From: Eledone cirrhosa
Taxonomy: Eukaryota
Reading direction: 5' to 3'
Assembly: GCA_964016885.1 (NCBI GenBank)
Contig: OZ024760.1
Span: 15,004,001 to 15,068,000 of the forward strand
Length of the DNA: 64,000 bases
Made by a program: the position numbers and the translations under genes. This document shows, piece by piece, positions 1 to 64,000 of this stretch (positions are counted from its first letter, which is position 1; every line of letters begins with the position of its first letter). Below the pieces are notes generated by a model. The model saw only the letters and a program-made list of their open reading frames with translations, did no database searches and was not told the origin of the DNA.

Positions 1-96
1 TCCCTATACACACACGCTGGGGTAAGGACTGTCTAGAAGAACTATTGGTGAGGTAAAGAAAGGTTGCTAAGGTTATGGTAAGAGAGAGAGTGGGAC

Positions 97-146
<50 letters not shown>

Positions 147-389
147 TCACTGACAGATAGATAGATATATAAAGAGTGAGAAAGAGAGAGAGGAGAAGAG
201 AGAGAGAGTGAGGGAGAGAGAGTGAGAGAGAGAGGGGGGTGGAGTGGCAGAAAGCTGGCCTGTAATACAAACAAGAACCAATTGGAGAATAAGACGGTTG
301 AAATGAGGCAGACTATCATAAACTATGGAAACACATTGGGACAACAATAACTGAAAGAAGACGCATGAATGTTTTATAGCTGTATGTGA

Positions 390-494
<105 letters not shown>

Positions 495-611
495 TGTGTG
501 TGTGTGTGTGTTTTGTACTAAATCGCACTGTTAAACGTTAATGATAAAATTGTTATCAATTGTCGAACACATTAAAATTCATAAGATACATATACGCAAG
601 TGTATATGGAT

Positions 612-704
<93 letters not shown>

Positions 705-769
705 TGTATATTATATATATAAAAAGATATATTTATATACATGTATATATACATACATATATATATATA

Positions 770-819
<50 letters not shown>

Positions 820-827
820 TATATATA

Positions 828-897
<70 letters not shown>

Positions 898-971
898 ATA
901 TATATATATGTGTGTGTTTATATATATATATAAACTAGATAGGTAGATAGATACATAGATAGATAAATAAA

Positions 972-1010
<39 letters not shown>

Positions 1011-1268
1011 TGTGAAGCAATTCAGACTTTATTGAGCTTCATTGCAAAGTAGTGCAAGTCATATAATGATTAAATGTTTGTGTATTTATGTAAGATGTAG
1101 AATATATTTTGTTAGCCAAGTTGACATCTAGGAGACAGCTTGACTTCCACAACAGAAACATCGAGAAAGATATCTTTATATACATATATATATATGTGTG
1201 TGCATGGATATGTACATATGTATATATATATATTGTATACTGTATATATAATATATATATATATATAC

Positions 1269-1416
<148 letters not shown>

Positions 1417-1457
1417 GTATATATATTATGTATATATATATATATATATATATTATG

Positions 1458-1490
<33 letters not shown>

Positions 1491-1585
1491 TATGTATATA
1501 TATATATTCCTTCCCCCTCTTTCGATATCACTCCGGTTTTCTTTCACTTCATTTCCGTTTCCGGTTTTATTCATCGCCAGATTCC

Positions 1586-1631
<46 letters not shown>

Positions 1632-1791
1632 CACTCAATACATTTTAGGATCCTTTATATATATCCATATATATCCATATATATCTATATCTATCTTTAG
1701 AATTAATAAAAACCAATTATTCAAAGCATAATACAAATTATATTTGAGAAACACAAATAAGATAAAGAAATATTTACCTATTTGATTAGAG

Positions 1792-2084
1792 CAGACATGG
1801 GCAACCTTTTTCTAGAAGCGGGCCGCATGAGATATGGCTCATCACCAGGCGGGCCGCAAGTGCTAATTTACATTGGTGCCGACATTAAAAAAAAACGGTG
1901 GTAACTCAGGTTGCTTTGATTTGTTTCTTCAGAATTCGTACACATTGTTTTCCTGGATCGTAAAAAGGCTAGAAAGATAAATTACGATTGAAAAGTTGGG
2001 GTAAAAAAAATCAGAAAGGTTTCACTTAGGTGACTTAGGCGAGCCATTCAGAAAGCTTCGTGGGCCGCAGGTTACCCATGACTG
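1792..2084. mobile_element. hAT/Charlie-type MITE
   Basis: TIRs CAGACATGGGCAAC / GTTACCCATGACTG, subterminal GGGCCGCA motifs, imperfect 8-bp TSD gattagag/acttagag. Confidence 0.75.
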
Positions 2085-2504
2085 ACTTAGAGCGTCTCTA
2101 CTGCAATTTCATTGAGAAAAACCTCAACATTTTGAGTTGTGGAAACCTCAACTTATCAGGGACCATTTTTCAAACGAGAAAGAATTAATCTAAGTAATTC
2201 GCTATAAGCGAGAATTTCGAACAGGAGAATTAAAACGAACCAACATTACAGGTACAATATATTTTCAAAGATCTACCAACTATGAACAAGATCTTTTAGA
2301 GTATGGAGGCAAAGCAAGGAAACTTTTAACTAACTGTTTTACTGTTGTCCTTGTTTCTCACCATTTTTATAAATTCTTGCAGATTTTGCCTCCATTTTTC
2401 ATCCTCTATCTTTCCATTTTTCGTTCTCAGGGCCTTTACTCTTTTCTCTGTTCCAGCCATCCTGCTGAGGCCATGCTGAGGCACTAGATTTTTTTCTTCT
2501 AAAC

Positions 2505-2728
2505 TATAAGGTGTATTAGATCTTTGTCTCTTATAGCTAAATTATAAGGTGTATTAGATCATTGTCTCTTATAGCTAAATTGTAAGGTGTATTAGATCTT
2601 TGACTCTTATAGCTAAATTATAAGGTGTATTAGATCTTTGTCTCTTATAGCTAAATTATAAGGTATATTAGATCTTTGTCTCTTATAGCTAAATTATAAG
2701 GTGTATTAGATCTTTGTCTCTTATAGCT
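2505..2728. repeat. 38-bp minisatellite, about 6 copies
   Basis: Unit TATAAGGTGTATTAGATCTTTGTCTCTTATAGCTAAAT. Confidence 0.9.
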
Positions 2729-2837
2729 TAGTAGCTCTCTACGAACGTTTAAATTAATTGAAGAACTCAATATGTATAATTGTGTAAATTTATATGTTGA
2801 TTTATTCATTTTCTTGCAGCATTACTACGATTTTTTA

Positions 2838-2931
<94 letters not shown>

Positions 2932-2962
2932 ATCTATATATATGTATATATCTCTCTCTTTC

Positions 2963-2993
<31 letters not shown>

Positions 2994-3047
2994 CTGCATA
3001 TATATATATATTTATATATATATGTGTGTGTGTGTGTGTATATATAT

Positions 3048-3078
<31 letters not shown>

Positions 3079-3111
3079 AATATATATATATAAATACATA
3101 TACATATATAT

Positions 3112-3169
<58 letters not shown>

Positions 3170-3217
3170 ATATATATATATACATATATATATATATAAA
3201 TACATATATATAAATAC

Positions 3218-3248
<31 letters not shown>

Positions 3249-3733
3249 CACATACAAACATACATGCATATATATACACTCCACACCACCCCTCCTTTAC
3301 TAACATACAAACATAAGCAGCCACCGCCAGAACATGGATAGTGAGACAAATAATCCTCCACAGTGATAGTATTGTTAAATGTTGATAGAAGAGCTTTATC
3401 TTATAGATAATGTTGCTTTAATAGAAATGTAAAGTGAGAGGAGTAGGAGGAGCTGATGGGAGGAGGGGTGAGAGGGTGAGAAGTAGGGGGGGGGGGGGGG
3501 GGATTCCGTTGTTGATAATGTTTATTATAGTGTTAAGTGTTATGATGTTGTTGTTTACTTTTGATGTTGTTTATGTTTATATTGTATGTTTGTATTATGT
3601 ATATATATATATATAAAGGTTTACATATATATATATACATACATACATATACGTGTTTTGCAACGGGTCACATTGTGGCTCAATGAAAAGTTAATAAATT
3701 AAATAATCCTGGTGATTCTATAGACATGTTTTA

Positions 3734-3779
<46 letters not shown>

Positions 3780-3781
<2 letters not shown>

Positions 3782-4380
3782 TGCCAACTCGTTTTCGAGT
3801 ACGGCCACTACTTTATATCCATGTAGGAGAACCCCTACCGATGCGCTGAACGAATGTGACTTTTTAGTCCAGCCAGCGACTTGAAAACTCTGGTACAAAC
3901 ACTACACTTGTGACAATTATTGACACATAGTGCTGGGCCCATGGTACCATGTGACGACAAGTGCAGAGAGATCTCCAGATATAAAGCAATGCCTGTGCCG
4001 TGAAGCTTGTATAGTGAGCAAAGGCACTGCACAAAGCCAGTCCCACTCTCTTAACCAAGATGATATTTACCAAAAAGAAGAACAAGTCAACATCATTGGA
4101 TACCATCAGGGTTGCAGGTGTTATATCAGAGTTTTCCTTCTCCTAGAATTCTGCCTTGACAAAGGCTAAGGGTCATCTCTCCCAGTGATTTTGGATGGCC
4201 ATTGACTCTTAAGAGCTCCTTTGTCCTTTGACAGGTTTTGTTTTTAGTCCTGCAGGATGTCCAAAGTCACCCTACTCACCAAGAAACCTTGGTGGGGTTG
4301 CCAGTTTAGTTGCCAACCCGACCATGAGACAGGTTGTACTGGGATACATGTTACCAGTAGCACCAACTGGTGACCTGACA
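3780..4380 (-). mobile_element. Degenerate non-LTR retrotransposon (RTE-like) 3' remnant with C2H2 finger
   Basis: Minus ORF ends CSVCTRVFKSLAGLKSHIRSAHR*; fragmentary, with no splice context. Confidence 0.5.
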
Positions 4381-4591
4381 TAATATATATACTCATACAT
4401 ACATATATATATAAAAACAAATAACGAAACGAAATTAAATTTCGTTTCGTTTGTAACTCACTTTTGTATGACTGACGCTTAAACAATTAAGTTAAAAATT
4501 TACATCCACATATGTATACTGAAATATGTATGTGTATTCATATGCATACTAGTATTTCAGTATACATATGTGGATGTACATTTTTAACTTA

Positions 4592-4734
<143 letters not shown>

Positions 4735-4855
4735 TATATATACATATACATACATACATATATATATGCACATTCATACATACATACATACATCAATACA
4801 TACATATATATATACATATATATATATATATTCATACATACATATATATATATAT

Positions 4856-4952
<97 letters not shown>

Positions 4953-4980
4953 GAATGTAGAATGTATATATATATATATG

Positions 4981-5178
4981 TAAAAGGTAAACAGAATAAC
5001 AACACAATCAGTACAGTATATGGAAGGAATAGATTAGGTTAACGCTTGATATAGCAGGAAGAGGGTCTTAACGTTTCGGACGCTAGTCCTTCATCAGAAG
5101 AAAGAATGAGAAATTAGATAGATTGAGGGGACGGGCGGGGTGGGATTGGGAAAAATGTCTTTAGATAAAAAAATAACA
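4981..5178 (-). mobile_element. Penelope-like pLTR-type short element with hammerhead motif
   Basis: About 200 bp, closely similar to 58700-58891 in the opposite orientation; abuts (TA)n. Confidence 0.6.
5066..5101 (-). ncRNA. Minimal hammerhead-like motif (Penelope-type)
   Basis: UCUU-CUGAUGA-A-GGAC-UAGC-GUCC-GAAA-CG-UU-AAGA; one extra A after the core, palindromic AACGUU in the stem III position. Confidence 0.6.
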
Positions 5179-5184
5179 TCTCTT

Positions 5185-5430
5185 AGTCGGCGAATCGGCA
5201 GAATTGTTAAGACGTCAGATAGAATACTTTACGGTATTTATCCCCACCCCTCATTGTGCACTCTGAGTTCAAATCCAGCCGGGGTCAACTTTGCCTTTCA
5301 TCCTTTCAAGGTGGATAAAAAAAGTACCAGTCCAGTACTGGGGTCGATTCTTCCTCTATAGAAAAAATCGGCTGTGTTCAGACCTGGAGAGGGTTGGGTG
5401 GGCTCCGCAATGTTTAAAAGTGCCCTAGAC
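5185..5430 (+). mobile_element. tRNA-derived SINE (Meta-domain-like Octopus family)
   Basis: A/B-box head (GGCAGAAT...GAGTTCAAATCC) plus GCCTTTCATCCTT...GATAAAA...GTACCAG core; same tail as 47070-47312. Confidence 0.8.
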
Positions 5431-5530
5431 ATATAGTGTATTGGTGTGCAATGTTATATATGTATATATATATATTGTTATATATATATATATATTGTTA
5501 TATATGTATATATATATATTGTTATATATG

Positions 5531-5566
<36 letters not shown>

Positions 5567-5615
5567 TATATATATATTATATATATTGTTATATATGTAT
5601 ATATATATATTGTTA

Positions 5616-5663
<48 letters not shown>

Positions 5664-5674
5664 ATATATATTGT

Positions 5675-5710
<36 letters not shown>

Positions 5711-6367
5711 TATATGTGTGTATAGGGGAAAAAAGATGATATCGAAAATGCAACTGGAGCCTTTTTAAGAATATTTATTTACCGGTTTCACAGTTCTTAT
5801 GCTTTCAAAAGTAGAATTGAGATGGGGGGGGGGTTCTCATATATATATATACATATGTAGCTCAATACTAAACAGGTCCACAAAAGTCTTTCACTCCCAC
5901 CTTGCCCATCTCCACCTACCTATCTGTCTCTAACAGGAGCACCACCCACCCGCCATCTTAAATATATAAAATATAACCACCCGCGCAAACACAAACCAAG
6001 TCACCTCAGTTCTGCAATCGACAATACCTCCACCACCAGAACATAAGCAGAACTACTACAACCATAATCACCACCACCAGCACAAACAACAACAACAACA
6101 ACAACAACACTACCACTACCACCTCCACCTCCACTACAACCACCACCACCACCACCACTACCAATAAACGTTTCCTCGGCTAAATGGCAACGGAATAATC
6201 CTACATTGTTCTAGCTTTCCATCTACCTCTTTCTTCTTCTTCTTCTTCTTCTTCTTCTTCTTCTTCTTCCGGGATCCCATTATTTCAGGGGAGGTACCAT
6301 TGTTTAGGGAGCTGTTTGTTGTTTCTGTGTCCCTAATGAGGAACAGGTCACATATTATATTTGTACT

Positions 6368-7250
6368 TGTGGTGGTGGTGGTGGTGGTATTTGTTGCGGT
6401 GGTGGTGGCGGTGGTGTTGGTGGTTGCTACGGTGGTGGCGGTGGTGTTGGTAGTTGCTACGGTGGTAGTGGTGGCGGTGGTGTTGGTGGTTGCTACGGTG
6501 GTGGTGATGGTGGCGGTGGTGTTGGTGGTTGCTTCGGTGGTGGCGGTGGTGTTGGTGGTTGCTACGGTGGTAGTGGTGGTGGTGGTGGTGGTGGTGGTGG
6601 TGGTGGTGGTGGTGGTTGCTACGGTGGTGGTGGTGGTGTTGGTGGTTGCTACGGTGGTAGTGGTGGTGGTGGTGTTGGTGGTTGCTACGGTGGTGGTGAT
6701 GGTATTTGTTGCGGTGGTAGTGGTGGCGGTGTTGGTGGTTGCTACGGTGGTGGCGGTGGTGTTGGTAGTTGCTACGGTGGTAGTGGTGGCGGTGGTGTTG
6801 GTGGTTGCTACGGTGGTGGCGGTGGTGTTGGTAGTTGCTACGGTGGTAGTGGTGGCGGTGGTGTTGGTGGTTGCTACGGTGGTGGTGATGGTGGCGGTGG
6901 TGTTGGTGGTTGCTTCGGTGGTGGCGGTGGTGTTGGTGGTTGCTACGGTGGTAGTGGTGGTGGTGGTGGTGGTGGTGGTGGTGGCGGTGGTGTTGGTGGT
7001 TGCTACGGTGGTGGTGATGGTGGCGGTGGTGTTGGTGGTTGCTTCGGTGGTAGTGGTGGTGGTGGTGGTGGTGGTGGTGGTGGCGGTGGTGGTGGTGGTG
7101 GTGGTTGCTACGGTGGTGGTGGTGGTGGTGGTGTTGGTGGTTGCTACGGTGGTAGTGGTGGTGGTGATAGTGGTGATGGGGCAACGGTTATGGTGGTGGT
7201 AGGGGTGGCAGTGGAAGTGGTGGTGGTGGTGGTGGTGGTGGTGGTGGAGG
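6368..7250. repeat. (GGT)n-derived higher-order repeat
   Basis: Recurring GGTGGTGTTGGTGGTTGCTAC units. Confidence 0.9.
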
Positions 7251-7314
7251 GGATTGGCAGTAGCAGTAAAAGTGGTGGCCATGCTGTTGTTGCTGTTATT
7301 ATTGGTGGTGTAAT

Positions 7315-7730
7315 GGCGGCAGGTTGGCAGAATCGGTAGAGCGTCGTACACCATGTTTCATAGCATAGATTTAACTTTGCCTTTCTTCATTACTGGGTCG
7401 ATGAAATAAAGTACCAGTAATGCTCTAGGGTTGACTTAATCGGATTTGCCTGCCCCCGATACTGACCCCAAAAACTGCCCCCAAAAACCATCATTGGTCT
7501 TATTAAGGGCGGTGCATTGGCAGTATCAGTAGAGCGTGGGACAGAATATTTTGCGGCATATAGTTACGGCCCTTTACGTTCTGAGTTCAAACGTAATCGC
7601 CGACGTAATTTTGCCTTCCATCCTTGTGGGGTTAAATAAAATAAAGTACCAGTAACGTACTGGGGTCAATTTAATCGAATTTACCTCTCTGCTCAAATTA
7701 CTGACCTTATACTAAAAGGAGAAATAATTA
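7315..7730 (+). mobile_element. Two tandem SINE copies (Meta-domain-like)
   Basis: TTGGCAG heads, GAGTTCAAA B box and AAAGTACCAG core occur twice. Confidence 0.75.
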
Positions 7731-7799
7731 CTGGTGGGGGGGGGTATTGTAGTGGTGATAGCTTCTATTTCTAGCAGGTCCAACGACTATGCTGTTGGT

Positions 7800-7838
<39 letters not shown>

Positions 7839-7890
7839 CAGCAGCAGCAGCAACAGTAGTAGTAGTAGCAGCAGTAGTAGCAGCAGCAAC

Positions 7891-7937
<47 letters not shown>

Positions 7938-8008
7938 TGGTAGTAGTAGTGGTGGTGGTGGTGGTGGTAGTAGTAGTAGCAGCACCAGTAGTAGTAGTAG
8001 CAGTAGTG

Positions 8009-8045
<37 letters not shown>

Positions 8046-8591
8046 CAGTAGTAGTAGTAGTAGTAGCAGCAGTAGTAGTAGTAGCGGAATTTACGTTCAA
8101 CATCTGGTACATTGACTTTTGTTTCAGAAATGGTATTTTTATTTATGTATTCACACCAATGCACAATACATACACATACACACATACATATATACACACA
8201 TACACACATACACATATATACACATACACACATACACACATACATATATATACACATACACATACATATATACACACATACACATACATATATACACATA
8301 CACATACACACATACATATATACATAGACACATATGCACATACATATATACATATACAAATATACACATGCACATGCACGCACGCACACACCCACACATA
8401 AATATATACACACACATACACATACATAAATACACACATTCTCACATACAGACACACATTCTCTGCGACACTTTCTCACTTTTTCACACGGACACATACA
8501 CACAAAAACATCTGCATACACACACACACACATAAATATATACACACATACACACCCGAATACCAGCACTCATACACACACACACACCCAC

Positions 8592-8622
<31 letters not shown>

Positions 8623-9128
8623 TAAATACACACATTCTCATACACAGACACACATTCTCTCTAACACACTTTCTCAGTTTTTCACACGGACGCAAATACA
8701 CTCCAGACATGTGTATTTACATGTGTTAGCATCATTTAGTAGTCGACTTAAAACATCGCCCTGTTTAACGCCACCAACACCTGACCATCGAGGGCTTTTT
8801 GTAGAATACACTCTATTACAACCATTTGGGCCAGATCTTTCTTTGTGGATAACTTATAAGAAAGACCAGCAGATGGGTATTTAGCGCCATAGGCTCGCTT
8901 TACAGTGTGTACTCTCTTCCCACTGTTATGCGTGCCCTATTCTACCAAATAAAATTAATTTAGGGAGACTTCTGGTGTCCTAGGCTCTAAGAACACCTCA
9001 CTACTCACCACCATCGGCACAGAGTTGGCAACCCGCTGGTGAAACGCCTTCTCTATTCTATCTGCCGTAGCGGCGGGGCTCCATTTGCTCTTTTCAGATG
9101 AAAGACTTATGTCCGATACGTTTTTTTT

Positions 9129-9175
<47 letters not shown>

Positions 9176-9228
9176 TCTCATCTCCATTCCCAAGCATGAA
9201 AATAAGACGTTGTATTTTTGCAAGTCTG

Positions 9229-9292
<64 letters not shown>

Positions 9293-9415
9293 GTGTGTGC
9301 GTGTGTGTGTATGTGTTTATATATACTTATATATAAATATATGCATTGGGTGTGTAAGCGTGGGGGAATAAGTGACTGTGTGTGGCAACAACAGCAGCAG
9401 CAGTAGCAGTAGCAA

Positions 9416-9489
<74 letters not shown>

Positions 9490-10024
9490 CTAGTAGCAGC
9501 AGCAGCAGCCAATGAGGTTAGCAACGGACGCTCTTCCGAGCAACCAACCAACCAACCAGCCGACCTACCAGGCAGCCGACCACCAAACCGGAAGTACCTG
9601 TTTTCGCATTAATCTCGCCATTTAAATAATTGTTTGCTTTGCTCTTCTCTGCGTCATCCGGGTATTTCCTGGCACGCGTTTCTTGTGTTGTGTGTGCGCG
9701 TGCGCTCGTGTGTGTGTGTGTAAGGATGTGTGTGTATGTGTAAGCATGTGCATGTGAATGTGTGTGTGTACGTGTCTGTATGTATAAGCATGTAGGTGTG
9801 TGGGGGGGGGGGGTGTATATATAAGCATATAGGTGCGTGTGTACGTGTATGTATATGCATATAGGTGTGTGTGTGTGTATATGCATATAGGTGTGTGTGT
9901 GTGTATATGCATATAAGTGTGTGTGTGTGTATGCATATAGGTGTGTGTGAATGCATGCATATAGGTGTATGTGTGTGTGTATATATGCATATAGGTGTGT
10001 GTTTGTATGTATATATGCATGTAG

Positions 10025-10097
<73 letters not shown>

Positions 10098-11464
10098 TAT
10101 AGGCGTATGTATGTACATATATGCATATAGGTGTGTGTGTACGTTTGTGAGTGTATGTGTGTATGTATATGTATATAGGTGTGTGTGTACGTGAGTGTGT
10201 GTGTATGTGTATGCATATAGGGGGTACGTGAGTGTGTGTGTATGTATATGCATATAGGGGTGTACCTGGGTCTGTGTGTATGTATATGCATATAGGGGTG
10301 TACGTGAGTGTGTGTGTGTGTGTATGCATATAGGTGTGTGTGTGTGTGCGTGTATGTTTAGGAGTGTTTGATTTGTCGATGTTTTTGTAGTTATTGTTGT
10401 TTTTGTTATTCTTGTTTTTGTTAATTTTATTGCTATTGTTGCTATTGTTGTTGGTGCTGTAATAATTGTTGTTGTTGTTGTTGGTCAGAGGAGGTGGTGT
10501 CGTGTAAGGGGTGAGGTAGGAGGTGTGTTATCCATTCCACTCATAGTATATAAGATGGCTTCCGTTTGATGTGATCACGTGTAAATTTTATTTAACAGAA
10601 ATAATTAAAATGAAAATTGGTGGTAGCGGTGGTGGTGGTGATGGTGGTGGTGGTGGTGGTGGTGGTGATATTGGTGGTCGTGATGGTGATATTGGTGGTT
10701 ATAATGATGGTGGTGGTGATGGTGGTGGTGGTGGTGATATTGGTGGTTATAATGGTGGTGGTGGTGGAGGTGGTGGTGGTGGTGGTCGTGATGGTGATAT
10801 TGGTGGTTATAATGATGGTGGTGGTGGTGGTGGTGGTGGTGGCTGAGTGCTGTGTTATATAAATGGTTGGGTGGTTGGCTTGAAGGTTGACAGGATGGTT
10901 CCCAGGATGGTTGGATGGATGGACGGTTGGATGGTTGGATGGTTGGATGGTTGGACGGTTGGATGGTTGGATGGTTAACTAGAGGGAGGCAGTGTCTGGT
11001 TGGTATAAAATATGTAGGAAAGCAATGATGATAAGTAGGGGTGCTTTCAGCCAGACCTAGGGCTAAACAGCAACAACACCACCACCATCAACAACAACAC
11101 CCACAACACCACCAACAACAACAACAACAATGTCCTATCCTCATCAATGGAAGAAGATGGCGTCTGTTTAGTGAGACATCGTAAAACAATGACACAATTT
11201 GTAGGTTTGTTTCAGCTTTTTTGTACAAATAACTGTTAAAGTTCAGTTGGATACGATGAGGAGGGAAATTTGATATCTGTAATATATATATGTGTGTGTA
11301 TGTGTGTGTGTGTGTGCGTGCATGTGTGTGTGTATGAATGTGTGTTTGCATGTATGTATATATGTATGTAAGCATGTATGTATATATATATATATTATAT
11401 ATATATATATATATGTATGCATGCATGTATGTATGTATAAATATATATATATGTATAAATATAT

Positions 11465-11599
<135 letters not shown>

Positions 11600-12189
11600 T
11601 GTGTGTACCTTGCTAGTCAACCCAATAGAAATTTCAGAAAGCCCAGTCTCTCGGGGGTTAGGAGCGGTCAGCAAGTAAAATGATACTCAACACCACCACC
11701 ACCATCGCCACCACCACCAACATAGCCACCACCATCATCACCACCACTACCATTACCACCACCACCTTTATTACCACCACCAACAACAACACAACCACCA
11801 CGACTACCACCACAATCACCGCCATTACCACAAACACCATTGCCGCCACCATCATCATCACAACCACTACCATAACCACCACTACCTCCATCACTTCCAC
11901 CATCAACATTGCCACCACCATCATCACTCCTACCAATACCACCACTACCACCACCTCCACCACCAACCCCACCACCACCACCAATATAAAACAAAAATCG
12001 ATGCTTTTAATGGACGACATATTAAATATAATACTTATCAAATAATCCCCCACCTCACCCTCCCCCCCCCCCCCGTCTCATCACCCACTTCACCCTCTTC
12101 ACCCACCTCACCCTCCTCACCCTTCCTCCCCCCGTCTCACCACCCTTCCTCATGCCTCTCTTCCAACAAATCCAAAACGATTCAAGTAT

Positions 12190-12495
12190 AGTCAAACAAT
12201 GTCAAACAATGTCAAACAATGTCAAACAACGTCAAATATAATCAAACAACGTCACACAACGTCAAACAATGTCATGTATCATCAAACAACGCCAAACGTC
12301 AAAATAGCTTCAAACAATGACCAACAACACCAAACAACGTCAAACAACGTCAGACAACGTGAAAACAACTTCAAACAACGTTTAATAACACTAACCAACG
12401 TCAAAATAACGCTAAACAACTCTAAACACCGTCAGACAACGTCAAATTACATTAGACAACGTCAAATTACATCAAACAACCCTAAACAACGCTAG
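12190..12495. repeat. Degenerate 10-bp tandem repeat (GTCAAACAAC)n
   Basis: About 30 diverged units. Confidence 0.85.
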
Positions 12496-14012
12496 ACATA
12501 CAACGCCACAGTTATTTCTCAGATGCTAATGTTATGGACAAGAACGTAGAAGAGCGGAAATGTTTTGTGAGATTTAATTTTCCCGCCTTAAAATTGCTAT
12601 CAATGGCGTTTTGTACCAACTGAAGATGGCGGACAGCTGGTGACAGGATATCCGTTCAATTTTCAACACTCTTCACTTCCATTTAGAATCACCGGAAGAG
12701 AGCGGCGTTCTTTACGTGATTAAACTAAACTGCTTTATTCTCATCCATCAATTGTCTTCGGAGCTCTTAGGGTCTGTCTGTCTGTATGTCGAGCGATTTT
12801 TCCTCGTCGTCTTTATGTATATATGGACACAATACGCACGCTCGTGTGCACACACACATACACATACATACACACATATAAATATACACACAGACATACA
12901 CACATACACCATGCTCATACAAACATATACATACAGACAGACACAGAACACACACATGAACACAAACTCATACACACGCACACACACACACACATACATA
13001 CATACATACACATACACACATACACACGCATGAACACACACACATACATGAACACAAAAACTCATACACCCGATGGTGGTGGCGGTGGTAACACAGGTAG
13101 TTATGATGGTTGTGTTGGTGATGGTGATGATGGTGTTGGTGGTAGTGTTTGGAACCTTCAGTTTATGGACAATTTGTATAGCCCTGGGGTCAGGAAAAAC
13201 CTATCCTCTCCGACGTTCCAGCCACGACCATCCAAACTGGTTAAAGCCATTTTGACATTCCTAACTTCATCGTTTTAATTCCTCTTTCTCTCTCTGACCC
13301 TCTTCCTCCAACCATCCCCCCCCCTTTATTATTACATCATCTCCTACTTCTTACCTTCCCCTGCCACCTCCTCCTTCTCCTCTTCATTCTCCTCCTCCTC
13401 CTCCTCCTTTTTCTCCCTCTCCTCATACACTCCTTCCTTTTCTCACATTCCCCCTCCTATTCCTTATTCTCCTTCCTCCCCTTCCTCATACTCCCCTTCC
13501 TTTTCTCCCTTTTCGTACTCCTCCTGTTCCTCCTCCTCTTTGTCCTCCTTCTTTTCCTCCTCTTTCTCCTCCCTCTCCTCTTCTCATATTCCCCCTGTTC
13601 CTTTTTCTCACTTTTCTTCTTCCTCCTCCTCCTCAACTTCCTTCTCCCCCTCCCATTTATCCCCCCCCCCTTCCTCCCCATCACCCCTCTTCCTCCTCCT
13701 CACTATTGTTTCACTAACAGATGTTCACCATGAGCTACGGGAGAGGCATGAAGCTCACCACGTCCACATATAGTTTGGTTAACTTTGGTTGGAGTGGAGG
13801 AGGAGGAAAGAGTGTTTCTCGGGTCGTAACAAAACAAAGGTAACAACGTAGGGAATCAGGGTGAGTCATCACTAGGGGGTGCTAGAGGTGGTGGTGGTGG
13901 TGAAGAGAATGATGTCACTCACGGACACATACATGCCTTTTATATATATATATATATAGATGAGATTCTACAGGACTAGAACTGTTTCATTCTTTAGAAA
14001 TCATCAGGAATC

Positions 14013-14061
<49 letters not shown>

Positions 14062-14064
14062 GCA

Positions 14065-14116
<52 letters not shown>

Positions 14117-14122
14117 CATATA

Positions 14123-14157
<35 letters not shown>

Positions 14158-14229
14158 GTGTGTGTGTATGCATAGGTACATACGTACATACATATACATA
14201 TGTATATATACAAATATTTATCTAGATAT

Positions 14230-14311
<82 letters not shown>

Positions 14312-14949
14312 TTATATATATGTGTGTGTGTAAGTGTGTATGCGTGCGTCGTGTGTGAGTGTGTATGTATGTATGCGTATGTGTGCGTGAGTGTTATTTG
14401 TTCATTTTAGAGTTCCACCATTTAATATCATTCATCGAAAATCATCGTGGAACGGATATTGAGAATGGCTAACATACTAACATTTACAAACGAATGTATA
14501 CCCGCCATAGCTTAACCAAACGGAAACATAATTGAAAAAATGGCTACCGGAGTAACTTCCAATTATCAAATCTGACACTTCTGGGACGCAGACCATTGTC
14601 GTTTAGTCGTTAGTTTTGTCGTTAGTTTTGTGCAACCGCTTTATTTGTTTGACCGCTTTGAGAAAATCAAACAAGCATTGATGAAGACACCAGGTTAGCT
14701 AGAGTTATCGTCTGCTGGTTGTCAGAATAGAGGGTCGTCTGCAATTCAATGAAAATGGAAAACGACGACAACGACGACGACGACGAAGACGAAGAATAAG
14801 AAAGGAAAAAAAAAAGCTATTAAGAAACGTTAAACGTCAAACATGAAATAACAAACATCGATATATATAAAAATTTGAAATGTTTTGTTAGTTTTTCTTC
14901 TGATTTGTGACATAGAACCGGGAGGGAGTGGGGAGAAAATGACTTCTTA

Positions 14950-15220
14950 TCGATTGGCATTATCGGTAGAAGGTCGGACGCCATGCTTTGCAGCATAGAG
15001 TTACGGCTCTTTACGATCTGAGTTCAAATCTCGCCGAGGTTAACTTTGCCTTTCATCCTTACGGGGTCGATAAAATAAAGTACCAGTCACGCACTGGGGT
15101 CGATTTAATCGACTTTCCTTTTCTCCCAAATTGCTGGCCTTGTGCCTCAATTAGAAATCAGAATTAGAAGATTGGCAGAATCGTTCGAGCATCGGACAAA
15201 ATACTTTGTGGCATTTGGTC
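14950..15220 (+). mobile_element. SINE (Meta-domain-like) plus a partial second head
   Basis: Full head, core and TTGCTGGCCTTGTGCC tail. Confidence 0.8.
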
Positions 15221-15362
15221 TTATTGATGGGGTGGTGGTGATGGTGGTGGTGGAGGTGGTGGTGGTGGTGGTGTTGGTATTGGTGGTGTGGTGGTGGTGA
15301 TGTTGGCAGTGGTGGTGGTGGTGGTGATAGTGGTGGTGGCGGTGGTGGCAGTGGCAGTATTG

Positions 15363-15394
<32 letters not shown>

Positions 15395-15584
15395 GGTGGT
15401 GGCGGTGGCGATCTCGGCGGTGTTGGTGTCTTTAAAATACCAGATGTACCAGATGTAGAGATGTACAGATGCCGCGACAGGAAATTCTACGTGAAGAAGA
15501 AGCCCGATTCTCAGTGAACTCCACCTGTAAGCTGTTTGTATGTTTGTGTGGGGTGCAGTATGTGTCTGTATGAGTATATATATA

Positions 15585-15679
<95 letters not shown>

Positions 15680-15767
15680 CGGCAATTACAAACCTCAATA
15701 TGTCCGTAACCACAATAAAAGGGATACTTCGGTGCTACATAGCCGTAGTAAAGGGGAAAAAGCAGTA

Positions 15768-15814
<47 letters not shown>

Positions 15815-15869
15815 TCTCATATACACATATATGTATGTAATATCTAATACTTAATATATATATATATAC

Positions 15870-15951
<82 letters not shown>

Positions 15952-15974
15952 TATATATATATATATGTATATAC

Positions 15975-16017
<43 letters not shown>

Positions 16018-17151
16018 ATGTATTTATATATATATAAATGGAAGTTTAGTAAAATCGAAGCTTCGGCCAACGAGATACAATGAGGAATGTGCAGCTCAGC
16101 ACTCCATGGGGAATCTCAGAGTAATAACATCCGCTAGACGGCATGACAAATTGAAAACTGTGGCAGGCCAACCCAGCCACGACACCGAAGCCATTTAAAG
16201 CTATTTATGTAACTATATTTACCAATGTATTTATCTATGAAGAAGGACAACGACAATAACAACAAGAAAACTCGAATCCCAATAGCAGCCCTAAGATAGA
16301 TATATCTATATATAGATATATAGATATATAGCTATATAGATATATAGCTATATAGATATATAGCTATATATATCTATATAGCTATATAGGTATATAGCTA
16401 TATAGATATATAGATACATAGATATATAGAAATAAAGATGTATAGATATATAGATATATACATGCATAGATATATAGATGTATAGATATATAGATATATA
16501 GATACATAGATATATAGAAATAAAAATATATAGATATATAGATATATAGATATATAGATATATAGATATATAGATATATACCTACATAGATATATAGATA
16601 TATACATAATTAGATACATAGATATACAGATATATACCTACATAGATATATAGATATATACATAATTAGATATATAGATATATACATACATAGATATAGA
16701 GATATATACATACATAGATATAGAGATATATACATACATAGATATAGAGATATAGAGATAGAATAAAATCTTTCTAATTTAGCAATGAACATTATCTTTG
16801 ATAATGATTGAAGTATATTTTGACGGAAATTGTGTTAATTGATTTAAAACAGTGTAAAATAAAACACAGTAATGGACGGATTTATAAGCAGGGAAAATCA
16901 AAGAAAATCATAGAAAACTGGGAGTTTATATCCGTAGTAAGTAGAGTACTCAGTCCAGAAGACGAGTTTGGTATACAGTTAGTTCTATAAAGAAATTAGT
17001 AAAACATATTCGAGGATGCGCGTTTCACCGAAACGGATTTTCATCCCGTTTCAACCCCTCTATGGCGGCCATACATGGGTTTAAAATCCGCTCGGTGAAA
17101 CGTATTTCCTGGAGTATGGCTTGCTAATTTGTTGTGGAACCAACACACACA

Positions 17152-17248
<97 letters not shown>

Positions 17249-17432
17249 AGAAAGTGTCAGGAGCTTTTTAATATTGTCACACTCTACTATCCCAAGTATT
17301 GAGTACTCACCTGAATGGTGGTTTAATGCTGCTGTATATATATATATATATATAAATGTATGTAAACACACTTACACAGGCCGTATATATATATAGAATA
17401 TATATTATCTATCTATATATATATATATGTAA

Positions 17433-17487
<55 letters not shown>

Positions 17488-17641
17488 TAATATATGTTAT
17501 ATATATATACCCATATATATATAGAGATATATATACCCATATATATATATATATAAATATATATATATAGTATGTGTGTGTTAGTGTTCGTGTAATTCCA
17601 TGTATGAGTATATATATGTGTGGTGGTGGTGGGGGAACGTT

Positions 17642-17677
<36 letters not shown>

Positions 17678-17895
17678 CCCAAAAAACAAGATGGCGGAAG
17701 TGATATTACCCTCTTCCGCTATAAATGAACGCCAGGAATGAGTGTCTTAGCGAATCATTAATTTCACAATAAAGGCCTGTAACTCCTTTGAGCTTTATCG
17801 TTACAGCCGACATTTTATGGACAATAAATAACTATTAGAACGGCAATTGGTTTCAAATGCTTGCATGTGTGAGCCAACCGTTTATATATATATTT

Positions 17896-17972
<77 letters not shown>

Positions 17973-18113
17973 TATATATTCATATATATATATATTTATC
18001 TATATAAATATATATATATATACATATATGTATATACATATATGTATATGTATGTATGAATGAAAGGGGCCTGGGTACTAATATAGGCGCACATGTACCC
18101 AATACAGATGGGC

Positions 18114-18202
<89 letters not shown>

Positions 18203-18441
18203 CACACATATATATGTATGATACATATATAAAATATAAAATATATATAATATATAAATAAATATATATATATATAATATATATATATATATGTATGTAT
18301 GTATGTATGTTTAACAAATTTGGTTTTATCTAGTAACTAATATTCACACACAAACACGTGCATTTACGATTCTATACATTATTCTTTCACTGACGTAATG
18401 GCATAGCTATACACACAATTATATATACACATATACTTACG

Positions 18442-18575
<134 letters not shown>

Positions 18576-18577
18576 TT

Positions 18578-18639
<62 letters not shown>

Positions 18640-18863
18640 GATATATACATACATACACACATATATACAAACGTACATATATATATATAGATATATATGT
18701 TGATACATCAATATTTCGGTTAAGATTGCCCCTCTTTATTTACGAGCTATAACCAAAGGTAATAAGGAAGCGTGTACGTATTGTCTCAGATGGATGCACG
18801 CCTCCATCAGTGTATCATAATGGACACATTTGTTTCCATTTTATCGTCCTAAAAGACCCTCTC

Positions 18864-18917
<54 letters not shown>

Positions 18918-19004
18918 GTATGAATAGACAAGCGTACTGATACACTTATTTACACGTGCACAAACAACGCTCAACGGATATATGTTCATGTATTCTATGT
19001 ATAC

Positions 19005-19078
<74 letters not shown>

Positions 19079-19079
19079 A

Positions 19080-19153
<74 letters not shown>

Positions 19154-19173
19154 TATATATATATATATGTGTG

Positions 19174-19236
<63 letters not shown>

Positions 19237-19258
19237 ATGTATGTGTATGTATATGTAC

Positions 19259-19331
<73 letters not shown>

Positions 19332-20470
19332 GTACTTAAACACACGTTTACACGTGCATAAATATCTTTGAAAGAACACGTGTGAATGCGTATATATTTG
19401 TATGGATATATACACCTATACATATACATTTATATGTATACACTGAACTTATCTCTCCTTTGCAGATATGTGTACATACAACATCTCTCTATTTATATAT
19501 GCATAACTATTTTTCGATCTATAAATCTTCCTATCTACACACATATACACACAGCCACATACATACATACGTTTATAAAAGTACGTGTCTATGTGTGTGT
19601 TTGTATGTGTGTATGTAAATCTGTGTATTTGTGTATGTATATGATTGTGTGTATGTGCTTGAGTGTTATTTTTCTACAACTTATTTCGTTTTTCCCTTTT
19701 TCGTTTGTCTTCCTTTTTCTCCTCTGTCCAATACACTTCCCTCGGCCTCCTGTTTACCTTTTCGATGTAAGAATACCGTCTGAAACATCAAGGCTTTTTT
19801 ATTACCTCTTTTAAGCGTTGAACTAATATACTATTCCTCTGATGGTCTTGTTTTCATCAGTCTATTATATATATATACTATATATATTCTGTTAGAATCG
19901 TCAACTTCGCAAAACCTTGGGTAATGGTATAATTATATTCCATGTTTTGATGGTGGTGCTGGTGGTGCTGGTGGTAGTGGTGGTGGTGATGGTGGTGGTG
20001 GTGGTGGTGCTGGTAGTGGTGGTGGTGGTGGTGCTGGGGGGGGGGGGTTAGAAGGAATACGACAAAGGTAGACTCGGCTCTAATGATGCTAATAATAGAT
20101 AATATTATTGTTGACAGTTCTTGAGCCTCTCTTAAATTTCTGACAATTCCTCACCCTCCTCCTCCTCCTCCTCCTCCTCTTCCTTCTCCTCCTCCACCAC
20201 CTCCACACACCACCACCTCCACCACCACCACCTCTACTTCTGAGACTAAGACAATGTTTAAAGATAAAGCAATGAGGACTGAGATAAAACAACAAACAAT
20301 ACTGGCATTTAAGGTTCGGAGATAGTTGGGAAGACACCACACACATATACACACATACACACACAGTCACACACACACACATATATACACACACATGCAC
20401 ACAGACAAACACACACATACACACACACATATATATATATATGTATATATATATATACATATATATATAT

Positions 20471-20641
<171 letters not shown>

Positions 20642-20680
20642 CAGGCTACTGAATCTGCCTAAATAAAGTAAATATATGTT

Positions 20681-20717
<37 letters not shown>

Positions 20718-20776
20718 GAATATATATAATAATATATATACATAATAGTGTGTATATATATATATATATATATACA

Positions 20777-20839
<63 letters not shown>

Positions 20840-20863
20840 GCATATATATATATATACACACAC

Positions 20864-20899
<36 letters not shown>

Positions 20900-20924
20900 G
20901 TGTGTATGTATGTATGTATGTATA

Positions 20925-21013
<89 letters not shown>

Positions 21014-21127
21014 TATTATATGAAGTGTGAATATGCAGAAGACGAAAGATGGAGGAATTGATAAGGTGAGAGAGCACAAAATATACAGAGAATGATAAGG
21101 GAGGGAAAAAGATATATATACATACAT

Positions 21128-21228
<101 letters not shown>

Positions 21229-21262
21229 TATATATACATACATACATATATATACATTTATT

Positions 21263-21318
<56 letters not shown>

Positions 21319-21394
21319 CACATACATACATGCATATATATGTGTGTGTATATACATACATACATACATACATACATACATACATACATACATG

Positions 21395-21426
<32 letters not shown>

Positions 21427-21736
21427 TACACACACGCACATACATAGTACATACAGACAGATAGACAGACAGACAGACATAAAGTAGTGAAGAACAAATG
21501 ATATGTTAGATAAACACAGAGGAAAAAAAAAGGAATATTCTAAAGACAACTTTTGTTACTGTTTTCCTTGTTTGTTTAAGTATTTATTATTTCTCTAAAA
21601 CCAATGTTTTCTGCATCAGATAACTTCATCGGGCATCAAAAAAACAATTGTGATTTATTTTAACAGTTTGTACTAAACTAAACCTAATACTACATCAAAC
21701 AAATCTGGCTTGTTCTTTTATTTAACTCTTCTGTTA

Positions 21737-22571
21737 CTTGGCGTGGCAATAAAGTCTTTAGAATAGTAAGTTGTGTGCCAGAGCCTCGTTTCAGGGGGGT
21801 AGCAGGGGACAAGGACAAGGCCCCACCACTTTTTCAGGAACGGGGCAAAAACTATCTTTTGTTTTTTGTTTATTTGATATAATAAATTCTTTTTAAGCTT
21901 ATTTTTTATATCTGAACTTTATTTGAATATATAGAATTTAATTAGCGTAGAATGTTACTTATGTGATAGGGTCCAAGAAAGACACCATAAGCAATTTATG
22001 CTCCTTTAAGAATCAACAAATGTTGGTTTGTCCCCCTCACATTTTTAAGGCAAACGAGGCCCCTGCCGTATATAGCAGTAAATGTAGTTAATATTAGTAG
22101 AAATTTGAACTTTGTTGTACGCCTGTGATATTCTGTATGAATGCTGTATTTTGTCACAGGCCAAGACATAATTATTTTGCTGTCATTCTTGTGAGTTTAT
22201 AATACACGCATCAAACTGCTCAATCCACAAAAGATGTTTTTTTTCTCCGGGGGAGAAAAGTGGCAATGATCAAACAATCACCCTATAGTCCCAATTTAAA
22301 TTTGTGCAATCGTTGGGTGTTCAAGTTATTAAAGCAACATCTTTGAAAATTTGTTTTCGCTTCATTAGAAGAGGTGGCAGATGAATCGTTGTGCTGGTTT
22401 CAACAATTGCCGAAGGAACGGTTCCAGAAAGAGTTAAATACTTTGTACAAGTACTGTAAAGATGTTGCATTCAATGGAGATTGTGTTTTGTAGAATAAAT
22501 AAATTCTAGTTTCATTATGTTGTACATTTTCATTTAAAGGGTTATTCTAAAGACTTTATTGCCACCCCAAG
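21737..22571 (+). mobile_element. Internally deleted mariner element
   Basis: TA TSDs and ~29-bp TIRs (CTTGGCGTGGCAATAAAGTCTTTAGAATA). Decayed transposase C-terminus QSPYSPNLNLCNRWVFKLLK (compare PPYSPDLAPCD) at about 22270-22490. Confidence 0.85.
21779..22065. mobile_element. MITE nested in the mariner element
   Basis: Imperfect TIRs CAGAGCCTCGTTT / AAACGAGGCCCCTG; no clear TSD. Confidence 0.55.
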
Positions 22572-22959
22572 TATTTTATTAATGCTTCAGTTAATGGACA
22601 GTGGCCATACTGGGGCACAGCCATCGAGGGTTTTGTAGTTGAATATGATGGTCCTAATATTTATTTCAGTCTAGTACATAATTTATCGATCTATGTTTAT
22701 CGAATGGTGAAGTTTTTTGTCTTTTGATAGTGGAAAGGAAGGTTGAGATTTCGTTATCATTGAATTTAAAGGATTATATATGCAGGTTGAACCTTGTTTT
22801 GAAGTTGTTTGTTGTATGTCCTGTGAAATTCTTCGGGTTAACATCAGTTATGATAATAAAAGTTGTTAATTAGATCTCGGCCTTGGAAAGACAGAGACCT
22901 CTGTGCTCAGGTGTATTTATTTCGACAATTGCAGTTGATTGCCTTAGTGAAGCATGGGT

Positions 22960-23062
<103 letters not shown>

Positions 23063-23633
23063 CTGTTCTAACATGGAATATCGGAAATAATGTTCTCTAG
23101 GCAAGAATAACTAACTTTAACATTATGCTCATTTAAAAGTTTGTGGTATTTATATGTGCTTAAAAAATGTAGCTTCGGTAAGGATAGAGAACGAATTTTG
23201 GCTATGTACACCGGGGTGATGATAGGGATGATGGTGGTGATGGTGTGGTGATGATGGTGAGAGCATGACGGCGGTCGTCATCGTTACCATGGTACTGTGG
23301 TTGCTGGTGGTGTTGATGTTGGTGTTAGTGGTGGTGGTCGTGGTGGTGTTGGCTATGTTAACCGAGGTTTCTAAGATAAATGGGGGATTGAAACAAGTTA
23401 GTCCTCATCATCAGCACCACAGTAACATCAACAACCACTACCACTAACACCACCACCACCACCACCACTACTGTCAATAACATCATCTCATTACCTCCTT
23501 CGACAATTTCAGTTCGATAATTTTTAACTTTACGTGTGAGAAAACGTTTGTAGTGTGTGGTTGGACGAGAGGGTGCGTGGGCGTGGGTGTATTAGCATAA
23601 TATATGTATGCATGTGTATGTATGCATATATTT

Positions 23634-23692
<59 letters not shown>

Positions 23693-24308
23693 TTATATAT
23701 GTATGTATATTTGCATACATACACATTTATATATATATGTATGTATATAAGCCTGTATGTATGTATAAATGTATGTATATATGTACGAATGTGTGCATGT
23801 ATGTATGTATGTGTGTGTGTATGTATGTATGTTTATGTGTGTTAATGCGTGTTTGTATGTACGTGTTATGTGCATGTGTACGGAAATTAAGTTTTTGGCA
23901 GAAAACAGTGGAGAAAGGTGTGTACATTATGGGGGGGGGACTATGAGGGGGGCTGGCAGAGGGCTGGAGATGGTGTGGTGGTGTTGGTGGTAGTGTTAAT
24001 GGTGGTGTTGGTGGTGGTGGTGATGGTGGCGGGGGGAGTCAGTGACACTGGTGTCTTGTATTAGTTTATTAAGTGGTGAGGGAAAGGTGAGGAGGTGTTA
24101 TGTGTTAGTGACGCCATGTTAGCTATTTCTAAGATATCTCTTTCACACCTTCCGCATTAAGATTTTACACTCGTCTCCCCATCTCTCTACTCGCTCTGTC
24201 TCTCTCCCTCACACTCCCTCTCTTACTCTCTCTCTCTATCCTATCTATCTATGTACATATATATATCTATAGCTATCTATCTATCTGTGGCTAATAAAGA
24301 AACATATC

Positions 24309-24367
<59 letters not shown>

Positions 24368-25015
24368 GTGTGTATATATATATCATGTCTCTTTCTCTCT
24401 CTCTCTTTCTCCCCCTCCCTCATTCTCTCTCTGTTTCTTTCTCTCTCTGAAACTCACATGTATTCGCATTCACGCTAACACGCACACACGCGCGTGCACT
24501 GCACAAAATGCTTTCACACACGCACATATATCTACATTCAAACACACCCACATACATATAAAAAAATGTACACACACACACACGCAGACACACACACACA
24601 CACGCACACACACACACGCACACACACACACCATCACATACAACCCGCACACACACACACACACTCACACACACACACCATCACATGCCACCCGTCCGTC
24701 ATTTGGGCTACCTTTACACACGGACGTGATTACCAACCAAAAGATGGACACAATTGCCCCTGCTCCCCCAAGTGAACAATGGTGGTGGTGATGGTGGTGG
24801 TGTGGGGTGATGTGGTGGTGACGGCAGCATGTGGTGGGGTCAGAGGGATAGGGGACTAGGATGATAGGGAAGAAGCTTTGTAGAGAGGGGCGGTGACGCC
24901 CTCACCTCCCGCCAAACACCTCTTCACAATAACGAGGCGTTCATCCTTTGCCGCGTCTTTCACCTCATCCGTATATAGTACTATTACTACTACTACTACT
25001 GCTACTACAACAACA

Positions 25016-25057
<42 letters not shown>

Positions 25058-25158
25058 GCTGCTATTGTTACTACCACTACTACTACTACATCTACTGCTA
25101 CTTCTACTACTACTACTACTGCTACTACTACTTCTACTATTACTACTACTACTACTAG

Positions 25159-25204
<46 letters not shown>

Positions 25205-25679
25205 GTGTGACGGACGACCCTGTGCCCTGTCTACTCTAGCTTATACCAACACAACCACCAGTACCACCACCAGTACCACCAGTACCACCACCACCACCAG
25301 CACAACCACCAGTACCACCACCACTACCACCACTACCACCACTACCACCACCACTACCAACTGACCTGACCCTGTGTTACGTGAGTCGTTTAACACCCAA
25401 TTCAATTAATTGTAAACAAGAACTCTTCAACTTTTCAAGTCGACTTCCTGTTTGGCGGCCATCTTGCTTAGAATTGCAGCCATCTTTCTACTTCCGGTCT
25501 TTTGGACACATTTTTCTATCTTTTGCCTCCGTTATTGTGTCTACTAAATACACAACAGCAACAACAACAACAACAGCAGCAACAACAATAACAGCAATTA
25601 TAATTACAAGAGCAACGATAGCAATTAAAATAATGGCAATAGCAACAACAACAACAACAACAACAACAACAGCAATTAT

Positions 25680-26170
25680 TACATTTCATTTATTAGCCAC
25701 AAGGGCCGACATGTAGGGGACAATACAAAGACAGGGACAGTGGGTGGGGGGGGGGTTGCAATAAGGTCGAGTAAAAATGCACAATAACAAAACCAATTTA
25801 ACAATGAAAAAATATAAAAATTAAATATATATAAAAATAACAAAATAAATTTCCCAATTGGGGTGGGGGTGGGGTGAACTACCCAGGGGCGACTCAGATA
25901 CACCACTAATCCTGAACCACCCGACGCTTCGAGGGTACCCGGGAAGGGCATCCCTCTCCTCTGCAAATTAACCAGCCTACAGGCGCTGGGTCAGAGTAGG
26001 CCCATTCACACGGGTCATTCTCGCCACAGTCACCCAGCTTTTAGTAAATGTACTGCGGGGGGGGGGGGGCAACACTTCTCTCTCCACCCTCACCTTCATT
26101 TCCAAGTGAAACTTGAAAAAGTTGATGAGGGATTGGCCTAAGAGAAATGTGTCTGTCTTCAGTCCTTTCA
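25680..26170 (-). mobile_element. Tx1/L1-like LINE 3' remnant
   Basis: Minus ORF LINFFKFHLEMKVRVERE...FTKSW resembles Tx1 ORF2 C-termini, followed by a 3' UTR with AATAAA. Confidence 0.55.
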
Positions 26171-26996
26171 ACCTAGTCTTGCAACTATAGCAACGAGTAT
26201 AACAACTACAATAACAGCAACAACAACAATAGTGACAGAAACAACAACAACAGCAACAACGCTAGCAATTATAACAACAACAACAGCAGCAGCAGCAATT
26301 ATTATAACTATAACAACACCAACAATACCACCACCACTAACAACAACAACGGCAGCAACAACAGCAAGGAATATAACAACGGGAGGAAACATATTAATAT
26401 CACTGATGATGTTACATGTGTGTGACGAAAGAACTCAGAGAAACTATATTTATATCTATATTTTTAACTGTTGGTCAATCAATGATTAACATTGATTGCC
26501 AGCTGAATTGATTATAGAAATATAAAATATACTGAAGAGAAAAGCAACCCAAACCAAACAGTGAGTGTGTTTTACTATATATTTCTGGCAATATTATAAC
26601 AATATGACCCTCCCCAAATATAACAATATAACAACTACAATAACAACTACTACTTTTGAGGAACATGAAATGTTAGGCAGGATTACAAGGAGAGGGTTAC
26701 TCGGAGAATCCAACAACCACCACCACTACCACAATCACCATTACCACCACCACTACCTCAACCACCACCACACCACTACCACCAGTACCACCACCACCAC
26801 CACCACCATCGCGAGCACCAGCCCTACCATCATCACCATAATCACCATCACAACTACCACCACCACCACCAAACCAACATTGTCATCTCGAGGGAGTTAC
26901 ATACATCTGTTCGTGATGTGACATAAATATGAGCCTCGATCTGGCTCTGTCTTGTCGCTTGGAGTTGTAAGGTGATTCTGTTGTGTTTGTTTGTTC

Positions 26997-27452
26997 GGTG
27001 GTGGTGGTGGTGGTGGTGGTGGTGGTGGTGGTGGTGATGGTGGTGGTGGTGGTGGTGATGGTGGTGATGGTGGTGGTGGTGGTGGTGGTGGTGGTGGTGG
27101 TGGTGGTGGTGGAGGTGGCGGTGGTGGTGCTGGTGATGGTGGTGGTGGTGGTGGTGGTGGTGGTGATGGTGGTGGTGGTGGTGGTGGTGGTGATGGTGGT
27201 GGTGGTGATGGTGATGGTAGTGGTGATGGTGGTAATTGTGGTGGTGATGGTGATGGTGGTGATAGTGGTGGTGGTAGTGGTGATGGTGGTGGTGGTGGTG
27301 GTGGTGGTGATGGTGGTGATGGTGGTGGTGGTGGTGGTGGTGGTGGTAGTGGTGATGGTGGTGGTGGTGGTGGTGATAGTTGTGATGGTGGTGGTGGTAG
27401 TGATGGTGGTGCTGATGTTGGTGGTTGTGATGGCGGTGGTGATGGCGGTGGT
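26997..27452. repeat. (GGT/GAT)n trinucleotide tract
   Basis: Direct observation. Confidence 0.95.
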
Positions 27453-27839
27453 GCAGGAGAGGGTGTCCTGTCGGTCTGTGATAGAGATTGTGGTAGAATA
27501 GTCCAATGTTGGTATGTATGGTGTTTTCCTGTGTGTTTAGCATCCTTCCGTTTGAATTAGTTAACACCCCTCACCACCACCCCTGCGTCACCCTACCACC
27601 GCCCCCACCTCCCCCCCAATCCCCCACACATACATTCAAATGCACGAGATCGATAAAATAAGTTGAATTTGATATGATCGACTTTCAGGCGCTCCCCGCT
27701 CCCTCACATCGATGTGGCTGCAGTAAAACGACTGAAACAAGTAATTAGCAATTGGTAAGATCCATGGAAACACTGTTTCCTCGGTCCGATTTGACGAAAG
27801 TCGATCGACTGACTATATTTATATATATATATATATATT

Positions 27840-27954
<115 letters not shown>

Positions 27955-28322
27955 GGGGGGGGGAGTAGATAGATAGATAGACATGTAGATAAAGTGGTGA
28001 GCTATAGTTCTCACGTGGTACTAATCCCAGTGTAAGCTCAACTGTTAATATTACATTAACTAATGTAATTATATAGATATTGCCATTGTAGATTTCATTT
28101 GATCTGATAAGCTTTTTACGTCGTGTTACATATGTCCACGGTGTAAACCACATCTTTCTTTCCTTGCTTTCTACCTTACATTGTTTTGTCTTCTTCTTTG
28201 CCTTCTTCTTGCATGCATGCATGCATACATATATGGATGTATATATATCTCTCTCTATATATATACGTTTGTGTCTACGTCTGTATGTTTGGTATATATG
28301 CATGTATATATATGCGTGTGGG

Positions 28323-28353
<31 letters not shown>

Positions 28354-28414
28354 CTGTGTGTGTGTATGTGAGAAGCCTGTGTGTAGTAAGTGTGGTGTAT
28401 GTGGTGGCGGTACG

Positions 28415-28503
<89 letters not shown>

Positions 28504-28740
28504 CATCTTCTATTGCAGTCCACAGAGTCTTAAGACAATGTTTGTATGTTTAGACAGAATATCTTTCGATAATTGCTTTCCTTTGATTATTCTGCAGCTC
28601 AAAGACTTTTATACATGAGAGGCGAGTGTGTGTGTAATGGGGATGTGGAGATGTCCATGCCTTTTCCCAAGGGACATAACTCATAAAATGGCTTTAATCA
28701 CAGACACCATATTGTCATAGAATCAATAATAGGGCGGTGG

Positions 28741-28810
<70 letters not shown>

Positions 28811-28860
28811 ATACATACATCTCCCTATCTCGCTCTGTCTCTCTTTATATATATACATAC

Positions 28861-28915
<55 letters not shown>

Positions 28916-28953
28916 TAAATATATTCACACAGACACATATACATTTAGATATA

Positions 28954-29070
<117 letters not shown>

Positions 29071-29149
29071 GGCGCGAAAAAATGACTTCTACAAGAGTAA
29101 AAACTGTTTCGTTCGTTTGAAATCATCAAGAACGTCCAGATGACTGCAA

Positions 29150-29830
29150 TCGAATAAAGTACCAGTCATGTACTGGGTTGATTTAATCAACTTTGCCCTC
29201 CTCCAAAATTGTTGACCTTGTGCCTATATAAGAAACCATTGTTACTAGGTGGATTGGTAGTATAATTGGAGAGTTGGACGCCATGCTTTGCAGCATAGAG
29301 TTACGGCCCTTTCCATTCTGAGTTCAAATCCCGCCGAGGTTAACTTTGCCTTTCATCCTTACGGGGTCGATAAAATAAAGTACCAGTAATGCACTGAGGG
29401 GTAATTGCTGGCCTTGTGCCAACAGTAGAAACAATTATTACTATTATATGGGATCGATAAAATAAAATACCAGTAACACACGGGTTCGATTTAATCGACT
29501 TTCCCCCAGTCTCCAAAAATTGCTGGTCTTGTACCAACACTAGAAACCATTGTGGATTGGCAGTATCGGTAGAGAGTCGGACGCCATGCTTTCCAGCATA
29601 GCTATGTCCCTTTACGGTCTGAGTTCAAATCCCGCCGAGGTTAACTTTGCCTTTCATCCTTACCGGGTCGATAAAATAAAGTACCAGTAATGTACTGGGT
29701 AATTGCTGGCCTTGTGCCAAAAGTAGAAACAATTATTACTAGGTGGATTAGCAATATTAGTAGAGGGTTGGATTTCCCCCCTCCCCCACAAATTACTGGT
29801 ATTGTACCAACACTATAAACAATTAGCACT
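29150..29830 (+). mobile_element. Head-to-tail cluster of about 4 SINE copies or fragments
   Basis: Repeated GAGTTCAAATCCCGCCGAGG, GTACCAG and TTGCTGGCCTTGTGCC modules. Confidence 0.8.
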
Positions 29831-31729
29831 AAACCTCTCCTAACTTCTATTATCTCTTTCTTTCTACAATGGGTTTGATAAATATTCGAAAACAAATCAC
29901 AACAGCTTGTACTTTCTTCTATTATATAAAGTTTGGGGGTTTTTTATATTCACATAAAAACACACACTCAAGTTTGGGGCGGAAATAAAAGCAAATGGCG
30001 TCTTTTTTGTTAGTGTTTGTTTATTAGCCTTCTTCAAGATATTCTTTTTTAAAGCCTTTACCACCACTTTTAGTACCAGCACCGCCACTATGTCCAATAT
30101 CAGCACCACCGCCACCACTTCTTGTACCCAGCACCATGGCCACCACCATATCTTGTACCAGCACCTTCACTGCCATCACATCTCGAACCCGGCATCACCA
30201 TCATCACCTCCACCAAAACATCTAGTACTCAGCATCACCAGTATCATCACCATCGCCAACACCATCATCACCACTGTTATATCGACACGGCGCTGGTTGT
30301 TGTTATTGTTGATGATGGTGACGATAGTGGCGGGCGGCGATACTGCCGGTAGTGATGGTGATGGTGGTGATGGTGGTGTTAATAGTAGTGTTGGTGATGG
30401 TGGCGATGGTGGTGGTGGTGGTAGTTCTGGTAATGGTGGTGATGGTGGTGTTAATAGTAGTGATGTTGGTGGCGATGGTAGTGCTGGTGATGGTGGCGAT
30501 GGTGGTGCTGGTACTGACGGAAGCCATTTTGGTTTGTTTTAATTGATATTATCATTACATTGATATCGTTTTCTTTTTGTTATTTTCGTTTTGTTTTACA
30601 TTTCTTAAGGTATACAGACACTCTGAGACTGTTGTAAGTGTCGGCCTGTATTGATGAAGCAAATAAATTTATTCAATAACATTATTATCGTATTTTCATG
30701 CATTAGCGTGAGTAATTTTACTAAACAAACTTCGGTTTTTGCCGGATCAATAAAAAAAATATAACACAAACAACAATCATAAGAATAAATATTAAGACTT
30801 TACTAAAGAATAAAAGCTTATTCCTTATTCTTTCCTGTTTGTTTGTTGGTGGTGTTTGGGGGGTTTGGGTGGGGTTTGGGGAGAAGTTTTTATCGTCTTT
30901 GAAATATAGATGTCGCCATCTCGTTTCTTTCGTTCGACGTTTATATAAATGGAGGACAACAACGAGAACAACGACATTTTCGCAACAACAACAACAACAC
31001 CATCATCATCATCTGCAAGACATCAACAACAGTAGCAACAACAAGAGCAATGTCAACAACAAAAACAACAACAGACATAGAAGAAGAAGAAGAAGAAGAA
31101 GAAGAAGAAGAAGAAGAAGAAGAAGAAGAAGAAACAACAACAAGCTGGCAAATATTAGAAATATCATTTCCTCTCGACATGGTTTTGGAAAGTGTTGTAA
31201 CAGTGACAAAAATATATATAATAATAAGCAGACGACACTAACAACAACAACAACAACAATAAACAAATAGACAGCCATTAGGCTATTTCGTCGAACATCT
31301 CAAGTGTTTGTTAGATCATGAAATTAATATGATTGCTTGTAATAGAAATCAAAACGAAAAACATGGAACGATGGAAAGATAGGCAGACAGAGACTGACAG
31401 AGAGGTAGATATATAGGTGGGTAGATAGATAGCTGGGTAGATATATAGGTGGGTAGATAGATAGGTAGATAGATAGGTAGGTGGGTAGATATATAGGTGG
31501 GTAGATAGATGGATGGGTAGATAGGTGGGTGGGTAGATATATAGATAGGTGGGTAGATAGATGGGTGTGTAGATAGGTGGGTAAATAGATAGGTGGGTAG
31601 ATAGATAGGTGGGTAGATAGATAGGTAGATATGTAGGTAGATAGATAGAGATAAAGATAGATATATACATAAAGAGACAGGCAGATATATAGAGACACAA
31701 GTATATATATATATATATATGTATCTATG

Positions 31730-31775
<46 letters not shown>

Positions 31776-31792
31776 TCTATGTATATACATAT

Positions 31793-31851
<59 letters not shown>

Positions 31852-33543
31852 TGGGTGAAAGCATCTTCCCACCATCTCTTTTCTATTTTTTCCGCTGTCG
31901 CTAATTCTGTCATATTTGTCGGTTCTACAAAACATTTTGAATTGTGCAGCAAATATTTTTTTTTCCGTTTCCTCATCTCTTCAAATACAATTTGTAAAAA
32001 TGTCTTCTCGAACAAAGATGGAAATAGTGAGAGGGGAGAGTAAGAATAGGAGGAAGGGAGAAATAAGTGAGAAAACGAAAGAGAAGGAAATGAGAGAGAG
32101 AGAGAAGTCTTTTGTTTCTCTTAAATGAGAATCGGAACTATTCTATTCAGACAACGGTTGATGTCCAATTTCCTTTCACAGAAATTTCTAATTGACGAAA
32201 AGACGCTGAGGACTTCTTTAACGTCGGTCAGTTTTAAGAAATGTCGGAAACTAACTTAAAACGAAATCAAATCAAACAAATCAAAATGCACAAAAGCAGA
32301 CGGTCAAAATAAAATCTCTTCTGCTGCTGCCTTTTCAACTAGATTTTTCTACTAAAGACCGTTTACTCTCCAACAAGTTTTATCACTGCATCTGTTTACA
32401 CGTTCTCCACCGGAAATGAATCGTTTCTCACCTTTTCTTTATACAAAATGGCTTCCCGAATGAATATCGCAGACAATCATTATCATTTCTATCTTGTCTC
32501 CTCATTCTCTTTATTTCCTTCTCTTTCGCTCTATCTGCTTCTTCCTCCTCCTTATCTTATTCTCTTACTTCATCTTGTTCTCCCTTTTTTCCCCTTCTTT
32601 AATCTCTGCTTTTCTCCCTCGTCTGCTTTACCTTCGCCATCTTCGTTTTTGTTTTATTCTTTAGATTATTTTTCCTTTCTTATTCTTAACATATATTCTT
32701 TCTTTGGTTTCTTCTTTCTTTTTCTGTTCTTCCTACTTCATCTTTATTTTTCTTTCGTCTTTTCTCCACCCCGCACCATCATCTATATATTTTCTCGATT
32801 TTTTTTCCTACATTATCTTTAGTTTTCTTCTCATTCGTCCATCTTTAAATTTGTTCATCTTCAGTGTTGTCTTATTTTTTCAGTCTTTTCTTCATTCTCT
32901 CGCCTTCTTCAGTCTTCACCTCCCACCACCGTCAACACCACCACCAATACATTATATCACTAATGACACCCCACCACCACCACCACATTATATTAGATGT
33001 CACACCACCACCGTTCCCACCCCCACTACATTATATCACTGACGTCACCTCACCACCACACTCGTTTTCATTCTCTTTCATTCACCAATATAGTGTTTTT
33101 TTCAACTATATTCTTTCTGTCTCTCATTGTTTTACATCTTCCTTGTAGTCCGTCTTTCCTTTATCATTTCTTCCTCACCCTCTCTCCATAGATATATCTC
33201 TAAACATCAATACAACACAGTTACACCTACACAAGCACAGCCACCTTGTGATATCACATTACATGATAACATGATATCACTTTGCACTGCAGCATCATTG
33301 GGTAAACACTCACTCACACACGATCTATGTGAGCGTGTATATATATATATATATATACACATACATATGCTTATAAATATATATCCATACATACATACAT
33401 ATATATACATACACACACATACATACATATATATACATACACACACATACATATATATACATACACACGTGTATATATATATATGTACTCATACACACAC
33501 ACGTGTGTGCATACATACACATGTGTGTATATATATATATATA

Positions 33544-33640
33544 CAGGGTGTGCCAAAAAAATGTATACACACTTTAACAGCATTCTAATAAATATTGCCT
33601 GTACTGGTGATCAAAGTGTGTATACATTTTTGGGGGACAC

Positions 33641-33643
<3 letters not shown>
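33544..33643. mobile_element. Tc1/mariner-type MITE (100 bp)
   Basis: TIRs CAGGGTGTGCCAAAAAAATGTATACACAC / GTGTGTATACATTTTTGGGGGACACCTG; partial second copy at about 53845-53905. Confidence 0.75.
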
Positions 33644-33676
<33 letters not shown>

Positions 33677-33679
33677 TAG

Positions 33680-34110
33680 TCCCTTTTTCCATGTATACAT
33701 GTGTTTGATAGATCTTTTTCCAGCAATTTCCCCTCCACTCTTTGCTGCAGCAATTTGAGGTCAGCTCTTACCACCTCAGCCCAGGCCTTCCTGTACTGCA
33801 GCTTCCTTCCACTGAGAGCTTCTAGCTCTTCTTCACTCAATGATCAACATTCATATGCCATCACATGTCCATACCAGGGCAGTCTTCTCTCCTGTACATT
33901 GCATCAGGTTCCCCTTATACAAGGTTTTCTTTAATTTTTTCCTCAAGTGTGTCATTGATACACATTAACATTGCACATCCATCGAATCACGCTCACTTCA
34001 TTTCTCTCCAGCCTTCACATTCACTGGCAATGTCTCACTACCATGCAGCATCTTCCTCAAATCATAGCCTGCTGCTTGCACAAAAACGACACTTTGGAGC
34101 AGCATGAAAT
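33680..34110 (-). mobile_element. RTE-type LINE 3' remnant
   Basis: Minus strand resembles the decayed RRLxWYGHV region and the CCATG..tail shared with 45430-45770. Confidence 0.6.
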
Positions 34111-34444
34111 AATAAAGTGTCTTAAGAACATAATGTGCTGCTAAGAATCTAACTCACGACCATACAGTTGTGAGCTGAACACCCTCACCATTAAGTTATA
34201 TGCCATCACTGGAGAGAACAACAGCTTATAGCTATTTATAATACTCACAGACCAAGTCGTCAACTGGTTTATCTTATTTGCTTTATAGTGCAAGCACGGG
34301 CAATGTGAATTAATTAATATATGGTGATAAGTTAATGATAAATGTAAGGTAAACTTGTGACTGTTTGTAGTAAAATCATATTCAATATATTTTAGCCTTG
34401 CTGTGAACAGTGGATAATGCTTGCATTATTATGCAAATTAGAGG

Positions 34445-34625
34445 GCAGTAGATTGGCAGAGGATCGGACGCCATGCTTTGATGCATAGAGTTCCGGCCCT
34501 TTCCATTCTAGGTTCAAATCCCGCCAAGGTTAACTTTGCCTTTCATCCTTACAGGGTCAATAAAATAAAGTACCAGTAATACACTGGGTATTTGCTGACC
34601 TTGTGCCAAAAGTAGAAACAATTAT
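34445..34625 (+). mobile_element. SINE (Meta-domain-like)
   Basis: Same head, core and tail as 14950 and 40630. Confidence 0.8.
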
Positions 34626-34720
34626 GTAAATTAGATGTGCATATATTATAAAGTGACAAACAAAACAGAAATAGTGTTGGTGATAGTGAAAAATTTTAAT
34701 GAAATTTAGAGGATTGAAAG

Positions 34721-34757
<37 letters not shown>

Positions 34758-34778
34758 AGATATTTCTGTGTGTGAGTG

Positions 34779-34835
<57 letters not shown>

Positions 34836-35464
34836 CCATGAGAGAATGATTCTGTCATTACCATAACAGACAAGCTTTTGATTCCAGAGTCGGGCCAGAT
34901 CGAACTTTGAGCTGATCAACCATGGAGCACGTGTCACACCTCAATAAACGTAATGAAGATCTAACACTTCGTCCTTTTTATTATTATTATTATTATTAAT
35001 ATATATATATATATATATTTTTTTTTTTTTTCTTAGAAAATGAACAATTCTCAACTGCAGAAAGTAACCAACCACAGTTAATAAACAGGTTAAGCAATCG
35101 AGTAAAATACCCCCTTTAAACGGAAAAAAGTGGCCAGCAGTCTCTCAGCTGGAATCTGAGAGGCATGGAGTTTGATTATTCATAGCAACTGCAAGCCACT
35201 TTTTTTTTTCCAACTATAGGAGTATTTTACCCAATTTTTAAAGCTGTTTATCAACTGAGGTTGCAGTTATTCTGCTTGAGATTACTTTGTCTAATAAGTT
35301 AAATAAAGCCAACACGCCATTAATTTAACTTCAAAATATTATATATATATATATAAACACACATGCACACAAGTTGCAACCAATGAATACAGTTAGAAAG
35401 GACCTTAATGTAGTATCTTGTCTGCTAAATAAAGTAGCTAAATCTACCTCAAATGTCAGCCTAC

Positions 35465-35503
<39 letters not shown>

Positions 35504-35549
35504 TAGCAAGGAGAGAAAGTGAGAATTTTTAACTCAACCTTTTGATTTG

Positions 35550-35580
<31 letters not shown>

Positions 35581-36273
35581 TATGTACACCCATATACCGA
35601 TACATACACATGTGCGTATATATATATATATATATATATATAGATATATAAATATACATACACACACACAACCAGAATGTGCACACCATACCGTTAAATT
35701 ATTTATTGCTTTTTATTTATTTATTTAACGTAATTTATAGAATTGCTATATCTCTGGTGTGTGTTCTGGATTATCCTGAATAACTGAATGTATACATTTA
35801 TATATACACATACATTTATATACATACATACGTACATGCGTATATATATATAGAGAGAGAGATAGATAGACGTACACATATATATATGTATGTATTTATA
35901 ATTAGGTATGTATGTTTGTATAGAGAAATATATATATATACATACATGCACACGTACATATACATACATATGGACATATGCACATATACATACATATACA
36001 TATGCACATATACACATATACATACATATACATATATACATATATACACATGCACATATATTTACATATGCACATATACGTATACATACATATGCACTTA
36101 TATACATACACATGCATATATATATACACACATTTTTTAATCCTTAAAAAAATCTATTACCACAAAAAAACATGAAAATCAAATTATGAGAGAGGGGGGG
36201 GGATAGAAAGAGAATAATTTTCATTATTTTTTTTTAAATATGTATGTTTTGTTTTGTTTTATTTAAGTTTCTG

Positions 36274-36414
36274 TTATAATTCGTCTCTGTTTGTGGTTGC
36301 TGAAGGTGAGGGTTTGGGACAACTGGCAGGTGTGACAAAACTAAAGGCGTATTCACACCGACTGGGCTCTGAAGCACCCCGTAATTCACTCTCGATGCCA
36401 CAGTCAAAATGGAC
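36274..36414 (-). CDS. PRKCSH: PRKCSH exon 16 ([46 protein letters not shown])
   Basis: Poly-T/C tract plus CCACAG acceptor, EPSRCEY motif, RDEL then TAA. Confidence 0.96.
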   Translation of the reverse strand, partial: VHFDCGIESELRGASEPSRCEYAFSFVTPASCPKPSPSATTNRDEL

Positions 36415-39400
36415 CTGTGGGGGAAAAAAAAAAACAATTAACAATAATAACAATAATAACAAGACTAGGGGATGTCCAAGGAGGAAATAACAACAAGGAG
36501 GAAAAGCAACCTTCATAAAAAATCCCTTCATAGCACCTTCTTTAAGAAAACGGAATTCAGAGATCTACAGACATGGAACTGGTTTAAAAAAGGAGACCTT
36601 AAAAAAGCTACAGAAGGAATGCTAATGGCTGCGCAAGAGCAAGCCCTCAGAATGAAGTGGGTGAAATACCATATTGACAAGGTGGAGGCTAGCTCACTGT
36701 GTAGCATCTGTGGAGAGAGAGAGGAGACTGTGGCTCACATTGTATCCGAGTGTAAACACCTAGCCCAGACTCACTATAAAGGCTGGAGACATGATGTGAT
36801 AGGCAGGGTGATCCACTGGCATCTATGCAAAGTAAACAATTTACCACATTCGGAGAAGTGGTATGAGCATAAGCCAGAGTCGGTGATAGAAAACGATCAG
36901 GTGAAGGTGCTGTGGGATTTTAGGACACAGACAGACAAAAATTTAGAACACAATAGGCCTGACCTGGTGGTTTTGGATAAAGAAAAAAGACCGTGTCTGA
37001 TTGTAGATGTAGCCTGCCCATTTGACACGAGAGTGCAAGAAAAGGAGAGGGAGAAAATTAACCGATACCAGGATTTAAAGTGGGAGTAAAAAGGATTTGG
37101 AACTGCCATGAGATCAAGGTCGTTTTATTGTAAGGGTTCATATCGATACAGCAGCTAGAGAATCTAATAACTTTATTTTACATTAAAACAAACATTATAT
37201 ATGACAAGAAATAAGAGAACATTACAAGATTTCCCATATTTACCAATGTACACTATACAATAACCCCACCCCGCTGCTTAGAAGAATTTAAGCAGATGTC
37301 CAACTCCAACCCACCCCTCGCTTATTCCAGCATCCTCCCCATTAATTGGGACCCGAGAGTACATAGACACACACACATACGTTAATACATAATTACATCA
37401 ACAAACACGCACACATACGTCGATACATAACAAACACATGCACATACACTCACAAGTAAATAAGCACATGCATTTGATCACATGTATAGTTGCTTACACA
37501 TTGCACACACGCACAGCCAACCACGAAATAAATATAAATCAAGGGGAATAACTGATTCTTCTCTCTAGAGCTGAGGTGACCAAGACTGGAGTTAAACATC
37601 GACAGGACACTGTAGACAGAGGTCCTGGGTTCGATCTCACTGTGTGGTATCTCAGGCAAGCATTATTTATCATAGCCTTGAAGCTGAGCCAAACTTTGTG
37701 AGCGAAACTGGGTAGATGGAAACTGTTTGGAAGTCTGTTGGATATACAGAACTGTACCTGTAATTCAAAAAGCCAGCCTTGTCACATACTCTCATGCTGA
37801 ATCTCCCTGAGAATTATGTTAAGGGTACACGTGTCTGTGGAATTCTCAGCCACTTATACCATAACACACGATGGATTGTACCTGTAATTCAAAAAAAAGC
37901 CAGCCTTGTCATACACCGTGTCGTGCTGAATCTCCCTGAGAATTACGTTATGGTGTGTGCTGGGTGCTTTTTGCCGTGTCTCCTACACGACCACTTTACA
38001 GTGTGGACTGGGTGCTTTTTGCCGTGACACCTACACGACCACTTTACAGTGTGGGCTGGATGTTTTGTGGTACCAACATAGCTTTACAGAGTAATGTGTG
38101 GGCCGAAGTGGGAGGGAGGTGTAGGGGTGTGTATATTGGATTAAGAGGTGCCTACTGAGGGTAGGTTTAAGTTTGTATGCAAGGGAAGGGGGTCTTCTGT
38201 ATTACTGCATAGCACCAAAGATCTCGATCCTGTGACATTATCTTAGATAGGTGCAAGTGTACAAGGTCAGCTTTTATCACCTCGTCCCAGGTTTTTCTGG
38301 GTTTACCTACTCCATAACTTTCATCAATTTTGATCGCCCTGCACTTTTATACAACTGTCGTCCTTCATATGCATCACATGACCATACCAATGTAATCTCC
38401 TCTCTAGTAAACTGCATCTGATCCCTCTTATTCATAATTTCTCAGTTTGTTTAACCTTTGCCATTTGTGTATATTACTATTATACATCCATTGGGACCTG
38501 CATACTTGAACTCTTCATATAAACTAAAGGTGGGTCAAACGAACAAGAGACATACATGTACAAGGTGGGTCAAACGAACAAGAGACATACATGTACAAGG
38601 TGGGTCAAACGAACAAGAGACATACATGTACAAGGTGGGTCAAACGAACAAGAGACATACATGTACAAGGTGGGTCAAACGAACAAGAGACATACATGTA
38701 CAAGGTGGGTCAAACGAACAAGAGACATACATGTACAAGGTGGGTCAAACGAACAAGAGACATACATGTACAAGGTGGGTCAAACGAACAAGAGACATAC
38801 ATGTACAAGGTGGGTCAAACGAACAAGAGACATACATGTACAAGGAGGAACAGAAAATTCTTTACCTTAACTGACCGGTCTGGCCCATTCCAACAATTCT
38901 GTCCTTTGTCATATTTCTGGGCTTTATAGATATCAGGTGTGGCACCATCCCAATGACCCCAATGGCTGCAAGACAAAACAGAGAAGAGAAGAATTGAAAA
39001 ATTATCGAAATTGTTAAAACCTGAAACTCTCGAAACACAATTTGGTAAAGTTTCTGCTTTAAAGAACTCAATACAATGAAGAAGATATTTTAAATCGACT
39101 TTTTTTCTTCCATGTTGGCATGGGTTGGATGGGACTTTTTGAGGCAATGTTTTACAGCTTCAGAAATATATACACATATACACCCAGTTTACAGAAATAT
39201 ATACACATATATACACACACACTAGAGAAGTATACATACACATATATACACCTGCTTACCCTACATAAATATATACATATATACATTCACTTACCATACA
39301 TAAATATATACATATATACACTCACTCACCCTACAGAAATATATACATATATACACTCACCTTTCAGAAATATATACACTCACATACCCTACAAAAATAT

Positions 39401-42400
39401 ACATACACACACACATAGAAAACACTTACCCTACAGAAGTATACATGCAACACACATATATATATGTAGAAGTTCTATTTAAATTGTTGGGATACAACAA
39501 GCAAATATTTTTATAACTGATATAAAGCACTCAACAAATTATTGGAGTAAAAATACGATATTAACAAATGGAAACTATATTTATAAAACCATATTTATTT
39601 CATACATATTTCAAGGACACCAAGTTAAATTATGGTGTACTTTCATCAGATAAAATATAATATAGATCAGTTTTATAAATAAATATTGACATACCCTTAA
39701 AGAATGCGACCATTTCTGTTGGAAGCTCCCGGATAGTGGGGTTATAAATTTATTTATACTATTATGCAAATTAGTGTCGGATATGTTTAAATCACAGTAG
39801 ATTTAAAATAAGCCGTTGGGGTATGGAGAGAGGGAAAGAGAAAAAAGAAAAAAGCAGCTTTAAGAGGAGAAAAAGAGAAAGAGAAGAAATATATATATAT
39901 ACACAACACTTACCCTAAACTGGTTTCTATTCCCCCAGATTTACTTCGCTGAGAAGCCCGATCGAAGGGACAAAATAAATATGTGTATTCTCTGTCTGTA
40001 TATTCAAAACATTTGCCATATAAGGCATAGAATTCGTTATCTGGACCTAAATCTAGATCAAGTACTTTCTTCACATCACTGAAAAGAGAATAGAAAATAA
40101 AATACAGTTAACCCTTTAGCATTTAAACCAGCCGTATCCAGCCAAAATTCTCTCACTTCTTTCTGTTTAAACCAGCCATAACCGGCCAGAATTCTCTCAC
40201 CTCTTTCTGTTCAAACCGGTTGTAACCGGCCACTCATACTGATGTTAAGGTATTGTTCTCAAAATAAATAACACCAAAATCTCATATATTCAATATTATG
40301 TGAGATAATTATGTGAGGTAAAGCCTTTATTCTATATTTATTATTGTATTTTTGCAGTAATATAAAAGCTAAAGGGTTAAACAATAGACTTACCTGATAT
40401 CTTTCTCAATTTCTCTGACTTTTTTATCAGCCTCTTGATATTTTGATCTGGCAACATCTGCAGCTGTAAAAACAAAAAAGAGGAGATTCCAAGTCTTTCC
40501 AAGTAAAACCAACAATAAATGCTGAAAGTTTATTCCAAGCCTAGATTGCCACCCAGAAAATTAGGGATATCATTTTATGTTCGGTTTTTTTTTCCCCCTT
40601 ATTTTTTCCAATGGCATTAATGTCTCGGGTGGTGGATTGGCAGTATCGGTAGAGGGTCCGACGCCATGCTTTGCAGCATAGAGTTACGGCCCTTTCCATT
40701 CTGAGTTCAAATCCCGCAGAGGTCAAATTTGCCTTTCATCCTTACAGGGGTCGATAAAATAAAGTACCAGTAATACACTGGGATAATTGCTGGCCTTGTG
40801 CCAAAAGTAGAAACAATATGTCTAGTCTCGGAGGACCTGTGAAGGCTATAGAAACTGACCCTTCCTCCATTTAACCCAACCCCTAGTCCTCCCTACCCAG
40901 AATGTTATCCCTCTGAAATCCCTTCCTGATTCACTCATCACCCATGTTATGTTATCTTCTTGCTTAGCTACAAACTAACCATTATAACCAATCTTCCCTA
41001 CCCAGAATATGATCCTTCTGGAATCCCTTCCCCGATTCACTCATCACCCATACAACACACCTCATACAACACACCTCACCTCATACACCACACACCTCAC
41101 ACACCACACACCTCACACACCACACACCTCACACACCACACACCTCACACACCTCACACCCCACACACCTCACACCCCACACACCTCACACCCCACACAC
41201 CTCGCACCCCACACACCTCACACCCCACACACCTCACACCCCACACACAACACACCTCATACACAACACACCTCATACACAACACACCTCATACACAACA
41301 CACCTCATACACAACACACCTCATACACAACACACCTCATACACCACACACCTCATACACCACACCTCACACACAACACACCTCACACACAACACACCTC
41401 ACACACAACACACCTCATACACAACACACCTCATACACAACACACCTCATACACAACACACCTCATACACAACACACCTCATACACAACACACCTCATAC
41501 ACAACACACCTCATACACCACACCTCATACACCACACCTCATACAACACACCTCACACACAACTAACCTTCTATCAAAGCTTTTGTTGCCTGGTCATATT
41601 CTGGCATCTGAGGTTCAGAAACCTTGTCTTTGTCGTCTTTCTTCTTGTCTGGCTCATCAGCTGAAGGAGCCTACAACAACATCAACAACAACAACAACAT
41701 CAGCAACAATAACAGCACTGTCCTGTTATTAACTCTTTTGATACCAACCACAGCCAAAACCCTGCTCTGCTTCTATGAAACAACGAACCATATAAAATGA
41801 GAACCACATGAAAAGTGGTCGTGTAGGTGACACGACAATAAGCACCCAGCCCACTGTAGAGTGGTTGTGTAAGTGACATGACAATAAGCACCCAACCCAC
41901 ACTAAAGTGGTCATGTAGGTGACATGACAATAAGCACCCAGCCCACACTACAGTGGTCATGTAGGTGACATGAAAATAAGGACCCAGCCCACACTGTAAG
42001 GTGGTCATGTAGGTGACATGACAATAAGCACCCAGCCCACACACTAAGGTGGTCATGTAGGTGACATGACAATAAGCACCCAGCCCACACTGTAAGGTGG
42101 TCATGTAGGTGACATGACAATAAGCACCCAGTCAACACTGTAAAGAGGTTGTGTAGGTGACATGACAATAAGCACCCAGCCCGTGGTTGGTGTTAGGAAG
42201 GGCATCCAGCCATAGAAACCTAGCCAGAAACAGTTCAATATAAATAAGACAGTCACCTGACCCAACTTACCTCAAATGGGACCTGTCTAACCCATGCTAG
42301 CGTGGAAAATGGACATTAAACGGTGATGATGATGACGACGATATATTAATTTACTACCTTAGTAATGAAATAATCAGTACTTTTAATAAATCCCTTAAGA

Positions 42401-45400
42401 TCCTTCGAAAAAAAAAGATAGGATGGTCATAGCTGGATTGTATCAGATCATAGGTCTGCTCAGTGAGGTTTGATCTGAGAACTAAAAAGATGATGATGAC
42501 GATGATAATGGGGGTGAATAGTGGAAAGCAAGGGCTACTGTATTCGTTTGCACTCAGTTAATTGTAAAAGTGATGGAGGCATGTGGAGGAGGAAATTGGA
42601 AAATAAGACTAGCAGTATTTCCACCCAATGATAGAGGAATTGAAAGGCAAGGTGTAACTATATTTCCACCCATCGATAGAAGTGTGTAGTGGGGGCAATG
42701 AAAGACAAGGGTAGCTGTATTATTTTCCACAGTGCTGGAGGTGTATAGTATTTCCACATTATTTTTCACAACAATGAAGTGTGTAGTGGAGGAATTTGAA
42801 AGACGAGATTGGCACAATTTCCACACTGGTAGAAGTGTGTAGTGGAGGAATTGAAAGACCTGATTGGCTATATTTCCACACAGTTATTGAGGTGTGTAGT
42901 GGAGGAATTTGAAAGGCGAGGGTAGCGATATTTTTTTTCTACCTAGCAATTGAATGGAGTGTTGGAGGAACTAGAAGACAAGGCTGCTGTATTATTTTCC
43001 ACCTAATGATGGAGGAATCGAGAAGCCAAGTCTGGCTGTATTTCCACCCAGTGATGGAGGAATTGGGAAGCCAAGTCTGGCTGTATTTCCACCCAGTGAT
43101 GGAGGAATTGGGAAGCCAAGTCTGGCTGTATTTCCACCCAGTGATGGAGGAACTAGAAGACAAAAATGGGTGTATTATTTTCTACTTAGTAATGGAGTGG
43201 AATGATGGAAGAATTGGAGAGCCAGGTCAGCTCTTTTTCCATGCAATGACAGAGGAATGATATCGCTAGATCTGGCTGTAATTCCACCCAGTGATGGAGA
43301 GATTAGAAGGCAAGAGTTGGCTATATTTCCACCTAGAGATGAAGGGATTGCAAGGCAAGGTTTGGATATATTTTCCAGCCAGCTAGCCATTTGTAAAAAA
43401 CTACTTACAACTGAGTCTTCAAGATCAAGATCATAATCAGGATCAGATTTCTCATCTTCATAGTCGTCGTCATCATCATATAGGTCCCCAAAATGGGTAT
43501 CAGGGATAGTAGGGGCCTACAAAGGTTGGGGGGAGCCATTAGAAAGTTGGTTATTAAAAACGTTAAAACATAAATGGAAAAAAAAAATTTACAAAAAAAA
43601 AAAAGCAAACTATATTTTGTATGAATTATCAAATCAGTGGGAATGTTTGAAATTTGAAAATGTGAGAGTCCTAAACGCAGAAAATAATTGTATTAACAGT
43701 GTACATGATAGTTGAGAAAATTTGGTATATCAACCTTAGCGACAAAAAGTGGGGGGACAGAGGTGCTGCAGTCCACTTTTTCTTTTCCATTTTTAGGGGT
43801 TAATTTCCTTATTTTTCTCAACTAGTATCTGTTTGTTGATATTATCATTGATCTACTTCAAGGTTTCCAAACTTTTTCAAATATGGAACCTTTTTTGGAT
43901 CAGAAACTTTTGGGGTCATAATATAAATATACTCCTCTCCCTTTTTTTCATGGAACCCCAGATACTCCTTTGCAGAATCCTTAGGTTTCGCAAAACCCAC
44001 TTTAGGAGCCACAGGTCTACTGGCTCATACTCTTACCCATTCCAACCATCTGACTGAGGCCATGCTGGGGCATCGCTCTTAGATTTTTATAAAGGTGAAG
44101 AAAACTGACAAGGTTGAGCAACTACTTAGAGCCCCCCCCCCCCCCCCCCCCGGTTGGCGTGGGGGTGGTAAACTTGTTTAACCCCAGGCAATTCTAAAGG
44201 GACAGACCTATGATCAAAAGCATCCCAGATATGACAGTATCCGGTTTCTTTTTTTTTTTGTTTTACAAATAAATCTATATTTTGTTTATGGATATTATTA
44301 AAAGGTGGAGCCACTGGTGATGGTGGCAGGTGGTGGATGAATTAATTGATGGCAATGGTACAATGGTTGATGGAGGATGAAACCGATGGTGTATGTAATA
44401 GTTGTGGTTGTGTCAAGGCAGATGATGACAAACAAACTCAAAGAAAAAAATTAAAAGGTCCCACATTTTACCAAAACATCCACCTATAAAGAAAATTATA
44501 AACCAAACACTTGATTCAAAACCTTATACAAAACAAGTGCTTTAACCCTTTAAACCAGTCATATCAGGTCAAAATTCTCTCACCTCTTTCTGTTCAAACT
44601 GATGTTAAGGTATTGTTCTCAAGATAAACAATATCAAAATCTCAGATTCAATATTATATGCGATAATTAAACACTTTAACATAAACAGTTTTGTATCATA
44701 GAATCAGGGACAGTTTCAAGCAGCTTGGTTTGAAAAGGAATAAACCGATGTTTGGAACATAACTTAACATAGGTTTGGTATCAACAGGGTTAAAAAATAA
44801 AAGGATGAATAAGCAAGCTGTGCATCTGGTTCATTTTTAGTATATATATTTTTTTCTTTTGTATACAAACTAACTGCATAACGCAGGTGCATGGCTTAGG
44901 GAAGAAATGGGTGCATGGCTTATGAAAGAAACAGGTGCTATTTTAAGTTAGCCTACCTGAATTTGTCCATCATCAGCATTATCATCAGATGCCAAATCTT
45001 CATCATCATCAGAATCCTCATCTCCATCTTCATCAGCACCATCCTCATCATCTTGGGGTGCTGTTGTTGGAGGTGATGGTGGTGTGGGTAGTGTTGTTTC
45101 CTCTGATGTCGGCGCTGTTGTTTCCTCTTCAGGAGGGGTCACTTCTTCCTCAACAAGTTTACTGGGCTTACGATAAATCTCCTTAATGTTGGGCCACATT
45201 TTCTCGACAAAGTGCTCGTAGCTTGCCTCAGTAACTTCTTCCATGTATTCCTAGACAGACAGAAAAATTAAAAAAAAAGGGTTAATCCTATTACTTGGTC
45301 CAAATATACAACTGCTACATCACAACCCTAACCCACATTGCTCCAGTTTACTCAGCTGTAGAAATGAGTTGTGATGTCACTGGTGCCAACTTGTATCAGC

Positions 45401-48225
45401 CTGATAGAAATTTTTTTTAAATTAGCAATTTCAGAGGATGAAGTGAATGACCGAGCATGGATGTGTTGAGAGAGAAACTGTGTTTAAGAGGGATAAGCTG
45501 TAGTGTGTGGGAGAGAAGACTGCGATGGTATGGGCATGTGATGCGCATGGAGGATGACCGCTGGGTAAAGAAGTGTCAAGAAATCCCAGTTGAAGGAAGT
45601 AGAGGAAGACCACAAAATACATGGGCGGAGGTGGTGAGAGCTGACCCGAGATCGCTGAAGCTCACAGAGGAGATGACAAAGGACCGTGACAAGTGGAGAG
45701 ATGCTGTGCTGAATAGGACCCGTCCCACCCTTGCAAGCAGGGAAAAGCGGACGTAAAATGATGATGATGAAGAAAATTTTATATTTAAAGAAGAAGTCGT
45801 ACTTTTGCTTCGTCATCTGACACAGTTCCATCAGTATCAATGTCAAACTCAGAATGGCTCTTTAACTCATCCACACTGACACTAGAAATAGAAGAGAAAC
45901 ATTTTGTAAAATTAGAGAGTTGGAGTTTGTTTCAAGGTGTAAAGTGTAAAAAAAAAAAATTTTTAATAGTGACTTTTTTTTAGAAGGATACAGAAATGCA
46001 AAGAGGGCAATAAATGTTAAAAATAATTGTCTGAATTAAAGTTTGGTTTTAGATATTTTCTGCTAAATTATTACAGGATGTTAATTGAAAATGACAAATT
46101 GCTACTATAATGCTACAAATTTTCAAAACAATCTGTCCACTAATAAAAATACTATAAACACTTGAATTAAACTTGTTTTTAGATATTTTCTGCTCAATTA
46201 TCATAGAATGTTAAGAGATAACCTTCATAAACCATAACACTTACTATAAATCATTGTTGCTGTCTAGTTCAGTAAAAGCCTCTTTGGCAATGGCTTTTTC
46301 TTTCTCTTTCTGTAGATCCTTCTTCTCCTCTGAAATAAATCATTGTTGTATGTTAGATGTATTGAATGAATGGAGACATGGGACTTTTGATGAGGACATA
46401 ACCTCTCTATTGTGTGTGTGATGATAATATGCACCCAGTACACTCTAATGTGATTGGTGACCAAATAGAGTCAATATAGGGCAAAGAGAACTCTTGAGTC
46501 TAGCTAAGGACATGTAACCTCTAGTGCTGGTGCCATGATAATATGCACCCAGTACTCTCTGTAATGCTCTATCTAACAATTACCAGTTAATATCCTATAC
46601 CGCATGAAACCACATTAGTAAGACATTCTACAGTATGGCAAGAAAATGTGAAAAATGAAAGTCTTTAATCTAATACTGCAAAATTTCACAACAATGTCCA
46701 CTAATGAAGACACTATAAACATTTGAATTGACAAACCTTTTTTTTTTTTTTTTTAGATATTTTTCTGCTAAATTATTACAGGATGTTAAGAGGTATTAAA
46801 GAGATATTTACCCTCCCAGGCACTTTCATGAGTTTCTTTTGCCAATTTCTCAGGACCTTCAACTGAATTCTTTTCAGCTGCAAAAGAAATGTAAAGATAT
46901 GACATGTAAATATGGCATTAAACAAGATCCTGAAGGTATAATATTATTTAGAACAGGATTTTTCAAACTGCAAATCCTGGTACATTAGTTGGTCATACAC
47001 AAGTGAGAGGATAGGGATAGGATAAAGATCCCATAACTCCTTGTGGAGTCAGAGTCACTGTCATACGGTGTGTCTAGGACACTTTTAAACCTGGTGGAGC
47101 CCAACCCTCTCCAGGTCTGAACACAGCCAATTTTTTCTATAGAGGAATAATCGACCCCAGTACTGGACTGGTACTTTTTTTTTTATCGACCTCGAAAGGA
47201 TGAAAGGCAAAGTTGACCTCAGCAGGATTTGAACTCAGAACCCACAATGAAGTGGGACAAATACCGTTAAGCATTCTATCTGACGTCTTAACAACTCTGC
47301 TAATTTGCCGCCCACAAGTGAGAGCAATAAGACATTGGGTCACAATACATAATGCAGTTCTGGCTGTGGACCACAGTGAAAAAGGTTGACAAATGATCTA
47401 GACAAACAACAATTTCTCTTCACAACATTCAGCACTTTCATCCTTCCTCATCACTTGACCTAACCATCTCATTCCATTACTCTTCACAACATTCATCACT
47501 GATCTGACTTGACTCACAACAGTACAACTCGTCTAACCCATGCCAGAGATGAAAAATGAATGTTAAATGATGATGATGATGATGATGATTATTATTATTA
47601 TTATTACCTTCCATGTCAGTCTTGTGTAGTTCAGCTGAAATTTTCATAGATTCCAGCTCTATCAATTTAGCCTAGAAATGAAAAGAGGAAAAAAAAAAAA
47701 TGGACATTAAATTGTGATGATGATAGAAATATGAAAAAGAGAGAGAGAGGAACAGGAAAACCAACAGGAAGGATGGGAGAACCCCCCCCCCCCCCAGGTA
47801 GATTTAAATAATAATAAAGATGATAGAAATATGAAAAAGGTGAGTAGAGAGAGAAAGAGAAGAACAGACAAACCAACAGGAAGAGTGGAGAGAAAAACTA
47901 AAACAAGGTAGATAAACTTACTTTTTTCTCTTCTTTGGCTTTTTTACCTTCGTTAATGAATTCCTGTTTTTTAGCGTAACCTTCCATCTGCATCTTGTGC
48001 ACTTTCATGCGTTCTTCCATTGCCTTTTTACCCAATTCTCTGCAATTAGTCACAATATAAAGGTTTTATTATGTTTGGCAATCCTTCTTCCATATTGTTT
48101 TATGATTTAACTAGAGAGAAAAAGAGGGGGGAGGGAAATAGGGAAGCAGAGAAAGAGAGAGATAAAAAGTGAGAGAAAAGGGGAGAGAGAGAGAGAGAGA
48201 GAGAGAAAGAAAGAGAAAGAGAGAA

Positions 48226-48298
<73 letters not shown>

Positions 48299-51200
48299 GA
48301 GAGAGAGGGAAGCTGAGAGAGGAAGGGAGAGAAAGTAGAGAAACAGAAAGAGTCATGGTGAGATAGACAGCGAGATAAAAAGAGAAGCAGAGGGAGAGAA
48401 AGAGTGTGAGAGATAGAGACAGAAACAGAGAGAAAAAGATGGAGAGGCAGATAAAAAGGCAGAGGGATAGCAAGAGAGAGAGAGAGAGGGAGAAAGAGAC
48501 AGGGACAGAAATAGAGAGAGGCAGAGAAAGAGAAGGCGAGAGAGAGAGAGAGGGAGGGGGCAAGAGAGAGCAAGAGAGAGAAAGGGAGAAAGCAAGAGAG
48601 AGAGAGAGCAAAAGAAAGAGACAGAGATAGCAAGAGAGAGAGAGAGACAGACAGAGAGGGCAAGAGAGAGAGACAGACAGAGAGGGCAAGAGAGAGAGAC
48701 AGACAGAGAGGGCAAGAGGGAGAGAGAGAGACTATAACTTACATGCATTTATTAGGACAGGAGATGATCTCAGTGTATTCATCAGTGCCATCACAACAAT
48801 CTGGTGAGAGAAACAATAACAACAACAAGACTATATAAAATACAACAAGTGATGTCTCACTACTTGCCCCACCCTCACTTCCTCATGGTGAGTTACCAGA
48901 AATTCCAAAAGAAAAAAAAAAACGATTCTTGAAAATATTTAACATAGAATTTGAAAATATGGAAAAAGAAAATATTTCCTTAACCCTTCAGCATTTACAT
49001 TACTCTATATATACTATTGTATTTTTGTGGTAAAGGTTTTACCTCACATAATATCTCACAACATTTACATTACTCTATATATACTATTGTATTTTTGTGG
49101 TAAAGGTTTTACCTCACATAATATCTCACAACATTTACATTACTCTATATATACTATTGTATTTTTGTGGTAAAGGTTTTACCTCACATAATATCTCACA
49201 ACATTTACATTACTCTATATATACTATTGTATTTTTGTGGTAAAGGTTTTACCTCACATAATATCTCACAACATTTACATTATATATACTATTGTATTTT
49301 CATGATAAAGGCTTTATCTCATAATTATCTCACATAACGAATCTATGAGATTGATATTTATTTTGAGTACAATACCTTAACATTAGTATGAATGGCTGGT
49401 TACAGCTGGTTTGAACAGAAAGGCGAGAGTTTTCTTTGCTGGATATGGCTGGTTTAAATGCTAAACAGTTAAGCAAAAATAAAAATAAAAATACTTACCA
49501 CAGAAACCATCATTAACTCTTGAAGATGGAATGTAATTTGGGATGTAACCTGCATTGGTGCAATGGAATTTACCATTTATACAAGCAGCAGTACCTGGCA
49601 AGAGAAATTAAATATGTAACAGTAATTATATATTATATACAATGCTTCAAACAAACAACATTTTATTATCAATATATATATATATATATATAAATACATA
49701 ATCGGAGAAAGCTAATAGCGATACTCCATATATATATATATATATTTATCAATAATAATTGTTTCTACTTTTGGCACAAGGCCAGCAATTATCCCAGTGC
49801 ATTACTTTACTGGTACTTTATTTTATTGACCCCATAAGGATGAAAAGCAGAGTTAACCTCGGCGGGATTTGAACTCAGACTGTATGAAAATTATTGTGTA
49901 CAGTGCTCAGCTTCAAACTCCATAACATCCATCTTGGAGACAGATGTAATAATAAAAATTTACCTTTTACTTCTAATCTAAATTTAATTTCAAAAAGAAA
50001 AAAAGACGAGCATTTTTCTCTGAGAATTCCTCATACTATGACGAAGGGAATTTTATGCCCGAAATATTAGGACAAATGAAACAACAAAATAAAACAAAGA
50101 TTACCAGGTAACTAACTTTTACATTGCCTTCATCTTACCATCCATTATTTTGCAATGTTTAGCTTTCCTACATATATCACTTTCTCCATTAATAATAGAA
50201 AATGTACCCTTTATCGACTTCAGAAAGGTGAAATGCAAAGTCGCCCTTTGTTTAAATTAATCTTTAGCACGGTAGTAATTTTTACGAGTTGTTTCACTTG
50301 ACACTGCATTACCTATTTAGGGGAAATTACTCATATGGCACCACGTGTCGCCCACAGCGTGCTGAAGGTTAAGCACTCAACTCTCAAAAACAAAACAAAA
50401 CAAACCAAACCAAACCCAAATTTTTTTTAAATGGCAAAACATTTCTCACCTGGTTCATCAGACCCATCTGGACAATCACAATAATCATCGTTAACATAAT
50501 TGAATGGAACAATTATTGAGTTGTCAAGGCAACTGAAATTTTCAGACTGTCCTGAGTAGAAACCAGCCACTGGAAAAAATAAAAAGAGGGGAAAATAAGA
50601 ATGTTTTATACGAGGGTCAACTGAAAAGTTCTTAGGCTGACTATGAAGGAGTGATGCTAGAGCTGTGAAATCTTGCATGCATTAATTCAAACTCTTAATA
50701 ACTGCATTTTTTCTTTCCAGAGATTATATTGAAATATAAACCTAATTTGGTCATTCCATTAGAGTATCTTGGTCATAGGCTGACTATGAAGGAGTGATGC
50801 TAGAGCTGTGAAATCTTGCATGCATTAATTTCAACTCTTATTAATAACAGCATTGTTTCTTTCCAGGGACTATGTTGAAAAATAAACCTCATTTGATCAA
50901 TCCATGAGAGTACCTTGGTCAGACTGAAGGAGTGATGCTAGAACAGGTTTACATAGACAAAGTCAATACTGAAGCAGGGTTACTGACCACCCAGACAGAC
51001 CAAGGGGTGTGTATCCTGCTTATGACAGTCACATAGAGGGCAGAGTTGAAGTTGTCATGTCTTTTGACACAAACTGAAGGATCCTCCCAACCCCTTATTT
51101 TGCATGCTTTCTACGGCTAGATGCCCTTCCTAACACCAACCACTTTACAGTGTGTACTGGGTGCTTTTGTGTAGATCACCAACAATAAATGTATGTATGT

Positions 51201-51388
51201 GTATATATATATTTAGGTTCTAGTGAGTGTTGAACTCACGACCTTCTGCGTGTTAAGCAGATATGATAACCACTACGCCATAGAACCTCACATTCTAGTC
51301 CTGTAGAAGCCATTTCTATATTAATTCTTGTATCTACTAATGTATTGAGTACTTCACTTACTGTGGTTACCGCCAATTTAATCCAGGA

Positions 51389-51428
<40 letters not shown>

Positions 51429-54348
51429 AAATAATATTGATTTCTACTAAAGGCAGAAGGCCAGCAATTTGGGAAGAAGGGAAAGTTGATTAAATCAACC
51501 CCAGTGCATTACTGGTACTTTATTATCAACCCCATAAAGATGAAAGGCAAAGTGGAAACTAAGAATCAATATAGTATCTTGTATATTTTATTCTCCTGCG
51601 ACGTATCGGCATTGATCAGACATATTCACAAGTCTGATGAGCTATTGATCCTAGAGTCTTGACCAATCATACCTTGAACTGACCAATGGTACTACATGTT
51701 AAATTGATACTTTGTTGCCAGTTATTATTATTAAACTCTATTACAGATACCAAAGCCACAGACCACACAGGGAAGAGTCACATTCTAGTAGCCGGATCCA
51801 CATAATAGCACCGAGTCCATAAACTGGTGAACTTCCAATAACTTAACTCTTTACCATTTACATAACTCTATATATACTATTGTATTTTCACAGTAAAGGC
51901 TTTACCTCACATAATATCTCTCACAACATTTACATTACTCTATATATACTATTGTATTTTCACAGTAAAGGCTTTACCTCACATAATATCTCACATAACA
52001 TTTACATTACTCTATATTTACTATTGTATTTCCACAGTAAAGGCTTTACCTCACATAATATCTCACATAACATTTACATAACTCTATATATACTATTGTA
52101 TTTTCACAGTAAAGGCTTTACCTCACATAATACCTCACATAACATTCCTCTATATATACTATTGTATTTTCACAGTAAAGGCTTTACCTCACATAATATC
52201 TCTCACAACATTTACATTACTCTATATATACCATTGTATTTTCACAGTAAAGGCTTTACCTCACATAATATCTCACATAACATTCACATTACTCTATATA
52301 TACTATTGTATTTTCACAGTAAAGGCTTTACCTCACATAATATCTCACATAACATTTACATTACTCTATATTTACTATTGTATTTCCACAGTAAAGGCTT
52401 TACCTCACATAATATCTCACATAACATTTACATAACTCTATATATACTATTGTATTTTCACAGTAAAGGCTTTACCTCACATAATACCTCACATAACATT
52501 CACATTACTCTATATATACTATTGTATTTTCACAGTAAAGGCTTTACCTCACATAATATCTCTCACAACATTTACATTACTCTATATATACCATTGTATT
52601 TTCACAGTAAAGGCTTTACCTCACATAATATCTCACATAACATTCACATTACTCTATACATACTATTGTATTGTCACAGTAAAGGCTTTACCTCACATAA
52701 TATCTCACAACATTTACATTACTCTATATATACCATTGTATTTTCACAGTAAAGGCTTTACCTCACATAATATCTCACAACATTCACATTACTCTATATA
52801 TACTATTGTATTTTCACAGTAAAGGCTTTACCTCACATAATATCTCACATAACATTTACATTACTCTATATATACTATTGTATTTTCACAGTAAAGGCTT
52901 TACCTCACATAATATCTCACATAACATTCACATTACTCTATATATACTATTGTATTTTCACAGTAAAGGCTTTACCTCACATAATATCTCACATAACATT
53001 CACATTACTCTATATATACTATTGTATTTTCACAGTAAAGGCTTTACCTCACATAATATCTCTCATAACATTTACATTATATATATATACTATTGTATTT
53101 TCACAGTAAAGGCTTTACCTCATATAATTATCTTACATAATATTGAATCTTTGAGATTGAGATTTATTTTTAGAACAATACCTTAACGCCAGTATGAGCA
53201 GCCGATAATGACCGGTTTTAACAGAAAAGGGTGAGACAATTGTGGTTGGATATGGCCGGTTTCAACGTTAAAGGGTTAATGCTACACACCAAGCAACAAT
53301 ATACATATATAGTTATTGAGTGCTTTTGTGCAAACCTAATTGTATCTCGTTAGCTTGGCCACCGCCATAACTTCGATTTTACTAACCTCCCATTTGTATA
53401 TATATATATATATATATATATTTAATATAGAAATGGCTTCTACAGGACTAGAACTGTTTCATTCAAGAGAAATCATCAGTAAATCATCATCATCATATAT
53501 ATATATTGCATGCATTGTGCACACTCTGCAGTGGTCGCCATATCTAGACCTTGAAAGATAAGATAATGTAAAACATGCTACGTGTATGAAAATAATTAAA
53601 TACTAAATTCTTGCACTAAATTGAGCACTTTTTTCCTTTCCACAGACATTTTGGCTTCTTATACACACACATACATACATACATATAAACATACATACAT
53701 ACAAACATGTCTCAAAAAAATTTTTAAAAATGCATTAAATTAAATTCTGTTTTATATACATTATTTAAATGTAAACATTTTTGGGTGCTTCAATACAATT
53801 GAATTGTCTGTAGATCAGTTTATTTTGGGGAAAGGCTGTGCATCCTAATAAATATTGCCTGTACAGGTCATCAAAGTATGTATACATTTTTCTGGTGACA
53901 CACTGTGTGTGTGTATATATATATATACCTTTGTTCGTACTGCCTCTGTTTTGTTCCCGTTCCATTTTTCACTATATATATATATATATATAGAACGGGA
54001 ACAAAACAGAGAGGCAGTACGAACAAAGGTTTATTAGTTTCGCGCTCTTGAGAGTGTGGGGTGTGTGTGTGTGTGTGTGTGGTGTGGTGTGGTGTGGTGT
54101 GGTGTGGTGTGGTGTGGTGTGGTGTGGTGTGGGTGTGGGTGTGGGTGTGGGTGTGGGTGTGGGTGTGTGTGTGTGTGTGTGTGTCTGGTTCAATCAGGGG
54201 TAATACCAGTAAGGTTCAATACATTAGTAGAGTGTATACAACAAATTCATTATAGAAATGGCTTCTACAGGACTAGAACTGTTTCATTTGAAGGAATAAT
54301 TTCCTTCGAATGAAATAGTTCTAGGTCTGTATAAGCCATTTCTATATT

Positions 54349-54386
<38 letters not shown>

Positions 54387-55084
54387 GCCTTTTTTTCCCA
54401 GGGAATTCATAATTGTTGAAATGATAATACGTTTCTGCAGAAAACCTGACATTCGTGGGCAAACTGCGGCCAATTTAGTGTTTCTGAATGACACACCTAA
54501 CGAAAAATTAACTTGAATTTGTGTTATAGTGCGGTCGGCCTTGTAATGAGACGTATATCATGAGGCCCACAGCTCGAAAAAGGTCACCCAAGTCTGGCCT
54601 AATATTCAATTCATTATCAACATGAAATTGGAAGGTGTGATGAACAAATTTCCGGGTTTACCTTTAGTTTAGCCGCGTAGCAAACACAAAGCAAAAGTAT
54701 TCGGTTAATGAAAGCATTAACGAAAATGAGCTATATACAATAATGAAAGCATTAGGAAAGAAAAGTTAAATTATAATTATTTAATTTCGTCAATACAACC
54801 GTCAATTTACGTCATAGTAAATGTGTCTCAGTAAAATTATATTCACAAATTATTATTATTAAGGAAGTTGCGATGAAATAGATTCGGGGCGGGGAGCACT
54901 AAAGTGTTGTTAATGTCGACTGTGATAGTTAAGTGTGAAAATCAAGGTTGTTAAAATAAATGGCTATGTGCTGTCAATCAAAGAAATACTTACTGCTTAT
55001 AGATACACCGCGAGGGCGGGGTACGCCGGACTGTGCCGTGCAGTAGAAATGGTACATTATTAGTAGAAGATTAATGGGCAGCAT
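36274..55084 (-). CDS. PRKCSH: Glucosidase II beta subunit (PRKCSH/80K-H), 16 coding exons, about 585 aa
   Basis: Manually spliced exons total 1758 nt with consistent phases. The translation shows a signal peptide plus RPRGVS, two Cys-rich LDLa-like repeats ([20 protein letters not shown]; [15 protein letters not shown]), a coiled coil, EF-hand loops, an acidic/Pro-rich region, an MRH domain ([15 protein letters not shown]) and terminal RDEL. It is collinear with human PRKCSH as recalled. Confidence 0.97.
36460..37125 (+). mobile_element. R4/Dong-like RLE non-LTR retrotransposon fragment (CCHC plus PD-(D/E)xK nuclease)
   Basis: ORF 36472-37089: [40 protein letters not shown]; antisense in the last PRKCSH intron. 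Confidence 0.88.
37590..37950 (+). mobile_element. Cephalopod SINE fragments (Ceph-domain-like)
   Basis: GGGTTCGAT B box, TTGTGAG..GGTAGATGGAAACTG core, duplicated CTGAATCTCCCTGAG tail. Confidence 0.6.
38210..38520 (-). mobile_element. RTE-type LINE remnant
   Basis: Minus strand encodes decayed [10 protein letters not shown] and [10 protein letters not shown] motifs. Confidence 0.65.
38528..38845. repeat. Perfect 35-bp minisatellite, about 9 copies
   Basis: Unit AAGGTGGGTCAAACGAACAAGAGACATACATGTAC, identical copies, no spacers. Confidence 0.95.
38866..38965 (-). CDS. PRKCSH: PRKCSH exon 15 ([33 protein letters not shown])
   Basis: TTGCAG acceptor, AAG|GTAAAG donor, 100 nt, MRH motif CWNGPDRS. 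Confidence 0.95.
39914..40078 (-). CDS. PRKCSH: PRKCSH exon 14 ([56 protein letters not shown])
   Basis: TTTTCAG acceptor, GG|GTAAGT donor, 165 nt, N-terminal part of the MRH domain. Confidence 0.95.
40112..40376. mobile_element. TTAA-flanked (piggyBac-type) MITE filling PRKCSH intron 13
   Basis: TTAA-CCCTTTAGC...GCTAAAGGG-TTAA. Confidence 0.8.
40394..40463 (-). CDS. PRKCSH: PRKCSH exon 13 ([23 protein letters not shown])
   Basis: TTTTACAG acceptor, AG|GTAAGT donor, 70 nt. Confidence 0.93.
40630..40818 (+). mobile_element. SINE (Meta-domain-like)
   Basis: Complete head, core and tail. Confidence 0.82.
41050..41560. repeat. CA-rich minisatellite (CACACCTCATACACAA)n
   Basis: About 16-bp unit, abutting the exon 12 donor. 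Confidence 0.9.
41568..41670 (-). CDS. PRKCSH: PRKCSH exon 12 ([34 protein letters not shown])
   Basis: [13 protein letters not shown] matches MPPYDEQTQAFID; G|GTTAGT donor; 103 nt. Confidence 0.92.
41812..42182. repeat. Minisatellite of about 46-48 bp, about 8 copies
   Basis: Unit GTGGTCATGTAGGTGACATGACAATAAGCACCCAGCCCACACTGTAAG. Confidence 0.9.
42184..42340 (+). mobile_element. RTE-tail SINE/LINE 3' end
   Basis: AGGAAGGGCATCCAGCC...AACCCATGCTAGCGTGGAAAATGGACATTAAA followed by (TGA)n. Confidence 0.65.
42570..43380. repeat. Degenerate ~45-bp tandem repeat
   Basis: Unit GTGATGGAGGAATTGGGAAGCCAAGTCTGGCTGTATTTCCACCCA. Confidence 0.8.
43409..43516 (-). CDS. PRKCSH: PRKCSH exon 11 ([36 protein letters not shown]), acidic, possibly cassette
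   Basis: Branch-like TTCTAAT, TTTGTAG acceptor, GTAAGT donor, 108 nt open, phase 0-0. Confidence 0.78.
44542..44793. mobile_element. TTAA-flanked MITE, same family as 40112
   Basis: TTAACCC...AAAATTCTCTCACCTCTTTCTGTTCAAAC...GGGTTAA. Confidence 0.65.
44957..45250 (-). CDS. PRKCSH: PRKCSH exon 10 ([26 protein letters not shown]...acidic/Pro-rich...DDGQIQ)
   Basis: 294 nt, phase 0-0, CAG|GTAGGC donor; corresponds to ORF 44948..45244. Confidence 0.92.
45430..45770 (+). mobile_element. RTE-clade LINE 3' end
   Basis: [12 protein letters not shown]...RGRPQNTW...DRDKWR followed by a (TGA)n tail. Confidence 0.88.
45803..45881 (-). CDS. PRKCSH: PRKCSH exon 9 ([27 protein letters not shown])
   Basis: TTCTAG acceptor, GTACGA donor, 79 nt, EF-hand loop [12 protein letters not shown]. 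Confidence 0.92.
46245..46329 (-). CDS. PRKCSH: PRKCSH exon 8 ([28 protein letters not shown])
   Basis: TTTCAG acceptor, GTAAGT donor, 85 nt, start of EF-hand 1. Confidence 0.9.
46812..46877 (-). CDS. PRKCSH: PRKCSH exon 7 ([22 protein letters not shown])
   Basis: TTTTGCAG acceptor, G|GTAAAT donor, 66 nt. Confidence 0.9.
47070..47312 (-). mobile_element. SINE (Meta-domain-like), paralogue of 5185-5430
   Basis: Reverse-complement head, core and the same CAGACCTGGAGAGGGTTGGG tail. Confidence 0.8.
47608..47671 (-). CDS. PRKCSH: PRKCSH exon 6 ([21 protein letters not shown])
   Basis: TTCTAG acceptor, G|GTAATA donor, 64 nt, KLIEL matches the orthologue. Confidence 0.9.
47922..48039 (-). CDS. 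PRKCSH: PRKCSH exon 5 ([39 protein letters not shown])
   Basis: TGCAG acceptor, GTAAG donor, 118 nt, in phase. Confidence 0.92.
48113..48731. repeat. (GA)n-rich polypurine tract in PRKCSH intron 4
   Basis: Direct observation. Confidence 0.9.
48743..48800 (-). CDS. PRKCSH: PRKCSH exon 4 ([19 protein letters not shown])
   Basis: AG/GTAAG boundaries, 58 nt, DCCDGTDEY motif. Confidence 0.95.
48980..49472. mobile_element. TTAA-MITE (reverse orientation) with internal 70-bp tandem array
   Basis: TTAACCCTTCAGC...GCTAAACAGTTAA; about 4.5 copies of a 70-bp unit. Confidence 0.75.
49499..49594 (-). CDS. PRKCSH: PRKCSH exon 3 ([32 protein letters not shown])
   Basis: AG/GT boundaries, 96 nt, strong similarity to GTAACPNGSFHCTNTGY. 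Confidence 0.95.
49750..49880 (-). mobile_element. SINE (Meta-domain-like) 3' half
   Basis: GGCACAAGGCCAGCAA...CTGGTACTTTA...GGATTTGAACTCAG. Confidence 0.78.
50450..50569 (-). CDS. PRKCSH: PRKCSH exon 2 ([40 protein letters not shown])
   Basis: Acceptor TTTTTTCCAG, donor G|GTGAGA, 120 nt, phase 1-1. Confidence 0.95.
50609..50945 (+). mobile_element. Mariner-like left end with ~145-bp tandem duplication
   Basis: TA-CGAGGGTCAACTGAAAAGTTC terminus; GAAGGAGTGATGCTAGA occurs three times. Confidence 0.55.
51215..51287 (-). tRNA. tRNA-Val(AAC)-like sequence, probably pseudogene or repeat-borne
   Basis: Acceptor stem GGTTCTA/TAGAACC, anticodon stem TCTGC/GCAGA with loop TT-AAC-AC, T stem GTGAG/CTCAC. 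The D stem is imperfect and the T loop is TTCAACA. Confidence 0.65.
51843..53279. mobile_element. TTAA-MITE (reverse orientation) carrying a 72-bp minisatellite, about 17-18 copies
   Basis: TTAACTCTTTA...TAAAGGGTTAA ends; the internal unit is homologous to the 70-bp unit at 49 kb. Confidence 0.8.
54450..54596. mobile_element. hAT/Charlie MITE related to 1792-2084
   Basis: GTGGGCAAACTGCGGCC...AAAAGGTCACCCAAGTCTG. Confidence 0.5.
54994..55084 (-). CDS. PRKCSH: PRKCSH coding exon 1 ([30 protein letters not shown])
   Basis: ATG at 55084-55082, hydrophobic signal peptide, RPRGVS motif, donor A|GTAAGT. Confidence 0.93.
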
Positions 55085-55220
55085 CTTTAGGTTGATTCAC
55101 CTGTCCTAACTCGTATAAATGACACGTCTTGCTTAATAGTAGCCTAGCCACACAATGGTAACAACGCATGCGCATCTAATATTAAAGGGAGGTAACTCAC
55201 GATGCCATTACACCGCGAGA
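55085..55220 (-). promoter_or_regulatory. Putative PRKCSH proximal promoter
   Basis: Unique sequence just upstream of the ATG. It has an NRF1-like CGCATGCGCA (55165-55174) and a bZIP/XBP1-like GACGTGTCATT on the minus strand (55118-55128). A GC box at about 54886 and a CRE-like TTACGTCA at about 54807 lie in proximal intron 1. Confidence 0.5.
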
Positions 55221-56395
55221 GCTTCATTGCTTCTTCTAATTGATCGATCGGCTTGCTAGAAACAGTAGCTAAATGCCACTCTAAGCGTGCTTAACGGTCT
55301 TAACCCTTTTAATACCAAACCACCTTTGGTTTTAAGGCACAAAAACTAGGAGGAAACTCACAATGACACAATATCGTAACTTTGTTGATACCAAATTGCC
55401 CAAAATTGCTTATGATACAAAAAAACTGGGAAATAGATCATTCTCGAAGACACAGAGGGTCTATGCGATAGTTTGACATGCTAGAAATAGCAGCCAGATG
55501 TCCCTTAATAGCTGCTCGAATGGAGCGTAGCAGGAATTGAAAGGATCAGTTTCTCTTAAGTCCCAAATAATGGGGAATGTGCTGGAATAAGCGGAGTCTT
55601 CAAGCATTCCCTCCAGCGGCTCCTGTCAGAAACAACCGTCTCCAACAGATCCGGCTGGACCCCCAAACGTGACCAGCCAGGCTCATGAATGTTATCAAGC
55701 AATCTTGCTAGGGTCTACCTGTTGGTTTCGCCCGCAAAAATATGTCCAACGATTCCGCTACGACTTAAAAATAAAGTTTCGCCGGATATAGATTAGCAAA
55801 ATTTAATAAGCGGGATGGATGGGGGATTGAGTGAAAAAATCTGAAAAATTGATAATCGAGGTTGCGGAAGATTATTCGGGACCCGAGAGTATATCCCATA
55901 TTGTGTCACGGTGAATGTTGTAAGTTAAGCATCCGAACCAATGTATGTGGTAAATATAGTGACACTTGCACTAAACCTCAATGACTGGCTGTGTTCTGAC
56001 TCAGTAGTTAAGTAGAACACTTGTTGTTTGAAACTCCGACAATATAAATATATTTATGTGTATGTATAATATATACATGTATGTATGTATAATATATACA
56101 TGTATGTATATGCATGAAGACCAACCACAACCGGCTATTGCCAGTGAATGTTTTTATCATGGTTGCCAACTCTATGCAAGACATTTTAGATCCTTGGCTG
56201 GGCTAAAAAGCCACATTCGATCGCAGCTCCGTTAATTATTAATATATATATATATATTGTTATACTTTGGGAGGGTCATGTTGCCAATAAGAAACACACG
56301 CACCTTTGGCTACATGACCCTCCCAAAGTATAACAATATCGGTTTCAACACACGTTTTCAGATAGAGAATTTTGCTATACAAATTCAGAAACCAA

Positions 56396-56426
<31 letters not shown>

Positions 56427-56583
56427 GGAACCAGTAAGACCCCGACAGCTGAGCTCAAGCCGTTTCGACGGCTAATTCTGGACTAAATGAACATTACTGG
56501 TTCCTATTACCCACTCTACTACCTCAAGTATTGAGTACTTTGGTGCGTTATGGTCCACCTGGTTCCTTACCACATTTCCTTCG

Positions 56584-56638
<55 letters not shown>

Positions 56639-57698
56639 AAGAGTGAAGAATAACATGGTCAACAGTACAAGAAGGGTTTTATTTACAGTATTAACAATTG
56701 TTTCATTGATTGAGTTGTCTTAAAATTGCTAATCACTTGAAGTTGTGTCACTCAATTTTAAATACGATGACCATACTCGATAATGAGAGGGCAGCCATCA
56801 TCATGTATATATATATATATATATGAGCGGTTCGTGTGCATGATATGTTTATATATGTATGCATAGATATAGATATATATGTTTATATATGTATACAAAT
56901 GACCCTCAAAAGTATAACAATATAATTATATATATATATATATATATATACACATAGAGAGCGAGAGAGAGATACACCAATGCAAAAATATCGACAGTCG
57001 CTTGCTTGATTGTTTGTTTACTTTTTACATAAACATCTAGAGTTACCTCCCTTGTACTTGTAATATTGCCACCTCCGACACACACGCAAAAGTTCCGTTG
57101 CGTCATTTTACGTAAAACATATATGTTTACATACACACACACACAAGCTCTCTCTCTCTCTCCCCCCCTCTCTCTCTCTCTCTCTAATTGTGCTGGAAAT
57201 TCATAAATAAACTGATTGAGTGATTATTATTGTCAATTGATTTCGAAGAAATGAAAATATATATATTGTCTTACAATTCACCGTATTCATTTCGCATGCT
57301 GCTTCGTTCACACTCACGCACACACCCACACACACACCTAAGCAACTACACACACGCATGCATACACACAGACACATGCAGACACGCGTGCGCTCTTACA
57401 CACACACGTATATCCGCACATGTTTGTGGAAGTATGTATGTATGTATGTATGTATGAATATATATATGTGTATGTATGTATACATGCATATATGTGTTTG
57501 TTTAAATATGTGTATACATGTGTGTGTATGTATGTATGTATGTATGTATGTTACTGTGTATGTGTTTGTACGTATGTGAGTACATTTATATTTTACGTAC
57601 AAAGTCCTAAAATGTTTATATATATATATACACAAACATATCAGTATATATATATATATACAAACATATCAGTATATATATATATATATACAAACATA

Positions 57699-57739
<41 letters not shown>

Positions 57740-57838
57740 ATAAAAATAAATTTGAAGACTAAAATCCAAAGAGGGCTCGATAAGGATAAATATATTTCAA
57801 ATATATAAGAACCGTAAAGCAAATATTTATTAAAATAA

Positions 57839-57944
57839 CAGATTAAAGTTTAAGCAAAGAATCGCTGCTTTCACCCTTAACGAGATCTTCTGAGTTTCAC
57901 CGTTAAGGGTGAAAGCAGCGATTCTTTGCTTAAACTTTAATCTG
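57839..57944. repeat. Perfect 44-bp inverted repeat with an 18-nt loop
   Basis: 57839-57882 is the exact reverse complement of 57901-57944; flanked by ~95-bp direct repeats. Confidence 0.95.
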
Positions 57945-58191
57945 CCATTTTAACAAATATATGTATATATATAGTAATAATAATAAATTTGAAGACTAAA
58001 ATCTAAAGAGGGCTCGATAAGGATAAATATATATAAAATATATAAGAACCGTAGAGCAAATATTTTAATATATATATATATCAGATTACAAACAAAAATT
58101 ACCATTCCTGGATGCCTTCAATAAAATAATGGTGAGGTGACCTGTTTCTCACAAAATGAAGAATTTGTCAAAGTCTGGGACATATTTTGTT

Positions 58192-58226
<35 letters not shown>

Positions 58227-58323
58227 TTCACTCATTAATTTATTCCATTACTGGTGTTGTTCAGTAGACTGCAGCCATGGTGAGGACTTGTTTTGAAGTG
58301 ACCTCAAGACAACATGGCTGCAC

Positions 58324-58395
<72 letters not shown>

Positions 58396-58699
58396 TCATT
58401 GGACTTATACCATTAAGTTTAAGTTCACATGAAGATATGTCACTATCTTAACACCAAATATTATATTTTATCTGATGAAAGTGTACTTAAATAGTGGTTG
58501 GTGATAGGAAGGACATAGAAAACCTGCTAGATGACAGGATATTGAACAGAGCAGGATGGAATATTTGATGAGATCTTGGTGTTAGATCTTAGATCACAAA
58601 GATGGACCAGAAAAGATTTTTCATAGTTCTTTGTACCTTCATGGTAAATAGCTCTCCATTTTGTACCATTTTCCAAGAGATGTCAACATGAATGGACCT

Positions 58700-58891
58700 G
58701 TTATTTTTATCTAAAGACGTTTTTTCCAATTCCAACCCACCCGTCCCCTAAATCTATCTTATTTCTCATTCTTTCTTCTGATGAAGGACTAGCGTCCGAA
58801 ACGTTATGACCTTCTTCCTGCTATATCAAGCGTTAACCTAATATATCCTTTCCATATACTGTACCGATTGTGTTATTTCTGTTTACCTTTT
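58700..58891 (+). mobile_element. Penelope-like pLTR-type short element with hammerhead motif
   Basis: Paralogue of 4981-5178; ends in (CA)n(TA)n. Confidence 0.6.
58774..58809 (+). ncRNA. Minimal hammerhead-like motif (second copy of the 5066 family)
   Basis: TCTT-CTGATGA-A-GGAC-TAGC-GTCC-GAAA-CGTT-ATGA. Confidence 0.55.
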
Positions 58892-59088
58892 ACACACACA
58901 CACACATATATATATATGCGTGTGTGTGTGTATATATATATATATATATTTATATATCTCATCATCATCATTGTTTAAGGTCCATTACGTGTTACTAGAA
59001 GCCGTTTTCGTTGTCATGTGTATTACATATACAACAATAATTACGTATCATAGATAATTAGACCTACAGGTGATATATGTACATATAG

Positions 59089-59134
<46 letters not shown>

Positions 59135-59159
59135 GTGTATATATATATATATATGTGTG

Positions 59160-59197
<38 letters not shown>

Positions 59198-59842
59198 GTG
59201 TGAATGTTCAGGTTTGGAAGCAAGCAAGTCTCGTTCATGAAGGCGAAGTCTGCTGTGACTGAAGAAATAAATACATACATACAAAATATTACATTAATAA
59301 ACAAAGTAAATAAACCTAGAAAACAAACAAACAAATATAAAAACATAATAGCTAAAATAAAACAACATAATAACTACATAACATAAAAAATAAACAACAC
59401 TCCCTCCACCCCTTCTTCTCTGTTTTGTCATTTGCACCTCTCCCTTTCCTCCTGTTTTACCCCCTCCCTCTTTTTTTATCTACCTTTTTCTCTCTCTTAA
59501 ACCTTCCTCCGCCTTTCTTGTTGTATATGTAACCCTCCCATTTTTCCTCTCGACGGACGGTGAAATTTGATTGGTTGATATATATGTGTCGTCAGAAGCA
59601 TTGTATGATGGCGCCTTCTGTTGGACTTCCTGTTTCACTCGAGGTGGAAAGTTAAGATGACTTTAAAGGTATTGTTCAGAAAAAAAAACAAACAACATTT
59701 ACTCGTTGAAAATATTTTTTTAATTATTATTATTTCTTCTTTCTTTATACTTCATCATCTGTTCATAATTAATCGCATCCATTTATATTACATTTGCTTT
59801 CGTTCGCAACATATTTCCTTCGATCAGATATACTATATATCT

Positions 59843-59874
<32 letters not shown>

Positions 59875-59912
59875 ACTCCATTCACACTCACGTTAGAATA
59901 TTCTACACATAC

Positions 59913-59958
<46 letters not shown>

Positions 59959-60486
59959 ATATGTAAGATTTAATATAAGAATGGCTTCTACAGGACTAGA
60001 AGTGTTTCATTCGAAGGAAAGCACCGGGCTTTCCTGATGATTTCCTGCTAATGAAACAGTTCTAATCCTGTAGAAGCCATTTCTATATTAAATATTGTAT
60101 ATACTCTACTAATGCATCGAGTACCTTACTGTGGTTACCCCCGACTGAACCCAGGACTCATATATATATATATATATATAATTGTAGTGGATGTTGCTGG
60201 CCTTATGCCTAAATTAGAAACCATTATTATTTATTATCCCGTCTGGGGGTGGGGATCTGGATGGGTGGGAAACAAGAGACAGACTCAATAGTTCTTATTT
60301 GTTACACTTTTTTTTTGTTGTATTTGTGTATGTAGCTTACAGTTTAGTTCCTTGTATATATATATATACACACATGATATCTACATGTCGATTTCTATTC
60401 CACTCCTTCCTGTATGATCATGTATATATACACATACATATGTTTGTGCGTGTATATATATACACATATATATATGTGTGTAAGCT

Positions 60487-60530
<44 letters not shown>

Positions 60531-60714
60531 AGCTTACATATTTGTTTCTTGCATATGTCGATATGTCTATCAGTCATATACACACACTACTGTTTGTGTG
60601 TGTGTATATATGTATGATATATATATATATATACATATACATATATGAATGTCTGTCGGTCTTCTTTCGTCATGTACTCTCGGGATACTAAAAGAAATAT
60701 TGGTATTTTACATC

Positions 60715-60755
<41 letters not shown>

Positions 60756-61284
60756 CTTCTTGCTAAAACAATCTCTATACGTCTCATTTATATATATATA
60801 TATATATATATTAGAATTGGTGCTCTGAAATAGCTATATGGATGTCAAACATATATATATATATATATATATCCTACCTATTTTATACACTTTCATTTAT
60901 ATCTTCTTCGTTTATGTATAATGTCAGTCTATATACATTCTCATCTGTATATATCTGCACATAACTACCTATATATATATATAATCTATGTATATATACC
61001 TATATTTGTCTCTATCAGACTAAACGATCGTCTGATATATATATAATATATATATATATATATGTCACCCTCTCTCTAGTTTTCTGTGGTGTATAATTTT
61101 TTAGTATCTGTCCACATCTGTCTATAGTCTAATTCTATGTGAAGATGTATATAAACCTGTCTGTATGCAACACTCATTTCTAGCCGTCTGGCTGTCTGTC
61201 TATCCTCTCTAGATCTGGCTTACCATAAGCAACCTGTCTGCCAATGTCTGTGTCTGTCTAATAATTTTACATAGATCACCTATA

Positions 61285-61353
<69 letters not shown>

Positions 61354-61531
61354 CAGACATACACACACACTCTGCATATGCAAGTGCGTATGTACTTAGA
61401 AAAAACATCCGTCTCATCAAATTGTTTTACTGCCGTTCTGATAAAATTATATAATTTTCCTGGGGTTTTTTAGCCCCCTAATTTTTGCTAATAACATATT
61501 TAATATCAATACACCTCGATATAAAATATGT

Positions 61532-61575
<44 letters not shown>

Positions 61576-61681
61576 ATATATTATACGGTTTCTTTCATCC
61601 GGTTAAGCTTAACCGCAGAGCAGAAAATCTTAATGCTCAGTTGAATGATTTTACTGGTTTAACTAGTAACATCTATGTATG

Positions 61682-61733
<52 letters not shown>

Positions 61734-62086
61734 ACATAGGTAACAATCAAATTTTGTTTAAGGCATTTAATTGCCAACGGTAATAAAAGGGTAATACACA
61801 ATATTACCCGTATCTTATTTATAATTATACATATATATGTATAACTATTACTATGTATATATATATAGAGAGAGAGTGAATGAATTTCACTATAAAGACT
61901 TGAGTGTGTGTACATCTGTGCGTATATGTGTGTGTATATATATATATGAATGTTTGTGTACGTACTTATGTATGTCTTTAATGGCAAATGTAGTGTGTTT
62001 GATATAGTGTACTTTTCGATGACCGCGATATCGAGCTTAAATTCTCTTGTCAATAAGGTAAATCACACACACATACATACACACAC

Positions 62087-62118
<32 letters not shown>

Positions 62119-62315
62119 ACATACATACATACATATATATGTATACTCACACATGGATTCTAGTTATTTTCTCTTGAAAATATTAACATATCAATGTTGC
62201 CCCACCCCTCAGTCGGCTCTTTCAATGATTTATATATAAAAATATATACGAAAAAAAAAAATTCGTCAATACTATTACCACCAATAATAACATACATCAA
62301 AGCCTTTTCTCTCCC

Positions 62316-62370
<55 letters not shown>

Positions 62371-62505
62371 CAAAGATTAATACGGTTCATTGATTACTCA
62401 ATGAATATAGTTTTACAATAGATTAAAAGCACTCTACAAAGAAGTTTTCTGGAGTTATTAATATTATTCAAAATATTAATAAATGAAGACATTCACATAA
62501 TTAAA

Positions 62506-62577
62506 ATATGTTTTATTATATATATTTCGGAGGTACTGTGCTGTTTTGTCAGTACGTCCTCGTCAGATAAGATACAT
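62506..62577 (-). ncRNA. Minimal type-I hammerhead ribozyme (inverted twin copy)
   Basis: Reverse complement reads UCUUAU-CUGACGA-GGACGUACUG-ACAAAACAGCA-CAGUACCUCC-GAAA-UAUAUA-UA-AUAAAA, with one stem I mismatch. Confidence 0.72.
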
Positions 62578-62676
62578 GAATTGATGTATGACATACCTCA
62601 ACTGTCTTGATGGTTTAATTTGACTGCCAAGACTGGAATTGAACCATCAAGACAGTTGAGGTATGTCATACATCAA

Positions 62677-62752
62677 TATATGTATTTTATCTGACGAGGA
62701 CGTACTGAAAAAACAGCACAGTACCTCCGAAATATATATAATAAAACATATA
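62677..62752 (+). ncRNA. Minimal type-I hammerhead ribozyme
   Basis: UUUUAU-CUGACGA-GGA(C)GUACUG-loop-CAGUAC(C)UCC-GAAA-UAUAUA-UA^-AUAAAA. The core is intact, stem II has 9 bp, stem I has 6 bp plus an extension, and the predicted cut is after 62740. Confidence 0.8.
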
Positions 62753-62790
62753 TTTTAATTATGTGAATGTCTTCATTTATTAATATTTTG

Positions 62791-62826
<36 letters not shown>

Positions 62827-62917
62827 CGAAGGGAATGTAGCAAGGAACCAGGTGGACCATAACGCACCAAAGTACTCAATACTTAGGGTAGTAGAGTGGG
62901 TAATAGGAAAAAGTATG

Positions 62918-63003
62918 ACCCCGACGGCTGAGCTCAAGCCGTTTCGACGGCTAATTCAGTCCAGAATTAGCCGTCGAAACGGCTTGAGCTCAGCCGTCGG
63001 GGT
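62918..63003. repeat. Perfect 40-bp inverted repeat with a 6-nt loop
   Basis: ACCCCGACGGCTGAGCTCAAGCCGTTTCGACGGCTAATTC followed by AGTCCA and its reverse complement. Confidence 0.95.
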
Positions 63004-63021
63004 TCTACTCGCTCCTATATA

Positions 63022-63057
<36 letters not shown>

Positions 63058-63086
63058 GCGAAGCCTGTATATCTTCTTTTTCTCAC

Positions 63087-63242
<156 letters not shown>

Positions 63243-63769
63243 AAGTGCTTGTGTCTGACTATGTGTGAATTTCTGGCGATCGCTTCTCATATTTTCCTTT
63301 CCATACTGTATATATTTTCTCTTCTTTTCTCTCACTATCTGTTTGGATATTTCGAACCAATTCACCCCATATTTACCATAGCTATCGCCTGGAACCACTG
63401 TCTGAACAGCCAGACATGTCTGCGCATATCATATATATATGTGTGTGTGTGTGTGTGTGTATGTATATATATATATAGTCATATATGTGAGTATGTATGT
63501 ATGTGTATATATATATATATATGTGTGTGTATGTATGTATGTGTATATATATATATATGTATGTATGTGTATATATATATATATATGTATGTATGTGTAT
63601 ATATATATATATATGTATGTATGTGTATATATATATATATATGTATGTATGTGTATATATATATATATGTATGTATGTGTATATATATATATATGTATGT
63701 ATGTGTATATATATATATATATGTGTGTATGTATATATATATATATATAATCATGTATGTGTATATATA

Positions 63770-63823
<54 letters not shown>

Positions 63824-63841
63824 CATGTATGTGTATATATA

Positions 63842-63877
<36 letters not shown>

Positions 63878-63893
63878 CATGTATATGTATATA

Positions 63894-63957
<64 letters not shown>

Positions 63958-64000
63958 CATGTATATGTGTATGCATATATATATATAATCATGGGTGTTT

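What the first reader, a model, noticed from the sequence alone, without database searches (positions are those of the whole stretch)
62461..62798. Pair of intact hammerhead ribozymes in inverted orientation inside a 340-bp fold-back element
Seen: a near-perfect inverted repeat (~160-bp arms, 16-nt loop) running into (TA)n. Each arm holds a full minimal type-I hammerhead: CUGACGA, a 9-bp stem II, GAAA, a palindromic UAUAUA stem-III loop, a UA^ cleavage site and a 6-bp stem I. One reads on + (cut after 62740) and one on -. Known: minimal hammerheads with palindromic stem III occur in the terminal repeats of Penelope-like elements and in retrozymes and can act as dimers; Penelope insertions often carry an inverted terminal repeat. 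Inferred: a young insertion where transcription from either strand yields one sense ribozyme plus its own antisense arm. Folding could therefore switch between self-cleavage and a long dsRNA hairpin (ADAR/Dicer substrate).
Basis: partly seen in the sequence, partly recalled or inferred. Interest (0 to 1): 0.85.

Follow-up and report, generated by a model that had tools for sequence, protein, structure and literature searches.

The report
Octopus Penelope retroelement fold-back insertion scar
This hairpin in octopus-type DNA carries a hammerhead (self-cutting RNA) motif on each strand, but it is most likely the ordinary head-to-head scar of a Penelope-like jumping gene that landed in a TA repeat, and the hairpin is predicted to keep both ribozymes folded away rather than act as a switch.

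Summary
In detail: 160-bp arms (7 of 162 columns differ), a 16-nt spacer, and a type I hammerhead core on each strand. The minus-strand copy has a weaker stem I. The element is larger than reported. The 94 nt to its left (62367-62460) are a one-sided tail, homologous to a distant relative at ~39.5 kb, so the insert spans 62367-62798 between two (TA)n runs. [quoted passage not shown] Two other families in the window show the same shape. The proposed switch is not supported: in either read-through direction the antisense arm is made first, and the hairpin is predicted to win by about 80 kcal/mol. One possibly undescribed detail: a stem-loop with a 2-nt bulge (RCUC...GAGY) lies in the tail here, in the other window families, and in 3 of 6 published Hydra consensuses. 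It may position reverse transcription. No RT/endonuclease gene, genome-wide copy number or expression could be tested.

The parts
62318..62366 (.). (TA)24 left target microsatellite
62367..62460 (-).
   Evidence: Collinear with the downstream part of the relative at ~39.5 kb; local score 33, 0 of 1000 shuffles as high; best non-self place among 1966 tiles
62429..62455 (-). Tail stem-loop ACUC-CAGA-loop-UUUG-UA-GAGU (outer 4 bp, 2-nt 3' bulge, inner stem); candidate RT-positioning element (inferred)
   Evidence: seen by eye in published Hydra consensuses
62461..62620 (-). Left arm: 5'-truncated 3' end of the element, long-tail copy
62511..62572 (-). Type I hammerhead motif, core 62566-62560, predicted cut at 62517, stem I 4 contiguous pairs
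62621..62636 (.). 16-nt unpaired spacer at the head-to-head junction, bordered on both sides by AATT (possible microhomology); which copy it belongs to is unresolved
62637..62798 (+). Right arm: inverted 5'-truncated copy with the short end, stopping 5 nt before the tail hairpin and running into (TA)n
62685..62746 (+). Type I hammerhead motif, core 62691-62697, self-complementary AUAUAUAU helix III, predicted cut after 62740
62795..62825 (.). (TA)15 right target microsatellite, shared with the next fold-back insertion (62826-63015)
39467..39700 (-). Distant, decayed single-orientation relative (hammerhead core at 39649, tail hairpin at 39548), in a PRKCSH intron; 5' limit approximate

Best explanation
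The 432-bp insert (62367-62798) consists of two short copies of one hammerhead-bearing sequence joined head to head inside a (TA)n run, and it is most likely the insertion scar of a Penelope-like retroelement, probably of the Hydra clade, whose two ribozyme copies would be inactive in any read-through RNA. Likely mechanism (inferred from the lizard Poseidon element, PMC11167929): the element's GIY-YIG endonuclease nicks both strands of the TA repeat. Each nick primes reverse transcription near the 3' end of the element RNA, one at the outer start site (long copy with the tail) and one at the inner start site (short copy, ending just before the tail hairpin). Both cDNAs stop early, some 55-75 nt upstream of the hammerhead core, and are joined at AATT microhomology. 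The hammerhead is a passenger from the parent's terminal repeat, where it would work as a dimer through the self-complementary helix III. In the scar it occurs twice only because the 3' end was copied twice. Shown: anatomy, tail, target, relatives, sister insertions. Inferred: PLE parent (0.88), Hydra clade (0.55), twin priming rather than snap-back (0.55).
For: One-sided tail and (TA)n on both sides. The same shape (short arm ending near the hairpin, long arm running 55-94 nt further to a microsatellite) in 4 of 5 insertions measured, from 3 families; the script failed on the fifth. Published PLE shape: 5' truncation, adjacent inverted truncated copy, one-sided tail (PMC8557442). Hydra-clade PLEs target (TA)n, carry hammerheads and occur in Octopus; Penelope-13_HM has an inverted truncated copy with hammerheads listed on both strands. 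Dual minimal hammerheads 100-700 bp apart on opposite strands were reported in Schistosoma (PMC4209133). The host is an octopus: a PRKCSH exon is 95% identical to Octopus sinensis. Stem II keeps its 3+6 bp shape in the distant relative, with 7 of 9 pairs changed on both sides (read from the folds), so the ribozyme was under selection in the parent family. The tail hairpin is seen by eye in 3 of 6 Hydra consensuses, plus 1 near match. The hairpin out-competes the ribozyme fold by about 80 kcal/mol.
Against: No RT or GIY-YIG remnant is linked: the insert has no stop-free stretch over 62 codons, and a short-motif scan of the window gave 6 matches, none convincing. No whole genome is held, so copy number and the autonomous parent are unknown. 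The tail (94 nt) is longer than the 30-40 nt usually quoted. The hammerhead differs by eye from that of the one published octopus Hydra family, and its helix III (3 bp, all A-U) is weaker than that of most Hydra hammerheads. The tail hairpin is missing from 2 of 6 Hydra consensuses and was also seen once in a Naiad. Neptune, Nematis and Poseidon tails were not available, so the hairpin's clade specificity is untested. The covariation rests on two lineages only, and the relative's own helix III and cut site are decayed. No near-identical copy lies elsewhere in the 64 kb.
Confidence: 0.85

Rival explanations
1. Same PLE origin, but the inversion arose by snap-back: one cDNA left the RNA, folded back on itself at AATT/AATT with a 16-nt loop, copied itself, and was then joined to the other side of the TA target.
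For: AATT borders the spacer on both sides; the arms are about 96% identical; spacers are short in several sister insertions (6-30 nt in 4 of the 5 other fold-backs listed between 53.9 and 63.0 kb).
Against: The short arms stop at a similar place relative to the tail hairpin in different families (5, 5 and 10 nt before it; one case blurred), as expected from a second defined RT start site (PMC11167929). A pause at the hairpin could also give this.
Confidence: 0.35
2. One reading: the fold-back is a functional RNA that alternates between self-cleavage and a long dsRNA hairpin.
For: Both cores are intact. Octopus has exceptionally high hyper-editing and dsRNA potential (PMC5625713, passages). 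A transcript starting inside the spacer would carry a free ribozyme.
Against: An energy gap of about 80 kcal/mol, with the antisense arm made first in both directions. Even isolated arms favour other folds by 5.4 and 6.6 kcal/mol (dimer and tertiary contacts not modelled). PLE minimal hammerheads showed no monomer cleavage and low dimer cleavage. The Poseidon hammerhead needed protein and left no RNA-seq ends at its site. Sister fold-backs in the window mostly lack a complete second hammerhead.
Confidence: 0.03
3. A non-autonomous palindromic element (MITE-like, or a retrozyme derivative) that moves as a fold-back unit.
For: Short, non-coding, long inverted arms, TA-rich target; retrozymes are reported to derive from PLE terminal repeats (10.64898/2026.07.22.740005, part 1 of 5).
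Against: The insert is asymmetrical (one-sided tail); the relative at 39.5 kb is single-orientation; within families F and M the fold-back point differs from copy to copy; there is no tandem array.
Confidence: 0.08
4. Assembly or library fold-back artefact.
For: The region is extremely rich in microsatellites, and the locus was not checked against reads.
Against: The arms differ at 7 of 162 columns, end at biologically patterned points, and the same shape recurs in other families.
Confidence: 0.03

Closest known systems
Insertion unit of canonical endonuclease-bearing Penelope-like elements (Craig et al. 2021, PMC8557442, Fig. 2 legend)
   Same: 5'-truncated copies, adjacent inverted truncated copy, tail at one end only, hammerhead near the 3' end, microsatellite target
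   Different: Both copies are cut down to ~160-250 nt with no ORF left; the tail is 94 nt rather than 30-40 nt
Hydra-clade PLEs, e.g. Penelope-13_HM and Hydra-1_Obim (PMC8557442 supplement)
   Same: (TA)n target, canonical type I hammerhead, presence in Octopus, hammerheads on both strands in Penelope-13_HM, shared tail stem-loop in 3 of 6 consensuses read
   Different: Not the Hydra-1_Obim family by eye; longer stem II with an internal mismatch and a weaker all-A-U helix III; protein motifs unavailable
Minimal hammerheads of metazoan PLEs (Cervera and de la Pena 2014, PMC4209133)
   Same: Long stem II, short palindromic helix III suited to dimers, pairs on opposite strands 100-700 bp apart
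   Different: No extra base between positions 9 and 10.1; the 6-bp stem I is closer to the canonical form
Non-LTR retrozymes (PMC7229834)
   Same: Short non-coding metazoan unit with a type I hammerhead
   Different: Retrozymes are head-to-tail tandem repeats; this is a head-to-head pair

Membership tests
Penelope-like element (EN+) insertion | Parent ORF with PLE reverse transcriptase and GIY-YIG endonuclease | not testable with these tools
   No genome held; no ORF in the insert and no convincing motif match in the window
Penelope-like element (EN+) insertion | Type I hammerhead near the 3' end | tested here: met
   covariation with a relative
Penelope-like element (EN+) insertion | 5'-truncated copy with an adjacent inverted truncated copy | tested here: met
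Penelope-like element (EN+) insertion | Tail extension at one end only | tested here: met
   94-nt tail, longer than the 30-40 nt in print
Penelope-like element (EN+) insertion | Dispersed family of variably truncated copies | tested here: inconclusive
   One distant relative and one fragment in 64 kb; no genome-wide count
Hydra clade of PLEs | RWK and DKT motifs, CxCX5C linker, C-terminal GIY-YIG without CCHH | not testable with these tools
   No protein is linked to the insert
Hydra clade of PLEs | Insertion into (TA)n | tested here: met
   shared with Naiad and Neptune, so not diagnostic
Hydra clade of PLEs | Canonical hammerhead in the 3' region | tested here: met
   compared with the format of File S2
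Hydra-1_Obim family | Sequence similarity to the published 3' end | tested here: not met
   Compared by eye only: different stems I, II and III
Naiad clade of PLEs | Lack of a canonical hammerhead | tested here: not met
   Hammerhead present; no likeness by eye to the three octopus Naiad 3' ends
Non-LTR retrozyme | Head-to-tail tandem units of 150-450 bp, each with a hammerhead | tested here: not met
   Only TA runs are tandem here; the copies are inverted
Non-LTR retrozyme | Expression as linear and circular monomer RNA | not testable with these tools
   No RNA data laid on the locus
MITE (non-autonomous DNA transposon) | Inverted repeats that define both termini | tested here: not met
   One terminus lies 94 nt beyond the arm

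The most novel reading that the evidence does not exclude
TA-targeting Hydra-type PLEs share a conserved tail stem-loop (RCUC-stem-loop-stem-NN-GAGY, with a 2-nt 3' bulge), from octopus to coral, sea cucumber and copepod. It lies between the two ends at which copies terminate and is the RNA element that the reverse transcriptase binds to set its two start sites. It would explain a long (55-95 nt) clade-specific tail and mark thousands of ORF-less octopus fold-backs as the products of several undescribed PLE families, which would then be a major source of the long dsRNA edited by ADAR in octopus.
Probability: 0.4. Interest if true: 0.5.

Novelty: new member of a known kind. Interest (0 to 1): 0.27.

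Why it matters
As a locus it is ordinary: one of several PLE-type fold-back scars in this window, in a shape that is already published. It matters modestly in two ways. Such scars are ready-made long dsRNA if transcribed, in a lineage with exceptional RNA editing. And the shared tail stem-loop is a concrete, testable candidate for how PLE reverse transcriptases choose their two start sites, a step studied in vitro for one element only (PMC11167929).

Tried and rejected
Rfam: no hammerhead match; its models miss this form, so the blank carries little weight. Pattern scans: 2 matches in metagenome contigs, both read as chance matches inside bacterial restriction-modification-like genes; 0 in viral contigs. 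Earlier findings by place and by sequence: nothing. One search used a misregistered structure string and is discarded; one search is the corrected count. In one search one of the 7 double changes comes from the truncated copy at 58470 because of an alignment gap, so I take the 7 of 9 from the folds. The energy of the dimeric active fold could not be evaluated (my notation produced crossing pairs). Pairwise alignment of this tail to the tails of families F and M was not significant (83-272 of 1000 shuffles as high, 5 of 5 comparisons); only the hairpin descriptor links them. The geometry script failed on the 56424 insertion. Which copy owns the spacer could not be settled from the relatives. 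Retrozyme, Naiad, MITE and artefact readings were rejected as given under rivals and membership.

Full report
Observation. The sequence holds an inverted repeat with arms at 62461-62620 and 62637-62798 and a 16-nt spacer; 7 of 162 aligned columns differ. It folds as one hairpin at -244 kcal/mol, z -38. A type I hammerhead descriptor found 2 sites in the 64 kb, one in each arm (core at +62691 and -62566), and none in 100 simulated windows. The + copy has a 6-bp stem I, a stem II of 3 bp + C.C mismatch + 6 bp, GAAA, a self-complementary AUAUAUAU helix III and a predicted cut after 62740. The - copy has only 4 contiguous stem I pairs. Rfam gave no hammerhead.

Host and setting. An exon at 39913-40077 is 95% identical to Octopus sinensis glucosidase II beta (PRKCSH), so the host is an octopus. 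That gene runs on the minus strand from about 55084 to 36277; the element lies about 7.3 kb upstream of its start, outside the coding span. Whether it lies in another transcript is unknown. No whole genome is held.

The element is larger than reported. A distant relative lies at about 39467-39700 on the minus strand and a fragment at about 58395-58495. Read on the minus strand, the 94 nt left of the fold-back continue the alignment with the relative's downstream part, and both end in (TA)n. The local score was 33 against a maximum of 29 in 1000 shuffles, and this was the best non-self place among 1966 tiles of the window. So the insert spans 62367-62798, between TA runs at 62318-62366 and 62795-62825: a long copy with a tail on the minus strand and a short inverted copy on the plus strand. 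The relative keeps the 3+6 bp stem II with 7 of 9 pairs changed on both sides (read from the folds; one search gives 7 double changes against a shuffled mean of 3.4, one of them from the truncated fragment). This is two lineages only, but it shows that the ribozyme fold was selected in the parent family. The relative's helix III and cut site are decayed.

The shape is generic in this window. Two other families, F (copies near 13.9, 29.1, 51.3, 53.4, 54.2 and 60.0 kb) and M (17.3, 56.4 and 62.9 kb), lie in microsatellites and form fold-backs with different turning points. F has a complete Hydra-format hammerhead at -14007 with a 7-bp stem I (2 hits in the window, simulated mean 0.01; the finding's minus copy fell just under that scan's cut-off). 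In 4 of 5 fold-backs measured, the long arm ran 55-94 nt beyond the shared end to a microsatellite; the script failed on the fifth. The M insertion at 62826-63015 shares its TA run with the finding.

Comparison with print. Craig et al. 2021 (PMC8557442: passages, section 11, supplement parts 2, 23, 24, 52 and 53 of 59, and term searches; preprint passages) describe PLE insertions as 5'-truncated, often with an adjacent inverted truncated copy and a 30-40 bp tail at one end. Their Hydra clade targets (TA)n, carries canonical hammerheads and includes an Octopus family. Penelope-13_HM has an inverted truncated copy, and its hammerhead is listed on both strands. Cervera and de la Pena 2014 (PMC4209133, parts 1-2 of 4, supplements not read) report dual minimal hammerheads 100-700 bp apart on opposite strands, no monomer cleavage and low dimer cleavage. 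Frangieh et al. 2024 (PMC11167929, parts 1-2 of 4) show a PLE protein cutting and extending both strands of AT-rich DNA, with two RT start sites that bound the tail. Their hammerhead needed protein, was dispensable for insertion in vitro, and left no RNA-seq ends at its site. Evgen'ev 2013 (PMC3681739, passages) reports siRNAs matching the inverted regions of rearranged Penelope copies. Retrozymes are tandem repeats (PMC7229834, passages; 10.64898/2026.07.22.740005, part 1 of 5, supplements not seen), which this is not. PMC5625713 (passages) gives octopus a very high hyper-editing rate. PMC8969392 (passages) repeats the PLE anatomy.

The switch idea. Both ribozymes point outwards, so read-through from either side makes the antisense arm first. 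The hammerhead-competent ensemble lies 83.6 (+) and 80.9 (-) kcal/mol above the free ensemble, and the core was fully paired at all 8 growing-transcript lengths tested. Isolated arms also prefer other folds, by 5.4 and 6.6 kcal/mol; dimer and tertiary contacts were not modelled. Only a transcript starting near the spacer could carry a free ribozyme. The dsRNA half of the idea is reasonable if the locus is transcribed, which was not tested.

A tail stem-loop. The tails share RCUC-stem-loop-stem-NN-GAGY. A descriptor gave 5 hits in the window against a simulated mean of 0.26 (maximum 3 in 200), each followed by (TA)n 54-89 nt on. It was drawn up from 4 of these 5, so that figure is inflated, and the three family F tails did not pass it. 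On 8 aligned window tails, 94% of cells paired and 2 of 7 pairs changed on both sides; these are related sequences. The independent check is by eye on the six new Hydra consensuses: exact in Hydra-2_Amil, Hydra-2_Ajap and at the 5' start of Hydra-1_Ajap, with G-C in place of the outer A-U pair and different inner stems; one mismatch in Hydra-1_Crog; absent in Hydra-1_Amil and Hydra-1_Obim, whose consensuses end soon after the hammerhead. Of 19 other occurrences of six related 8-mers in the Naiad and Chlamys files, 1 formed the hairpin by eye (Naiad_Mmer, about 460 nt from its end); line breaks may hide others. By hand arithmetic on the tables, 24 Hydra-clade hammerheads (one 5' copy left out) start 87-130 nt (12), 152-210 nt (11) or 425 nt (1) before the consensus end. 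Two groups some 80 nt apart would fit a tail longer than 30-40 nt. I did not find this hairpin described in the listings of searches or in the passages read; the library lacks most subscription journals, and several supplements were not seen.

Mechanism. I favour twin priming: both strands of the TA repeat are nicked, one cDNA starts at the outer site and one at the inner site beside the hairpin, and both stop early and join at AATT. Snap-back of a single cDNA is the main rival. Both are inferred. Three earlier scan reports on other genomes reached the same general reading; I saw them after forming mine, and they are not independent support.

Verdict. A real feature, correctly spotted but ordinary: a likely PLE insertion scar from an undescribed octopus family, probably Hydra-type, with two passenger hammerheads. 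Interest 0.27, mostly for the tail stem-loop lead. Left open: the parent ORF, copy number, read support, expression and cleavage.

Noticed in passing
window 13953-14015, 29080-29132, 51293-51392, 53418-53483, 54180-54355, 59965-60160: Family F: microsatellite-bounded PLE-type 3' ends; a complete Hydra-format hammerhead at -14007 (7-bp stem I, ACAG/CTGT helix III); two fold-back copies with a one-sided tail.
   Followed up: partly
window 62826-63015, 56424-56590, 17250-17335: Family M: fold-back insertions holding, by eye, the 3' half of a hammerhead and the tail stem-loop; the 62826 copy shares a TA run with the finding, so two insertions sit in one microsatellite.
   Followed up: partly
window 58690-58885 (+) and 4988-5178 (-): A further minimal-hammerhead family (CUGAUGA-A-GGAC/GUCC-GAAA), two copies 91% identical, both ending at a microsatellite; likely another PLE 3' end.
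   Followed up: partly
window 57720-58065: A 104-nt direct repeat enclosing a 44-bp inverted repeat, bounded by TA runs; related sequence at 1599-1682.
   Followed up: no
window 4486-4593, 16990-17133, 53928-54029, 56258-56335: Other short fold-backs, mostly beside TA runs, families unassigned.
   Followed up: no
window 36277-55084 (-): Complete glucosidase II beta (PRKCSH) gene, octopus type; the relative of the finding at ~39.5 kb lies in one of its introns in sense orientation.
   Followed up: yes
window 59540-59675 (+): Promoter-like stretch followed by ATG and a splice-donor-like site, seen by eye; if it is a first exon, the finding would lie in an intron of a plus-strand gene and could be transcribed. 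Unverified.
   Followed up: no
window 51215-51287 (-): tRNA match (Rfam, 53 bits; the anticodon loop reads AAC by eye) directly beside a truncated family F copy.
   Followed up: no
window 36469-37089 (+): 206-codon open stretch with a weak zf-RVT match (E 2e-4, below cut-off), likely a non-LTR retrotransposon 3' fragment within a PRKCSH intron.
   Followed up: partly
window 33544-33642: Short element with terminal inverted repeats next to TA, resembling a Tc1/mariner-type MITE (label recalled, not tested).
   Followed up: no
L001 683-733, L002 973-1023: Chance matches to the hammerhead pattern on the antisense strand of bacterial restriction-modification-like genes (judged by eye).
   Followed up: partly
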